From: Terriglobia bacterium
GTDB lineage: Bacteria > Acidobacteriota > Terriglobia > JAJPHL01 > JAPKYU01
Direction of reading: 5' to 3'
DNA length: 64,000 bases
Assembly: GCA_965223005.1 (NCBI GenBank)
Contig: CBDCVK010000010.1
Location: 992,001 to 1,056,000, forward strand
Shown piece after piece: positions 1-64,000 of the stretch (its first letter is position 1; the number at the start of each line of letters is the position of its first letter). The notes beneath the pieces are model-generated. The model did not search any database and was not told the DNA's origin. It worked only from the letters and a program-made list of their open reading frames with translations. The translations under genes and the position numbers were made by a program.

Positions 1-3000
1 GGCGTCGGCCACCGCCAAGATGCGCGCTCCAAGGGGAATGTCTTCGCCCGTCAACCCTTCTGGATAGCCGTTGCCGCTGTAGAACTCGTGGTGATAGCGA
101 ACTGAGGCCGCGATGGAGGCGTTCACATGAACGGTTTCGAGCAGGCGCGCTCCGGCGCTGGCGTGCGTCTGCAAGGCGGCAAAATCGGCGGGAGTAAGTT
201 TTCCGGTTTTCTCCAAAATGCCAGCGGGCACAGACAGGTAACCAATATCGTGCACACGGGCCGCGGCCCGGAGATCGTCTTGCTCTCGTTCCGGCAGGCG
301 CATGGCGCCGGCCAGCAACATGGAGTAGCGGGTCATCGTCTGCAGGTGGCTGCCCCCAAGGTAAGCGCGCCGATCGACGGCCTCCGCCAGGGCCGCCATG
401 CCTTCCAGCACCGCGCGCTCCAACTCCAACGGGTCGCCGGGGAAGGCCGGCCAGGCTTCTTCCAGTCGCTGCAGCAGGTAATGGAAGGTCTCTGGCCCCG
501 TGCTTTCCAGCCGCCGGCTTAGGTTCTCCAGGTAGGTGGAAAGCACGTGCCCACGCCACAGCCTCTCCTCCTGGCGCCGGAACTGTTCTGCCACCTCCAC
601 CATGTTTCCTCCCCGGTGTTTGGCCAGGTAAAGGCCGGCGTCGGCGGCGCGGATTAACTCCTCGGGCGAATCGCCGTGGCTGGGGAAGGTGGCCAAGCCG
701 AAGCTGGCGGTCAGCTTCCGGGTTGAGAAGACTGAATCGGAGGCGATCCACAAGCGCAGGCGCTCAGCCAGAATCTGGGCCTGTTCGGCGCCAGCTTCCG
801 GCATCAATATTATGAATTCGTCGCCACCATAGCGGGCCACCACATTGGACTGGCGGCTTCTCTGATCCAAGATCTTTCCCAGCCGGGCCAGCACCAGATC
901 CCCTTCCAGGTGGCCCAGAGTGTCGTTCACCTGCTTGAAACTGTCCAGGTCAAGCAGCACGAGCGAAAAGACACGCCCGGCGCGCGTGGCACGTTTCCAC
1001 TCGGCTTGCAGGGATTCCATGAAGAAGTGATGGGTCTTGACCCCGGTCAGGCCGTCGGTAATAGCCTGCTGTCGGGTACGCTGGAAGATGAAGGCGTTGT
1101 GCAGGGCGGCGGAGAGATGGTCGGCCAGAGTGCGCAGGATCATCACGTCTTCTTGCTGGAAGGCACCCTCCTGGACGCTCTCCACGTTCAGCACGCCCAG
1201 CATCTGGTCGGCGTAGAGGATGGGCAGGCACAGTTCGGAGCGGGCGTTGGTCAGGATGCCCTGGGCGCGCTTTTCCGCGAGCAGGTCGTTCATCAGCACC
1301 ATTTCGCCAGTGCGGGCCACGCCCCCGATTACTCCCACGTCCAGCGGAATGCGGCGGCCCAGTGCCTGGGCCCGAAGCCCGGCTTCAGCCTTGATTTCGA
1401 TCTCCTTGGTCTGATAATCGAGCAGGCCGATGCCGATGTGGTCGTAGGCGAAGTTGCGCTGGATCTCGCGGGCGATTTCGGCCAGCATCTCGTCGGCGTT
1501 TAGGGTGGAGACGGCTATCAGGGTGATGTTGTTCAGAAAACTCAACTGGCGCAAACGCCGCTGTTCTTCGCTGAACAGCCGCGCGTTCTCCAGTGCGATG
1601 GCCGCCTGGCCAGCCAAAGTCTTCATGATTTCCAGGTGCCCCCCGTCGTAGGCGTTTTCGCGCTCAAGATTCTGCACGGCCATCACGCCGGTCGCGCGCT
1701 CGTGCAGTAGCAGGGGCACGCCCAGCCAGCAGCGCGCCGGACGGCTGCTCGGTTCGATGCCATGGGTGGCACGGAATTCATCCGGGCGTTCCCTGAGCAA
1801 GAGCGGTTCCCGGGTGCACAGGACATACTCGGTGATGGAGTTTCGCATTTTGCGCCGGCGCTTCGGCAGATAGACGCTGTTTTCCGCCTCCAGCTCAAAG
1901 TGAATTTGCCGGTCGGGTTCGTCCCACAAGGCAATGTAGAAATTCCTGGCGTCCATCAGCTTCTCGATTTCCCGGTGAATGCGGCGCAGCAGTTCATCCC
2001 GATTGAGCGTAGAACTGAAGGCGTGGCCGGTGTGGTTCAACAGGCGCAGTTCCTCAGCGCGACGGTGGGAGTCAAGGGACAGCAAGAAATTCTCCACTGC
2101 CATCGCAATCTGCTCGGCGACCGTGGCCAGCAGTCGCAATTCCGCCGGGATCCAGACCCGCTGTGCCGGATAGGCCAGCACGACCGCCCCGTATCGTACT
2201 GCGTTAGTCTTGAGCCCGATGGCGACCAAGGCCTGAAATCCCGCCTCCCGCAACACCTGGCGGAATTCCCGGAGCGCTGCATCGGATTCCGGGCCGGCGG
2301 CCGCCGGGCGATCTTGCAGATCGTCCACCAGCACCGGGCCGCCCATGCGGTCCACCAGAGCTGTCGCGGCGGCGTCTAGGTTGCGTCGCTCCCATTCGGC
2401 AACCGCCTCGGCGCTGAACCCGCGGAACAGGTGCGTCTCCGAGTAGCGCTCCGACCCTTGCAGGGTGATCATCCCTTGGGAAAGTCCGTACAGATTGAGA
2501 ATGCGCTCCAGCACCTGCCCCAGGGTCTGCTGAAGATTCCGGGCAGTCTGATAGCCGCTGGTGTGCAGATTGAGGTCTGAGAGGCCAAGCAGGTGGTCTT
2601 CTACTTTGTGCTGCTGTTCGTCATGGAGCACCACAGCCATGGCTACCGCCAGCACCAGCAGACTGTAGGTCGCAGCGCCAGAATTGGCGACTCCCAGTCC
2701 GGCGCTAAACAACGTGCCCGCGATCTCAGCAGCTAGCGTGCAACCCAGCAGCAAGGACGCCAGACTCAGAAGGCGCAGCCCCAGCGCCTTGCCGGCCCGG
2801 CTCTGGTGCCAGAAGCGAGCGGCAGCGTACAGCAGCAGGAGCGAGCTGGCGGCAGCCGGCGAAAGCGCGGCCAGAGGCTGAAGCCACCCGTAAGCATGGG
2901 TTGCGCTCCAGATGAGTCCGAGGCCCGCCCCCAACGCGTACCACTCCCCGAATCGAGGCCGCACTGGCGTTCCCAGCGCCATCGCCAGTAGCGACAGCGC

Positions 3001-3216
3001 AGCCAGCACCATCAGGGTCTCCTGTGCGGCTTGGGCCAGACGTTGGCCCGAATGTAGAGGCAGCAGTGGCAAGCTGTAGTACCCGGCCAGCAGCGCCCAA
3101 GTAGCAGCCCAGGCCAGCAAGAAACTCTGACCGCCGCGACGACGAACCGAGTAAAGCACGCCACAGGCCACCAGCGACAGCGCAAGCGCCAGAATGCCGT
3201 GGTGAGCCTGGTTCAT
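1..3216 (-). CDS. Membrane-anchored multi-GAF / GGDEF / HD-GYP c-di-GMP signalling protein (3' end beyond window)
   Basis: Hand-translated in parts; absent from the ORF track. ATG at 3216 (MNQAHHGILALALSLVACG) with hydrophobic N-terminus, GAF-type PARCWLGVPL, VARYGGDEF near 815-840, VHDIG, and RYHHEFYSGNGYPEGLTGEDIPLGARILAVADA at the edge, all in one frame. Confidence 0.9.
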   Translation of the reverse strand, partial: MNQAHHGILALALSLVACGVLYSVRRRGGQSFLLAWAATWALLAGYYSLPLLPLHSGQRLAQAAQETLMVLAALSLLAMALGTPVRPRFGEWYALGAGLGLIWSATHAYGWLQPLAALSPAAASSLLLLYAAARFWHQSRAGKALGLRLLSLASLLLGCTLAAEIAGTLFSAGLGVANSGAATYSLLVLAVAMAVVLHDEQQHKVEDHLLGLSDLNLHTSGYQTARNLQQTLGQVLERILNLYGLSQGMITLQGSERYSETHLFRGFSAEAVAEWERRNLDAAATALVDRMGGPVLVDDLQDRPAAAGPESDAALREFRQVLREAGFQALVAIGLKTNAVRYGAVVLAYPAQRVWIPAELRLLATVAEQIAMAVENFLLSLDSHRRAEELRLLNHTGHAFSSTLNRDELLRRIHREIEKLMDARNFYIALWDEPDRQIHFELEAENSVYLPKRRRKMRNSITEYVLCTREPLLLRERPDEFRATHGIEPSSRPARCWLGVPLLLHERATGVMAVQNLERENAYDGGHLEIMKTLAGQAAIALENARLFSEEQRRLRQLSFLNNITLIAVSTLNADEMLAEIAREIQRNFAYDHIGIGLLDYQTKEIEIKAEAGLRAQALGRRIPLDVGVIGGVARTGEMVLMNDLLAEKRAQGILTNARSELCLPILYADQMLGVLNVESVQEGAFQQEDVMILRTLADHLSAALHNAFIFQRTRQQAITDGLTGVKTHHFFMESLQAEWKRATRAGRVFSLVLLDLDSFKQVNDTLGHLEGDLVLARLGKILDQRSRQSNVVARYGGDEFIILMPEAGAEQAQILAERLRLWIASDSVFSTRKLTASFGLATFPSHGDSPEELIRAADAGLYLAKHRGGNMVEVAEQFRRQEERLWRGHVLSTYLENLSRRLESTGPETFHYLLQRLEEAWPAFPGDPLELERAVLEGMAALAEAVDRRAYLGGSHLQTMTRYSMLLAGAMRLPEREQDDLRAAARVHDIGYLSVPAGILEKTGKLTPADFAALQTHASAGARLLETVHVNASIAASVRYHHEFYSGNGYPEGLTGEDIPLGARILAVADA

Positions 3217-3236
3217 CGAGCGCGCCCCTTCCCTCG

Positions 3237-3266
3237 ACTATACACAGAGTAGAGAAACACCGTCAA
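3237..3266 (-). promoter_or_regulatory. Putative sigma70 promoter of the GGDEF gene
   Basis: TTGACG-18nt-TATAGT on the minus strand, about 20 nt upstream of the ATG. Confidence 0.55.
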
Positions 3267-3339
3267 TTCAACCGCGAAGCCGTTCGCGCGAGGCCGACTA
3301 GCCTGCCCGGCAGGGCAGGAATCGCGCTACAATGCGCCC

Positions 3340-4080
3340 GTGTTCACCACGGCGCGCGCACTGCACTGGGCCTCTCTGGCTGCGTTGCTGGTAGCGATCG
3401 CCTATCTGGCTGCTGCTGCGGCCACACCCGTAGCCCAGCAGCGGGCAGCGCCCTTCACGCTGGTCGAGCCGGAGCGCCAGTTGGAGGAGGTTGTGAGTTT
3501 GTTCGCGCTAGGCGTGATCCTGGGGGTGATGAAATTCGGGCAAGGGGTGGCCGGGATAGTGGCAGTGGTGGCCCTGGCTGCGCGCTCCCTGCGTCCGACG
3601 CGAGCCTTGTTTGGGGGCGGCTTCGCGGCTTTGGGGTTCCTGGTGCAGGCCGTCCGCGGCATCTGGATGGCCGCCGTGGAACCCTCAGCGGGAATCCTGT
3701 TCGTCGCCTCCCCTGACGAGGCTGCCCGGCAGGCGATGGTGGTGTTCATGCACCACAACTTGCTGTTCCAGCACCTATTCAGCTGGCTCTATGTGTTCTT
3801 TGCCGGAGTCGGCTTCGCTTTCCTTGCCTGGGCCTTGTGGGAGGAAGTCGAGCGTGTGGCAACCGCCTTCGTTCTGGCTGCCGCTGTGCATGCCTGCTAT
3901 TTCCCGCTGCTGATGTTTCTTCATTATTCAACCCGAGTGGCGGAGCGTCCCTTTCCACAACTTATGCTGGTTGCGGAAATTGCGGTGTGGCTGTTCCCCG
4001 GGCTGGCTTTTTTTCTCGGCTTTCTCTGGCTGAAGCAGCTTTCGGAAATCCGTACCGGCGAACCTGGATCCTTTGGATGA
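3340..4080 (+). CDS. Hypothetical multi-pass membrane protein
   Basis: 246-aa ORF with several hydrophobic segments; TACAAT lies 6 nt before the GTG. Confidence 0.7.
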   Translation: MFTTARALHWASLAALLVAIAYLAAAAATPVAQQRAAPFTLVEPERQLEEVVSLFALGVILGVMKFGQGVAGIVAVVALAARSLRPTRALFGGGFAALGFLVQAVRGIWMAAVEPSAGILFVASPDEAARQAMVVFMHHNLLFQHLFSWLYVFFAGVGFAFLAWALWEEVERVATAFVLAAAVHACYFPLLMFLHYSTRVAERPFPQLMLVAEIAVWLFPGLAFFLGFLWLKQLSEIRTGEPGSFG

Positions 4081-4179
4081 GAAGCTGAGTCACGCCCCGG
4101 GAGCTTTGGGCGGCCGCCGACGCGTATCATAGGGGATAGGGGAGGAGATAGGAGAGGAGGCAGGGGAGGTACCGAGCAG

Positions 4180-4380
4180 ATGGCTGAGAAGCCGCCGGAA
4201 GAGCGCCCGGAGCCGGAGCGCCGGTCGCGACGTCCCACGCCGCTAGGCTTGATGGGTCCCCCGGAGGGAATGGAACCGCCTCGGGCCAGCGGGCTTCCTT
4301 CCCTGCGGGCAGTGGGGATCATGGTGGCGTTCATGGCGGCAGCCTTGTTGCTGGCCTTCCTTTTCTCCCGCGGCTGTTAA
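4180..4380 (+). CDS. Small hypothetical protein with C-terminal TM helix
   Basis: 66 aa; GGAGG upstream; hydrophobic C-terminus. Confidence 0.55.
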   Translation: MAEKPPEERPEPERRSRRPTPLGLMGPPEGMEPPRASGLPSLRAVGIMVAFMAAALLLAFLFSRGC

Positions 4381-4470
4381 CCGATCGAACCATTAAAGAT
4401 TGGGCCATGCCGATTGGGTCATTGACGATTGAAGCGGCCCAATCAACAATTCTCAATCGGCCAATTGTCA

Positions 4471-5907
4471 ATGAGCCAACCAGAGGAGATCCGCGTCCGA
4501 TTTGCGCCGTCGCCGACCGGTTACCTGCATGTAGGCGGGGCGCGGACGGCCTTGTTCAGCTGGCTGTTTGCCCGCCGCCACGGCCGTCGAGGCAAGTTCA
4601 TTCTCCGCATTGAAGACACCGACGTGGAGCGCTCCAGTCCGGAGATGAGCGAGGGCATCCTGGAAGCGATGCGCTGGCTGGGGCTGGACTGGGACGAGGG
4701 GCCATTTTTTCAGTCCCAGCGCCGGGAACTCTACCGCTCCGTGGCGGAACGGGTCCTGGCCAAGGGCTGTGCATTCCGCTGCTATTGCGCGCCCACCGTT
4801 CCACCCGTCGTGGACAAAGGCAGCGAACGCCGACCTCGAGCGCTGCGTGATCCTTGCCGCACTCGTCGCCAAGAGGACCCGGCCGGCCGCGCGTTTGCCA
4901 TCCGCTTTCTAACTCCCAACGAAGGTGTGACCGCGTTCGAAGATGCAGTTTTCGGGCCCGTCGAGTTCCCCAATGCCGAACTGGAAGATTTTGTGCTGCT
5001 GCGTTCCGACGGCCTGCCCACCTACCACCTGAGCGTGGTGGCCGATGATCTGGACATGCGCGTTACCCACGTGCTGCGCGGCGCCGACCATCTGTCGAAC
5101 ACGCCCAAACAGGTGCTGCTCTATGAGGCACTTGAGGTTTCCCCTCCCCTGTTTGCCCATTTGCCGCTGATCCTGGGTCCCGATCGCACACGGCTCAGCA
5201 AGCGTCACGGCGCCACCTCGGTGGTCGCCTACCAAGACCAGGGCATGCTTCCGGCAGCCATGCGAAATTTCCTGGCCCTGCTCGGCTGGTCACCCGGTGA
5301 CGATCGTGAGCTGTTTTCTACATCGGAGCTGGTCGCTGCCTTTTCCCTGGAAGGCATCGGCAAGGGCAACGCCGTATTCAACCCGGGAAAACTGGAGTGG
5401 TTCAACCAACAATACATCCAGCAGTCCAGCGCCGAGCAGTTGCTCCCGTTTGTCCGTGAGCAACTGGAGCGGGCCGAACTCTGGCGTGATGAACTCGGCC
5501 GTGCGGATCGTGCCTGGTTGCTAGACGCCATCGGCCTGCTGAAGGCGCGCATGCGCACCCTGAAGGATTTCACGGGCAGCGCCCGAGCCTTCTTCACCGA
5601 CGACTATCCGGTGGACCCGCAGGCAGCCAAGAAATTCTGGAAAGACCCGGCATTGGCTGAGTTGCTGCCGACGCTGGCCGCCGTGCTTGAGCAGGTGGAG
5701 CCCTTCGACCCTCCCCGGACCGAAGCGGCGCTGCGCGGCTTTGCCGAGCAGCGCGGAGTAAAGGCCGGGCTGCTGATCAATGCCGCTCGCGTGGCGCTGA
5801 CCGGGCAGGCCGTGGCTCCCGGCATTTTCGAAGTGATAGCCCTGCTGGGCAGGGACCGCACAGTCAGTCGCCTGAAAAGCAGGTGTCAGGTCTCAGGGGT
5901 CAAGTAG
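4471..5907 (+). CDS. gltX: Glutamate--tRNA ligase
   Basis: RVRFAPSPTGYLHVGG, RIEDTD and RLSKR motifs; start moved to ATG 4471. Confidence 0.97.
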   Translation: MSQPEEIRVRFAPSPTGYLHVGGARTALFSWLFARRHGRRGKFILRIEDTDVERSSPEMSEGILEAMRWLGLDWDEGPFFQSQRRELYRSVAERVLAKGCAFRCYCAPTVPPVVDKGSERRPRALRDPCRTRRQEDPAGRAFAIRFLTPNEGVTAFEDAVFGPVEFPNAELEDFVLLRSDGLPTYHLSVVADDLDMRVTHVLRGADHLSNTPKQVLLYEALEVSPPLFAHLPLILGPDRTRLSKRHGATSVVAYQDQGMLPAAMRNFLALLGWSPGDDRELFSTSELVAAFSLEGIGKGNAVFNPGKLEWFNQQYIQQSSAEQLLPFVREQLERAELWRDELGRADRAWLLDAIGLLKARMRTLKDFTGSARAFFTDDYPVDPQAAKKFWKDPALAELLPTLAAVLEQVEPFDPPRTEAALRGFAEQRGVKAGLLINAARVALTGQAVAPGIFEVIALLGRDRTVSRLKSRCQVSGVK

Positions 5908-5918
5908 GAGGGAGAGAC

Positions 5919-6431
5919 TCAGCGGCCCTGGCGCCACTTCACCACATGGACCGGCGCTTCCACGGCGATCTTTGCTGGGGGATAGCAGGCGCTGTCATCG
6001 CAGGCTTGGTAGCGCAGTACCCCGCGCAGGATCACTTTCCCCGTCGGCATCCGGCCCGGTACCCGAAAGCGGCTGCGGATACTGACTGTTCCCTGGTAAA
6101 CCTTCAGCGGCTTGCCAGGCGCAAAGCTGAACGTGTAGCGCTCCGCTGGCGGATACTCCACATCAAGCAGCTTGAATTCCTTCGACGTCCAATTCAACTT
6201 TGTGGGAATCAGATAATCCAGGGTGGGCTTTCTGGCATTGATGTGGAACCCGGCGGCAATCTCCAGGCGCAGGGGCAGCTCCACTGTGTCCGCAGCCGCC
6301 GCCATCACCGGCGTGGAAGGGGGAAAGACCTTGACTACCTCAGCCCGCTTGGATCGCTCCCTAGCCGCCGCTGTCCAACTCAGGCAAAGGATCAAGAGCA
6401 GCGTTGCGGAGATTCTTGGAGCTTGGCTCAT
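5919..6431 (-). CDS. Exported DsbD N-terminal (alpha)-domain protein
   Basis: Signal peptide, GFHINA, YQACDDSACYPP motif. Confidence 0.85.
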   Translation of the reverse strand: MSQAPRISATLLLILCLSWTAAARERSKRAEVVKVFPPSTPVMAAAADTVELPLRLEIAAGFHINARKPTLDYLIPTKLNWTSKEFKLLDVEYPPAERYTFSFAPGKPLKVYQGTVSIRSRFRVPGRMPTGKVILRGVLRYQACDDSACYPPAKIAVEAPVHVVKWRQGR

Positions 6432-6500
6432 AGTCCCGGTTGTTTGCTCAGACTCGCTCCCCGCCTCTGCTGAATCGCCCTACGAAGGGAATCGGCTCCC

Positions 6501-7112
6501 TCACAGCAGCTTCTCGACCGCCTCCTCAAACACGCTGCGGCTCACCAACCCCTCGTGCTTGTCGCGAATACGCCCCTCTCGGTCGATAATAAACGTGGTC
6601 GGCAGCCCCCAGATGCCCCCAAACAGTTCGGCCACCGCATCGTTGCCGAGCAGGACCCGGTAGTTCATCTTGTATTCCTTGGCGAAGGGCTTGACCACTT
6701 CCAGGCCTTCGTCGTCCATGGCGACGCCGACGATTTCCAAGCCCTCGGCACCATAGCGGTCGTACAGGTCAACGAACCAGGGGATTTCGATGGTGCACGG
6801 GTGGCACCAGGTGGCCCAGAAATCTAGGATGACAACCTTGCCCTTCAGGTCAGCCATCCGGAAGTTGTTGCCGTGAATGTCCTTGAGGGCGAAGTCGGGG
6901 ACAAGCGGACCCTCCTTGTCCCCCGGAGGAGTCGGCAGCGGCTGCCGTGAGGCGAAGCGGTGCGCGCCAAACAGCAGCAGAGCGGTACCGACCAGAATCA
7001 GTCCGAAGTTCCGCAACGGGCGGCCGCGCCTCGATTTCTCGGGGGGAGGGAGGCTGCCACCTTCTGGCTCAGGCGGCGGACTGGAATCGAAAGGAGGTGT
7101 CTTGTCACTCAT
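6501..7112 (-). CDS. TlpA/ResA-family thiol:disulfide oxidoreductase
   Basis: TM anchor plus DFWATWCHPC; start at ATG 7112 (MSDKTPP). Confidence 0.92.
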   Translation of the reverse strand: MSDKTPPFDSSPPPEPEGGSLPPPEKSRRGRPLRNFGLILVGTALLLFGAHRFASRQPLPTPPGDKEGPLVPDFALKDIHGNNFRMADLKGKVVILDFWATWCHPCTIEIPWFVDLYDRYGAEGLEIVGVAMDDEGLEVVKPFAKEYKMNYRVLLGNDAVAELFGGIWGLPTTFIIDREGRIRDKHEGLVSRSVFEEAVEKLL

Positions 7113-7120
7113 ATATGGAA

Positions 7121-7849
7121 TTAAAGCGCAAAACGGTTCAAAAAGGAAAGATAGCCGGAAAGCCTGGTGAATTGGTTCGTCACGAGCAGAGCGCCGACCA
7201 AAATCAGCACCGCGCCGGAAAACACCTCCACCGTGTGCAGATGCCTGCGGAAACCACGGTAGAAGTTGAAGAACTGGCTCAGCCCCAGACTGGTCAGCAG
7301 GAACGGCACCGCGAGACCCAGCGAATAGACTGCCAGCAGCAGGATGCCCTGGGCAATTGTTTGCTTGGTGGACGCCAAAGCCAGGATGGCTGCCAGGATG
7401 GGGCCGATACAGGGCGTCCATCCAAAGGCGAATGCCAGGCCCAACAGCAGGGAACCCGGCGCCGACACAGATCGACTGGCTGGGTTGGTGCGGATGCGGG
7501 CATCGCGGTACAACAGGCCGATTTTCAGAATGCCGGTCATGTGCAGGCCGAACAGGATCACCACCACGCCGCCAACCTGCAACAGTAAGGGCAGGTGGGA
7601 GCGCAGCGTCCCACCCAGCCAGGTGGCCGAGGCCCCTAGCGAGATGAACACGATGGAGAAGCCAGCGATGAAGAACAGGGAATGGAACAGCACGCGGCGC
7701 AACAGGTGGTCATCCCGGCCAGCCGCTTTCAACTCCTCCACGCTGGCCCCGGAAATGATCGAAACGTAGCCGGGCACAAGCGGAAGAACACACGGGGAAA
7801 GGAAAGAAACGATCCCTGCGAGAAACGCTGCGGTTAACGAAACGTCCAT
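7121..7849 (-). CDS. ccdA: Cytochrome c biogenesis protein CcdA
   Basis: SFLSPCVLPLVP and FGWTPCIGP motifs. Confidence 0.95.
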   Translation of the reverse strand: MDVSLTAAFLAGIVSFLSPCVLPLVPGYVSIISGASVEELKAAGRDDHLLRRVLFHSLFFIAGFSIVFISLGASATWLGGTLRSHLPLLLQVGGVVVILFGLHMTGILKIGLLYRDARIRTNPASRSVSAPGSLLLGLAFAFGWTPCIGPILAAILALASTKQTIAQGILLLAVYSLGLAVPFLLTSLGLSQFFNFYRGFRRHLHTVEVFSGAVLILVGALLVTNQFTRLSGYLSFLNRFAL

Positions 7850-7954
7850 ACGTTATTTAGACGCTATGCGCGCAGCCTTTGGTGCACAAAACGGTTGCCC
7901 GCGACCCACGGTGCCTGTGTTCATATTACCGCACTCCGGCCCCCAAATGCGATT

Positions 7955-8548
7955 TTACGGGAAACCAGCCGCCGCGCGCCAAGCCTGCCATCGCTTGGTC
8001 CGGGCGCGCCGTTCCAACGTCCACTCCGAGTGACAGCTGCGGCGATGGCCTGCCTGGCGCAGTAGCAGCCAGGCGCCGGTGTCACAGAAGCTCTCACACA
8101 GGTAGTAGCGCCAGCGTGTCTGCCGGGCGCGGGCGGGTCCGGGAGAGGCTGCGGTCGTCGCCTGACCCTGGGCACCGCGCAGGGCCTCTTTGGCCTCCTC
8201 GGCGGAGTAGCCCAGTTCGCCACGGATGCCGGCTTCCGTTTCCCGCGCGATGGCAGCTTCATAGAGGCGGCGGCCAGATCGCAATCGTGGCCAGAGGAAG
8301 TGGCAGAGTTCGTGGTACAGGATGCGGCCTAGTTCTCCGGGCCGCGAAAACAGCGATTGCCCCAGCAGCAGGTAGCGCTGTGGGATAAAGCTTGCCGCAT
8401 GGGCCGGACTGCGTGCCTGCGTTTGCAGGCTGGCCGCCGCGGCAACTTTGATGCGCGGCAGCCGCATGCTGAATCCTGCGGGCAGCGCTTCCAGCCAGCG
8501 CGCCAGTGCCGCCCGCTGCTTGGCTGAAAGTTGCGGGGACAGTTCCAC
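7955..8548 (-). CDS. Hypothetical protein with HExxH motif (possible Zn metallopeptidase-like)
   Basis: ILYHELCHFLW; C-terminal part of ORF 7955..9136; start (GTG 8548) uncertain. Confidence 0.6.
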   Translation of the reverse strand: MELSPQLSAKQRAALARWLEALPAGFSMRLPRIKVAAAASLQTQARSPAHAASFIPQRYLLLGQSLFSRPGELGRILYHELCHFLWPRLRSGRRLYEAAIARETEAGIRGELGYSAEEAKEALRGAQGQATTAASPGPARARQTRWRYYLCESFCDTGAWLLLRQAGHRRSCHSEWTLERRARTKRWQAWRAAAGFP

Positions 8549-8749
8549 GGGTCCGCAGCGCCGCCCTCCCCGGAAGCGGTGCGGCGCCAGAATCACCCGT
8601 GCCGAGGTTCTATTTCCGACAGCAGCCGTACGGTCTCGTAACTTGACAACCACGAGGATAACAGTACTAGATAGCAATGGCAGCAACCAGAGGGGATCTG
8701 CGCGTGTCCATTTGGCTGGAGTCTTGGCCTGCGTCTCGGAGGGAGTCCA

Positions 8750-9301
8750 GTGTACGTGCAACCGGGATCGGAACTCAGTTCGCTGTTCACCGGATTGGTG
8801 GAACACAACTTCCACGGAACTCTGGCGTTGGACGATCCCGAGGTCACTTCCTATATCATCGGCTTGCTCACCGATTTTGTCCGAATCGAAAATCTCTACA
8901 AGGTCCGTGACACGCAAGGCCGGCCGCTGGAAGACGTGGGGGAGATGATGATTGAGTCCAATCCCCTGATGAACGCTCCTTCCTTTGACCGGGAACGGCA
9001 GGTTCGGAAGCACATTGGGGACTTCACCTTGTTCTTCACCGGCATGTTTCCCGAATCCATCCGCAACTGGCGGCTGCGGCACGAGCGCCTGGATTCCTTC
9101 GTGGACTACGTCAAGGCTGGCAAGGAGTCCTATCACATTGTGGCGGCATTCGACCAGTTCGAGTACCGCAAGGTCGCGCCGCTGTTTCGGCAGCTTTCCG
9201 ACAAATTTGAGATGTGCGTCTACGGCCTGAACCTGGTGCGGCGCGAACTGGACTCAGGCCGGCCCCGACTCACCGGACAAATCCGCGAACTGCTCAGCTA
9301 A
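8750..9301 (+). CDS. Hypothetical protein
   Basis: 183 aa; GGAG RBS before GTG; globular composition (RKHIGDFTLFFTGMFPE). Confidence 0.8.
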   Translation: MYVQPGSELSSLFTGLVEHNFHGTLALDDPEVTSYIIGLLTDFVRIENLYKVRDTQGRPLEDVGEMMIESNPLMNAPSFDRERQVRKHIGDFTLFFTGMFPESIRNWRLRHERLDSFVDYVKAGKESYHIVAAFDQFEYRKVAPLFRQLSDKFEMCVYGLNLVRRELDSGRPRLTGQIRELLS

Positions 9302-9414
9302 AGCGGCGGGTATCAGGTTTCAGGTGCCAGCCGGGTGCCAGGTGTCACGAAATTGCCTTGGCGTGGGACCGGAACCCGACCCTGGCATCTACGGGCCGCC
9401 GGTCCATGGGCAGA

Positions 9415-10875
9415 TCACGCTCCGGAAGTGCCGGAAGTTGTGGTGGCGCGTAAGGGTGGCGCCTGCCAGGCGCCCAAGCTCTCCTCCAGACGCGCGGCCA
9501 CAGCCAGCAGCAATTCTTCCTCGTAGGGGCGACCCACCAGTTGGACCCCGATGGGCAGGCCTTCGGGCGGACGGCTCACCGGCAGCACGACGGCAGGATT
9601 GCCCAGCAGGTTAAAGGTCTGAGCCGGCCCCATGGTGCTCCACATCCCGCTCAGTGTCTGGCCTTCGATGGTCCAGGATCGCTCGCCGTGGCGGAACGCG
9701 GGTATGGAACCGACCGGCGTCAGCAGCACCGGCACGTCCTCCATCTGCCGCAACAGCCAAGCGCGCATCTGGTCGCGTTCGGACCAGGCGTTGAGGAACT
9801 CGTCGTAAGTGATCGGACCCTCGTCTTCGGCCGCGGCCAAAAATTCTCTCGTGATGGCGTGCAACTGGCTTTCTCGTCCAGCCACAAAGGAACGAAATAG
9901 CGGCAGGCTGGCTCTGCCAAAAAACGTCCACCAGAGCTGGGGAGCGCGCTCCAGTGGGGCTGCCCGGAAAGGCTGGAGGTTGAATCCCTGTCGGCGTAGG
10001 GCTTCAGCGGCTGTTTGCACGGCGACCCGAGTTTCCGGCGTCACCGGCGCCACACCGTCATCCTCGTAAAAGCCGATGCGCAGGTTGCGGGTAACCCGGC
10101 GAGTTGTTTCCTCCGGAGAGGGAACCGGCAGCGGGACCGACATGGCATCGTCAGGATCCGGACCGGCCAGAACCTCGAACAGCAGGCGGACGTCCGCCAC
10201 CGCGCGCGCCATGGGTCCCACCACCCCCAGCAGGGCAAACGGCCCCACCAGCGCCGGAAAAAGTCCGGAGCCGGGAATGCGCCCCGGCGTGGGCTTTAGG
10301 CCCACAATGCCGCAAAAGTGGGCGGGGACGCGAACCGAGCCGCCGCCATCGGTGCCCAAGCCCCCGGCCGAGCAGCCCGACGCGATTGCGGCGGCTTCGC
10401 CTCCGCTGGAACCGCCGGGCGTACGGGCCAGGTCCCAGGGGTTGGCGGCGCGCCCCGTAATCAGGTTGTCGGTTTCGTAGGCAACAAGCAGGTCCGGAAC
10501 GTTGGTCTTGCCTAGAAGAATGGCGCCCGAAGCCCGCAGGCGTGCCACCACCGGGGCATCGCGCGCGGGCAGAAACCCGGTTCGCAGTCGGCAGCCACTC
10601 TGGGTCGGGATGCCGGCGGTCTCGATGCAGTCCTTGACCGTGACCGGCACGCCGTGCAACGGCCCTAGATTGTAGCCGCGCCGGACGGCCGATTCGGCCT
10701 GCCTCGCCTCCCGCTGGGCTTCTTCGTTCAGCACGGTGGCAAAGGCCCGCAGCTCCTGGTTCACATCCCGAATCCGCGCCAGGTGGGCTTCCACCAGTTC
10801 CACCGGGGAAACCTGACCGCTTCTGACCAGCTCGGCCATGCGCGTGGCGGATTCGAAGATCAGCTCGGAAGGCAC
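9415..10875 (-). CDS. Amidase signature family protein
   Basis: [35 protein letters not shown]; probable start GTG 10875. Confidence 0.95.
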
Positions 10876-10970
10876 CGGCACATTGTATCCCTACAGTAGA
10901 AACTTCCGCGCGCTGTACCCGGGAAAAGCGCGCCATGGCCGGCGGCACGCTGGAGTACAATCAAAATTCG

Positions 10971-13196
10971 ATGTCCTTGTTGGAGCAGCTCAACCAGCAA
11001 CAACGCGAGGCGGTGACGGCCACCGAAGGGCCGTTGCTCGTGCTGGCGGGAGCAGGCTCCGGAAAAACCCGTGTCATCGCCTACCGCATCGCTTACTTGA
11101 TGGATGATCTGGCTGTGCAGCCGGAAAACATCCTGGCCGTCACCTTCACCAACAAGGCGGCCGACGAGATGCGGCTGCGCGTGCAGTCGCTCGTGGGATG
11201 CCAAGTGGCGCGCATGCCCTGGATTTCCACCTTCCATTCCTTCTGCGTGCGGGTGCTGCGCCGGGACGGTCCCGCCGCCGGCATTTCGCGCGAGTTCACC
11301 ATCTACGATGAGGACGAGCAATTGGCGATCGTCCGCAAGGCGATGAAGGAGCTGTCCCTGGACGAGCAGTTTATGCGGGCGCGCGCGGTGCTGACTCGCA
11401 TCAGCCATGGCAAGAACCACGGGATCAGCCCGCAGGTTTTCCGCGACACGGCCTCCGACCCGCGCAGCGAGCAGTTGGCGACGATCTACGAGCATTACCA
11501 GGCCGTGCTGCGACGCTCCAACGCCCTCGATTTCGACGACCTGCTGCTCGAAGCCGTGCGCTTGCTGGCCACCAGCCAGGAGAGCGCGGCCAAGTACAAC
11601 CAGCGTTTCCAACACGTGCTGGTGGACGAGTATCAAGATATCAACCGCCCCCAGTACGAACTAGTCCGGCTGCTCACTCGGCTGCACCGCAACCTGTGCG
11701 TGGTGGGCGACGAGGACCAGTCCATTTACGGCTGGCGCGGGGCTGAGCTGCGCAACATCTTAGAGTTTGAGCAGGATTTTCCAGAGGCGCGCATGATTCG
11801 CCTGGAGCAGAACTACCGCTCGTCAAAAACCATCCTGGCGGCGGCCAGCGCCGTGGTGGCTCACAACGAATCCCGCATTGGCAAGACATTGTGGACAGAA
11901 AACCAGCAGGGCGAAGGAGTGGGCCTGTATGAGGCTCCCGACGCCGAAAACGAAGCGCTGTTCGTGGCGGATTGGGTAGCGCGCTACCTTGCGACAAATC
12001 CCGAGGGACGTGCCGCGGTGCTCTTCCGCTCCAGCGCGCGGCTACGCCCCCTGGAAGAAGCCATGCGGCGCTACGGCCTAAAGTACCGCGTGGTCGCTGG
12101 TACCAGTTTTTACGAGCGGGCCGAGATCAAGGATCTGCTGTCTTACCTGAAGTTCGCGCGAAATCCCGACGATTCCCTCAGCCTGCTGCGTATTATCAAT
12201 ATTCCTCCTCGGGGCATCGGCAAGAAAACGGTGGAGCAATTGGAGGGTTACGCGCTGGAGCACAGCTTGGCGCTGTGGCTGGCGCTGGAAGGAGTGCTGA
12301 AGGCAAAGCTGTTGCGGGGGCCTAAGCATGAGACCTTGGCCGAATTCCGCAGGCTGGCCGAAGACTTGATAGCGCTGGTTCAGGCAGAGGCCCCGGCCAC
12401 TGAATTGCTGCGCGCCGTGCTCGACCGCACCGGCTATGTGACCCGACTGGAAGAGGAGGGCACGCCCGAGGCCAGCAGCCGCGTGGAGAACATCCAGGAA
12501 TTGCTGAATGCGGCCCAGGACAGCGTGGAGCGTGGCGAAACACTGGCCGAATTCCTGGATCACTCCGCCCTGGTCGCGGAAGTCGACGACTACGACGAGC
12601 GCGCGGCCATCACGCTGATGACGCTGCATGCCGCCAAGGGCCTGGAGTTCCCCGTGGTCTTCCTGGTGGGTCTGGAGGAGGGACTGTTTCCCCACAGCCG
12701 CTCCGTGCAGGGCCCGGCTGGCGTAGAAGAGGAGCGGCGGCTCTGCTATGTGGGAATGACGCGGGCTCAGCAGCGGCTGATCCTGACCCGCGCCGAGTTC
12801 CGTCGCCACTACGGCACCGCACTGCAGGATGAGACCGAGCCTTCCCGGTTCCTGGAAGAGATCCCGCGCGAACTACTGGAGAACCTGGGCGGGCCGCGGC
12901 GGCGGAAGGTGACAGCAACCTACAGCGGTCCCGCTTACAATTCGGTACAGGACGTCGCAAGGTTCCTTGAGGCCCGCGGGATCCGCTCCCGATCAAGCTC
13001 AAAAGGGCTGCCGGTCGAGCCAACACGGGGCGACTCGGCGATTCGACTGGGCCAGCGGGTCCGCCATTCCAAGTTCGGCGTAGGCACTGTGGTGCACCGC
13101 GAGGGCGATGGCGCAGAAGCGAAGGTGACCGTCTCGTTCCCGGACTACGGGTTGAGGAAACTGGTGCAAAAGTACGCCGGCCTGGAGAAGGCCTAG
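10971..13196 (+). CDS. pcrA: ATP-dependent DNA helicase PcrA/UvrD
   Basis: AGAGSGKT, VDEYQD, TLHAAKGLEF, EERRLCYVGMTRA and C-terminal Tudor-like domain. Confidence 0.96.
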   Translation: MSLLEQLNQQQREAVTATEGPLLVLAGAGSGKTRVIAYRIAYLMDDLAVQPENILAVTFTNKAADEMRLRVQSLVGCQVARMPWISTFHSFCVRVLRRDGPAAGISREFTIYDEDEQLAIVRKAMKELSLDEQFMRARAVLTRISHGKNHGISPQVFRDTASDPRSEQLATIYEHYQAVLRRSNALDFDDLLLEAVRLLATSQESAAKYNQRFQHVLVDEYQDINRPQYELVRLLTRLHRNLCVVGDEDQSIYGWRGAELRNILEFEQDFPEARMIRLEQNYRSSKTILAAASAVVAHNESRIGKTLWTENQQGEGVGLYEAPDAENEALFVADWVARYLATNPEGRAAVLFRSSARLRPLEEAMRRYGLKYRVVAGTSFYERAEIKDLLSYLKFARNPDDSLSLLRIINIPPRGIGKKTVEQLEGYALEHSLALWLALEGVLKAKLLRGPKHETLAEFRRLAEDLIALVQAEAPATELLRAVLDRTGYVTRLEEEGTPEASSRVENIQELLNAAQDSVERGETLAEFLDHSALVAEVDDYDERAAITLMTLHAAKGLEFPVVFLVGLEEGLFPHSRSVQGPAGVEEERRLCYVGMTRAQQRLILTRAEFRRHYGTALQDETEPSRFLEEIPRELLENLGGPRRRKVTATYSGPAYNSVQDVARFLEARGIRSRSSSKGLPVEPTRGDSAIRLGQRVRHSKFGVGTVVHREGDGAEAKVTVSFPDYGLRKLVQKYAGLEKA

Positions 13197-13252
13197 GGGA
13201 GTAACTGGTAGCTCGCGGTTAGTAGAGACTACAGGCTACAATCGACAAACTT

Positions 13253-13414
13253 ATGGACACAAAACAACTCGCACGCGAAGAGCGCAAGAAAGCCAAGCGC
13301 GCAGGGCGCAAGGCGCGCAAGATCAAGTCTCCCAAACCGAAATCTTCTGCCGAGCGCGGCTCCCGGAAGCGGAAGCCGAGGAAGAGAGGCCCGGGTCTGG
13401 CGCGGAGGCGTTAG
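13253..13414 (+). CDS. Small very basic hypothetical protein (53 aa)
   Basis: Hand-translated MDTKQLAREERKKAKRAGRKARKIKSPKPKSSAERGSRKRKPRKRGPGLARRR; below the ORF-track size cutoff. Confidence 0.65.
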   Translation: MDTKQLAREERKKAKRAGRKARKIKSPKPKSSAERGSRKRKPRKRGPGLARRR

Positions 13415-13536
13415 CGAGGATTGGCTTCGCAACTGCTTCGCACCAAATCCGTCGAGCTCCGCTCGGTGAACCCCGGGACGCAACGGAAGGACGGCATCCA
13501 ACTGCCTGCTTCTTGATGTGTTCCCCGTGGTGCATA

Positions 13537-14331
13537 TTACTTGCGCACGCCGAAGTCCCAGAGGAGGAGGTTCAGGTCATTGCCGAGGAATTCCACTACG
13601 GCGTATTCGCCGGAGCGGAGGGGTTCTTGCGGAACGAGCCGGAAGACGTTGAGGGTTACGGTCTCCACCGTCAGGGGAATAGAGTCGCCCGCGTGGGTCG
13701 GTTTACCGCTGAAGACCCGCAACAGAATCGCTTCCACGCGGCGCTTGTCGCCCTTGGGCTTCAGGCGCAGGAGCGCGTAGCGCGAGTCGCCGCGCGCCCG
13801 CCCGTTGGCAAACAGCCCCTCAGGCGACTTCTCCAGCTGCAGTGTCGCGCGGGCGCCAGGGATCTCGACAAGGGTGCGATGTTTCAGTAGCGGCACAGGC
13901 AGCAGGATGTTGGTCAACATCCGTCCCTTGTCGGTGCGCACCGACGCCTGGTGCTGCGGCAGCTCCCGCACCTTTCCGTTTTCCACCACGAACAGGCCGT
14001 CTTTGTCGGGAAGATGCAGACCGGGCGCGATCTCGAAACCCGGTTCGTCAGCCGACGGCGAGCGGTCCGGCGTGGCGGCTTCTTCGGCCTTCTGGAGAAC
14101 CTCCGCCTGTTCCTTCCGGTTTCGTTCTTCGGTAGCTTTCCAATCCACCAGGGAAGTCGGCATCTCTTCCCATTGATTGCGCTCCAGGCTGAAGTAGCGG
14201 ACGCGGTCACCCTGAAGCTGGTAGCTGCGCACGAGTTGGTCGCTGCCGTCTTTCAGCACCAGCTTCTGCCCGGCAGCCAGAGCGAGGAGGCTCACCGCCA
14301 GGGCCAGCACAAAGCTTCGGAGCACGGGCAT
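13537..14331 (-). CDS. Exported hypothetical protein
   Basis: Signal peptide MPVLRSFVLALAVSLLALAAG; KLVLKDGSDQLV. Confidence 0.75.
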   Translation of the reverse strand: MPVLRSFVLALAVSLLALAAGQKLVLKDGSDQLVRSYQLQGDRVRYFSLERNQWEEMPTSLVDWKATEERNRKEQAEVLQKAEEAATPDRSPSADEPGFEIAPGLHLPDKDGLFVVENGKVRELPQHQASVRTDKGRMLTNILLPVPLLKHRTLVEIPGARATLQLEKSPEGLFANGRARGDSRYALLRLKPKGDKRRVEAILLRVFSGKPTHAGDSIPLTVETVTLNVFRLVPQEPLRSGEYAVVEFLGNDLNLLLWDFGVRK

Positions 14332-14386
14332 ACCCAAGTGAAAGACGGGGCGAGGCGTCGGCTGGTTCCGATATGATGGCATCCCC

Positions 14387-15331
14387 TTGACGGATCTCGA
14401 AAAGTTCATCGTCTCACTGCCCAAAGCCGAAGTCCACTTGCACCTGGAGGGCTCGGTGGACCTGGAAACGCTGCGAGAGTTGGCCGTGCGGCACGGCCTC
14501 CCGCCTCCGCCGGTTGATCTTTATGAGTTCAGGGACTTCCCAGGTTTCCTGGCGGCATTTAAAACGGTCTGCCAGTACTTGCGCAGTCCCGAAGACTACG
14601 AGCTTATCACCTGCCGGCTGATGCGGCGCCTGCAGGCTGCGGGAGTAAGCTACACGGAAATCTATCTGGCCGCTGGTGTGCTGCTGTGGCAGAACAGGCC
14701 GCTCGAAGAGCTATTCGAAGGGGCGCGTGCCGGCTGGCGCCGGGGCCAACAGGAAGGCGAAATCGAAGTGCGGTGGATTTTCGACGCGACCCGCCAGTTC
14801 GGCCCGGAGGCGGCCATGCAGATGGCCCGCCGGGCGGTGCAGCTACGCGACCGCGGCGTGGTTGCCATCGGCATCGGCGGCGACGAGGCCCAGGCTCCAC
14901 CCGAGCTGTTCCGCGAAGTCTACGATTACGCGCGGAGTGAAGGACTGCGGCTGACTGCACATGCCGGCGAAACCACGGGCCCGGAATCTGTCTGGGGAGC
15001 TTTGCGCGCCCTGGGATCAGAGCGCATCGGCCACGGCCTGAGCGCCATCCGCGACCCCCAATTGGTAACCTACCTGGCCGAGAGGCAAGTCCCCGTAGAC
15101 GTGTGCCTGTCCAGCAACCTGCGCACCGGCGTCCTGGAGAGCCTCCCACAGCACCCGCTACGCCGCTTCTTCGACGCAGGAATGTTAGTTTCGCTTTCCA
15201 CCGACGATCCGAGCATGTTTGAGACCGAACTGGTACGCGAGTATGCGCTCGCCCATGACGCGCTCGGCTTCAGCCGCGACGAACTACGCCGCTTGGCGGA
15301 GAACTCATTCCGGGCGGCTTTTACGCCGTAG
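14387..15331 (+). CDS. add: Adenosine/adenine deaminase
   Basis: PKAEVHLHLEGS, HAGE, RIGHG, STDDP. Confidence 0.93.
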   Translation: MTDLEKFIVSLPKAEVHLHLEGSVDLETLRELAVRHGLPPPPVDLYEFRDFPGFLAAFKTVCQYLRSPEDYELITCRLMRRLQAAGVSYTEIYLAAGVLLWQNRPLEELFEGARAGWRRGQQEGEIEVRWIFDATRQFGPEAAMQMARRAVQLRDRGVVAIGIGGDEAQAPPELFREVYDYARSEGLRLTAHAGETTGPESVWGALRALGSERIGHGLSAIRDPQLVTYLAERQVPVDVCLSSNLRTGVLESLPQHPLRRFFDAGMLVSLSTDDPSMFETELVREYALAHDALGFSRDELRRLAENSFRAAFTP

Positions 15332-15391
15332 TATACTTTGGTCCCTCAGGCTCATTTGTCGGGCTAAACCAGTACCGGCTGAAAGCTATCC

Positions 15392-17005
15392 ATGCAACAT
15401 CCCGACCTGCCTGTGGGCGAGGTTTTGCGGCGGGCGGCACGTGATCATCCCGACCGGCTGGCGCTGGTGGCCCACTCGCCTTTTGGCGCCTCGAAAACGA
15501 ATCTCCGCTGGACATTTAGCGAACTCGACCAATGGGCCGACGTCTACGCCCGCGGGGCGATGGCCGCCGGACTGGAGAAGGGCGACTGTGCCGCAGTCTG
15601 GGTCACCAACATCGCCGAGTGGGTGCTGCTGGAGTTTGCCCTGGCCCGCGCCGGCGTAGTGCTGGTCACGGTGAACACCGCGTTCAAGGAGGCTGAGGTC
15701 GAGTATTTGCTGCGGCAATCGGAATCGAACGCGTTGTTCTTCGGCCCAGGTTTCCGCGACGTGAGCTACCCGCAGGTTCTGGCGTCCCTGCCGCCTCTGC
15801 CCGAGCTGCGTCAGAAATATTTTTTAGGGCCGGCGGCGCCCAACGGGGCTCTGTCGTTTCGCCATCTGGAGCAGCTCGCCGGGCGCGTATCCGCTGCTGA
15901 ACTTCGTCGGCGCGAACAGTCGCTCGAGCTCGACGATTTGATCAACATGCAGTACACCTCCGGAACGACCGGCTTCCCGAAGGGCGTGATGCTTACGCAT
16001 CGCAACATAGTGAACAACGGCCACTGGGTCGGCGTCGCGCTCGGGCTGACCTCGGACGACCGCGTCTGCGTCCCCGTGCCTCTGTTCCACTGCTTCGGTT
16101 GCGTGATCGGCGTTCTGGGCGGCTACACGCATTCGGCCGGCCTGGCCCTGGTGGAAAAGTTTGATCCCGTTCGAGTGCTGCAGACGATTCACCGCGAGCG
16201 CTGCACGGCCGTGCTGGGCGTGCCGACCATGTTTCTGGCGGAGATGGACCACCCGGATTTTCCCCAGTTCGATTTGACGTGCCTCCGCACCGGGGTGATG
16301 GCCGGCTCGGTCTGTCCGGCGACCATGGTGCGCCGGGTGATGGAACAGATGCATATCCCTGAGCTAACAATCGCCTACGGTCTCACCGAAGCCTCGCCCG
16401 TCATCACGCAGACCCGGCCTCAGGACCCTCTGGAAAAGCGGCTCGTTACGGTCGGCCGCGCGCTGCCGCATGTCGAGGCCAAAATTGTCGATCCGGCCAC
16501 GATGGAGGAGCTTCCTTCCGGCCGGCAAGGGGAGTTGGTTGCCCGGGGCTACCTGGTGATGAAGGGCTACTACAACAATCCGAAGGCCACCGAGGAGGCG
16601 ATTACGCACGATGGCTGGCTGCACAGTGGCGACCTGGCCACCCGGGACGCGGAGGGTTATTTCACCATTACCGGGCGCCTGAAGGAGATGATCATCCGCG
16701 GCGGCGAGAACATTTACCCGAAGGAAATCGAGGAGCTATTGCGCACGCATCCGAAGGTCAGCGACGTGGCCGTATTCGGCGTGCCGAACGACCGGCTCGG
16801 CGAGGAAGTGGCGGCGGCCGTGCGCCTGAAGGTTGGTGCGGTGGATGCCGAGGAAATTCGCGATTTTGTCCGCGCCCGCATTGCTGCTTTCAAGGTCCCC
16901 CGCTACATCCATTTCGTGGAGGGTTTTCCTCAGACCGCCAGCGGCAAGGTCCAGAAATTCCGTCTGCGGGAGATGTTCAGCTCCGCAGCCCAAACCCGCG
17001 GCTAG
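15392..17005 (+). CDS. AMP-binding acyl-CoA synthetase
   Basis: YTSGTTGFPKG, YGLTE, SGDL, GKVQK. Confidence 0.95.
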   Translation: MQHPDLPVGEVLRRAARDHPDRLALVAHSPFGASKTNLRWTFSELDQWADVYARGAMAAGLEKGDCAAVWVTNIAEWVLLEFALARAGVVLVTVNTAFKEAEVEYLLRQSESNALFFGPGFRDVSYPQVLASLPPLPELRQKYFLGPAAPNGALSFRHLEQLAGRVSAAELRRREQSLELDDLINMQYTSGTTGFPKGVMLTHRNIVNNGHWVGVALGLTSDDRVCVPVPLFHCFGCVIGVLGGYTHSAGLALVEKFDPVRVLQTIHRERCTAVLGVPTMFLAEMDHPDFPQFDLTCLRTGVMAGSVCPATMVRRVMEQMHIPELTIAYGLTEASPVITQTRPQDPLEKRLVTVGRALPHVEAKIVDPATMEELPSGRQGELVARGYLVMKGYYNNPKATEEAITHDGWLHSGDLATRDAEGYFTITGRLKEMIIRGGENIYPKEIEELLRTHPKVSDVAVFGVPNDRLGEEVAAAVRLKVGAVDAEEIRDFVRARIAAFKVPRYIHFVEGFPQTASGKVQKFRLREMFSSAAQTRG

Positions 17006-17014
17006 CACCAGGAC

Positions 17015-17623
17015 ATGGCGCAGGAACGATCCGGACAGGTACAGGCGAGCTTGGCCCAGCGGCTGCGGCGGGCAGCCCTGTTTATCCTGTTTTCCCTGGT
17101 TTTGCTGATCCCCAAGGGCCTGGCCCTGCGCCGGCGCCACCGCTGGTGGAACCTCCTCCGTTTTGTTGTGGCCCTGATCGGAATCTTCCTGCTCGCGGAC
17201 CAGGGAGCATCCACGAGCCAGCTCCTGCTTGGGATATCGCTGCTGTTGCTGGCCCTATTCGTGCGCCCGGCGCGGGGAAAAAGATCCGTGGACGAGCAGG
17301 CGCGCGAGCTGGGAGCCTTGGTTGTGCTCAATGGTGGGAGATTCAGCCGGACTGGCAAGCGGCCGCGCCCGGTGCGGCTGTTCCTGGCCCCGGAGGCCTT
17401 GCATGTGCTCGACCTGGAGCACCAGCCCCTTCTCGAAGTCCCCGTTGGCTCGGTTTCCTCAGTTCGGGCGGAACCGACCACGCCGGGCTGGCGGTTGGTC
17501 ATCTGCTTCGGGGAATCCCGCGTGGAATTCCACTATGATGATTTCTTCGCCGAACACCTGGCCCGGACCGCAGAAACCACCCTGCGCAGCCAGCTCCACC
17601 GCGAGCTGCCAGTTGTGAGATAA
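17015..17623 (+). CDS. Hypothetical membrane protein
   Basis: Three TM segments followed by a soluble domain; co-oriented with the upstream gene. Confidence 0.7.
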   Translation: MAQERSGQVQASLAQRLRRAALFILFSLVLLIPKGLALRRRHRWWNLLRFVVALIGIFLLADQGASTSQLLLGISLLLLALFVRPARGKRSVDEQARELGALVVLNGGRFSRTGKRPRPVRLFLAPEALHVLDLEHQPLLEVPVGSVSSVRAEPTTPGWRLVICFGESRVEFHYDDFFAEHLARTAETTLRSQLHRELPVVR

Positions 17624-17676
17624 GTTGTGAGCCGGTTCTGAGGCCAGTTGTGAGGCCGTTGGGAGGCCGTTGTGAG
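17608..17676 (+). repeat. Six degenerate 11-12 bp tandem units (core GTTGTGAG)
   Basis: gccagttgtgag ataagttgtgag ccggttctgag gccagttgtgag gccgttgggag gccgttgtgag. Confidence 0.85.
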
Positions 17677-17735
17677 GTAGGATAGAGGCCCATCAATTTT
17701 GGAGTAGCTCTGGAGTAGGTCTGGAGGAGGAGACA

Positions 17736-18197
17736 ATGGCTAAAGGAAAACCCACTCATGCCCAGGGGCAACTGCAACTGCAACTGTACGATTTGCGGCG
17801 GGAGGCCAGGATTCGCCAAGCCCGAGAGTGGTACCTCGAAAACTTCTTTCCCGAGACCATGGAAGACCTACAGCGGCTGGCCCCGCCGTTCTCTCAGGAA
17901 AACGTCTCTATGCGCATGGTAGTCAGCTATTGGGACCAGGCTTGCCTGTTGCTGAACAACGGCCTGCTGCATGAAGAGCTGTTCTTTCAAACCGGCGGCG
18001 AGTTCTTTCGGGTGTGGGAGCGCATGGAGCCGCTGGTGGGTGCTATGCGGCAAGGATTCCGCAACCCTCACATGTTCTCGAACCTGGAGAAGGCGGCACA
18101 ACGCTACAAGAAATGGTCCGAGCGGCGGGCCCCCGGTTCGCTGGAGACGATGCGGCAATACATGCAGCAATCGCGCAAAGCAGCGGCGGCCGATTGA
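17736..18197 (+). CDS. DUF4760-like hypothetical protein
   Basis: Strong RBS; LYDLRREARIRQAREW...MVVSYWD pattern. Confidence 0.75.
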   Translation: MAKGKPTHAQGQLQLQLYDLRREARIRQAREWYLENFFPETMEDLQRLAPPFSQENVSMRMVVSYWDQACLLLNNGLLHEELFFQTGGEFFRVWERMEPLVGAMRQGFRNPHMFSNLEKAAQRYKKWSERRAPGSLETMRQYMQQSRKAAAAD

Positions 18198-18293
18198 AAC
18201 GTCGACCCGATGTTAGTCCACCTGCGCTCAAGCGGTCAGAGCGCGCAGGCGCAAAGCGATATTCGACCCCTTTGTGAAGGAGGAGAACGGAAC

Positions 18294-18872
18294 ATGAAGC
18301 GAGCAGCCTTGAGTGCTCTAGTCCTGGTTTGTCTGTTGGGCTCCGGTGCGGTTGGGGAGTTCGCCAGCGCTGGCGAGTCTCATTCGCCACCGAAGGCCAC
18401 CGGGTTCCGCGCCGAGTTCCTTAACCAACTCGACGGGGTGGAAAAGAAGCTCCTAGACCTTGCTGAGGCCATGCCCGAGGAGAAATACACCTGGCGGCCG
18501 GGGGAGGGAGTCCGGTCGGTGAGCGAGGCCTACATGCACGTGGCTGGGGCGAACTTCTTCCTGACGGGGATGATTGGCGTCGATCCCCCGGCCGACGTGG
18601 GTCGCGACCTGGAGAAAATCACCGACAAGGCCAAGGTCCTGGAGTTGCTGAAACAGTCATTTGAGCATGTCCGTCAGGCGGCGCTGAAGACCCCCGACGC
18701 TGAGATGGACAAGCCGGTGAAGATGTTTGGCCGTCAGACCACCGTGCGGGGCGTGTTCCTACTACTGGCCTTGCACCAGCACGAGCATCTGGGCCAGGCG
18801 ATCGCCTACGCGCGGATGAATAGCATTGTGCCGCCGTGGAGCGCGGCACGCCAGCGCCAAGAAGGCGAGTGA
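18294..18872 (+). CDS. Exported DinB-family protein
   Basis: AGGAGG RBS, signal peptide, AMPEEKYTWRP, HVAG, HQHEHLGQ. Confidence 0.88.
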   Translation: MKRAALSALVLVCLLGSGAVGEFASAGESHSPPKATGFRAEFLNQLDGVEKKLLDLAEAMPEEKYTWRPGEGVRSVSEAYMHVAGANFFLTGMIGVDPPADVGRDLEKITDKAKVLELLKQSFEHVRQAALKTPDAEMDKPVKMFGRQTTVRGVFLLLALHQHEHLGQAIAYARMNSIVPPWSAARQRQEGE

Positions 18873-18957
18873 CGAGGTTCGCCAACGGACGTCCATCTCT
18901 GGAAACACATCTGGTGCTGGAAACACAAACCTGGCGCTGGAATACGACCTGCAGCTT

Positions 18958-20019
18958 TCAGCGGACGTAGTCGCCGGACAGGCCCCAGAAGTCTTTGGCG
19001 TAATAGGAAGAGAGGACGTTGCCGAACAGGTAGCAGATCGCGTGGCAGGCGGGAATGTCGCCGTACATTTTCTTGCCACGTGCAAAGACTTTCGTGAAGG
19101 ATCCCTCCCGGAGCAGGTTCCCGCCGATTTTCTTCAGCGGTTCGCAGGGATAAAACACATCGCCGTTGGGATACACGCGGGGGAACATGGTGGGGAAGCA
19201 CTGAAAGTCTCCGAACTCGAGCAGAGTGCGGATCAGCTTGGGGGTGCCGTTGATGGTCTGGAGTTTCTGGCGGCGGCGCTCGATGATCCTGTCCACTAGT
19301 TGCCGGTAGCGTGGGCTGGCGAGCAGCCGCAGGTTCGGCATCTTGTCTTTCAGCGCGGTCTGGGTGGCGAAGACGAACCCGTGCTCGCCACAGTAGTCCA
19401 GGATGCGCTCGATCTCCGCGATGTTCCACTCCTCGATCACGGTACTGACGGTGATGGTGCCCGGCGAAGGCATACGCGAGCGGGCCAGTTGCAGATTCTC
19501 CAGCACCTTGGGCACCACCGCCGACTTCGACATGGGCAGGCGGGTGTCCATGGCGAGCGCGTCCAGGCTGACCACCAGGCCGGTGAGCGAGTCGAACAGC
19601 TTTTGGCGGCGGTGCAGCAACGTGCCGTTGGTGACCAGCAGGACCGAACGAAACCGGATGTCGTGCCTGGCGGCGTCGGCCAGATCTTCCATGTCGTTGC
19701 GCAGCAGGGGCTCGCCGCCGGTGAACAGAATCGAATCGGTTTCTCGGCGCATGATGCCGAGCAGCCGGATCGTGTCTGCGGTGGACAGCTCGTCGCTAAA
19801 TACGTCCGGTTCCTTCTGCGTGCAGTAGGTGCAGGCCAGGTTGCACTTGTGGGTCACGTAGAGCACCGCGGCATAGGGGGCAATGACGTTCGTGCGCAGT
19901 ATCTTACGGCGGTACAGGTTCTGGAAGTAGTGCCGGAAATTCTTCAGTGCAAACGGAGCATGGCGCACCAGGCCTCGCAGCAGGGTGATGCCCAAGCGCT
20001 GGGTTTTCCCATTGTGCAT
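18958..20019 (-). CDS. Radical SAM protein with C-terminal Cys (twitch/SPASM-like) region
   Basis: CNLACTYC, TGGEPLL, TNG; C-terminal CFP...YPCE...CHAIC. Confidence 0.92.
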   Translation of the reverse strand: MHNGKTQRLGITLLRGLVRHAPFALKNFRHYFQNLYRRKILRTNVIAPYAAVLYVTHKCNLACTYCTQKEPDVFSDELSTADTIRLLGIMRRETDSILFTGGEPLLRNDMEDLADAARHDIRFRSVLLVTNGTLLHRRQKLFDSLTGLVVSLDALAMDTRLPMSKSAVVPKVLENLQLARSRMPSPGTITVSTVIEEWNIAEIERILDYCGEHGFVFATQTALKDKMPNLRLLASPRYRQLVDRIIERRRQKLQTINGTPKLIRTLLEFGDFQCFPTMFPRVYPNGDVFYPCEPLKKIGGNLLREGSFTKVFARGKKMYGDIPACHAICYLFGNVLSSYYAKDFWGLSGDYVR

Positions 20020-20218
20020 GCAGCCCGAAGTTTAGCCGATTCGGGGTACAGCGAGCGGGCTCCCCAAGCTTCTTACAGCGAATGGAATCAAACGGGGAGC
20101 GACGCAGGCGGATCCTGTCGGGGCAGTTGACTTGAGCGTCGAACCGAGGTCTAATCGAGACCCCCGACGGCTCAGCGGAACGACTCCCCCCCAATAAGCT
20201 GAATCGCGACCGACCCTC

Positions 20219-20737
20219 ATGACAGAGCCCATCGAGCTGGAGTTCTCCTACACGGATGAGGACCTCAAGCACATCTGGGCGATCGTGCCACGACGCGACA
20301 GCGGGCCGCTCAGAAGAAAAGCCATTCTAGTAGCCCTGCCCGTACTCATTTATCAACTCGTTTTCTCAGGTTGGACTTGGGTAACCGCCCTGTTGACGGT
20401 CATCGTGATCGCGTGGACGTTGGACTTGGTGTTTTCCCGACGGCGGCCACTGCTGACTCCCAAGCGAGCCGCCGATACACCGGTCCGCCTACGAGCCAAT
20501 CAGGAAGGATTCCGGTTTTCCAAAGGTGCGTCGGAGTGGTCGTCGCGATGGGACCAGTGCGGAGAGATTCATGAGGGTCGGGATGGGTTCCTGATCACCG
20601 GGAAACGGCCCGTCTACATTCCCAAGAGGGCTTTTACGAAACCGGAAGCTGCAGAGCAATTCCGAGAGCTGTCGCGGTCGGAGTGCAAGCAATTTGTCGA
20701 AAATCGAGGTCAAAGCACGCCATTCGCCGCGGGATGA
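20219..20737 (+). CDS. YcxB-like membrane protein
   Basis: Two TM segments, then W...YIPKRAF. Confidence 0.75.
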   Translation: MTEPIELEFSYTDEDLKHIWAIVPRRDSGPLRRKAILVALPVLIYQLVFSGWTWVTALLTVIVIAWTLDLVFSRRRPLLTPKRAADTPVRLRANQEGFRFSKGASEWSSRWDQCGEIHEGRDGFLITGKRPVYIPKRAFTKPEAAEQFRELSRSECKQFVENRGQSTPFAAG

Positions 20738-20781
20738 CCAAAAAGCTCCGAGAGCCCCGTCATCCCCGTAACGACTGATTT

Positions 20782-22383
20782 CTAGCCGATTTCGACGGCG
20801 CGCACGAAACGGACCGCAGGGATTCTACGCAGCTCCGCCAACACCGAGTTGGGCACGCGGGGGCCGTCGTAATGGATCACGGCCACGGCCTCAACCGGGC
20901 CCTTGCGGCGGCTGCTATTCTCACGGCGTCCCAGAGAGAAGTTGGCGATGTTGACCCGGCGCCGGCCCAGCAGCGTCCCGATGCGCCCGATGACTCCGGG
21001 GACGTCGGTGTTCTTGAAGAACAGCAGATTGCCAGTGAGCGGCGCCTCGATGTGGATGCCGTCCACCGCCAGCAAGCGCGGGAAGGGATTGTGCAGCAGC
21101 ACCGTCCCCTCGGCTACCGCTTCGGCGCGATCTGTTTGCAGACTGATCCGCACGGAGTCGGTGAATTCAGCTCGACTGCTGCTGCGGCTCTCTTCCAACC
21201 GCATACCCCGATCGGCCGCGATGGAGGCGGCATTCACGAGGTTGGCCTTTTCCGCCAGCACCCGGTTCAGCATGCCTTTCAGCACCGCGTTGCGGAGCAG
21301 GCTGGTGTTCATCTCCGCCAGTTTGCCAAAGTAGGCGATGCGGACTGCGAGCTGGTTTCCCTCGGCGATTTGGGCCAGAAGCGCTCCCAGGCGTTCGGCC
21401 AGTTGCAGGTGCGGCTGCAGCTTACGGTATTCGTCGGGCGAAGGCGCTGGCACGTTCACCGCGTTGATGATGACCCCGTGCTTGAGATACTCGCGCACCT
21501 GCTCCGCGATGCGATAGCCGACCACCTCCTGGGCCTCCTCAGTGGAACCGGCGATGTGCGGCGTGGCAATCACTTGCGGCAACGACGCCAGGGGGTGATT
21601 GGGCAACGGCGGCTCCTGGTTGAAGACGTCGAGGGCCGCGCCGGCCACCTTACCGGCTCGGATCGCCTCGGCCAGGTCGCGCTCGTTGATCACCTCGCCC
21701 CGGGCGCAGTTGATGATCCGCACGCCTGGCTTCATGCGGGCCAGAGTGGCGGCGTTAATCAGGCCGGCCGTTTCCGGGGTGAGCGTCACGTGGAGGCTGA
21801 TGTAGTCGCTCCCCGCCAGCAGCCGCTTCAGGCTGACCAGCTCCGCGTTGGCCTCCGAGGCCACCACCGGGGTGACATAGGGGTCGTGGGCTAGCACCTT
21901 CATCTCCAAGGCGCGCGCCCGTTTGGCGACCTCCACCCCTGTGCGGCCCAGGCCCACGATGCCCAGCGTCTTCTCGCGCAGTTCGCGGCCCATGAACTGC
22001 TTCTTTTCCCAGCGGCCTTGCTTGACCGACTGGTTGGCCTGAGGGATCGCGCGCGCCAGCGTGAACATCAGGGCCAAGGTGTGCTCGGCGACGCTGACGG
22101 CGTTGCCGCCCGGCGTGTTCAGCACCAGCACACCCCGTTTGGTGGCCGCCTCCAGGTCCACATTGTCCACGCCCACGCCGGCTCGTCCCACCACCCGCAG
22201 GCTTGGCGCCCGTTCCAGCACTTCGGTTGTAACCTGGACGCCCCCGCGCAAGATGAGCGCGTCGGCATCCTTCAGCGCCCGCGGCAGCTCCTCGGTGCTG
22301 GGAGTTTCTACGACCTTCCAGCGCTCCGATTTCAGCAACTCGATGCCGCGACGGGAAATCTTATCGGCGACGACGACCTTCAT
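20782..22383 (-). CDS. serA: D-3-phosphoglycerate dehydrogenase
   Basis: [28 protein letters not shown] and ACT domains. Confidence 0.96.
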
Positions 22384-23540
22384 TCGGTTTTCTCGGCCTC
22401 GCGCAAGTAAATTTCTTGGGCGGCGCGCACCCCCGCTCCCAACGACACCGGCACGTGCAGCGTCTGGAGCGCGATCTCCAGGGAGGCCAGCAGGCCTAGC
22501 GTTTCGGAAAGATCGACGTAGCCCAGGTGAGCGATGCGAAAGATGCAGCCTTTGAGGCTGCTTTGTCCGTTGGCTAGCGCCAGGCCGAATTGCGACCGCA
22601 CCTGCTGGAGGATGGCGCCCGAGTCCAGGCCCTCGGGCGCGCAGACGGCCGTGATGGCGTCCGAAGGAGAGTCCGGAGCAAACAACTTCAGGCCGAGCGC
22701 TCTTACCGCCGCCCGGGTGGCTTCGGCCAGCAAGTGCGCGTTGGCTATCAGGCGCTCGCGGCCCAGCTCGCGCACGTAGCGCAAGACTTCCGCCAGACCC
22801 AGCACCAGAGCGGTAGCCGGGGTGAAGGCGGCTTCGCCGTTCTGCGCAGCGCTGCGTTCCTTGCGAAAGTCAAAGTAGTAACGCGGCAGCCGGGCAGTCT
22901 CCATGCGTCGCCAGGCGCGCTCGCTGACGCTGGCAAAGGCCAGCCCGGGTGGAATCATCAGTGCCTTCTGCGAACCGCTGATCACCACGTCCAGGCCCCA
23001 GCCGTCGACGTCGAGCGCAGTGGTGCCCAGGCCGGTGACGGCGTCCACCACCATCAGAGGGTCGCCCGGGGCCCGGCGTGCCGCCTCGGCGATGCCACGC
23101 ACATCCTGGCGGACCCCAGTGGAGCTTTCCGTGGCCTGGATGAAGACGCCGCGGAATTCACCGGCGCGCATCTTCTCAGCCACCGCGGCTGCCGGCACCG
23201 CCTGGCCGTAGGGCGCGGCCACGCATTCCACCTCCAGCCCGAAGGCATTCGCCAGTTCCACCCAGCGCTCACCGAACTTGCCCGAGGTAGCGACCAGGAC
23301 GCGCTCGCCGGCGGAGAACAGGTTGGAAATGGCTGCCTCCATGGCGCCGGTCCCGGAACTGGTGAACAGGATCACCTGGTTCTCGGTCCCGTAGAAATAC
23401 TTCAAGTCCTCCAGAACGTTGCGGAAAATGCGGCGGAATTCGGCGCTGCGGTGGTGCAGATCGGCTGCCGCCAGCGCCTGCCGGGCCTCCGGCAACAGGG
23501 GTGTCGGCCCGGGAGTGAAAAGCCGTGGCTTACGAATCAT
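22380..23540 (-). CDS. Class V aminotransferase (alanine-glyoxylate/serine-pyruvate family)
   Basis: [22 protein letters not shown]; stop overlaps the serA start. Confidence 0.93.
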
Positions 23541-23606
23541 GAAGATTCACCTGAGGAACGCCAAGAAGAGCCGTAGACAAGTTAGAATAACACACCGGTC
23601 GACACC

Positions 23607-24059
23607 ATGACGATTCAGGAGCGCGTTCAAGCAGAACTGGCCGACGCCATGCGTCGAAAGGACGAACTGCGTCTGAGTGTCCTGCGCATGATGAAAACCG
23701 CAGTTCGCAACCGGGAGGTGGAGAAGCGCAAACCGCTGGACGAGACCGAATGCCAGCAGGCGTTCTCCATGCTGATCAAGCAACGCCGCGATTCCGTCGA
23801 GCAGTACCGCAAAGGCGGGCGCGAGGAGCTTGCCGAAAAGGAAGAAGCTGAAATCCGCATCCTGGAAGAGTATCTGCCCGCCCCGGTCAGCGAGTCGGAG
23901 TTGGAAGCGGCCATCGAGGCTGCGGTTGCGGAAACCGGCGCGACCTCCGCGAAACAGGTGGGTGCGGTCATGAAAGCCGCGATGGCCCGGCTGGCGGGCC
24001 GTCGGGCGGACGGCAAGCAGGTCAATGAGAAGGTGCGCGCCCGGCTGAGCAGCCAGTAG
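23607..24059 (+). CDS. GatB/YqeY domain protein
   Basis: AMRRKDELRLSVLRM, KQRRDSVEQY, EEYLP. Confidence 0.93.
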   Translation: MTIQERVQAELADAMRRKDELRLSVLRMMKTAVRNREVEKRKPLDETECQQAFSMLIKQRRDSVEQYRKGGREELAEKEEAEIRILEEYLPAPVSESELEAAIEAAVAETGATSAKQVGAVMKAAMARLAGRRADGKQVNEKVRARLSSQ

Positions 24060-24126
24060 GCAATAGGCAGTACGCAGCAGGCAGTCGGCAAACCGAGTGC
24101 CTATTCCTGCTCCTTACTGCCTACTG
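24054..24126. repeat. 7-mer-periodic inverted (hairpin) element
   Basis: CAGTAGG-like units x5, then complementary units; cagtaggca/tgcctactg are perfect outer inverted repeats. Confidence 0.8.
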
Positions 24127-24248
24127 AAAGCCAAAAAGGGGGTCGCTGATGGGACGTTTGCCAGCTTGACCCTCCCCTGCGCCAATGGTAACGTGCCACG
24201 CTTGCGCACGCTGCCACGGCCCGCGCGGCAGCCCCGAAGGAGCATGCC

Positions 24249-26414
24249 ATGGCTGAGAAGGTCCAGGTGACACCGGCGTCGGCGGAATCGGCGGCGGCCG
24301 CTTTCAAGCCCTATGTGTCGCCCCAGGAGTCGCCTGCGGAGTTCACGGTCAAGGCGGTGATCTTAGGCGCCTTCTTTGGGCTCGTTTTCGGGGCGGTCAC
24401 CGTCTACCTGGCCTTGCGGGCGGGGCTGACGGTGAGCGCCTCGGTCCCCATCGCCGTGCTGGCCATCGCTCTGTTCAAGCGCCTGGGGCGAGCCACCATC
24501 CTGGAAAACAACATTGTGCAAACGGCGGGCTCGGCGGGCGAGTCCATTGCCGCCGGCGTCGTCTTTACCCTGCCGGCACTGATTTTCCTGGGGTTCGCCG
24601 AATACTTCACGCCCTCGCGCATCTTCCTGGTCGCGCTGGTAGGCGGCTGCCTGGGCGTGCTGTTCATGATCCCGCTGCGGCGCTACCTGATCGTGAAGGA
24701 GCACGGCAATCTCACCTATCCGGAAGGAACCGCCTGCGCCGACGTGCTGGTGGCCGGCGAGCGCGGTGGCTCCTTCGCCGGCAGGGTCTTCTGGGGGCTG
24801 GGCATCGGAGCGGTCTACAAGTTCCTGATGGAGGGCTTGCAGTTGTGGAAAGACACGCCCATCTATCAGCCGCGCTGGTATCCGGGTGGCACGGTGGCTG
24901 GCAACATCACTCCGGAATACCTGGGGGTGGGCTACATCATTGGGCCGCGAATCGCGGGCACGATCATTGCCGGAGGCGTGCTGTCCTGGCTGGTGCTGAT
25001 TCCGGCCATCAAGTTTTTCGGCGGAAACCTCACGACGCCCATCTTCCCCGGCACCATTCCCATCGCCGAGATGAGTGCCGCCCAGATCTGGCACAACTAC
25101 ATCCGCCCGATCGGCGCGGGCGCGGTGGCCATGGCGGGACTGTTCACAGTGTGGCGCACTATCCCCACCATTGTGGAGTCGTTCCGCGCCGGCGTGCGCG
25201 ATCTGCTGGCGGGCCGTGAAGGACGGGAGGAACGCGAAGCCCGCCTGCGCACCGACCAGGACCTGCCCCTGACACTGGTGTTGGGCGGCTCACTGGTGAT
25301 GCTGGTCGTGATCTGGGGGCTGCTGCAGTTCAACATCAATCCTGGCGCTCCGCTCGGCAACCTGATCGCCGCCGTCCTGATGGTGGTCTTCGGGTTTCTC
25401 TTCGTCACCGTGTCCTCACGGGTGGTGGGCATCATCGGCAGCTCGGCCAACCCGATTTCCGGCATGACCATTGCGACGCTGATGGCCACCTCGCTGCTGT
25501 TTCTACTGGTGGGCTGGACCGGGGGCGTCTTCCCCGCCGTGGCGCTATCTATTGGGGCAGTCGTGTGCATTGCCGCTGCCAACGGCGGAGCTACTTCGCA
25601 GGATCTGAAGACCGGCTTCCTGGTGGGCGGCACACCGTGGCGCATGCAGCTCGCCTTGATCGTAGGGACGGTGGTTTCGGTGATGGTGATCGGCTACACG
25701 ATCACCTACCTGAACCAATCGGAAACCCGGGTGCGCGAAACTACTCTTGCCGTGGATGCGCCCGCGCTGGCGGAAGCCAAATCCGAGGGCACGGTGGAAT
25801 ACCAGGGCCGGCAGTATCAACGGCTGACGGTGATCGGCTCCCACCAGGTTCCCGACGGCACCTACTACGCCGATCCGGCCACCGGCCAGGTCCAGTATCA
25901 ACTGGTGCACGGCATCGGCTCCGAGCGGCTGCCGGCGCCGCAGGCGCTGTTGATGTCCACGGTGATCAACGGCATCCTCAACCAAAACTTGCCGTGGCGC
26001 CTGGTGCTGTTGGGCGTGTTCCTGGTGATCGTGGTCGAATTGCTCGGGGTGCGCTCGCTGGCGTTTGCAGTGGGCACCTACCTGCCGATCTCCACCAGCG
26101 CCGCTATTTTTGGCGGCGGCGCGGTGCGCTGGCTTGTGGACCGCAACCGCAAACCGGCTGCCGCGGCCGGGGCACACGGCGAAAGCGAGGTGGGCAGCGG
26201 GGAGCTGTTCGGCTCGGGCCTGATTGCCGCCGGTGCGCTGGTGGGTCTGCTGGTCATCGCCCCCATCCGCGCCAATAAGTTGGAGGAAAAGTTTGCGATC
26301 GGGCCTGGGATTTTGGGCGACTTTGCCACCAGCAACCCGATGGCGCTGGTCATGTTCCTGCTGCTGGCTCTCGTCCTCTATCTGTTCGCCCGCAAACCTC
26401 TGGATCAGGCTTAG
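24249..26414 (+). CDS. OPT-family oligopeptide transporter
   Basis: ENNIVQT, YPEGTAC, SANPISGMTIA, SQDLKTG, APQA. Confidence 0.95.
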   Translation: MAEKVQVTPASAESAAAAFKPYVSPQESPAEFTVKAVILGAFFGLVFGAVTVYLALRAGLTVSASVPIAVLAIALFKRLGRATILENNIVQTAGSAGESIAAGVVFTLPALIFLGFAEYFTPSRIFLVALVGGCLGVLFMIPLRRYLIVKEHGNLTYPEGTACADVLVAGERGGSFAGRVFWGLGIGAVYKFLMEGLQLWKDTPIYQPRWYPGGTVAGNITPEYLGVGYIIGPRIAGTIIAGGVLSWLVLIPAIKFFGGNLTTPIFPGTIPIAEMSAAQIWHNYIRPIGAGAVAMAGLFTVWRTIPTIVESFRAGVRDLLAGREGREEREARLRTDQDLPLTLVLGGSLVMLVVIWGLLQFNINPGAPLGNLIAAVLMVVFGFLFVTVSSRVVGIIGSSANPISGMTIATLMATSLLFLLVGWTGGVFPAVALSIGAVVCIAAANGGATSQDLKTGFLVGGTPWRMQLALIVGTVVSVMVIGYTITYLNQSETRVRETTLAVDAPALAEAKSEGTVEYQGRQYQRLTVIGSHQVPDGTYYADPATGQVQYQLVHGIGSERLPAPQALLMSTVINGILNQNLPWRLVLLGVFLVIVVELLGVRSLAFAVGTYLPISTSAAIFGGGAVRWLVDRNRKPAAAAGAHGESEVGSGELFGSGLIAAGALVGLLVIAPIRANKLEEKFAIGPGILGDFATSNPMALVMFLLLALVLYLFARKPLDQA

Positions 26415-26436
26415 CGAGCTACCGGCTGAGGGCCGG

Positions 26437-27039
26437 CTATTTGCCGACCCGCTCGATGGTGACTTTTTTCAGCGTCACCCGAGTGAGGGGTTTGTCTCTG
26501 CCGTCGCGCGGTACTCGCGCAATCTTGTTCACCAGGCTTTGGCCGCTGACTACCTGGCCAAAGATCGTGTGCTTTCCGTTCAGGCCTGGGGTGGGAACCT
26601 CGGTGATGAAGAACTGGCTGCCATTGGTGTTCGGACCGCTGTTGGCCATTGCCAGCCTGCCGCGGCGGTTGAACTTCAAGCTCGACACGAACTCATCTTC
26701 AAACTTGTAGCCGGGCCCGCCGAAGCCTGTGCCCGCCGGGTCGCCGCCCTGGATCATGAATCTGGGCATGACCCGATGGAAGATGGTGCGGGTGTAGAGC
26801 GGCGTCTTTTTCTTGGCCCTGGTCACCGGGTGGGTCCATCCCTTGGTGCCGGTCGCCAGGCCGATGAAGTTGGCCACCGTTTTCGGGGCCTGCTTCTCGT
26901 AAAGCTCGCAGACGATCTCACCCATCGAGGTGTGGAAGGTGGCGTAGACGCCGGGGGAGCGCTTCTTCTGCGCCAGCGCCGTGGTTGCCAGCCCCAGCGC
27001 AATTGCAAGCGCAATTGCAAAGATCAGCCCTCTTTTCAT
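26437..27039 (-). CDS. Exported cyclophilin-type peptidyl-prolyl isomerase
   Basis: FHRVMPRFMIQGGDP, MANSGPNTNGSQFFI; GGAGG before ATG 27039. Confidence 0.95.
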   Translation of the reverse strand: MKRGLIFAIALAIALGLATTALAQKKRSPGVYATFHTSMGEIVCELYEKQAPKTVANFIGLATGTKGWTHPVTRAKKKTPLYTRTIFHRVMPRFMIQGGDPAGTGFGGPGYKFEDEFVSSLKFNRRGRLAMANSGPNTNGSQFFITEVPTPGLNGKHTIFGQVVSGQSLVNKIARVPRDGRDKPLTRVTLKKVTIERVGK

Positions 27040-27132
27040 AGTTCCTCCAGATTTGAATTGCGGCACTGACAATTAAACCATGACAATTAAACCATCGACG
27101 ATGGAATAAGGAAAGAACTGCCTGACAGCTGG

Positions 27133-28392
27133 TCAATCATCCGGTGGCCGGTCATGCAATCTAACCTGTTCGACGCGCTCCATGACGCGCAGCAGGTTGC
27201 CGCCGAGAATTTTTACTAGGTCCGGCTCCGAGTAGCCGCGCCGCAGCAGTTCGGCGGTGAGGTGCGGCAACTGGGAGACGTCCTCCATGCCGCGCGGCAT
27301 GGTCGCACCGTCGAAGTCCGAGCCGAGCCCCACGTGGTCCACGCCCACCAGCTTCACCACGTGGTCAATGTGGTCGGCGATGCGCTCCACACCCGGCCGG
27401 GGCAGGCGGGCGTCGAAGGTCAGCTCCAGTCGGAGCTTCTCGCGGGCCAGCCGGGCTGGGTCAGCCTTCCACTTCTGCTCCAGCCGGCGCTCCTGCTGCC
27501 GAAACTCCGCGCTCACCTTATTCCAGGCTGTCGTGTAGTTGGCGTCCAGAAACGCGGAGTAAAAATTGATCTGGATGAGGCCGCCGTTTTCGGCCAGCGC
27601 TCGGATCATTGCGTCGGTCATGTTGCGCGGCACATTCGCCAGCGCCCTGCAGGAGCTGTGGCTGGCGATGACCGGGGCCTGCGTCACCTCCAAGGCGTCG
27701 TAGAAGGTTCGGTCCGAGACGTGGGATATGTCCACCATCATGCCCAGCCGGTTCATGCGAGCGACGATGGCGCGGCCCTTCTCGTTCAACCCGCGCTTGC
27801 GGCCGGCATCGCCGGAGGAGCCGGCCCAGGAGGTGGAAATGGACCAGGTGAGGGTCATGTAGCGGACACCCAGCCGGTAGAAAACGTCGAGCACGCGCGG
27901 CTTGTCTTCGATGGCGTGTCCGCCTTCAACACCCATCAACGCGGCCAGCTTGCCGGCGGCATGAACGCGGCGGATGTCGTCCGCCGTGCGCGCCAGCTCC
28001 AGCTCGCTCGAGTGGCGCTCCACCTGGTCCAGCACGGCGTCAATTTGCGTCAGGGCCTGCCGCAAGTAATGCGGCTTGTAGCTGGGGCGCACCCAGATGG
28101 AAAAAAAGACGGCATCCAGGCCACCCTCGCGCATGCGGGGCAGGTCCAGATGGCCGTCCGGGTCGCGGAGGCTCAGGTCCAGGTTCTCTTCCACCAGGCG
28201 CTTCGTGGTGTCGGCGTGGGTGTCAATGACGATTGCGCGGCGGTGAATCTGTCGCGCCTGGCTCAGGCTGTCCCTCGGTTGCGGATTGCGGACTTCAGGT
28301 TTCGAATTTCGCGTTTCGGATTCCGGATCTGCTGGGCGGCAGGCCAGAACAATGAGCGCCAGGAGGAATAAAAGGACAACGGACCGAATCAT
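27133..28392 (-). CDS. Membrane dipeptidase (peptidase M19), probable lipoprotein
   Basis: IDTHAD, VEGG, DISH, ASHS, GSDFDG; lipobox-like VLAC; start ATG 28392. Confidence 0.93.
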   Translation of the reverse strand: MIRSVVLLFLLALIVLACRPADPESETRNSKPEVRNPQPRDSLSQARQIHRRAIVIDTHADTTKRLVEENLDLSLRDPDGHLDLPRMREGGLDAVFFSIWVRPSYKPHYLRQALTQIDAVLDQVERHSSELELARTADDIRRVHAAGKLAALMGVEGGHAIEDKPRVLDVFYRLGVRYMTLTWSISTSWAGSSGDAGRKRGLNEKGRAIVARMNRLGMMVDISHVSDRTFYDALEVTQAPVIASHSSCRALANVPRNMTDAMIRALAENGGLIQINFYSAFLDANYTTAWNKVSAEFRQQERRLEQKWKADPARLAREKLRLELTFDARLPRPGVERIADHIDHVVKLVGVDHVGLGSDFDGATMPRGMEDVSQLPHLTAELLRRGYSEPDLVKILGGNLLRVMERVEQVRLHDRPPDD

Positions 28393-28655
28393 TCGGTGAA
28401 CTCCACCTGCTGCCCGAGCTCCTGGATCAGGGCGTCGGCCACTTCTTCGGCGGTGCCCGGCCGTTCCTGTTTCGGCGTCCAGTTCCACTGATTCAGATAG
28501 TCGTCGGTGCCGGCCAAGCCTTCCCTCATGGCGATCTTGTCAATCTCTTCCTGGAACCGGCCGGGCATGGGCCGCGACAGAGTTCTCTGGCCCTCGGCGG
28601 ACACCTTCACCTGCGCCGGGATATGCTTCCAGTAGAGGATCTGGTATTTCGCCAT
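28389..28655 (-). CDS. 'Virulence factor' family small protein
   Basis: YWKHIPAQV...RFQEEIDKIAM...YLNQW family pattern. Confidence 0.8.
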   Translation of the reverse strand: MAKYQILYWKHIPAQVKVSAEGQRTLSRPMPGRFQEEIDKIAMREGLAGTDDYLNQWNWTPKQERPGTAEEVADALIQELGQQVEFTE

Positions 28656-28663
28656 ATGTTTCC

Positions 28664-29716
28664 CTACCCAGCGGTGACGGGCTCCAGTTCCCCCTTGCGG
28701 TAGGCGCGGAGGAAGTTCTTACAGTTCCGGTCGTGCCCTGTCAGCATGTCCTGGGCCAGCTGATAGGGCCGGGAACTCTTGTCTGCCGAGAACACCCGGT
28801 TCAGATCGTTGCCCACGGGGTCCACGATGCCGCTGTCGGCGCCTGCTTCCACGGAGAGATTGATGAACGCCTCGTTGATCAACCGGCGGCAAGGGAGGCC
28901 GAACGACACGTTGCTCAAGCCGCCCGTCAGGTGAATCTTCTCGCCGTACTTCTCACGCAGCTGGCGGATCGCCTCCAGGTAATGGTTTCCGAACTGACCG
29001 TCCACCGAGATGGGGAAGACCAGGCCGTCCACATAAAGGTCCTCAATGGGGAGGCTCTTAGCCAGGGCGGTATCGATCACCTGGGAAGCGTTGGCCACTC
29101 GCTCCTCGGTGTTTTGGGGCATGCCGCTGGAGCCAGAGGCCGTGACGATCACCGACAGGTTGCGCTCCCGGGCCAGGTCCAGTGCCTCCAGCCGTTCCAG
29201 CGAGGCGGAGTTCAGCATGGCCCGGCCTGTGCTCCCCGAGCAGGCCTGAATGCCGGCGCGAATGGTGTCCAGATTGGAGGAATCAATCGAGAGCGGCACC
29301 GGCGCCAGCGGTTCGATGGCGCGCACCAGCCAGCGCATCGCTTCGAACTGTTTGTCCGGGTAGAGGGAGACCTCGTCCACGTTCAAGTCCAGGAAGTCCG
29401 CGCCGCCTTTGAGCTGCCGCGTCATCAGCGCGCGCAGGTACTCCATTCCTTCGGTGGCGGCGGGCTCGCCGCCCGACATGGCCGCCCTCACCGCGATGGC
29501 CACGTGCTTGACGCGCCCCTCCTCATAGTCCTGCTGGCTCTTGACCTGTTCCGGGATGATCAGGTAGCGGGTTTCTCCGCTCGCGCTGGTGTAGCGGACC
29601 GCCTCCTCACCGCTGGGAGTGGTGGTGACTAGCTTGCCAGCGCGGCGCAAGACGCGGGTCGTGTGGATGTTTTCCCCGATGACAACGAATTCCTTGTTCA
29701 AGTCTTGAGGTTTCAT
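28664..29716 (-). CDS. Pterin-binding corrinoid:tetrahydrofolate methyltransferase (AcsE/MetH-Ptr-like)
   Basis: IGENI, FLDLNVD, SIDSS, LNS, GGLSNVSFGLP, IVDP. Confidence 0.9.
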   Translation of the reverse strand: MKPQDLNKEFVVIGENIHTTRVLRRAGKLVTTTPSGEEAVRYTSASGETRYLIIPEQVKSQQDYEEGRVKHVAIAVRAAMSGGEPAATEGMEYLRALMTRQLKGGADFLDLNVDEVSLYPDKQFEAMRWLVRAIEPLAPVPLSIDSSNLDTIRAGIQACSGSTGRAMLNSASLERLEALDLARERNLSVIVTASGSSGMPQNTEERVANASQVIDTALAKSLPIEDLYVDGLVFPISVDGQFGNHYLEAIRQLREKYGEKIHLTGGLSNVSFGLPCRRLINEAFINLSVEAGADSGIVDPVGNDLNRVFSADKSSRPYQLAQDMLTGHDRNCKNFLRAYRKGELEPVTAG

Positions 29717-31260
29717 TGTTCCTTTGGTTTCTTAGGGGCGTTATGGTCCCGCTCGAGGAAGGCATTGGCCCAGGCGCTGGTGCCTCGCAGCGCTCCATTG
29801 CGGAAGACCACGGGCCGGTCGAGCATCTGCTCCTCCTCGCCATAGGCCTTCAGACGCTGGTAGGCGCGGCTCCAGATGCACTCCTTCTCCCCGACTTCGC
29901 ACAGGCCCTGCCGCGTTCCTCCGCAGGGACCGTTGCGTTGGTTCTTCACGCATTGCGACTCGGGACAGAGGTAGGCGATGTCCGGGAGGGAGCAGTCGCC
30001 GCAGTCCTGACAGTCGAAGGCTAGGATTTTGAATGCGTGCTCGGCCGTGTGCAGCGCCTTGCGTATCCGCGGCGATCCCTCCACCGACTGGTAGAGCGCC
30101 TTTCCCGCCCGGAACCCCGAGGAGCCCTGCTCGAATAGCTCCCCGTGCACCAGGCGGTTGAGCCGGTAGGAGAGCGGCGCGCCGGCCGGCGAGGCTTTCG
30201 AGCGTAAGTACTCGCGGTTGACCTCCGAGGAACTGAGGCCCGTCTTTGGATCGGGCTCAAAGTAGTAGAACTCGTCAGGCTGGGCGAAACGAATCTGGCG
30301 GGCAAACTCCTTCCAGTCATTGTCGCCGAAGCTGTCCCAGATCTGGAGGATCCGCTCGTAGTCTTCGAACCGCAGATGCCCCCCCAGGTAGACCCCCCGA
30401 TAGCCGAGTCCCCGGGCGATGGCGCACTGCTTGGCGGCGAACTCCAGGAAGAATGCCTTGCCCTTGTCGGGCGAGGCTCCCTGCTCCTCGGCCAGCCCCA
30501 GCAGTTCATCGGTGATCACGGCGCCGGGAATCCGGCCAGCGTGAAAGAAGCGTGAGGCGGGGGTGCTGAGGACGTAGACATTGCACAGAACGGGCACCTG
30601 GAGTCCCTTCAGCGCCATGTAGCGCAGTAACTCATCCTGCTTTCGCGCGTCGTAGCCGATCTGGTTGATGATGAAGCGGGCGCCGGCCTCGACCTTCTTG
30701 GCCAGCTTAAAGTACTGCGGCATCACCTCGCCCTCATAGCGCTTGTGGTTGTTCACCACCGCGCCGAGGAAAAATTTGGTCCCCTCCATGTGGGAGTACA
30801 TTTGCAGCAAACCGACCGAATCCGTGTCAAAGACAGGGGCGGCCTGGCCCTGGTAGCCGGTCACCGGGTAGTCACCGGACAGCGTCAGCACATTGTGGAA
30901 GCCTTCGCTCGCCAACTTCCAGCCGCGGCTCTCCAGCGCGTTGCGGTTCCAATCCTTGCAAGAGAGGTGAATGATGACCTCCTGGCCGCGGGAGATCAGG
31001 TCGGTGCCCAAGGTGTCAGCGCTAAGCATCGCGCTCCCGCCCGGGTTGTCCGTGATGCTGAGGGCATGGAAGCGCGGATGCTCGGCCAGCAACCGCGCCA
31101 TTTCCAGAACGCGGCGGCCGCTGCGCTCGATGATCAGACCGCGGGAAGTCACCAGCTCGACCACAATGAGGAAGCTGGAGGTTTCCTCCATCTGGTAGCG
31201 GAACGTTCGCTTGCTCCAGGCACCGGAAGTTGGCCGCGTGGGCCCGGGAGATGCGCTCAC
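29713..31260 (-). CDS. metF: Methylene-THF reductase fused to C-terminal MetV-like Cys-rich domain
   Basis: ITDNPGG, HLSCKDWN, LSGD, KKVEAGA; then CQDCGDC...CPESQCVKNQRNGPCGG...CE...CIW. Confidence 0.85.
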   Translation of the reverse strand: MSASPGPTRPTSGAWSKRTFRYQMEETSSFLIVVELVTSRGLIIERSGRRVLEMARLLAEHPRFHALSITDNPGGSAMLSADTLGTDLISRGQEVIIHLSCKDWNRNALESRGWKLASEGFHNVLTLSGDYPVTGYQGQAAPVFDTDSVGLLQMYSHMEGTKFFLGAVVNNHKRYEGEVMPQYFKLAKKVEAGARFIINQIGYDARKQDELLRYMALKGLQVPVLCNVYVLSTPASRFFHAGRIPGAVITDELLGLAEEQGASPDKGKAFFLEFAAKQCAIARGLGYRGVYLGGHLRFEDYERILQIWDSFGDNDWKEFARQIRFAQPDEFYYFEPDPKTGLSSSEVNREYLRSKASPAGAPLSYRLNRLVHGELFEQGSSGFRAGKALYQSVEGSPRIRKALHTAEHAFKILAFDCQDCGDCSLPDIAYLCPESQCVKNQRNGPCGGTRQGLCEVGEKECIWSRAYQRLKAYGEEEQMLDRPVVFRNGALRGTSAWANAFLERDHNAPKKPKEQ

Positions 31261-32888
31261 GGCTTCCCTCCGAACGCCGCAGGCATGGGCTTAAACTGGC
31301 AGCCCTCGACAAAGACGTCAAAAAAGTCGGGGGTCGTTTCCAGCTCAATGTGCTCGATGCCTTTGACCAGTTCCTCGATGGCGCGGCGCTTGCGCCGCGA
31401 CAGCAGGATCTGCCGCGCTCCGGCCACCGCGGCGTTGCCTACCTTGACGACGCGATCCTCGGGCACCGGCGCCAGGAACCCGATCTCGACGGCATGGCCC
31501 ACGTTGACGTAATTCGCGAAACCACCGGCCAGGTACAGCCGGCTGATGTCAGCCGGACGCACACCGAACCGGCGCAAGGCGATGTACTGGCCGCAGTAAT
31601 TGGCGGCTTTGGCCTGCGCCAGGTTGCTGGCGTCTTGCCGCGAGAAGGTGATGCCCTGCTCGGGCACGATGGGGAGCTCGTACTGCTTCTTGGCAAAGAC
31701 GCCTTTCGGCGTCATCAGCCCATGCCGGCGCAGCTCGGCGAGTAGATCGATCAGACCCGAGCCGCAGATTCCCTTCGGCGCGGCGTTGCCGATGGTCTGG
31801 TAGTCCCAGGTATTGCCGCTCAGCCGCAGCGCCTCGATGGCTCCGTCGCCGGCGGTCATGCCGTACTTGATGAGCCCACCCTCAAAGGCTGGACCCGCCG
31901 GGCAGGAAGTGGCCAAAAGCCGGCCGGCATGGCCCACCACTACCTCTGTATTGGTGCCCACATCCACCAACATGACCGGGTCGCGTTGGGAGGCGATATC
32001 GATCGCGACCAGGTCGGCGAGGGTGTCCGCCCCCACGTGGCTGGCCACCAGGGGAGCCCCCACGACACGGGCCTTGGGATGCGTCAGCAGGCCCAGGCGG
32101 TGAGCCAGCTCGGTCAGCGCCGTCGTTGTGCGCTGCCCGGCCAGGTATTCGTGCTCGACCAGCGACTTGTAGGGTTTCTGGCCGATGGACTGCACGTCCA
32201 GATTGAAGAACAGGTCGCGCATCGTAGAGTTGCCGACCAGAATGGCCTCGTAAATCTCATGGCGCACGATTCCCAGTGTCTGACACATCGCCCGCAGCTC
32301 GTAGTTGACTGCCGTGATCACACTCTTGTGGAGTTCACCCTGGAATGGGCCGGAATCGTAGGAGATGCGGTGCATGATGTCGCTGCCGCCGAAGCGCTGA
32401 GGGTTCTCCAGCGAGCCCAGGCAGGCGACCGCGCCCGTCTCCAGGTCCACGAGCTCGACAACAATGGTGGTGGTACCCAGGTCAATGGCCAGGCCGTAAA
32501 GGTGGCCGCGGTAGTGGTCAACCACCTCGCCGTCGTAGAGGACTTTGTCGCCGGCGCGGGTGACCAACGGATCCAGTTCAACTGCGGTGGCGGCGGAACT
32601 GGTCAGAATCTGCGGGCGGCGGCGGAGCAGTTCGAACGCAACGTCAATGTCGGGATCTTCGACCACCGCCTGGCAGGCCAGCCGGTAGTTCTCCCGCAGG
32701 AACTCTTCCGCCTCGGTGCGCGGACATAAGGCCTCCACGCCGCGCTTGATTTCCACGATGCATTCGTGACAGATGCCGCTGCGGCCGCAGGAGGTGGGCA
32801 CCTGCACGGCGAGATCGTCGGCATAGTCGAAAACGGTGCGGCCCCGCTCCAGGCTGCAGCGGCTGCTGTCATAGGAGATGTGGGCCAT
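31257..32888 (-). CDS. ASKHA-type reductive activator of corrinoid enzymes (RACE/RACo) with N-terminal 2Fe-2S domain
   Basis: CGRSGICHEC...RLACQ; IDLGTTT; DVGTNTE; AGPAFEG; GICGSG; AGGF. Confidence 0.93.
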   Translation of the reverse strand: MAHISYDSSRCSLERGRTVFDYADDLAVQVPTSCGRSGICHECIVEIKRGVEALCPRTEAEEFLRENYRLACQAVVEDPDIDVAFELLRRRPQILTSSAATAVELDPLVTRAGDKVLYDGEVVDHYRGHLYGLAIDLGTTTIVVELVDLETGAVACLGSLENPQRFGGSDIMHRISYDSGPFQGELHKSVITAVNYELRAMCQTLGIVRHEIYEAILVGNSTMRDLFFNLDVQSIGQKPYKSLVEHEYLAGQRTTTALTELAHRLGLLTHPKARVVGAPLVASHVGADTLADLVAIDIASQRDPVMLVDVGTNTEVVVGHAGRLLATSCPAGPAFEGGLIKYGMTAGDGAIEALRLSGNTWDYQTIGNAAPKGICGSGLIDLLAELRRHGLMTPKGVFAKKQYELPIVPEQGITFSRQDASNLAQAKAANYCGQYIALRRFGVRPADISRLYLAGGFANYVNVGHAVEIGFLAPVPEDRVVKVGNAAVAGARQILLSRRKRRAIEELVKGIEHIELETTPDFFDVFVEGCQFKPMPAAFGGKP

Positions 32889-32892
32889 CTTT

Positions 32893-32928
32893 GCTCAGGA
32901 GGTTCCCGGGGCTCAGGAGGTTCCCGGG
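32893..32928. repeat. Perfect 18-bp tandem duplication
   Basis: gctcaggaggttcccggg x2. Confidence 0.9.
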
Positions 32929-32929
32929 G

Positions 32930-33172
32930 TCAGGCAGTTTCCCACGCCTTTCGGTAATCCAGCTTGTCGTCGCTGGCGCACACGGGCAGCTCCCCAGCCT
33001 GCTTGGGCTTGCGCTTGTTGCGGCAGCCAAACTGCGCCGTGCATTGGTCCAGGCGGTTCTTGTAAGGGCAACGCCGGAGAGACAGCTCGTCGGCGTGCGC
33101 CGCGATCCCCGTCAGGATTTCGGTGAGCCGGTCCAGGCGTTTTTGGTACTCGTGTTGGTCGATTTTCTCCAT
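32930..33172 (-). CDS. Hypothetical 80-aa four-cysteine protein
   Basis: Fills the operon gap exactly; Cx8Cx5Cx14C. Confidence 0.8.
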   Translation of the reverse strand: MEKIDQHEYQKRLDRLTEILTGIAAHADELSLRRCPYKNRLDQCTAQFGCRNKRKPKQAGELPVCASDDKLDYRKAWETA

Positions 33173-33188
33173 GCCGTCGCCCTAGAGT

Positions 33189-33938
33189 CTAGACCGGCAC
33201 CCCCATCAGCCGCTTGGCTAGCGCGACGCAGGCCATCGCGTCCTTGCCGTAACCGTCGGCTCCCATGTCGTCGGCAAAGTCCTGTGTGACAGGCGCGCCG
33301 CCGACCATGATTTTCACGTTGTCCCGCAGGTCGGCGTCAATAAAGGCTTCGATCGTCTTGCCCATGTTGGGCATGGTGGTGGTCAGCAGCGCGGACATCC
33401 CCATCAGGGGGGCCTCGTGCTCCTCGACGGCCTCAATGAACCGGTCCGCCGAGGTGTCCACTCCCAGGTCAATCACCACAAAGCCGGTGCCTCGCAACAT
33501 CATGATGCACAGGTTCTTGCCGATGTCGTGCAGGTCTCCTTTGACGGTGCCCATGACCACCTTGGCAATGGGCTTAACGCCGGAGGCCGACAGGATGGGC
33601 TCAATGTAGGCCATGCCCGCCTTCATTGCCCGAGCGCAGGCCAGAACTTCCGGCACAAAGATGAAGTTCTCCCGGAACTTGATGCCGACAATCCCCATGC
33701 CGGCAATCAAGCCGTCGTCCATCACCTCCAGCGCCACGGTCCCTGCCTCCAGCTCCTCTTTGGTCAGTTGATCCACCGTGCCGTTGTCACCGTCAATCAG
33801 CGCCGCCGCGATGGTCTGCATTTTCGGCCTGACCTTCGCGAAGGTGTCAATCATGCGCTGCCGCTCTTCGGGACGCTCGATGTACTCTTCGATCTCCTGC
33901 CGGATGAAGTCGTTGGAAATGTCGCTGAGCTCCGCCAT
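33189..33938 (-). CDS. Corrinoid (B12-binding) protein, MtaC/MttC-like
   Basis: Cap FVPEVL; GDLHDIGKN (DxHxxG); SALLTTT; VGGAPV. Confidence 0.95.
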   Translation of the reverse strand: MAELSDISNDFIRQEIEEYIERPEERQRMIDTFAKVRPKMQTIAAALIDGDNGTVDQLTKEELEAGTVALEVMDDGLIAGMGIVGIKFRENFIFVPEVLACARAMKAGMAYIEPILSASGVKPIAKVVMGTVKGDLHDIGKNLCIMMLRGTGFVVIDLGVDTSADRFIEAVEEHEAPLMGMSALLTTTMPNMGKTIEAFIDADLRDNVKIMVGGAPVTQDFADDMGADGYGKDAMACVALAKRLMGVPV

Positions 33939-33959
33939 AGTGTGTTCCTAAGCCCGTTC

Positions 33960-34997
33960 CTAGTTGGCCGAGGCGTGCTGCCGGTGCCACTCGCGCACGG
34001 CCCCGGGAATCTCCTTAAGGTTCTCGACCGTAGTCTGCAGCGGGATGGCGCACTCCGGGCCCACCAACTGCACGCCCGCGTCCAGGTTCTTCCAAACCTC
34101 TTGCCGGACTTCCTCAGGGCCCCTCGAATACAGGATCTCCGGATTGTTGATGTTTCCCACCAGCGAGATGCGGTTCTTCATGATCGCCATCGATTCGGCG
34201 GGGTCGTTCTTGGAATCGTAGTGAAACGCCGCGAATCCGGTCTGCGCAATGTACTCCATGCGGTCCAGCGTGCGGCCACAGATGTGCATAATCAGCGGAA
34301 TCGGAATCCGCTCGGCAAACTCGATGTGCATGTCGCGCAGGTAGCGCCGGTAGTACTCGCCGCTGACCAGGTCGCCGGTGGCGTGGTCGGGCAGAGTCAG
34401 GGCATCGGCGCCCGCTTCGATCTGGGCCAGGCCAAAGTCAATGGTGACCTGCTTGAGTGCCTCCAGGCACTGCATGGTCTTGCCCGGATCATCCAGCGAC
34501 AGCAGCAGAAACGGCTCCACGCCGAAGCAGTGGTAGGCCAGCGACCAGGGTCCCATCGTCTTGCCGACGATCGCCACCTCGTCGCCGAACTCTCGGCGCA
34601 GAATCTTGATGGCCTGGATCACGCACTGCATGTCGGGATGCTTCAGCACGTCCGCGGGAATCCGGATGTCTTCCGGCTTCTCGAAGATCGGCTCGCGCAT
34701 TTTCACCGTCGGCCAGTTGTCTTTCTGCTCCCACTGGATCTTGCAGCCCAGTGCGGAAGACTCCTGAATGATGCTGAAGACCGGCATGATGGTGTCGAAG
34801 CCGAACTCGGTGTGTCCGGTGGCGGCCAGCCGCGCCATCAGTTCCGGCTTGCGGTTGGCGTCCGGGAAGGGTGCGTCCACCAGATCCATCATCTCCACCG
34901 TGGCCACCGAGGTGGGGTTGCAGACCGGCGTGCGGTCCACCGGCTCGCGGCGCAAGGCGGCCAGCACGCGCTGGCGACTCGTCATTGGTCCGACCAT
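33960..34997 (-). CDS. MtaA/CmuA-family (UroD-fold) methylcobamide methyltransferase
   Basis: RVLAAL..EPVDRTP; GPWSLA; HICG and GPEC Zn ligands; GNINNP. Confidence 0.9.
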   Translation of the reverse strand: MVGPMTSRQRVLAALRREPVDRTPVCNPTSVATVEMMDLVDAPFPDANRKPELMARLAATGHTEFGFDTIMPVFSIIQESSALGCKIQWEQKDNWPTVKMREPIFEKPEDIRIPADVLKHPDMQCVIQAIKILRREFGDEVAIVGKTMGPWSLAYHCFGVEPFLLLSLDDPGKTMQCLEALKQVTIDFGLAQIEAGADALTLPDHATGDLVSGEYYRRYLRDMHIEFAERIPIPLIMHICGRTLDRMEYIAQTGFAAFHYDSKNDPAESMAIMKNRISLVGNINNPEILYSRGPEEVRQEVWKNLDAGVQLVGPECAIPLQTTVENLKEIPGAVREWHRQHASAN

Positions 34998-35018
34998 CTC
35001 CTTCTCCTCTCTTTCCCT

Positions 35019-35654
35019 CTACGCTTTTTGCTGGCTCGGCGCGACCAACTGGCCGCGGGAGGCAGCCGCCTCTTCTTCGCGCAACACCGCGCGCAGGTTC
35101 AAGGTGCGAACCAGCAACAACCCGACCAGCGCATCGTGGGTCTGCCCGCAGGGGAATGCCACCCGGTCGGCGCTGCCTTCCACCGGCGACATCTCGGCCA
35201 GCTTCCGGAATCCGGCTGCGATGGCTTCCACCCGCTTAGACTTGTCTTCCTCGGGCCCGTCTGCCGTTACCTGGTAGACCCCCGCCCCCAGGCTCGCCAC
35301 GACGATGTTTCGGCCCGATCGTTTGTCAAAGGCGCGGAGCGGCTTCGGTTCGAGCGCCGGGGTGGAGGGCAGCTTGCATGCCTCCAGAAAACCACGCTTG
35401 GCCCCAGCCTGGTGCGCCGAGCCACAGGAGAAGCGGAGCCGAACGTCCGTCCGCTCCGCCCCCGCCAGGTTCTCGAGCGCCCGGGCCACAAATTCGATTC
35501 GTTCGCGAACGCCTTCCAGCCGGCTGTAGCTGTGCACCAAGTATTCCGGCTGGTGACCGCCATCCTGGCGATAGAGAGCAACGGTGATGTCCTGGCAATG
35601 GGGATCCATCGGGACCAGTTCGACGCGTTTACCCAGATCCAGCGTTAGGCCCAT
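35019..35654 (-). CDS. Hypothetical protein, first gene of the methyltransferase operon
   Basis: AGGAGG RBS before ATG 35654; two FxCGxxH repeats. Confidence 0.82.
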   Translation of the reverse strand: MGLTLDLGKRVELVPMDPHCQDITVALYRQDGGHQPEYLVHSYSRLEGVRERIEFVARALENLAGAERTDVRLRFSCGSAHQAGAKRGFLEACKLPSTPALEPKPLRAFDKRSGRNIVVASLGAGVYQVTADGPEEDKSKRVEAIAAGFRKLAEMSPVEGSADRVAFPCGQTHDALVGLLLVRTLNLRAVLREEEAAASRGQLVAPSQQKA

Positions 35655-35717
35655 AGTCAGGATCCTCCTGGCAGAGAGTGCCGGCCGGCAGGGAGTCAAG
35701 CCGGAAGGGAATCAGGT

Positions 35718-35747
35718 TTGACATCCTGCCTGCTTGTCTGCTAAGCT
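35718..35747 (+). promoter_or_regulatory. Putative sigma70 promoter for gntR-purU
   Basis: TTGACA-18nt-TAAGCT with extended TGn; GTATAC palindrome at 35757-35762. Confidence 0.55.
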
Positions 35748-35807
35748 GACACTTCAGTATACCCCAGTTGGCAGCAAGCTGTAAAGCCCCAGGAAGGTGT
35801 CAAGCCG

Positions 35808-36626
35808 ATGGTTGAGTCTCTCCAGCCAGTCGCTCGCAGGTTGCTCAGCGAGGGTATCGTCGAGCAGATCACCGCTATGATTGCGCGCAACGTGTTCCAG
35901 CCGGGCGACCGCCTCCCCTCCGAGAAGGAGCTCTGCCGGCAGTTCCGGGTGGGCCGGACCTCGGTTCGGGAAGCACTGCGGTCGCTCTCGGTGATGGGGA
36001 TCCTGGAATCGCACGCGGGCGAAGGAACCTTCGTTTGCCTCAACCCGGGCCGCTATCTGGAGCGGGCCTTTCAGTGGGGCCTGCTGCTGGACCGCAAGGT
36101 AGTCGAGGACCTGGTGGAAACCCGGTTGATGCTGGAGTCGCAAACGGCCGATCTGGCTGCCCAGAAGGCAACGAAGAAAGACCTGAGCGACATCGAAGTG
36201 GCCCTTCAGGGCATGGAGAAATCGCTGGCCGATCCGGAGAAATACCTGGAAAGTGACCTGCGGTTCCACCTGGGCATCGCCCGGGCGACGCAGAACTCGA
36301 TCCTACACAACCTGCTGACCACCATCCGGGGCTATCTGCAGGCCTTTATCCGGGAGACCCTGGCGTCTTCCCCGGCCAGCGACTCGACCCGGCGAGCCGC
36401 TGTTTCCCTCGCCGAGCACAAGAAAATCTTGCGAGCCCTCAAGAAAGGTGACCCCGAGGAAGCGCGGCGGGCCATGACCGAGCACATCGTTTCCTCGCGA
36501 GACGATCTGAGGAAGCATCTGTCGAACCGTCCCCATGCGCGAGACCGCGACGTTGTTAGTCTTCTGCCCCGACCAGAAGGGGCTCGTGGCCAGGATTTCC
36601 GGGTTCATCTTTCGCCACGGCGGTAA
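35808..36626 (+). CDS. GntR/FadR-family transcriptional regulator
   Basis: GDRLPSEKELCRQFRVGRTSVREAL wHTH plus FCD domain. Confidence 0.93.
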   Translation: MVESLQPVARRLLSEGIVEQITAMIARNVFQPGDRLPSEKELCRQFRVGRTSVREALRSLSVMGILESHAGEGTFVCLNPGRYLERAFQWGLLLDRKVVEDLVETRLMLESQTADLAAQKATKKDLSDIEVALQGMEKSLADPEKYLESDLRFHLGIARATQNSILHNLLTTIRGYLQAFIRETLASSPASDSTRRAAVSLAEHKKILRALKKGDPEEARRAMTEHIVSSRDDLRKHLSNRPHARDRDVVSLLPRPEGARGQDFRVHLSPRR

Positions 36627-37389
36627 CATTCTGGACGCCGACCAGCACACGGATCTCGAGACCGGGGTGTTTCTGGCGCGGATGGAATGGGATCTGGAGG
36701 GGTTCGAGATCCCGCGCGCGCAAATCGCCGCGCGTTTTCAGCCGCTGGCCCAAGAACACCAGATACAGTTCGAGGTCCACTTCAGCGATGACGCTCCGAA
36801 ACTCGCGATCTTCGCCTCCGGGATGCTGCATTGCCTCCAGGATCTGCTGCTCCGGCACCGGGCCGGCGAGTTCCAGGCCGAGATCGCAATGGTCCTCAGC
36901 AATCATCTGGAGGCCAATGCGGTGGCGCAGGAGTTCGGAATCCCGTTCCTTCACTTCCCCATTACCGCGGCCAGCAAGAAGGAGCAGGAGGCCAGGGAGA
37001 TCGACGAGCTGCGGGCCAGAGGAATTGACCTGATCGTGCTGGCCCGCTATATGCAGATTCTGAGCGAGGATTTTGTCGCCGCCTTTCACAACCGGATCAT
37101 CAATATCCACCATTCCTTTCTTCCGGCCTTTGCGAGGGGCCAAGCCTACCACCAGGCTTTCCAACGTGGGGTGAAGCTGATCGGAGCCACCTCTCACTAC
37201 GTGACAATGGATCTGGATGAAGGTCCGATCATTGACCAGGAGGTCGTGCGCGTGAGCCATCGTGACTCAGTCCAGGATCTGATTCGCAAGGGGAAGGATC
37301 TGGAACGAGTGGTTCTGGCCCGCGCAGTGCGCCTGCACCTGGCTCATCGGGTGTTGACTTACGGGAACAAGACCGTTGTTTTCGACTAA
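36535..37389 (+). CDS. purU: Formyltetrahydrofolate deformylase
   Basis: CPDQKGLVA ACT domain; LARYMQIL, INIHHSFLP, GATSHYV, LDEGPII. Confidence 0.96.
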   Translation: MRETATLLVFCPDQKGLVARISGFIFRHGGNILDADQHTDLETGVFLARMEWDLEGFEIPRAQIAARFQPLAQEHQIQFEVHFSDDAPKLAIFASGMLHCLQDLLLRHRAGEFQAEIAMVLSNHLEANAVAQEFGIPFLHFPITAASKKEQEAREIDELRARGIDLIVLARYMQILSEDFVAAFHNRIINIHHSFLPAFARGQAYHQAFQRGVKLIGATSHYVTMDLDEGPIIDQEVVRVSHRDSVQDLIRKGKDLERVVLARAVRLHLAHRVLTYGNKTVVFD

Positions 37390-37497
37390 GCCCCGGGGCC
37401 TACCACCCTCCTTAACGCACGGCTGCGGATGATCAGTTACGCCTTGTTTGGTAGCTTCCTTCCGCTATAAAATAGGGCGCTCCCCGGGGAGGACATT

Positions 37498-38028
37498 ATG
37501 GGTGCCGCACTGACTGCAGGATTGTCCAGGCTGGTTGATGAAGCCGGCAAGTCCGGAGGGGGTCTGTCCGGGCAGGTTCTGGAAAAAATTGTCGCCGAAC
37601 TCGCCAAGGCCTTCCATGTAAAATTGGACGAAGTGGCCGTTTTGCACCTGACCCACGGCGGCTCCTTGCTTTCCTTTATTTATCCGTTAAAGCTGCAAAA
37701 AGTGGGCAACATCCCGATGACCAGCACCTCCTCACTAGCGGTGCGGACCGTGCGCGAGAAGCGGCCGGAAATGATCAACAATTTCCCCGCCCAAAAACAC
37801 CCGACAATTTTTGAGGCCATCGCACTGAGCGCCGAGACCAAGGGCAGCCCCATTCAGAAGATTATGAGCGCCCCCTTGGTGGTGGATGGCAAGGCGGTAG
37901 GGGTGATCCAGGTCTCTCGCAAGGGCAAGACCGCCCCGGCATCGGGTCCTGATTTCACCATCAAAGACCTTACCACTATGATTTCCGTGGCCGGGGTACT
38001 GGCGAAGGCTTTCAAAGGCGCCAAGTAG
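37498..38028 (+). CDS. Stand-alone GAF domain protein
   Basis: IMSAPLVVDGKAVGVIQV; GGAGG RBS. Confidence 0.8.
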   Translation: MGAALTAGLSRLVDEAGKSGGGLSGQVLEKIVAELAKAFHVKLDEVAVLHLTHGGSLLSFIYPLKLQKVGNIPMTSTSSLAVRTVREKRPEMINNFPAQKHPTIFEAIALSAETKGSPIQKIMSAPLVVDGKAVGVIQVSRKGKTAPASGPDFTIKDLTTMISVAGVLAKAFKGAK

Positions 38029-38048
38029 TCGGTCCCACCTCTCAGGTC

Positions 38049-38744
38049 TCAGCTCTCAGGTTTCAGTACCTGCGTCAGCCAGCCAACGATGGTGTCCAGC
38101 GCTTCGGTGTAGACCTGTGTCTGCGGCCGGCCGCGGACGCGGAAGGAGTGGTCGCCGTCCTCAATCCAGACCAACGTGGCACGGCGTCCGGGCCCACTGC
38201 CGGCGAGCCGTTCGACGACCGGGACCAACAAATCCCTTTGGGCAAAGGCATCTCGGGTCCCGGACAGGAATAGCATCGGGCAGCGAATGGAGTACAGGTG
38301 CTGGTCCCGGATCTGCTGCGGCCTGCCGAGCGGGTGGAGCGGATAACCTAGAAACACCAGCGCGTGGGCGGGGTAGCCGGCGGCGACCAGATGGGAGGCG
38401 ATGCGCCCGCCCATGGACTTGCCGCCTAGCACAATTTTCGGCTCTCGAGGGGCAGGCACCTTCGCTTGCCCGCGCGCGAAGTCGGCCGCGGCACGATAGC
38501 AGGTTTCCAACAGTGGCCGGCGGTCTGGCAGGTTCCGTTTGGCTTCCTTGTAAGGGAAATTGAAGCGCACCGCCAAGCAGCCGCGCTCAGCCAGGCCGTC
38601 GTGGAACACCCGCATGAACTCGGAATCTATGCCGCTGCCCGCGCCGTGGGCAAGCACGGCGACGGTGCGTGAGGCGGGCTCTCCGGCCAAGGCCGCCGAG
38701 ACGCGCTCGGCCCCGGGAACCGCAATGGTGACCCGCTGTTCCAA
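38049..38744 (-). CDS. Alpha/beta hydrolase
   Basis: AHGAG, GGKSMGG, YPLHP, GTRD, GDHSF. Confidence 0.9.
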   Translation of the reverse strand: MEQRVTIAVPGAERVSAALAGEPASRTVAVLAHGAGSGIDSEFMRVFHDGLAERGCLAVRFNFPYKEAKRNLPDRRPLLETCYRAAADFARGQAKVPAPREPKIVLGGKSMGGRIASHLVAAGYPAHALVFLGYPLHPLGRPQQIRDQHLYSIRCPMLFLSGTRDAFAQRDLLVPVVERLAGSGPGRRATLVWIEDGDHSFRVRGRPQTQVYTEALDTIVGWLTQVLKPES

Positions 38745-38852
38745 TGGCTCGCGGCCAGGGAGGGGAAAGGGGGATTTTCCCCAGCGAGAGGTCGCAGCAC
38801 GACGCTTCAGAGCATGACTCTGCGCGTCCTTCCGCGACCCAACGGTGAGAAG

Positions 38853-39137
38853 CTACTTCCTGCTCCTGTTGACTGCGGCTTTCAGTTCGGCGCCGGGCGC
38901 GAACTTGGCCACGCGCCGGGCGGCGATTTTCAGTGGCCGTCCGTTCTGTGGATTGCGTCCGGTGCGCGCCTTGCGGTGAGAAGTGGAAAAGGTGCCAAAC
39001 CCGACCAGGGTTACCCGGCCTCCCTTCTTGAGAGCGCCGGTCACACCTTCTACCAGCGCGTCCAGGGCGCGGTTGGCCTGCACCTTGCTGATGCCAGCAT
39101 CGTTCGAAACCCGCTCAATCAAGTCTCCCTTATTCAT
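38853..39137 (-). CDS. hup: HU DNA-binding protein
   Basis: MNKGDLI...GFGTF...RTGRNPQ. Confidence 0.95.
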   Translation of the reverse strand: MNKGDLIERVSNDAGISKVQANRALDALVEGVTGALKKGGRVTLVGFGTFSTSHRKARTGRNPQNGRPLKIAARRVAKFAPGAELKAAVNRSRK

Positions 39138-39185
39138 GAAGACATCCTCCTGGTTTGTTGCAGCGGTAGAGCAGATTGCGGCGAG

Positions 39186-39214
39186 TTTATAGCACCCACC
39201 CCGCACCTTGTCAA
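39186..39214 (-). promoter_or_regulatory. sigma70 promoter of hup
   Basis: TTGACA-17nt-TATAAA with TGn extension. Confidence 0.75.
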
Positions 39215-39297
39215 CCAAAGAAATCGGTGGCGCGATCGCTGCCATCAGGCCAGCGCCTGCTTGCAGCCAAGAGGGTTCAAGAGCAATCAGCGCATTG

Positions 39298-39984
39298 TTA
39301 CGGCTTGCGGCCGGAGATGGAGGGCGGCCGGCCGCGAAGGGCGTCGTCCAGGCTGACTTCGAAATACATCAGCGGCTGTGAGTTGTGGGCCCAGACAAGC
39401 TGGGTGAGGTAGAGCTTGGAACCGGACAGCCAGTCCCTACCACTCCCGATCTCGAAGTAGAAGAAGCCGCTGGCCGTGGACTCCGGCGGCAGCAGGCGCA
39501 TGTTGAACTCGTGAACCAGCACTTCCATGACTATGTTTGCCCGTGACCCGCCGGGTAAGCGCGGCAGTGGGTAGGGCACCGTTCGGCGCGGCTGTTTCCC
39601 TTTCCCCGTCAGCCGTTGAACCACAACCCCCGCCGGGGTGGGCTCGATCTTCTGCCGGTCCCTCGTCAGCAATTGCACCAAAAGGTCATCCAGGCGCACC
39701 GTCTTGTCCGTCGTGTTGGCAATCACCACCAGCACCGGCAGGATGCCCGCTTTCGCCAGATTGTGCTTTCCGAAAACCGGCTTGGCTTTCTGGCGGGTCT
39801 CGAACGGTTCGGCGGCCGCGATTAACCCCTCGTGCGCGTCGCGTGCCGGATAGGCCTCCGCGGGCTTGGCACGGAACGCCAAGCGCTCCTTCTCGCCGGC
39901 CACAGCGCCACAGGCCCACAGCGCCACTCCCAGCAAGGCAACCCAACCGCGAATCCTTAGCCTGGGCCGCCGGTGTCGAGTCAT
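39298..39984 (-). CDS. Exported hypothetical protein
   Basis: Signal-peptide-like N-terminus; GILPVLVVIAN; ASGFFYF. Confidence 0.75.
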   Translation of the reverse strand: MTRHRRPRLRIRGWVALLGVALWACGAVAGEKERLAFRAKPAEAYPARDAHEGLIAAAEPFETRQKAKPVFGKHNLAKAGILPVLVVIANTTDKTVRLDDLLVQLLTRDRQKIEPTPAGVVVQRLTGKGKQPRRTVPYPLPRLPGGSRANIVMEVLVHEFNMRLLPPESTASGFFYFEIGSGRDWLSGSKLYLTQLVWAHNSQPLMYFEVSLDDALRGRPPSISGRKP

Positions 39985-40108
39985 CAACCAATTATGGGAA
40001 CGGGACGTTAGTTCAGCAAGATAGAGTTGCTCGGCAAGATATAATGGGGACCGGACCGGTAGAACAACCATTTTCGCCAGTTTCCGTTTTACCCTTCGCT
40101 CGGAACAG

Positions 40109-41458
40109 ATGTATCTTCTCTACAGTTTCCTGCTGGCCCTGGCTGCCCTGGTGATGTTCCCTTACTTTCTGGTGCAGGGCCTGCGCCACGGAAAGTATCT
40201 GGGCAGCCTCCGCGCGCGGCTGGGCTGGGTGCCGGAGACGGCCCGCACCCCAGGAGACGCGCTGTGGCTCCATGCGGTTTCCGTGGGAGAAGTGCTGGCC
40301 TGCCAGAGCCTGCTGGCCGGGCTCAGGCGGCGTTTCCCGCAGCGGCCCCTGCTGGTTTCCACCACCACTGAGACGGGGTTTCGCACGGCGCAGCAGCGAC
40401 GGGAAACTGGGGCGCTTGAAGCCGATGGCATTTTCTACTGCCCCTTCGATTTTCGCTTTTCCGTGCGGCGGGTGCTGCGGCGCGTGCGGCCGGCGTTGCT
40501 CTTGGTGGCGGAAACCGAGTTCTGGCCAAACCTGTTCCGGGAAGCCTCCAGGAGCGGAGCTCGAGTGGTTGTGGTGAATGCGCGGATCTCCGATCACTCA
40601 TTTCCTGGATACCGCCTCTTCCGCCTTTTTGTCCAGAAGGTGTTGAACCAGACGACGCTGCTGCTGGCGCAGTCGGAGGTAGATGCCGAACGCCTGCGGC
40701 AGCTGGGTGCGGATCCGCCGCGCGTCCGGGTTGCCGGAAACTTGAAATTTGATCGGGAAGCTGCCGCTCCGCTGCCGCCTTGGCTGGACCGGCAGCTCAG
40801 CCGCTGGACTGCGCCGGGGGCTCTGGTAGCCGGCAGCACCGCCGTTGGTGAAGAGGAAATTGTTCTGGCGGCGTTCCAGCGACTTCGCGCGCAGCGGCCC
40901 GCGTTGCGCCTTCTGCTGGCCCCGCGTCGCCCGGAGCGGTTCGAGGAGGTGGCGGAGTTGATCGAGGCCCGCGGCTTCCGTTTGGCACGCCGCTCGCGGC
41001 TCACCTCGGCGCCGGCCGCAGAGCCAGACGCGGAGCCAGATGTGGAGATTGACCCGGAGGCAGCCGTGCTGCTTTTGGACAGCGTGGGCGAGTTGGGCGC
41101 CGCCTATCGGTACGCCACCGTCGCGTTTGTGGGCGGCAGTTTGGTGCCCCACGGCGGGCAGAATATCCTGGAAGCGGCGCAGTTTGCCCGTCCGGTGGTA
41201 GTGGGTCCATACATGCAGAATTTCCGGGACATTACGCACGCATTTCGCGCGGCAGGCGCGTTGCGGCAGGTCGCTTCGGGCGCCGAATTGTCCCCCGCAA
41301 TCGAGCAGCTTTTCGCCGATCCCGTTGCCGCGGCGGCGATGGGTCAGGCCGGCCGCCGGTTGCTGGAGGCCAATCGCGGCGCCACCGAACGGGTGCTCGA
41401 GGCTGTGGCCGCGCTGCTGCCAGCGCCGGCTAAGGTGGCCGTGGGGCGGACCTTATGA
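40109..41458 (+). CDS. waaA: Kdo transferase
   Basis: WLHAVSVGE, ETEFWPN, NARISD, GNLKFD, GGQNILEAA. Confidence 0.95.
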   Translation: MYLLYSFLLALAALVMFPYFLVQGLRHGKYLGSLRARLGWVPETARTPGDALWLHAVSVGEVLACQSLLAGLRRRFPQRPLLVSTTTETGFRTAQQRRETGALEADGIFYCPFDFRFSVRRVLRRVRPALLLVAETEFWPNLFREASRSGARVVVVNARISDHSFPGYRLFRLFVQKVLNQTTLLLAQSEVDAERLRQLGADPPRVRVAGNLKFDREAAAPLPPWLDRQLSRWTAPGALVAGSTAVGEEEIVLAAFQRLRAQRPALRLLLAPRRPERFEEVAELIEARGFRLARRSRLTSAPAAEPDAEPDVEIDPEAAVLLLDSVGELGAAYRYATVAFVGGSLVPHGGQNILEAAQFARPVVVGPYMQNFRDITHAFRAAGALRQVASGAELSPAIEQLFADPVAAAAMGQAGRRLLEANRGATERVLEAVAALLPAPAKVAVGRTL

Positions 41459-41474
41459 GCGTGCTGCTGTGGCT

Positions 41475-42518
41475 ATGAGTGTAGTGCTGTGGCCGGCGGC
41501 ACGTCTGTGGTCGCTCGCCGCGCGCACACGTGTCCGCCTGTACGCTTCGGGCACCTGGCGCCAGCAACGGCTGGACCGCCCGGTAGTCAGCGTCGGCAAC
41601 CTCTCGGCAGGCGGAGCGGGGAAGACCCCGTTCGTCATCTGGCTCTTCTCCGCACTGGTGGAGCGCGGTCTGAGACCGGCGGTGCTGACGCGCGGCTATC
41701 GGCGTCCGGCCGGAGGGGAAACGCTACTGTTCACTCGCGCAGGCCACGGTGCCGCATGGCCGCCGGACGCTGTGAGCGCGGGCGACGAAGTACAGGTGAT
41801 GCTGCGGCATGGGCTGGCACCTGTTGGCGTTGACGGGAACCGCCTCCGGGCCGGACGAGCACTGGAAGCCCAGGGCGCAGTGGACGTACACCTGCTCGAT
41901 GACGGGTTTCAACATCTGGCACTGGGCCGGGACCTAGACATTGTGCTGGTGGACAGCACCCGCCCACCGTGGGAGGATGACCTGCTACCGGCTGGGCGGC
42001 TGCGAGAGTCACCTTCGGCCTTGGGACGTGCTGGAGTTATCGTGTTAACCCGGGTGCAGGATTGGACGGCGAGAGGGCAGCTGGAAACGCGCCTAAGAGG
42101 CGTGGCGCCGCAGGCCGAGATTTACGGGGCGCGCACGCGCCTGACGGCCGACGTTGGCGCAGCCGAGCCTTCGGTTCCAAGCCTCTCATCTGCGTCCTCG
42201 CAGCCTGCTCTGGCGTTTGCGGGTGTAGGCAATCCGAGGGCCTTCTTCGCCGACCTTTGCTTGGCGGGGTTTCGGGTCGTGGGCACGCAGCCGTTTCGCG
42301 ACCACCATCGCTACACGGCGCGCGACCTGCGGCGACTCGAGCAGCGCGCCCGCCAGGTGGGCGCCGAAGCGCTCGTCACCACCGAGAAGGACGCCGCCAA
42401 TCTGTCCGACTCCTGCCGAAACGGGCTGGAGCTGCCACTGCGGGTCGTGGGAATGGAGCTGGAGGTGGAACAGGGGGCCGCGCTGGTAGATCGCGTCGCG
42501 GGGTTGGTGCGTAAATGA
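41475..42518 (+). CDS. lpxK: Tetraacyldisaccharide 4'-kinase
   Basis: SVGNLSAGGAGKTP, RGY, DDGFQH, TTEKD. Confidence 0.95.
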   Translation: MSVVLWPAARLWSLAARTRVRLYASGTWRQQRLDRPVVSVGNLSAGGAGKTPFVIWLFSALVERGLRPAVLTRGYRRPAGGETLLFTRAGHGAAWPPDAVSAGDEVQVMLRHGLAPVGVDGNRLRAGRALEAQGAVDVHLLDDGFQHLALGRDLDIVLVDSTRPPWEDDLLPAGRLRESPSALGRAGVIVLTRVQDWTARGQLETRLRGVAPQAEIYGARTRLTADVGAAEPSVPSLSSASSQPALAFAGVGNPRAFFADLCLAGFRVVGTQPFRDHHRYTARDLRRLEQRARQVGAEALVTTEKDAANLSDSCRNGLELPLRVVGMELEVEQGAALVDRVAGLVRK

Positions 42519-43576
42519 GCCGGCTGGTCGAAGCGCGGAGAATCCTGGTGCGGGCCACCAACTGGGTGGGCGATGCGGTGATGACTCTGCCGGCACTGCG
42601 CGAGCTGCGCCGAGCGTTGCCGGCTGCCCACATCACCCTGCTGGCCCGGCCCTGGGTCAGCACCGTCTTCGAGCGAGAAGCTGTCGCTGACCGCCTGCTG
42701 CTGTATCCCAGCAATGGAAGCATGGGCTGGCGCCAGACCGCCGTCGCGCTGCGCACGGAGCGCTTCGACGCGGCGGTGCTGTTCCAGAACGCTTTCGAAG
42801 CCGCTCTGCTGGCCCGCTGGGCGCGGGTTCCGGTCCGCTGCGGCTACGCCCGCGACGGCCGGTCCTGGCTGCTGACCCACGCGGTCCCGGTCCCGCGCCA
42901 GGACGAGATTCCTGCGCACGAGTGCTACTACTACCTGGAGTTGCTGCGGCGCCTGAACGTGCTGCCGGAACTGCCGCAGGTCTCCCAGATCCTGCTGGCC
43001 CGACTGCCCTCGCGAGAAATTGGCCGCGACAAGCTGGTGAGCTTTGGTCTGCCTGACGCCTTTCGCGGTCCAGTGATCGGGATCAATCCGGGAGCCATGT
43101 TTGGTACGGCGAAGCGTTGGTTCCCGTCGCGGTTCGCCGCGGTGGGACAGGCCCTGGCCGCGCAAGGCGCGGCCGTGGTCCTGTTCGGCGCTGCCTCGGA
43201 ACGCAAGCTGGCTGAGGAAGTGGCCGCCACCGTTGGCCCGGCGGCAGTTTCCACCGCTGGCCGCACGAGCCTGAGCGAATTTCTCGAGCTGGTGGCAGGC
43301 TGCGATCTGTTTCTGACCAACGACACCGGCACCATGCATCTGGCCGCAGCGGCCGGCGTTCCGGTGCTGGCGATCTTCGGAGCCACGGACGAAGTGGCCA
43401 CCGCCCCGCTCGGCCCTTGTGTCCGGATCATCAAGAAGCCAGTGCCGTGCAGCCCCTGCAAGCTGCGCGATTGTCCCATTGACCATCGCTGCATGAGCGG
43501 CGTGGAGACCGAGGAGGTGCTGGCTGCCGCGCAGCAGATGCTGGGAGAACCCAGTCTTCGTCGAGGCCATGCCTAA
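42515..43576 (+). CDS. waaF: LPS heptosyltransferase II (GT9)
   Basis: NWVGDAVM, NPGA..AKRW, NDTGTMHLA. Confidence 0.9.
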   Translation: MSRLVEARRILVRATNWVGDAVMTLPALRELRRALPAAHITLLARPWVSTVFEREAVADRLLLYPSNGSMGWRQTAVALRTERFDAAVLFQNAFEAALLARWARVPVRCGYARDGRSWLLTHAVPVPRQDEIPAHECYYYLELLRRLNVLPELPQVSQILLARLPSREIGRDKLVSFGLPDAFRGPVIGINPGAMFGTAKRWFPSRFAAVGQALAAQGAAVVLFGAASERKLAEEVAATVGPAAVSTAGRTSLSEFLELVAGCDLFLTNDTGTMHLAAAAGVPVLAIFGATDEVATAPLGPCVRIIKKPVPCSPCKLRDCPIDHRCMSGVETEEVLAAAQQMLGEPSLRRGHA

Positions 43577-43618
43577 TTCACCCTTGCCTTGTCCGGGTTC
43601 AAAAGGAGCAGCGAACCG

Positions 43619-44710
43619 TTGAGCCAGGAAAAGCCAAGTACGTATCTGGAGATTCTCGAGCGCTTCCCCGCACAGACGGTGTTGGTGGTTGGCGATCTGG
43701 TGGCCGACGAGTTCGTGCTGGGCGAGATTTCCCGGGTTTCGCGGGAAGCCGCAGTGCTCATTTTGAAGCACCGGCAGACGCAGATTCTGCCTGGTGGCGG
43801 CGCCAACGCGGCGTATAACCTGGCCGATCTCGGGGCCAAGGTGATTCCAGTGGGGGTGGTTGGCGACGACGACGCCGGGCGGGCGTTGCTGGAGTGTTTT
43901 CGCAAGCGCCGCGTGGAAACACGCGGCGTCGTGGTGGCGCGCGAATTGACCACCACCACCAAGAGCCGCGTTCTAGCTGGTACAGTGCACGGCAGCCGCC
44001 AGCAGGTAGTGAGGATTGACCGCGAGCCCGCGCAGCCGGCCTCCCCGGCCCGGCGGGCGGAGGTCCAGCGGCGCGCACTGCGCCTGGGGCGCCGGGCAGA
44101 CGCCGCTCTGGTCTCCGACTACGGCTACGGCGCCACCTCTCCGGAACTGGCCGGTGCGCTGGGCGCTGCCCTCAATGGCCGTCCGGTGACGATTGATTCG
44201 CGCTTCGACCTGCTGAAGTACGCCGGAGCCACCGCGGCCACGCCGAATGAGCCGGAACTGGAAGAGGCGTTTCACGCGCGCATCGGCGCCGACACGCACA
44301 AGCTGGAGCACACGGCGCGAAGCGTGCTGCGCCGGATGCGGCTCGAGGCCCTGCTGGTTACTCGCGGGCGGCACGGAATGGTGCTGTTTGAGCCGCGCCG
44401 CCGCCCGGTGTACATCCCCGTCTGGGGCTCTGATGAGGTTGCGGACGTGACCGGGGCCGGCGACACGGTGATTGCCACCTTCACCCTGGCCCTGGCCGCC
44501 GGCGCCAGCTTTGAGCAGGCGGCGCGGCTGGCGAACTTTGCGGGCGGCATTGTGGTCATGAAGCGCGGCACGGCCACCGCAACCTTGGAGGAACTTCGAG
44601 AGGCAGTCACGAGCAGGGAAGCGCTCGGCCCGGCAGTGCCGGACAGGGGCCGGACAGGGGCCGGGCAAGGGCGGGGCAAGGGCCGGGCAAGGGGAGATGA
44701 ACACAGCTGA
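43619..44710 (+). CDS. D-glycero-D-manno-heptose 7-phosphate kinase (RfaE domain I / HldA)
   Basis: VSREA, GGGANAA, SDYGYG, TPNE, DVTGAGDT; AAGGAG before TTG 43619. Confidence 0.9.
   Translation: MSQEKPSTYLEILERFPAQTVLVVGDLVADEFVLGEISRVSREAAVLILKHRQTQILPGGGANAAYNLADLGAKVIPVGVVGDDDAGRALLECFRKRRVETRGVVVARELTTTTKSRVLAGTVHGSRQQVVRIDREPAQPASPARRAEVQRRALRLGRRADAALVSDYGYGATSPELAGALGAALNGRPVTIDSRFDLLKYAGATAATPNEPELEEAFHARIGADTHKLEHTARSVLRRMRLEALLVTRGRHGMVLFEPRRRPVYIPVWGSDEVADVTGAGDTVIATFTLALAAGASFEQAARLANFAGGIVVMKRGTATATLEELREAVTSREALGPAVPDRGRTGAGQGRGKGRARGDEHS
44638..44692 (+). repeat. Five tandem 11-bp G-rich units
   Basis: gccggacaggg x2, gccgggcaagg, gcggggcaagg, gccgggcaagg. Confidence 0.9.
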
Positions 44711-45191
44711 CAAATTCGTGGGCCGCGTGCGAGCGCGCGAGCTTGCGGACCAGGCGCGGGGCGACGGGCGCCGCCTGGTGCTGGCCAACGGCTGCTTTGA
44801 CCTGCTGCACGCGGGCCATGTGCGTTACCTGCAGGGCGCGCGAGCCTGCGGCGACCTGCTGGTAGTGGGCATTAACTCCGACCGAAGCGTGCGCGCTCTG
44901 AAGGGCGACGGGCGCCCGCTGATGGACCAGCAAGCGCGCGCTCGCATGGTGGCCGCCCTGTCGGCGGTGGACTGGGTCGTCATCTTCGACGAGCCAGACG
45001 TGACCGCGCTGCTGAGGGAACTGCGCCCGCAGGTCCACGCCAAAGGCACCGACTACACCTCCGAGACCGTGCCCGAGCGGGAGACGATGCGCGCTCTGGG
45101 CGGCGAGGTCGCCATTGTCGGCGACGCCAAGCACCACTCGACCCGCGACCTGATCAGCCGCATCGTGAAGGCGCAAGACAGTACGCAGTAG
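44697..45191 (+). CDS. Heptose 1-phosphate adenylyltransferase (RfaE domain II / HldC)
   Basis: NGCFDLLHAGH, NSD.SV..LKG, KGTDY. Confidence 0.93.
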   Translation: MNTADKFVGRVRARELADQARGDGRRLVLANGCFDLLHAGHVRYLQGARACGDLLVVGINSDRSVRALKGDGRPLMDQQARARMVAALSAVDWVVIFDEPDVTALLRELRPQVHAKGTDYTSETVPERETMRALGGEVAIVGDAKHHSTRDLISRIVKAQDSTQ

Positions 45192-45263
45192 GCGGTAGGC
45201 AGGTGGGAGGCTAACTGTGCGGCTGGTACCTGAAACCTGGAACCTGACACCTGGCTTGGTTCG

Positions 45264-46316
45264 ATGCAAAGGATCTTGATTCTGCGCCTGGGCTCGATGG
45301 GCGACATTATTCACACGCTGCCGGCAGTGGCCACGCTGAAGCGCGGCTTCCCCGATGCGGAGATTGATTGGGTGGTGGAAGGGCACTGGGCGCCGCTGCT
45401 TGAGCGCAATCCGTATCTGGCCCAACTGCACCGGCTGGAAACACGCTCCTGGAGGCGGCGGCTGGCCGCAGCCGGCACTTGGCGCGCCTTGCTGGGGAGC
45501 GTCAGCCGGCTCCGGCGCCGGGGCTACGATTGCGCGCTGGACTTTCAGGGCCTTGTCAAGTCGGCCGTAGTGGGGCGCCTGAGCGGCGCGGTGTCGGTGG
45601 TGGGGTTCGGCCGTGCTGAATTGCGCGAACGGGCCGCCGCCCTGTTCTACACAGCGCAGGCGAGTCCCCCCGCAGACGGGCGTGCTGCCCACGTGGTGGA
45701 GCGGAACCTGGCGCTGGCTGCCGCGGTGGGAGCCAAAGAACCGGTGATGGAGTTTTGCTGTACGCCCGCCCCGGAAGCCGTGGCAAGCATGCGGGCGGCG
45801 ACGGCCGGCTCCGCCGGCCTGCCCAGCCTATCCCACGTGCCACGCTACGCGATCGTGAGCCCTTCGGCCGGTTGGGCCGCCAAGCGCTGGCCGGAGGAAG
45901 CCTATGCAGGCCTGGTGTTACGCCTCCGCCGGGAGCTGAGCTTGCGGGTAGTGATTCATTGTGGCCCCGGCGACGAGCTGATCGCCGAACGAGTGGCGGA
46001 ACTTGCCGCCGACGCCCGACCCCTGCTGCTGCGCCCTTCGCTGGGCGAATTGATGGCTTTGGTGCGCGAGGCGGCGCTGCTGGTGGCGGGCGACACCGGT
46101 CCGTTGCATCTGGCCGCTGCCTGCGGCACGCCAGTGGTGGCGGTCTTCGGCCCCACTGACCCGGCGCGCAACGGCCCCTTTTCTACAGCCAGCCGCGTGG
46201 TCCGGGCCGAGGACGCGTCGACCACCTACTCGCGGGCCGCCGACCGGCAAGCCATTCGCAGTGTCACGGTCGAGCAGGTGTTTCGTGCCGCGGACGAGCT
46301 GCTGCAGGCCCGATGA
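45264..46316 (+). CDS. waaC: LPS heptosyltransferase I (GT9)
   Basis: SMGDIIHTLP, DFQGLVKSA, GDTGPLHLA. Confidence 0.88.
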   Translation: MQRILILRLGSMGDIIHTLPAVATLKRGFPDAEIDWVVEGHWAPLLERNPYLAQLHRLETRSWRRRLAAAGTWRALLGSVSRLRRRGYDCALDFQGLVKSAVVGRLSGAVSVVGFGRAELRERAAALFYTAQASPPADGRAAHVVERNLALAAAVGAKEPVMEFCCTPAPEAVASMRAATAGSAGLPSLSHVPRYAIVSPSAGWAAKRWPEEAYAGLVLRLRRELSLRVVIHCGPGDELIAERVAELAADARPLLLRPSLGELMALVREAALLVAGDTGPLHLAAACGTPVVAVFGPTDPARNGPFSTASRVVRAEDASTTYSRAADRQAIRSVTVEQVFRAADELLQAR

Positions 46317-46858
46317 GTTGGAAGCGCTACGCCGAATTGGCTGCCCGCATCCGTGTCCCCTGCGGATTCCTGCTGGTGGCCGTCTATGCGTTCTTTACGC
46401 AGCCCAGTCCAAAACTGCTGACTCTAGGCGCGGCCGTGGCGCTGGCGGGGATTGCTCTGCGGGCGTACGCTGCCGGGCACCTGGAGAAGAATCTTCGGCT
46501 GGCAACTTCGGGACCCTATGCCTACTCACGCAACCCCCTCTACCTGGGCTCCGCTCTCGTGGCGCTGGGGTTCGCCCTGGCCGGAGGAGTCTGGTGGTTG
46601 GGACTGTTGTTGACGTTGTTCCTGGTGACGCTGTACCTGCCAGTGGTGAGCGAAGAAGAAGCGCATTTGGCCAAGCTGTTTCCCGAGTTCCGTGAGTACG
46701 CAGCGGCAGTGCCGCGATTCTGGCCCAGGCGGCCTGTCCGGGTCGAAAGGTCCGCCTCAAGCAGCTTCCGCTGGGCCTTGTATTCGAAGAACCAGGAGTA
46801 CAATGCGTTGCTGGGCTATCTGCTTGGCATTGCGTTGCTGCTTTGGAAGCTGCTCTAG
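46313..46858 (+). CDS. ICMT/PEMT-family membrane methyltransferase
   Basis: LATSGPYAYSRNPLYLG, EEAHL..F.EF.EY...VPRF. Confidence 0.88.
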   Translation: MSWKRYAELAARIRVPCGFLLVAVYAFFTQPSPKLLTLGAAVALAGIALRAYAAGHLEKNLRLATSGPYAYSRNPLYLGSALVALGFALAGGVWWLGLLLTLFLVTLYLPVVSEEEAHLAKLFPEFREYAAAVPRFWPRRPVRVERSASSSFRWALYSKNQEYNALLGYLLGIALLLWKLL

Positions 46859-46909
46859 TCGCCTGACTGGCTCATTCCGCTGTGCTGCCATGGTGCAGCC
46901 GCGGCACTT

Positions 46910-47722
46910 GTGGCAAAGGCTCACTCGATGACCCACGGCAACTGGGCGAAACTCGTTGGAGCGACACTTGCAGCAGCGCTACTGGGGGCGCTTGCGGCCT
47001 GGCCTCAGGCCTCCGGCCTTACCTCCGACACTACCGTTCCGTTCCCTTCGGGGGAGGTCCTGCGATACCGCATTTCGTGGCGGTTGTCCCCAGCTGGGGA
47101 AGGTCGCATCCAGGTTGAGGGCCATAGCCCAACCGACGGGCTACCTTACTGGGAAGCCACGGTCAAAGCCGCCTCCAATGGCTTTGTCTCCAAGTTGTTC
47201 CCGGTCAACGACACGTTGATTTCCCGCTTTGATAACGGGGCGATGTGTTCTCAATTCCTCCTCAAGACCCTGCACGAAGGCCGCCGGCACCGCTCCATCC
47301 GCATTGACTTCCAAAAGGAGCGCCAGATGGCAGTGCTGGAGGAAACCGACCCGAACCACGGCCGCCTGGTTCGTCAGGCCGAGAACTCCATCCCCAAATG
47401 CGCTTACGACCTAGTCTCCGCACTGTTCTACGTGCGTTCGCTGCCGCTGGTGGTCGGCCGGACCTTCCAGGTACCCGTCAACGATGGGTCTAAGACCCTG
47501 CCCATCCAGGTGGAAGTACAGGCCGAGGAAGAAGTGAGGACCGGCGCGGGGGACTTTCCCGCCATCCGTGTCGAACCCACAATTGTGGGTGGATACTTGT
47601 TCCAAGGAAGAGGCCGCTTGCACATCTGGTTCAGTGACGATCCCCAACGCCTCCCAGTTCAGATACGGGCCCGCTTATGGGTGGGCACCATCACCGCTGT
47701 CCTGGAAGAAATCGAACGCTAG
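46910..47722 (+). CDS. DUF3108-like exported protein
   Basis: FPSGEVLRY, DLVSALFYVR, IWFSDD..RLPV. Confidence 0.75.
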   Translation: MAKAHSMTHGNWAKLVGATLAAALLGALAAWPQASGLTSDTTVPFPSGEVLRYRISWRLSPAGEGRIQVEGHSPTDGLPYWEATVKAASNGFVSKLFPVNDTLISRFDNGAMCSQFLLKTLHEGRRHRSIRIDFQKERQMAVLEETDPNHGRLVRQAENSIPKCAYDLVSALFYVRSLPLVVGRTFQVPVNDGSKTLPIQVEVQAEEEVRTGAGDFPAIRVEPTIVGGYLFQGRGRLHIWFSDDPQRLPVQIRARLWVGTITAVLEEIER

Positions 47723-47869
47723 AAGATCGTCCCATTGCCGGGGGAGTTGGCCTATGTTCATTTCGCCCTATGGCCGAGTTCGTCCAAAACATGACTGGTC
47801 GGATGTATACTTGCGGCCACCAGAAGCCGAAAACGGAAATCCTGGCTTAAGCCCTCAAAGGAGCGAGAC

Positions 47870-48745
47870 ATGCCATTCTGCTCTAACTGTGGTTCGCCGA
47901 TGGAAGGAAACTTCTGCGCCAAGTGCGGGACGCGCACGGGGTCGACCGCCACGGCGGGCAGCCCGCCCCCGGCAGCGACCCCCATGACCACCACGTCCGG
48001 CCCGGGGGCGCCGCAAAAGAAAAAGGGACCTCTGTTCTGGATCCTGGTGGTGGTGGCGGCACTTTTCGTGCTTACCAGCATCGCTGTCATTGGCGGCGGG
48101 TTGTTCGTTGCTCAGAAGATCAAGCAAGCCGGCTTCGATCCGGAGCTGGCAGAGAAGAACCCGGGGCTGGCGGCGGCCAAGATGATCGCCGCAATGAACC
48201 CTAACGTGGAAGTGATCTCTACCGACGAGGACAGCGGCACCGTCACCTTGCGGGATAAGAAAAGCGGCGAGACCGTGACGATGAATTTCGAGGACGTTAA
48301 GAAGGGCAGGATTGTCTTCGAAGGAAAAGGCGGCGAGAAAGTCGAGATCCAAGGGCAAGGCCAGGGCTCCTCCGAGTCGCTTCGTGTAGACTCCGCTGAG
48401 GGCTCCATGGTTTTCGGCGCCGGTGCCGGCAAGCTTCCAGCCTGGTTGGCCGCTTATCCGGGAGCTGAGGCGACCGGTGGCGCGACCATGCAAGGTCCGG
48501 AGGGCGAGGGTGGAACGGCAGGGTTCAAGACCGGCGACTCCCCCGAGCAGGTTGCCGCGTTCTACGAGCAGCAGCTCAAACAAGCCGGGATGAAGACGAC
48601 CAAGAACGTCATGGACCAGGGTGGAGGGGTCAAACTCATCAGTCTGCACGGCGCCGATGACGCCAGAAAGCGAACCGCCACCATCGTGGTTACCGTCACC
48701 GACGAGGGCACGGCCGTCGCTGTGACCCACCAGAGCAAGAAATAG
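47870..48745 (+). CDS. Zinc-ribbon domain membrane protein
   Basis: FCSNCG...FCAKCG, TM helix; AAGGAG RBS. Confidence 0.85.
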   Translation: MPFCSNCGSPMEGNFCAKCGTRTGSTATAGSPPPAATPMTTTSGPGAPQKKKGPLFWILVVVAALFVLTSIAVIGGGLFVAQKIKQAGFDPELAEKNPGLAAAKMIAAMNPNVEVISTDEDSGTVTLRDKKSGETVTMNFEDVKKGRIVFEGKGGEKVEIQGQGQGSSESLRVDSAEGSMVFGAGAGKLPAWLAAYPGAEATGGATMQGPEGEGGTAGFKTGDSPEQVAAFYEQQLKQAGMKTTKNVMDQGGGVKLISLHGADDARKRTATIVVTVTDEGTAVAVTHQSKK

Positions 48746-48767
48746 CGCCGCCTCGTCCCTGGAATTC

Positions 48768-49325
48768 TTATTTGAAGGCGTCGCCACGATCGCAAACGGC
48801 CTCGCCTTTGACCGTCACCTGCGCTCGATCTTCTTTGCCTTCACTCTTGTCGTACGCCGTGAACTCGAACCGGACCTTGACCTGGTCGCCGAACTCGAGA
48901 AACTCCGCCTCTCCTTGCGTGTCATGGGAGAAAAGCATTCTCGGTCCGGTAAACGATCCCCCCAGCGTGTTCTTCCTGTTCAGATAGCTAAATTGCACGG
49001 GATACTTGCCCGGCTTGGGGTCAAACTTTCGCGAGAAGAACAGGTTGACGCCGTACGTCCTCTTCAGCCGCTTGACCGCCGCGGGCGAGGAAACCATGTT
49101 CAACGCCCAAATATTGCGCCGGTTCTTGATCAGAGTAGCCGTTGCGTCATCCACAGCCACAGTCACGTCGCCTGCGACCTCGAAGTACGTGGATGATCGC
49201 TGGGCGGGCGGCGGGGAGCTGGCGCTCGCGGACGGGCGCGCGTATTGCGAGCCCTGCGGCGAGCCGTCGGATTGACAGCCAATAAAGAGCCCGAACAGCA
49301 CGAAGACGAGAAAGGACTTGCGCAT
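48768..49325 (-). CDS. Hypothetical lipoprotein
   Basis: Signal peptide with FIGC lipobox. Confidence 0.72.
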   Translation of the reverse strand: MRKSFLVFVLFGLFIGCQSDGSPQGSQYARPSASASSPPPAQRSSTYFEVAGDVTVAVDDATATLIKNRRNIWALNMVSSPAAVKRLKRTYGVNLFFSRKFDPKPGKYPVQFSYLNRKNTLGGSFTGPRMLFSHDTQGEAEFLEFGDQVKVRFEFTAYDKSEGKEDRAQVTVKGEAVCDRGDAFK

Positions 49326-49558
49326 CTGAGGCCTCCGACCAGGAGGCTACCGGAGCCTGGCTCGTGGGTCAATCCAAAGCAGCCTGCGGGCTGTCGCTCA
49401 GCCAGGTCAGGCAGAGCGTGCGAGCAGGCGTTTGCCAGGACTTACATGGACGTCGCTGGTCCCTCCCGCGTCCAACGCGAAAAGCTTTCAGCAAGCAAGG
49501 CAAGCCAACTACGACACCGTGGCGAAATGCACGTTACACTTGGGCGCCGGAGGCAAAG

Positions 49559-49882
49559 ATGAGTCAACAACGAACCGTGATGCAGGAGATTGCTCCACGC
49601 CTGGCGGAGCTGAGCACCCAGGTATTGTTCGGCGACATTTGGGAACGTCCGGGCCTGTCCAAGCGCGAGCGCAGCCTGATTACCGTGGCGGCGCTAACGG
49701 CCCTTTACCGCACCGATCAACTGCGCAGCCATGTCCGGAGGGCTCTGGCAAATGGGGTCACGAAAGAAGAGATCGGCGAGGTCATCACCCACATGGCTTT
49801 CTACGGAGGGTGGCCCACAGCGGCCAATGCGGTTCAGGTGGCCAAGCAGGTGTTCGACGAGGCCGGACCGGGCAATCCCTGA
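49559..49882 (+). CDS. Carboxymuconolactone decarboxylase family protein
   Basis: LFGDIWERPGLSKRERSLITVA, HMAFYGGWP; GGAGG RBS. Confidence 0.92.
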   Translation: MSQQRTVMQEIAPRLAELSTQVLFGDIWERPGLSKRERSLITVAALTALYRTDQLRSHVRRALANGVTKEEIGEVITHMAFYGGWPTAANAVQVAKQVFDEAGPGNP

Positions 49883-50238
49883 CGGCCCGTTACTGCCACC
49901 GCGCAGGGCAGGCGTCAATCTCCCGATGCCGCGCGTGGGGAAGGGTCTTCCCGCCTTCGTGGCCGGAACCTCGCGGGGTAGTCGGCTGCCGAGTGCAGGC
50001 GGCGCTTCGCGCCCCTTGCACATGATTGCCTGCGCCGCTCGGCCTCGCCCCCGAGCCTCAGCACAATACGTTTCCGACCCGTGCGGTGGTCCCTCCGGCC
50101 GAATCCATATGTTCAACGCCACCCCTTCGCCCATGACCACCTACGAAAGCTGACTGTAGCAAAGCAGCTTCCGTTGCTCCATCCACGCCGGCGGCGAAAA
50201 GCGTCGCGCGGCCTGCCGTGATAAAATAGAAAGAAGAG

Positions 50239-53127
<2,889 letters not shown>

Positions 53128-53253
53128 CCCCCAAGGCTCAGAGGCCCCGGCCCCGGTTCCCGTTTCCCGCAGCTGTCCATCTTTCCCAAAGCCGCGCGCG
53201 TCTTTGCCGAAGCTTTCCCGAAGCTGGCCCGAAACTGAAGATTGGCACAGGCG

Positions 53254-53282
53254 TGGACGCTTGTCGCCACTTCTGCTAAATT
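53254..53282 (+). promoter_or_regulatory. Putative promoter of ftsAZ
   Basis: TGGACG-17nt-TAAATT with TGn extension. Confidence 0.5.
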
Positions 53283-53318
53283 GCAATAAGTAGTCGGAAG
53301 GAGCACTCAACGGGCGCA

Positions 53319-54536
53319 TTGGCCAGCAAGCAGAAGCACCTGGTGGCGCTGGACGCAGGCAGCGTCAAGACGTGCGCGCTGGTGGCCGAGGTCACGGCCA
53401 CCGGCAAGCTCAGATGCCTGGCGCTGGGACGGGTCGAATCCAGGGGCTGGCGCAAGGGCCTGATCATCAATCTGGACGCGGTTGTCTCTTCCATCCGCAG
53501 AGCTGTTGAACAAGCCGAGCACGCCATCGGCGCACCAGTGGAAAGCGCGGTCATGGGTTTGGGGGCCTCCCAGCTGAAGGGGGTCAACAGCCGGGGGGGC
53601 ATCAACATTTCTTCCCGCCATCGAGAGATACAGCGCGAGGATGTGCGCAAAGCGGTGGAGGTAGCCCGCACGATCCCGCTGCCGTCGGATTGCACCGTGT
53701 TACACGTCGTGCCCCAGGAATTCTTGCTGGATTCCCAGGATGGCATCCGCGACCCGGTGGGGATGATCGGGGGGCGGCTGGAGGTCAACGTGCACATCGT
53801 AACGGCCGCCTCCGGCGCTGTTACCAACCTGGTGACTGCCGCGAACCGGGCCGGCTTAGTTGTGGAGAAGACCGTGCTGGAACCGCTGGCCGCCTCGGAG
53901 GCCGTGCTAAACAGTGATGAGCGGGAGCTTGGGGTGGTGCTGGTGGACATCGGGGCCGGTTCGACGGATGTAGTAGTCTTCCGCCAGGGGGCACTCCAGC
54001 ACTGCGTCACCATTATGATCGGAGGTGATCATTTCACCAATGACATCGCAGTCGGCCTTCGTACCCCCATCCCCGATGCGGAGAAGATCAAACGCAGCTT
54101 TGGCGTGGCAACTCACCTGCTGGCCGGAGAAAACACTTCCATTGAGGTGCCCAGCGTGGGCGACCGGCCGTCTCGGCTGATGCCCCAGCGCGCTCTGGCC
54201 GATATCCTGGAGCCGCGCGCCCAGGAAGTGCTCACCCTGGTACGGGACGAGTTGCGTCGCGTGGGTCTGGAGCGACAAGTGGGTGCGGGGGTAGTCTTGA
54301 CCGGCGGCGGCGCCCGACTGGCGGGGATGTGCGACGTCGCCGAGGAGATTCTGGACGTTCCAGCCCGCATCGGCCTACCGGCTAAACTGGATGGCGGACC
54401 AGAAACACTGGAGCACCCGGCCTACGCCGCACTGGTCGGCTTGTTGTTCTTCGCCCAACGCGTGCGCCAGCGCCAAGAATTCCAGCGGACGGGCCTGGGA
54501 CCCCGGATTCGGACCTTTTTCGCGGGCAAAGGATAG
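53319..54536 (+). CDS. ftsA: Cell division protein FtsA
   Basis: [30 protein letters not shown]. Confidence 0.96.
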
Positions 54537-54663
54537 GAGAGCGGAGATTGCGGACAGTCAGCTGACAAGACAAAGACACAAAGAGACGCAAGTGCATGAA
54601 GATTTTGTTTGTGTTCCTGTGCTCTTTGTGTTGTTTCTTGACTTCGGGCCCCGAGTTGGCTCT

Positions 54664-55878
54664 ATGGACGAAACCATCAAATTCAGTTTTGGCGACGAAC
54701 CGCGTGGCGGCGCGCGAATCAAGGTGATCGGGGTCGGCGGGGGAGGCGCCAACGCCGTCAACCGCATGATCTCGGTGGGCATGGAAGGCGTGGAATTTTT
54801 GGTGACCAACACCGACGCCCAGGCTCTCCGCCAGTCGCAGGCCCCGGTGAAGTTGCAGATTGGCTCCAAGCTCACCAAAGGACTGGGAGCCGGCGCCAAC
54901 CCGGACCTTGGCCGCCGGGCCGCGCTGGAGGATACCGATAAACTGATCGAAGCGCTGGAAGGCGCCGACATGATCTTCGTGACCACCGGCTTGGGCGGCG
55001 GCACGGGTACCGGCGCTGCGCCCATTGTCGCTTCGCTGGCCGGCGAACTGGGCGCGCTGGTAGTCGCCGTCATCACCAAGCCCTTTCCCTTTGAAGGCAA
55101 GCGCCGCATGCAGCAGGCCGAGGAAGGACTGGGCGCGCTGGCCGAAACTGTGGATACCGTCATCACCATCCCCAACGAACGCCTACTGTTGCTGGACCAC
55201 GGAACCAGTTTCTTTGAAGCTTTCCACATCGCCGACGACATCCTGCGCCAGGCTGTGCAGGGCATTAGCGACATCATCACCATTCCCGGCATCATCAACC
55301 GCGATTTTGCCGACGTAAAGGCGGTGATGCAGGGAATGGGCTACGCGTTAATGGGAACGGCGGTGGCCTCGGGGGAGAACCGGGCAGTGGAGGCGGCCAA
55401 CCGCGCCATTTCCAGCCCGCTGCTGGAAGATGCCTCGATCCAGGGAGCCAAAGGCATCCTGATCAACATCACCGGCTCCAGCGACCTAATGCTGCACGAG
55501 GTCCATGAAGCCTCCTCCATCATCCACCAGGCGGCGCACGAAGACGCCAACATCATCTTCGGCGCGGTGCTGAATGATCAGATGAAAGACGCGGTCAAGA
55601 TTACCGTGATCGCCACTGGGTTTCGCTCGGAAACCGTCGGTGGACGGAGCGCCGCAGCGGTTGCTACCACCGCGGCGAAGGCCACTCGAGCGCCCGAGGA
55701 GGCCTCGCCTCCTTCGCCGCCTCCGATTCGCACGGCCTCTCCGATGCCCGCGGCCCCGGTGTCCAAGGGCCAGGACGCGCGCCGGGAGGAATTAGTGCAC
55801 CAGCTCGATGGAGAGTTTGCCGAAGACGACCTGGATGTGCCCGCGTTCCTGCGCCGCAAGAAACCGGCTCCGGAGTGA
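54664..55878 (+). CDS. ftsZ: Cell division protein FtsZ
   Basis: [18 protein letters not shown]-terminal DLDVPAFLR. Confidence 0.98.
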
Positions 55879-55939
55879 GAGGGCAGCGGTCGACGTTCCT
55901 CCTGTCCAGCAGTTCCAACTCAAGCACAGAAGGAAGAAT

Positions 55940-56722
55940 TCAAGAAACCGAAAGCATGTAGCGTTCAATGGAACGGGCGCGGCCGGTGGCTTCATCGGCG
56001 TCAAGGATCACTGCAGCAAGGCGCACATCGCCCCGGGCCGGCTCAAAGCGGACCGGCATGTGGGTGAGGAATTTTTGCAGAGCGATCTGGTGGTCTACGC
56101 CGATCACTGACTCGTAGGGGCCGGTCATCCCCACGTCGGTGATGTAGGCAGTGCCGCCGGGCAGTACGCGCTCGTCGGCGGTCGGCACGTGCGTGTGCGT
56201 GCCGATGACTGCGGTGACCCGCCCGTCGAGGAACCAGCCAAACGCCTGCTTCTCCGAGCTGGCTTCGCCATGGAAGTCCACGATACGAATGCGGCACTCG
56301 GCCGGCAACCGGGCCAGCTCCGCTTCGGCGGTTCGGAAAGGGGAATCGAGCGGCTCCATGAAAACGCGCCCGATCAGGTGCAGCACGGCATAAGGAACAC
56401 CGGCCTGCGTCTGGCCACAAAAGAGTCCGCGCCCCGGCGCCTGGCACGGGTAGTTGGCACCCCGCAGCAGCCGCGGCTGCTGACCCAAATAGTCCAGGAT
56501 TTCCTTCTTATCCCAGACATGGTTGCCGGTGGTCATTACCTCAATGCCTAGTTGAAACAGTTCTTCGGCCAGCCGCGGCGTGATGCCAAAGCCGGCAGCG
56601 GCATTCTCGCCGTTGGCCACGACCAGGTCAATTTTCTTGTTGGAAACGATGTCGGCCAGGTAATCAGCCACCGCCTTGCGGCCGGGACTGCCGTAAATGT
56701 CACCGATGAACAGGATTCGCAT
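55940..56722 (-). CDS. ymdB: TIGR00282/YmdB metallophosphoesterase
   Basis: IGDIYG, NGEN, GNH, DFHGE, GTHTH. Confidence 0.93.
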   Translation of the reverse strand: MRILFIGDIYGSPGRKAVADYLADIVSNKKIDLVVANGENAAAGFGITPRLAEELFQLGIEVMTTGNHVWDKKEILDYLGQQPRLLRGANYPCQAPGRGLFCGQTQAGVPYAVLHLIGRVFMEPLDSPFRTAEAELARLPAECRIRIVDFHGEASSEKQAFGWFLDGRVTAVIGTHTHVPTADERVLPGGTAYITDVGMTGPYESVIGVDHQIALQKFLTHMPVRFEPARGDVRLAAVILDADEATGRARSIERYMLSVS

Positions 56723-56807
56723 GATGGGAAGGTGTCAGGCCTTAGGTTTCAGATGCCAGGTGTCAGCCGGGAACGAAGGCGTCGGCGCCAGACCACGGAC
56801 ACCTGTC

Positions 56808-57113
56808 TCAGACGGCGGTTTTGCGGAGTTCGGTGTCCAGCAAGCGGCTGAACTCGGCGCTTTTCTCGCTCACTGCCGCCAGCAGCGCTTCATGCAGGTT
56901 TTTCAGGGAGTGATACTCGTCGGCAATGTGGAGCGCAGTGAGCACGGCCACCCGAAGCGAGTCCACGTCCCGAGTTTTTCCGGCGATCGCCCGCATGCGG
57001 GTGTCCACGTACCGGGCCAGCCGTTCCACCTGTTCCGGGTCAAAGTCGGTGCCCGGACGAATGTGGTAAACCTGATCGTAGATGACAACGCGAATTCCAG
57101 AAGTTTCAGCCAC
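56808..57113 (-). CDS. zapA: Cell division protein ZapA
   Basis: VVIYDQVYHI...LARYVDTRM...RVAVLTALHIADE; GTG start. Confidence 0.9.
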   Translation of the reverse strand: MAETSGIRVVIYDQVYHIRPGTDFDPEQVERLARYVDTRMRAIAGKTRDVDSLRVAVLTALHIADEYHSLKNLHEALLAAVSEKSAEFSRLLDTELRKTAV

Positions 57114-57194
57114 GGATTCGCCTTCTTTGCTGCCTGGTTCGCTTCCCCTGCTCAGCCCGTTCAAGGCAGGCGGCCGAAAGCGCGGGTCGCGCTA

Positions 57195-57485
57195 TTATCC
57201 GCCAGTTAGCTCCTTGGTCAATGAGTCTATCTGCCGCAGCAATTTTTCAACTCGCCGACGGACCTCTTCGCGCTCCTTGTGGGCTTCGGCCAGCTGCCGG
57301 CGCAGGGTTGCAACTTCCGCATCGTGCCCGGCCATCTCGGCGCGCACTTGTGCCGTCGTGGTTTCCGCCGCTTGGCGCGCCTGCCGCATCTGAGTCAGCA
57401 GCCGGATGGTATGGACGATCCGTTCCTCGAGCTCCTGGAGCTGCTCTAGAGTCTGCCGCTCGCCGCCAGGGGTCGTTTGGGCCAT
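57195..57485 (-). CDS. zapB: ZapB-like coiled-coil protein
   Basis: All coiled-coil 96 aa lying between pheT and zapA. Confidence 0.7.
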   Translation of the reverse strand: MAQTTPGGERQTLEQLQELEERIVHTIRLLTQMRQARQAAETTTAQVRAEMAGHDAEVATLRRQLAEAHKEREEVRRRVEKLLRQIDSLTKELTGG

Positions 57486-57488
57486 TTC

Positions 57489-59564
57489 TCATCTGTCCAG
57501 TTTAGGTTTCAGTTGCTCGGTCCGCAGGGTGGCGCCCAATTCTTGTTCCAGGGCGGCGCCAATTGCCCGGCTCCACTGGTTAACCTCAGAATCCGACAGC
57601 GTTTGCTCGAGGCGCTGGAACACCAGCCGCAAGAGCAGGCTGTACTTGCCTTCCGGCACCGCCTCGCCGCGGAAGATCTCCACCGGCCGAATCTCGGCCA
57701 ACTCCGGGATGCCCGGCCTTCGCGCAGCCTGCGCTACTTGCTCGAATGTAACACCGTCAGGAAGCAGCAAGGAAAAGTCCCGATCCACTGACGGCACGCG
57801 GGGCAAGGCTTCGTAGCGCGGCCGGCGCAACGGGCGTCCCCAGAGACGGTCCAGGAATAGTTCCGCCACCAGCACCGGCTGCCGCCACTTACGCGCAGCG
57901 GCGATCTTGGGGTGGATTTCTCCGAAACGCGCCACAGTTTCGCCATCCATGATCGCCTGCGCTGCCCGTCCCGGATGATAATAGTCCACGCCCGCGCCGG
58001 AATCAAAAGAAAGCCCGCGCTGCTCAAACCGCTCCAGCAAAGTTTCGACGTCCCCTTTCAGGTCATAGAAGCCGAGCTCGCGCGCCGGCGCGTGGACCGA
58101 CGGCTCGTCGGCCGGCCCGGACGCGGCCAGGCACAGCACCGGCGGCTCCTGGTAACCCTCGTCGGTTTCCCGGTAGATCTTGCCGATTTCGAACAGCCGG
58201 ATCCGCCGCTGGCCGCGATTCAGGTTCCACTCCACGGCGTTCAGGGCTCCGGGGACACTGGAGGTGCGCAGCACGCTGGCTTCCTCGCTGAGCGGATTCG
58301 CCAGGCGTACAGGCCGTTGCCCGGAGAATTGCCCGGCCTCGCGCAGCGAGATCAGGCTGAAGCAGATGGTTTCACTATAGCCCAACGCGCGTGCGGTTTC
58401 CCGCATGGTGCATTCTGCATCCCAGTGGGGCGCGCGACAGGACACCCCGGTCCAGACGGGCAGGCGGTTGGAAAAGCGTTGGTAGCCGAAGTGACGCGCC
58501 ACTTCTTCGATCAGGTCAATTTCGCGCTCTACGTCCAGCCGGAAACTGGGCGGCAGCGCCGTCCATCCCTCGGTGCCGTCGGCTGGCGCCACTTGGAAGC
58601 CGAGACGGCGCAGGATGCGCTCCACCTGTTCGGAAGGGACCGCTTCGCCCAGGATGCGGTCCAGTTCGCGCCGGCGCAGAGTGATCGGGGAGCGTGGTTG
58701 CCGCGCCGGGTAGACGTCGAGCAGCCCCCGCAGGATCTCCCCACCCGACACGGCCGAGATCAACTCGGCGGCGCGGTCTGCGGCCAGGCCGGGAATGGCC
58801 GGGTCGGCGCCACGCTCAAAGCGGTGACTGGCCTCGGTGTGCATCCCGAACTGTTTGGCTGTCTTGCGGATCGAACGCGGCTCAAGCCAGGCGCTCTCCA
58901 GCAGCACATTGCTGGTGCCCTCACGGATGCCGCTCTCCAATCCGCCCATGACCCCCGCAATGGCCACCGGACGCTCAGCGTCGGCGATGACCAAGTTGTG
59001 GGGCGCCAGCTCGCGTGTCACTTCATCCAGCGTAGTCACGGTTTCGCCGACCCTCGCGCGCCGAACGATAATCTTGCGCCCGGCCAGCCGATCCAGATCG
59101 AAGGCGTGGAGCGGATGCCCCAGCTCCAGCAGCAGGTAATTAGTGACGTCGGTGACGTTGTTGATCGGGCGCAACCCGGCTGCTTCCAGTCTTCGAGCCA
59201 ACCATCCGGGGGATGGACCCACCTTCACGTCCAGGATGACCCTCGCCGAGTAGCGCGCGCACAAGTCGGCGTCGGCGATTTCCACCGAAGCGAACGAAGC
59301 CGCGGACCGCTCGCCCTCCTTCGGCACGGCCTGGTAGGGCTTGAGGTCGCGATCGTAGATGGCTGAGGCTTCCCGCGCCACCCCGTAGTGATTCATGGCA
59401 TCGGGGCGGTTGGTGGTGATATCGGTCTCCAGCACCGTCTCACCGTTGTCCGTGCTGGCGAGGGAATCAATGGCGATGCCGGCCATCGTCAGGTCTTCTG
59501 CCAGTTGCCGGTCCTCGACCGGAATGTTCATGAACTCGCGCAGCCAGCTGGAGACCAAGAGCAT
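57489..59564 (-). CDS. pheT: Phenylalanine--tRNA ligase beta subunit (short form)
   Basis: TTNRPDA, RFERG, EIDLIEEVAR, RDFS FDX-ACB. Confidence 0.96.
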   Translation of the reverse strand: MLLVSSWLREFMNIPVEDRQLAEDLTMAGIAIDSLASTDNGETVLETDITTNRPDAMNHYGVAREASAIYDRDLKPYQAVPKEGERSAASFASVEIADADLCARYSARVILDVKVGPSPGWLARRLEAAGLRPINNVTDVTNYLLLELGHPLHAFDLDRLAGRKIIVRRARVGETVTTLDEVTRELAPHNLVIADAERPVAIAGVMGGLESGIREGTSNVLLESAWLEPRSIRKTAKQFGMHTEASHRFERGADPAIPGLAADRAAELISAVSGGEILRGLLDVYPARQPRSPITLRRRELDRILGEAVPSEQVERILRRLGFQVAPADGTEGWTALPPSFRLDVEREIDLIEEVARHFGYQRFSNRLPVWTGVSCRAPHWDAECTMRETARALGYSETICFSLISLREAGQFSGQRPVRLANPLSEEASVLRTSSVPGALNAVEWNLNRGQRRIRLFEIGKIYRETDEGYQEPPVLCLAASGPADEPSVHAPARELGFYDLKGDVETLLERFEQRGLSFDSGAGVDYYHPGRAAQAIMDGETVARFGEIHPKIAAARKWRQPVLVAELFLDRLWGRPLRRPRYEALPRVPSVDRDFSLLLPDGVTFEQVAQAARRPGIPELAEIRPVEIFRGEAVPEGKYSLLLRLVFQRLEQTLSDSEVNQWSRAIGAALEQELGATLRTEQLKPKLDR

Positions 59565-59651
59565 GGATCGTTAGTCCGGGGCCTAGAGTCCAAGGTCCAA
59601 AGCCGCAAGCCGCTCAACCTTGGGCCTTGGACTTTAGACGTTGGACCCTGT

Positions 59652-60743
59652 TTAGCGGAACTGTCGCAAGAATCTCAAATCCCCCTGGAAGAACAGTTGC
59701 AGGTCGTCAATGCCATAGCGGAGCATGGCACACCGTTCGACCCCCATGCCGAAGGCAAAGCCGGAATATTTCTCGGCGTCATAGTGGACGAAGGGATACA
59801 GTGCCGGGTCCACCATGCCGCAACCGAGTAGCTCAATCCAGCCCGAGTGCTTGCAGAGGCGGCAACCGCGGCCGTCGCAGCCGATGCAGGAGATGTCCAC
59901 CTCGGCGCTGGGCTCGGTGAAGGGGAAGAAGCTGGGGCGGAAGCGAGTCCGCACGTGCTCGCCGAAATAGCACTTCAAGAAATGGTCGAGCGTGCCTTTT
60001 AGGTCGCAGAAGGTGATGTGAGTATCCACGGCCAGCCCTTCCACCTGGTGAAACATGAAGGAGTGCGTGGCGTCGGGAGTATCGCGGCGATAGACCTTGC
60101 CCGGGACAATCACTCGCAGCGGGGGTGGCTGCCGCTCCATGGTTCGAATCTGCACGGGGGAGGTATGCGTGCGCAGCAGGTAGTCGCCGCTGACGTAGAG
60201 TGTGTCTTGTACATCGCGGGCCGGATGGCCGCGCGGGATGTTGAGAGCTTCGAAGTTGTAGTAGTCGCTCTCGATCTCCGGCCCCACTTCCACCGAGTAA
60301 CCCATGGAGAAGAAAATCTCCTGGATTTCCTCCAACGCCACCTGGACAGGATGCCGCGCACCGGGCGTGCGGCGCACGCCCGGCAGGGTGATGTCCAGGC
60401 GCTGGGCGGCCGGCAGGGCCGCCTCCTGCGCCGCTTCCAGTTCCCTGCGGCGGGTTTCCAGCGCCTCCCCAGCGTACTGCTTCAGCTCGTTGAGCAGCCG
60501 GCCGACGGAGCGCTTCAGCTTCGGGACCACCGGCTTAAGCCAGTTGTCGTTGGCCGCAGTCAGAATGCCCCGTTTGCGTCCCAGCCAGCGCACGCGAAAC
60601 TGCTCACCGTCGTCCGAGGCGGCGAGGTCGCGCAGTTCGCGGTCCATCTGCTCGCGCAACTTCTGGAAGAGCCGAGCGACTTCGGCTTCCTCGTGCACTC
60701 CTAGCTGGTCGAGCTTGCGGCGGACTTGCTCGTCAATTGGCAT
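59652..60743 (-). CDS. pheS: Phenylalanine--tRNA ligase alpha subunit
   Basis: LRTHTSPVQ, FHQVEG, FPFTEPS, FGMGVER. Confidence 0.97.
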   Translation of the reverse strand: MPIDEQVRRKLDQLGVHEEAEVARLFQKLREQMDRELRDLAASDDGEQFRVRWLGRKRGILTAANDNWLKPVVPKLKRSVGRLLNELKQYAGEALETRRRELEAAQEAALPAAQRLDITLPGVRRTPGARHPVQVALEEIQEIFFSMGYSVEVGPEIESDYYNFEALNIPRGHPARDVQDTLYVSGDYLLRTHTSPVQIRTMERQPPPLRVIVPGKVYRRDTPDATHSFMFHQVEGLAVDTHITFCDLKGTLDHFLKCYFGEHVRTRFRPSFFPFTEPSAEVDISCIGCDGRGCRLCKHSGWIELLGCGMVDPALYPFVHYDAEKYSGFAFGMGVERCAMLRYGIDDLQLFFQGDLRFLRQFR

Positions 60744-60835
60744 GGAAAATCAGCTCAGGTGGCATGGAGAATCAGACCAGGAATTTGCTGTGGCCCCTGC
60801 CAAGCTGAGGCGCGGGGAAAGCAGGCGTGCCGCGG

Positions 60836-61393
60836 CTAATCCTTGGTGCTACGTTTGCGAGGCGGCGCGGGTTTTCGCTTGGCCGCCGGAACTTCGCCAA
60901 CCGACGAGGGTTTTCGCTTGGCTGCCGGAGCTTGGCCAGCCGGCGTGGGTTTTCGCTTGGCTGCCGGAGCTTGGCCAGCCGGCGCGGGTTTTTGCTCGGC
61001 TGCCACGGCTTCGCCAGTAGGCGGTGCTTTTCGCGGTGCTGCCAGAGCAGTGCGGGCTTGCTCGGCAAGCGTGGCAAAGCCGGGAGCATCCCGAACTGCC
61101 AGGTCGGCCAGAATCTTGCGATCCAGTTCCACCCCGGCCAGTTTCAGGCCGTGGATGAACTGGTTATACGTAAGTTGATGCTGGCGGGCAGCGGCTCCAA
61201 TGCGGACGATCCACAAGGAGCGGAATTGCCTCTTCCGCTGGCGGCGGTCCCGGTACGCATACCGCAGTCCCTTTTCCACCTGCAGCCGGGCCGCCCTGAA
61301 GAGTTTGGACTTCGTGAGGAAATATCCGGAGGCCCGCTCGAGGATCTTCTTGCGCCTCTGCCGGCGCTTGCTTCCTCTTTTTACTCTGGGCAC
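60836..61393 (-). CDS. rplT: 50S ribosomal protein L20 with repeat-rich C-terminal extension
   Basis: MPRVKRG...[17 protein letters not shown]. Confidence 0.96.
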
Positions 61394-61414
61394 TGGGTTG
61401 CTCCTTTTGACTGT

Positions 61415-61609
61415 CTACTGCCCAAGCATGCGCGCCACGCGTTTGGCCTCAGCTCCCTCGACCAGCACTGCCGTTCCCAGCTTGCGCTTCCGCTTGCGCG
61501 ATTTCTTGCTCAAGATATGACGCGCAAAGGCGTGGCGCCGCACCACCTTGCCGGTTGCAGTCTTCTTGAAGCGCTTACGAGCGCCCCGATGCGATTTCAA
61601 TTTCGGCAC
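61415..61609 (-). CDS. rpmI: 50S ribosomal protein L35
   Basis: [21 protein letters not shown]. Confidence 0.97.
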
Positions 61610-61711
61610 CTACACACCTCAATCGGTTAGGGTGATGAGTTCAACGAGCAATGAGTGAAACCCGATGGCGTGCCGAGCCTGCCTTAACTCATGACTCTTC
61701 ACTCAAACTGT

Positions 61712-62278
61712 TTAACTCTTAACCTGCCCGGCAGACTCGGAGGATTGCGGCCGGGACTGCTGCGCCTGCTTTTTCGGGGCCAGAATCGCGATGATGGTAT
61801 GCCCTTCCATGCGCCCGCGACTCTCGACCATACCCAGGCCCGAGATGTCCTGAATCAAGCGCTCCAACACCTGCCGTCCGATGTTGGAGTGGGTGATCTC
61901 GCGACCGCGAAACACGATGACCACCTTGACCTTGTCCCCTTCCGTGAGAAAGCGCGCGACATGGTTCTTCTTGAACTGGTAATCGTGCTCATCCACGTTG
62001 GGCCGGAACTTGACTTCCTTGACCACCACATGATGCTGGCGCTTGCGAGCCTCGTGTGCGCGCTTGCTCTCCTGGTAGAGGAACTTGCCGTGGTCCATGA
62101 TCCTGCACACGGGCGGCTGTGCAGTGGCCGAAATCTCTACCAGATCCAGGCGCTGCTGGCGGGCGATCTTGATTGCCTCGCTGGGAGGCATGATGCCCAA
62201 TTGCTCCCCGGAATCGGAAATGACGCGTACCTCACGGGCACGGATGCGCTCGTTGATACGGTTCGGGCGTTGGGCGAT
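61712..62278 (-). CDS. infC: Translation initiation factor IF-3 (ATC start)
   Basis: RINERIRAREVRVI upstream of the track ORF; DLVEI, PPVCRIMD, KEVKFRP; AAAGGAGG 6 nt before ATC. Confidence 0.93.
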   Translation of the reverse strand: MAQRPNRINERIRAREVRVISDSGEQLGIMPPSEAIKIARQQRLDLVEISATAQPPVCRIMDHGKFLYQESKRAHEARKRQHHVVVKEVKFRPNVDEHDYQFKKNHVARFLTEGDKVKVVIVFRGREITHSNIGRQVLERLIQDISGLGMVESRGRMEGHTIIAILAPKKQAQQSRPQSSESAGQVKS

Positions 62279-62354
62279 AAAAATCCTCCTTTACTAACCG
62301 TGGAAACAGGGATTCCTGCGCTGGCCGGCCGCGGCCGCCCCCAGGGAAGCCGAC

Positions 62355-62363
62355 AGTATAGCA
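62355..62363 (-). promoter_or_regulatory. Extended -10 for infC-rpmI-rplT
   Basis: TGCTATACT in the thrS-infC spacer. Confidence 0.5.
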
Positions 62364-62432
62364 CAGCGCGACTTCGCTGGGCGGGGATGGAAACAGTTGT
62401 TTTCTTCCACTGTTTTCATCCGGCGGGCGTTC

Positions 62433-64000
62433 TCATTCTGCTGGAACCTTGCGCTCGACCAGCTCCTGTGTCTCGGCGATGAACTGCTCCAGGCTGCGGC
62501 TGCCCAGGTCGCCGTGCCGCCGGTTCCGGACGCTGACGGTGCCCTCCCGCGCCTCCCGGTCGCCCACCACCAGCATATAGGGGACCTTCTGCAGCTGCGC
62601 CTCCCGAATCTTGAAGCTCACCTTCTCGTTTCGCTCATCGGGACGGGCGCGTAGCCCGGCCTCCTTCAGGCGGGCCGCCACCCGCCGGCCGTAGTCGTGG
62701 TGCCGGTCGCTGATGGGCAGCACCACAGCCTGCACCGGGGCCAGCCACAGCGGGAACGCCCCGGCGTAGTGTTCCAGTAGCACGCCGAAGAAGCGCTCCA
62801 CCGCCCCGTACAGGGCACGGTGCACCATCAGCGGCTGGTGCGGCTTGCCATCCTCAGCGATGTACTCGAGCCCGAAGCGGTGGGGCAGCGTAAAGTCAAA
62901 CTGGATGGTGCTGAGCTGCCACGGGCGGCCCAGCGCGTCCAGCAGCTTCAGGTCAATCTTGGGGCCGTAAAAGGCAGCCTCGTCGTGCATGATCTGGACG
63001 GAGATGCCACGCTCCTCTAGTGCCTGGCGCAACGCGGTTTCCGCCAGACGCCACTGCTCGGGGGTGCCGTCGTACTTACCCGAGGCGCCGTCATCCCAGG
63101 TGGACAGCTCCACCTGGTAGCGTTCGAAGCCGAAGGTATCGAGCACGTGGAGCGCGAAATCCAGGCAACCCACCACTTCGTCTTTGATCTGCTCCGGAGT
63201 GCAAAAGATGTGCGCGTCGTCCTGGGTGAAGCCGCGGACGCGGAGCAGCCCGTGCATCACTCCGCTGCGCTCGTAGCGGTAGACCGTTCCCAACTCGCCG
63301 AACCGGACCGGCAACTCGCGGTAACTGCGCAGTCGATCCTGGTAGATGAGGATGTGGAAGGGGCAGTTCATCGGCCGGAGCTGGTACTGGGCGTCCTCCA
63401 GCTCCATCGGGATGAACATGTTCTGGGCGTAGAAGTTGGTGTGCCCGCTCTTCTTCCACAGGTCCAGCCGGGCCACGTGCGGCGTGTACACCAGGTCATA
63501 GCCATGCTTCAGATACTCGTCCCGCATCCAATCTTCCATGATCTTGCGGACCAGGCTGCCCTTGGGATGCCAGAAGATCAGTCCTGGCCCGGCGGCCTCC
63601 TGGACGCTGAACAGGTCCAGCTCGCGTCCCAGCTTGCGGTGGTCTCGCCGGCGGGCCTCCTCCAGCCTGGCCAGATACTGTTCCAGCTCCTTGCGGGTGT
63701 AGAAGCTGGTCCCGTAGATGCGCTGCATCTGAGGGTTGTGCTCGTCGCCCTTCCAGTAGGCGCCGGCAACGGACAGCAGCTTGAAGGCCTTGATCTTGCC
63801 GGTCGAGGGAATGTGCGGCCCGCGGCAGAAATCAATGAAGTTCGGCCCCAACGTGTAGCAAGAAAACACATCTTCGGCCTTCTCATTGATCAGCTCGCAC
63901 TTCATCTGCTCGCCCATCCCTGCAAATTTCTTCAGACCCTCTTGCTTGGGGAATAGCAACCGGTCGTAGGGGAGATCCTTCTCGACCAGTTCCTGCATCT
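62433..64000 (-). CDS. thrS: Threonine--tRNA ligase (5' part outside window)
   Basis: CRGPH, RDHRKLG, RPMNCP, RGFTQDDAH, FYGPKID. Confidence 0.97.
   Translation of the reverse strand, partial: MQELVEKDLPYDRLLFPKQEGLKKFAGMGEQMKCELINEKAEDVFSCYTLGPNFIDFCRGPHIPSTGKIKAFKLLSVAGAYWKGDEHNPQMQRIYGTSFYTRKELEQYLARLEEARRRDHRKLGRELDLFSVQEAAGPGLIFWHPKGSLVRKIMEDWMRDEYLKHGYDLVYTPHVARLDLWKKSGHTNFYAQNMFIPMELEDAQYQLRPMNCPFHILIYQDRLRSYRELPVRFGELGTVYRYERSGVMHGLLRVRGFTQDDAHIFCTPEQIKDEVVGCLDFALHVLDTFGFERYQVELSTWDDGASGKYDGTPEQWRLAETALRQALEERGISVQIMHDEAAFYGPKIDLKLLDALGRPWQLSTIQFDFTLPHRFGLEYIAEDGKPHQPLMVHRALYGAVERFFGVLLEHYAGAFPLWLAPVQAVVLPISDRHHDYGRRVAARLKEAGLRARPDERNEKVSFKIREAQLQKVPYMLVVGDREAREGTVSVRNRRHGDLGSRSLEQFIAETQELVERKVPAE

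Follow-up and report, generated by a model that had tools for sequence, protein, structure and literature searches.

We asked which methylated compound might be processed by a corrinoid-dependent operon in a Terriglobia genome, and where its methyl group would be sent. Within the 64,000-nucleotide window (the whole stretch of DNA analysed), ORF positions together with Pfam and NCBIfam domains place eight proteins on the minus strand across positions 28389-35654, with a gntR-purU pair diverging on the plus strand, as the first-pass annotation had described. Intergenic spacing inside this set ranges from -4 to 41 bases, and both the domains and the tight spacing fit a single operon. The four-part methyl-transfer architecture and MetF-MetV were likewise recovered from the domains, and Pfam detected no MttB, MtaB, or homocysteine S-methyltransferase domain in any operon protein, in line with that annotation. 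It was noted that RNA-library contigs from three studies match the operon over most of its length with 95-100% identity, a weak hint that it is transcribed.

Zinc methyltransferase, corrinoid protein, and two unclassified partners

The gene at 33960..34997 (minus strand) encodes an MtaA/CmuA-family URO-D zinc methyltransferase (PF01208 at 3.1e-66; TIGR01463 mtaA_cmuA at 256.7 bits, cut-off 235.4), which we propose as the substrate-side methyltransferase (MT1). Unlike MtaA and MtbA, it fails both of their equivalog models, and it also scores below the HemE cut-off; among PDB sequences it matches MtaA best (4ay7, 2.3e-54). The HxC and C of MtaA line up with His238, Cys240, and Cys316, and this zinc site (His238-x-Cys240 ... 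Cys316) is the same in all 23 sequences compared, which come from several phyla. In the UroD superfamily, a His-Cys-Cys site is described as the mark of S/Se-methyltransferases, O-demethylases having carboxylates there (PMC10418091). No O-demethylase or CdmB chain was matched at E<=0.001 among PDB sequences, provided that such chains are included. Judged by its residues, the site would favour a methyl-thioether or methyl-selenoether substrate over a methyl halide or methoxy compound. Of the two substrates originally suggested, the thioether has thus gained ground, together with the selenoether, and the halide has become less favoured.

Immediately upstream lies the gene for Unk211 (35019..35654, minus strand), a protein of 211 residues that matches nothing in Pfam, NCBIfam, or PDB sequences. 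Its homologues share the N-terminus MGxTxDLG, which puts the start codon at the ATG at 35654 and not at the TTG at 35699. Among 638 homologues, none of the 283 clusters formed at 50% identity was tied to another family. The AF2 model (pLDDT 85, pTM 0.81) consists of two tandem alpha/beta halves; Foldseek comparison with solved folds returned nothing at E<=1e-3, and the best VIA Z of 6.5 covers one half only. Each half contains a C-x3-H motif (C77/H81 and C169/H173) that is invariant among the aligned homologues, but some members of a diverged subfamily have lost these pairs, which leaves a metal site uncertain.

The corrinoid protein (33189..33938, minus strand; B12-binding_2 and B12-binding, PF02607 + PF02310) combines cap and Rossmann B12-binding domains and has the DxHxxG motif at D135, H137, and G140, with GDLHDIGKN invariant in its alignment. 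Between its gene and that of the RACo/RamA-like activase invariably sits Cys4 (32930..33172, minus strand), an 80-residue protein with no Pfam or NCBIfam family. An N-terminal helix is followed by RCPYKNR-x4-C-x5-C-x14-C, whose four cysteines are invariant among 22 aligned sequences and probably hold a metal or Fe-S site. For its AF2 model (pLDDT 73) no fold match was found, PDB profiles gave no match, and an Atlas search returned unnamed clusters only. The activase (31257..32888, minus strand; PF00111, PF17651, PF14574) is of the ATP-dependent, reductive type, with a 2Fe-2S ferredoxin domain (Fer2) at the N-terminus and the RACo middle and C-terminal domains. Unk211 and Cys4 are real, conserved genes outside every described family. 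The proposal of two novel components was borne out, as both are conserved in related loci and unclassified in Pfam and NCBIfam.

Folate branch, regulator, and host genome

The MetF-MetV-type fusion (29713..31260, minus strand) contains the MTHFR domain PF02219 at residues 54-279 and PF12225 (DUF5981, 'MTHFR C-terminal') at 399-481, and is proposed to be a CH3-THF oxidising reductase; Azoarcus, Sinorhizobium, and the type-B loci described below have MetF and MetV as two adjoining genes. The pterin-binding methyl-corrinoid:THF methyltransferase (MT2; 28664..29716, minus strand; PF00809, Pterin_bind) has 4o0q as its best PDB sequence match (6e-36), followed by AcsE/MeTr chains. We take 4o0q, named 'dihydropteroate synthase DHPS' by its depositor, to be the Desulfitobacterium O-demethylase MT II. 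The operon closes with a small PF13769 ('virulence factor') protein (28389..28655, minus strand; 7.4e-15). Its gene adjoins MT2 or a homocysteine methyltransferase in related loci and MetV-MetF-MT2 in Azoarcus and S. meliloti, and the protein is a conserved member of corrinoid/THF modules. In the latter two organisms, PF13769-MetV-MetF-MT2-RACo is found with purU, MttB, and betaine transporters. The downstream half of the operon is not new: it is an annotated proteobacterial module, there serving MttB-type betaine demethylases. The annotation is that of Azoarcus and Sinorhizobium, and the module has been studied in roseobacters (PMC12478193). According to the same source, the protein that Ruegeria induced most on methylated osmolytes was a paralogue of MetF next to the pterin subunit.

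On the plus strand, a GntR/FCD regulator (35808..36626; PF00392 + PF07729) is followed by PurU, the formyl-THF deformylase (36535..37389; TIGR00655 at 377.7 bits, cut-off 285.95). The 153 bases between Unk211 and gntR contain a candidate promoter-like site, TTTACA-18-TATACT (35756..35785, minus strand). It is the sole one in 10.7 kb and, since shuffles predict 1.5, its position alone speaks for it. No SAM or B12 riboswitch was found near the operon.

Genome-wide searches found no MttB, no second corrinoid-type URO-D, and no pterin-binding protein besides FolP and MT2, so that the operon stands alone in the genome and its description as self-contained is upheld. FolD was located at C10:63032, far from the operon (about 960 kb off on the same contig). 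Two COX1 genes indicate that the host, a bacterium of soil or sponge, can respire oxygen. MetE is full-length, so the operon is not needed for methionine synthesis in this host; no full-length MetH was found. CobQ was not found in the genome (96% complete), and the system would thus depend on imported corrinoid.

Conserved gene order with interchangeable outputs

A check of cluster co-occurrence, as the first-pass annotation had proposed, recovered the order Unk211-methyltransferase-corrinoid protein-Cys4-RACo in 80 loci across Acidobacteriota, Poribacteria, Latescibacterota, Gemmatimonadota, and others. The URO-D gene lies directly downstream of Unk211 wherever there was room for it (78/78 related loci), 71 of 75 loci continue with the corrinoid protein and Cys4, and 60 of 70 with RACo. 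This arrangement is not due to chance. A second, diverged locus type (type B) has the same seven families. Among the related loci with full flanks, 35 of 59 contain a GntR/FCD gene, and purU adjoins only 3 of the 80 loci. The regions flanking 19 type-A and 4 type-B loci have no transporter or substrate-specific gene that is conserved. Many of the carriers are sponge symbionts.

The output modules were found to be interchangeable between loci. MT2 lies within 10 kb in 30 of the 59 full-flank loci, whereas 14 of these 59 carry a PF02574 homocysteine methyltransferase instead, without MT2 and without MetF-MetV; a homocysteine methyltransferase gene is present in 22 of all 80 loci. The earlier claim of demethylation to folate is narrowed by this result: because a homocysteine methyltransferase takes the place of the folate branch in relatives, the family is partly methionine-forming. 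In every homocysteine-variant genome tested (13/13), the sole MT2 relative lies inside a MetH-sized ORF (about 1250-1330 aa). With no stand-alone MT2, the cluster cannot take methyl groups from THF in those genomes, and the URO-D enzyme must therefore be on the methyl-donor side.

Competing readings, related systems, and the proposed route

Our best explanation, to which we give roughly even chances, is that the operon encodes a corrinoid-dependent demethylase of a methylated sulfur (possibly selenium) compound, feeding THF. We infer the direction of methyl flow from context alone, and the opposite direction deserves attention. In an anabolic route, MetF-MetV would produce CH3-THF, MT2 would load the corrinoid protein, from which the MtaA-like enzyme would methylate homocysteine or another thiol; the result would be a split, RACo-reactivated, B12-dependent thiol methylase in which the URO-D module replaces the MetH homocysteine domain. 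Thiol methylation is the chemistry of the MtaA-type His-Cys-Cys site, the host has no full-length MetH, and homocysteine methyltransferase genes accompany the related loci at the frequency given above. RamA-like activases are documented in split MetH systems (PMC5764234), and roseobacter corrinoid and pterin subunits are reported to be used for methionine synthesis and demethylation alike (PMC12478193). Against the thioether reading, it was also noted that the site would suit a thiol acceptor and is also found in CmuA, and that the methyl-transfer steps are all reversible in principle. The rarity of an adjoining purU, the distance to FolD, the lack of a conserved transporter or substrate-specific gene, and the need for imported corrinoid weigh against that reading too. 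However, the anabolic route is unlikely given that MetE is present in the host, that the URO-D gene is kept beside a true homocysteine methyltransferase, hence that the two are not redundant, that the homocysteine-variant genomes combine a MetH-sized ORF with no stand-alone MT2, and that the operon has a GntR/FCD regulator and neither type of riboswitch.

The enzyme might instead dehalogenate chloromethane or bromomethane onto the corrinoid protein, with the rest acting as CmuB/MetF/FolD/PurU of Methylorubrum. The enzyme's membership of TIGR01463 agrees with this, the downstream logic of the cmu pathway has MetF and PurU as this locus does, and the many sponge symbionts among the carriers live in animals rich in halogenated compounds. 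Nevertheless, we regard a methyl halide as decidedly doubtful. In CmuA the methyltransferase and corrinoid domains are fused, and here they are encoded by separate genes; a carboxylate-sensing FCD regulator is a poor fit to a gas; and a homocysteine output variant would not be expected. Searching 72,556 plasmids by tblastn yielded 27 records, each below 30% identity and the annotated ones hemE or generic URO-D; cmuA was not among them, provided that the cmu plasmid is in the collection. Demethylation of methoxylated aromatic acids or other methyl ethers, comparable to acetogen Odm/Mtv and archaeal Mto, is very unlikely. The four-component architecture is identical, 4o0q is the best PDB sequence match of MT2, and the lignin-derived methoxy acids met by soil Acidobacteria would suit an FCD regulator, yet the enzyme is closest to MtaA, it matched no O-demethylase-type PDB chain (if included) at the threshold given above, and its ligands are His-Cys-Cys where O-demethylases have carboxylates for Cys (PMC10418091). 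The most improbable of the readings weighed here swaps the roles, making Unk211 a new substrate-activating methyltransferase and leaving the MtaA-like enzyme to pass the methyl group to a thiol cofactor. Unk211 is indeed more tightly linked to the URO-D gene than any other partner (3 of 59 full-flank loci have just these two), and its two C-x3-H motifs could bind a substrate-activating metal. These motifs are not conserved in the wider family, though, and three methyltransferases would have to share one corrinoid protein; moreover, Unk211 is modelled as two small alpha/beta domains, and the known corrinoid methyltransferases are all TIM barrels.

Compared by description, the operon resembles Methanosarcina MtsA/MtsB and MtpA/MtpC, in which an MtaA-type UroD-superfamily zinc enzyme with a separate corrinoid protein demethylates methyl thioethers (there dimethylsulfide, methanethiol, and 3-methylthiopropionate) onto Co(I), and an ATP-dependent activase keeps the corrinoid reduced. 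Those systems belong to strict anaerobes, use coenzyme M as methyl acceptor, and are without pterin methyltransferase, MetF-MetV, PF13769, or relatives of Unk211 or Cys4. CmuA/CmuB of Methylorubrum extorquens CM4 shares the MtaA/CmuA-family enzyme, corrinoid carrier, pterin methyltransferase, dedicated MetF, and PurU, but CmuC is unrelated to the operon's extra conserved proteins. The type 1 mlp clusters (Kountz and Balskus 2023, PMC10418091) and Methanococcus voltae sdm likewise combine an MtaA-like His-Cys-Cys enzyme, a corrinoid protein, and a RACE activase, with a proposed role in methyl-sulfur or methyl-selenium metabolism. As described in that work, type 1 mlp clusters contain two or three Mlp paralogues, lack a THF methyltransferase, and are confined to obligate anaerobes, unlike the single URO-D gene, THF or homocysteine output, and aerobic hosts seen here.

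The downstream half is matched by the Mtg glycine betaine demethylase (MtgB/MtgC/MtgD(A)-MetF2-RamA-DUF1638) of roseobacters and Desulfitobacterium, a module also present in Azoarcus sp. KH32C pAZKH and S. meliloti pSymB. Common to both are the corrinoid protein, pterin methyltransferase, RACo/ASKHA activase, MetF with DUF5981, PF13769 protein, and nearby purU, as well as modules held in common with methionine synthesis and occurrence in oxygen-respiring bacteria (PMC12478193). The substrate enzyme differs, being of the MttB family in Mtg and URO-D/MtaA-type here; Cys4 has no counterpart in Mtg modules, DUF1638 is absent from the host genome, and Unk211 is not its homologue (hhalign probability under 1%). 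The O-demethylases of acetogens and Desulfitobacterium (MT I, corrinoid protein, MT II, activating enzyme) follow the same four-component logic, as does the Cdm chloromethane system of Acetobacterium dehalogenans (PMC13222342). MT II is the type of the closest solved relative of the operon's MT2, but MT I and CdmB form the O-demethylase branch with another metal site (PMC10418091, PMC13222342), and the hosts are strict anaerobes.

Returning to demethylation of a methylated sulfur compound, the MtaA-like enzyme with Unk211 would move the methyl group of R-S-CH3 to the Co(I) corrinoid protein, MT2 would pass it to tetrahydrofolate, and MetF-MetV would oxidise CH3-THF to CH2-THF, which could be assimilated or converted to formate via FolD, encoded elsewhere, and PurU. 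RACo would re-reduce the corrinoid after accidental oxidation, with Cys4 probably assisting either RACo or the corrinoid protein by carrying a metal or electrons. The substrate class and the roles of Unk211, Cys4, and the PF13769 protein are inferred. The FCD-type GntR regulator suggests a carboxylate as inducer; 3-methylthiopropionate or another methylthio-carboxylic acid, or a 2-oxo or 2-hydroxy acid derived from methionine, therefore seems a likelier substrate than dimethylsulfide or methanethiol.

Gene content and family membership of the operon

The operon comprises eight open reading frames (ORFs) on the minus strand at 28389-35654, separated by gaps of -4 to 41 bases, with a GntR/FCD regulator gene and purU divergent from it. 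It was noted that the gene order and domains proposed in the first-pass annotation, for the operon as well as for the gntR-purU pair, agreed in every particular with the ORF calls and the Pfam and NCBIfam matches. The gene transcribed first encodes a 211-aa protein without a Pfam or NCBIfam family (35019-35654, minus strand), followed on the same strand by a URO-D superfamily protein of 345 aa (33960-34997), a corrinoid protein of 249 aa with a PF02607 B12-binding_2 cap and a PF02310 B12-binding domain (33189-33938), and an 80-aa protein that contains four cysteines and matches no family, here called the 4-Cys protein (32930-33172). The fifth gene encodes an RACo-type activase with an N-terminal 2Fe-2S domain and PF00111, PF17651, and PF14574 (31257-32888, minus strand). 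The remaining minus-strand genes encode an MTHFR domain fused to DUF5981, a MetV-like 'MTHFR C-terminal' domain (29713-31260), a pterin-binding methyltransferase (28664-29716), and a PF13769 'virulence factor' protein (28389-28655). Only one promoter-like site occurred across 10.7 kb, within the 153-base intergenic region (35655-35807) that separates the operon from gntR. An Rfam search of 27000-39000 detected neither a cobalamin nor a SAM riboswitch, its sole match at E<=1 being a chance microRNA.

We assessed the proteins against the definitions of known families. The URO-D protein scored above the cut-off of the MtaA/CmuA model TIGR01463 (256.7 against 235.4 bits) and below those of MtaA, the methylcobamide:CoM methyltransferase (NF040654; 234.8 against 400), the MtbA equivalog (NF041608; 200.7 against 600), and HemE (TIGR01464; 68.9 against 302.95), the genome having a separate HemE that matched PF01208 with 431 bits. 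CmuA is a methyltransferase domain fused with a corrinoid-binding domain in one polypeptide, and the URO-D and corrinoid proteins are encoded here by separate ORFs, 21 bases apart. A type 1 mlp cluster, as defined in PMC10418091, encodes at least an Mlp2 and an Mlp3 paralogue and lacks a THF methyltransferase, whereas the genome here has one corrinoid-type URO-D gene and the operon includes a pterin methyltransferase. The MttB superfamily (PF06253) was absent from both the operon and the 96%-complete genome. The system belongs to the broad MtaA/CmuA subfamily and stands outside the MtaA, MtbA, HemE, CmuA (fusion), MttB, and type 1 mlp definitions as tested. The corrinoid protein carries the invariant DxHxxG motif of methyltransferase-cognate corrinoid proteins (D135-x-H137-x-x-G140) and fell below the cut-offs of the specific models MtgC, MtbC, and MtaC. 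The activase has the Fe-S, RACo middle, and ASKHA C-terminal parts of the RACo/RamA type and fell below the cut-offs of the specific AcsV and RamA models. No operon protein matched PF02574 in Pfam, the homocysteine-binding S-methyltransferase domain that a whole or split MetH would have among its parts. The first-pass statement that the operon lacks MttB and a homocysteine-binding domain was therefore borne out, and the possibility that it acts only as a split methionine synthase is opposed by the full MetE of the genome.

Several features were recorded at the edges of the operon. The gntR ORF (end 36626) and the purU ORF (start 36535) share 92 bases, read in different frames, and the FCD domain of the regulator ends at residue 227 of 272, which leaves a long tail over the start of purU. 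An M19 membrane-dipeptidase gene (27133-28488, minus strand) follows the PF13769 gene, its longest ORF overlapping the latter by 100 bases, and an OPT oligopeptide transporter gene (24249-26414, plus strand) lies 2 kb beyond it. The two could conceivably be linked to S-conjugated peptides, but both genes were absent from all of the best 80 related loci, which makes it probable that they are neighbours without a connection to the operon.

Two undescribed protein families and their conservation

The 211-aa protein had 638 homologues in a collection of 5.8 billion proteins, most of them at 50-60% identity and most annotated as hypothetical. When 1.84 billion representatives were searched with a profile, 283 clusters of the family were recovered, with no bridge to any other family. 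It was noted that the confident structural model (pLDDT 85, pTM 0.81) contains two tandem alpha/beta halves, each with an invariant C-x3-H directly before a helix (C77/H81 and C169/H173). This arrangement suggests a possible Cys2His2 metal site where the halves join, and these residues are lost in some members of a diverged subfamily. Foldseek found nothing against the PDB at E<=1e-3, and the best VIA-align score against 48,161 chains was a Z of 6.5 for one half-domain (urea carboxylase, EtuB, and HIT proteins), within the range of common arrangements; these results show neither a known fold nor a new one. The ESM Atlas returned nothing usable, and the protein had no match in plasmids.

Several candidate relationships of the 211-aa protein were rejected. 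A PDB profile search with the family gave weak matches to antibody light chains (best E 7.6e-4); given the alpha/beta model and the massive excess of antibody chains in the PDB, these were attributed to chance similarity of a motif. The only candidate for a Rosetta-stone fusion, P0121, has an arginine-rich middle that looks like frameshifted read-through from an FCD regulator gene. DUF1638 (PF07796), which PMC5764234 describes as a genetically required, unexplained partner of RamA-like activases in Proteobacteria, was discarded as a relative, as 21 members of the 211-aa family gave no Pfam match at E<=5 and hhalign probabilities were 0.2% (Azoarcus) and 0.1% (S. meliloti). DUF1638 was also absent from the window's genome.

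The 4-Cys protein begins with a long N-terminal helix and continues with RCPYKNR-x4-C-x5-C-x14-C, all four cysteines being invariant across 22 sequences. Searches for a family, fold, or PDB profile match returned none, the model (pLDDT 73) had no Foldseek match, and the ESM Atlas returned unnamed clusters only. A hypothetical protein of S. meliloti encoded between the pterin methyltransferase and ASKHA genes was considered as its counterpart and found to be unrelated.

A pattern scan of 185,579 species-level genomes recovered at least 183 relatives of the cluster, providing the co-occurrence across metagenome-assembled genomes (MAGs) that had been proposed as a check. We compared the window's proteins by tblastn with the best 80 of these 183 loci, limiting the counts that follow to loci with room or with full flanks (n = 59). 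The 80 loci derived from Acidobacteriota, Poribacteria, Latescibacterota, Gemmatimonadota, Acidimicrobiia, Opitutales, Bryobacterales, and one Pseudomonadota MAG. The URO-D gene directly followed the 211-aa gene in all 78 loci with room, the corrinoid and 4-Cys genes came next in 71 of 75, and RACo in 60 of 70. The first pair stood alone in 3 of the 59 full-flank loci, and six loci (Bryobacterales) had the first four genes without RACo nearby. Identity to the window across these phyla was unusually high, at 73-86% for the URO-D protein and 71-85% for the corrinoid protein.

In a 401-genome sample of the window's phylum, 16 genomes carried the 211-aa family, 15 of them in a diverged form scoring 125-144 bits. 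This form belongs to a second cluster type, fetched as five loci (L101-L105, from genomes G378, G086, G226, G394, and G370), in which the 211-aa protein is 36-38% identical to that of the window. The order in all five was PF13769 (present in 4/5), 211-aa, URO-D, pterin methyltransferase, corrinoid, 4-Cys, and RACo, the pterin methyltransferase gene thus lying between those for the URO-D and corrinoid proteins. MetV and MetF, encoded separately, adjoined the cluster in three of four scanned loci, and no GntR gene was present in L101-L105. That one set of seven to nine genes exists in two diverged versions strongly indicates that all of its parts work together. Judged by their sequences, the 211-aa and 4-Cys proteins are real, conserved, and undescribed families strictly linked to the system, in keeping with the two novel components claimed at first. 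No conserved transporter or pathway was found in the flanks of 19 window-like loci (139 of 140 ORFs scanned, one long ORF of locus L012 being left out) or of four loci of the second type (30 ORFs). No paper describing the cluster or either family was found in the literature searched.

Proposed direction of methyl transfer and predicted substrate

We infer the direction of methyl flow and the substrate class from sequence and context. The homocysteine S-methyltransferase gene (PF02574) that is missing from the window's operon was present in 22 of the best 80 loci, and in 14 of the 59 full-flank loci it occurred without a pterin methyltransferase or MetF-MetV within 10 kb. The typical order of this variant was ApbA, homocysteine methyltransferase, PF13769, 211-aa, URO-D, corrinoid, 4-Cys, and RACo, with an ApbA/PanE-type reductase gene first and no folate branch (loci L014, L024, L026, L028, L030, L035, L036, L038, L040, L048, L060, L066, and L072). 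All 13 variant genomes tested had their sole pterin-enzyme relative inside an ORF of about 1250-1330 aa, a canonical MetH. The cluster can therefore not draw its methyl group from folate in those genomes, so the methyl group must enter there through the URO-D protein and end on homocysteine. The most parsimonious view of the window is that its URO-D protein is likewise the donor side, with THF as acceptor. It was also noted that a two-domain GNAT gene follows RACo in most loci of the variant.

The predicted zinc site bears on the substrate. Among solved structures, Methanosarcina mazei MtaA (4ay7; E 2.3e-54) is closest in sequence to the URO-D protein, whose H238-x-C240 and C316, invariant across 23 sequences, align with LHICG and PGCGI of that structure. 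Within the UroD superfamily, according to PMC10418091, a His-Cys-Cys set marks S- and Se-methyltransferases and O-demethylases bear carboxylates. The URO-D protein has His-Cys-Cys in the sequence comparison, as opposed to the carboxylate or non-coordinating residues of the O-demethylase MT I/CdmB branch, which argues against membership of that branch. Sulfur or selenium chemistry is favoured because of this predicted S-methyl type site. The first-pass annotation had proposed a methyl-thioether or a methyl halide; a sulfur or selenium compound now appears more likely, and a halide or ether less so. As a further observation on halides, cmuA was not among the plasmid matches, a negative that holds only if the collection includes a cmu plasmid.

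The neighbouring genes offer hints about the possible substrate. GntR regulators of the FCD class usually sense carboxylates, and such a regulator gene was present in 35 of the 59 full-flank loci, so we lean to a methylthio-carboxylic acid over a gas. Reductases of 2-oxo or 2-hydroxy acids from three unrelated families are found repeatedly next to the cluster in various lineages (Ldh_2 in 9 loci, ApbA in 13, and 2-Hacid_dh in L031, L101, and L104), and an HpcH/HpaI aldolase gene lies beside it in L031 and L101; these could reflect a hydroxy-acid substrate or a serine-cycle-like assimilation. Among the poribacterial loci L003-L022, a PhyH-type dioxygenase gene was found inside 14 clusters and an Ldh_2-family dehydrogenase gene inside or adjoining nine (for example L010:15283-16080 and L010:19243-20304). 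Some poribacterial loci had mobile elements between RACo and MetF-MetV, namely an IS605 OrfB/Cas12f-like gene and an Eco57I-type methylase gene.

Host context, known relatives, and meaning of the cluster

The window's genome (3.24 Mb, 96% complete) encodes two COX1 genes. Its only URO-D proteins are HemE and that of the operon, and its only pterin-binding proteins are FolP and that of the operon. FolD, for which a genome search had been suggested, is encoded outside the operon. With MetE, no MttB, a sole corrinoid URO-D protein and pterin enzyme, and COX1, the operon is a self-contained extra in a respiring bacterium. The host probably depends on imported corrinoid, because CobQ was not found in the 96%-complete genome. 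At least eight ORFs had B12-binding domains above the cut-off, five of them (387-543 aa) within 8 kb on contig C6 (62114-70101). The MetH model TIGR02082 gave partial matches only. On another contig than the operon's (G000:C2:403469-404326, locus L081), a 630-aa ORF of this genome matches the MetH homocysteine-binding region, and a 630-aa ORF at L033:6234-8123, which adjoins purU-gntR and the cluster, fuses PF02574 to an MTHFR domain in a YitJ-like manner. By analogy with roseobacters, the 630-aa homocysteine-domain ORF may be a further acceptor of methyl groups carried by the operon's corrinoid protein.

A gene of the SBP56 (methanethiol oxidase) family was located 33 kb from the operon and 4.4 kb past the window end (G000:C10:1060404-1061777; 651.7 bits). 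Strong SBP56 matches (E<=1e-100) were found in 6 of the 16 carriers of the 211-aa family in the phylum sample and in 21 of 385 non-carriers (including one unpublished genome, G024), an association that is only suggestive because the carriers are close kin from few genera. Contigs from RNA libraries of three studies, one library being labelled sponge metagenome, covered 24, 25, 13, and 9 of the 30 operon bins at 95-100% identity, with some bins bare. This is a weak hint of expression, since contigs cannot prove transcription.

The PF13769 protein, for which no literature was found by name, led to annotated records of related modules. On pAZKH of Azoarcus sp. KH32C, the order is corrinoid protein, DUF1638, 'virulence factor', MTHFR C-terminal domain protein, MTHFR, 'dihydropteroate synthase', and ASKHA, with purU and glycine betaine ABC transporter genes alongside, and S. 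meliloti pSymB carries the same module adjoining a trimethylamine methyltransferase family gene. For Ruegeria pomeroyi, PMC12478193 reports that corrinoid and pterin subunits are used for both glycine betaine demethylation and methionine synthesis, and that on methylated osmolytes no protein is induced more strongly than a MetF paralogue encoded next to the pterin gene. From these records, the operon's output half corresponds to a module that is already known and is used aerobically. The Proteobacteria have MttB and DUF1638 at the input, whereas the window has a URO-D/MtaA-type enzyme and two proteins without a family. In mechanism, the input side is most like the Methanosarcina MtsA/MtpA thioether systems and the output side most like the Mtg system of roseobacters and Desulfitobacterium. 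The initial interpretation was largely right and has been sharpened: a sulfur or selenium substrate is more likely than a halide or ether, the output half is the proteobacterial module, and a homocysteine-output variant exists in the family. What differs from that module is the URO-D input with its two strictly linked families.

Corrinoid-dependent demethylation is regarded mainly as a trade of anaerobes. Only recently has an aerobic use been demonstrated, with glycine betaine as the substrate (PMC12478193). According to PMC6548844, aerobes have been proposed since 1993 to possess a DMS methyltransferase that depends on cobalamin, and by 2019 it had yet to be identified. We propose the cluster as a candidate class for an aerobic methyl-thioether activity of this kind, not necessarily for DMS itself. 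A fuller identification is speculative and, in our estimate, rather improbable. It would equate the gene set with the long-postulated cobalamin-dependent methyl-thioether methyltransferase of oxygen-respiring bacteria, either Visscher and Taylor's 'DMS methyltransferase' or the enzyme that demethylates 3-methylthiopropionate in the double demethylation of DMSP. The system would then need two families new to B12 biochemistry, one a Cys2His2 protein acting with the MtaA-like enzyme and the other a four-cysteine protein acting with both the corrinoid protein and the activase. Its output could go either to folate, supplying carbon and energy, or to homocysteine, supplying methionine, and it would be widespread among sponge symbionts and Acidobacteriota of soil.

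The cluster offers a concrete gene set for testing against the DMS methyltransferase gap. The two unannotated families tied to an MtaA-like enzyme and a corrinoid protein point to unknown needs of B12 methyl transfer under oxic conditions, and the switch between folate and homocysteine outputs gives a view of how such systems are rewired. If the methyl-thioether reading is true, the cluster would extend corrinoid demethylation to methylated sulfur in abundant, mostly uncultured aerobes of the Acidobacteriota, Poribacteria, Latescibacterota, and Gemmatimonadota.
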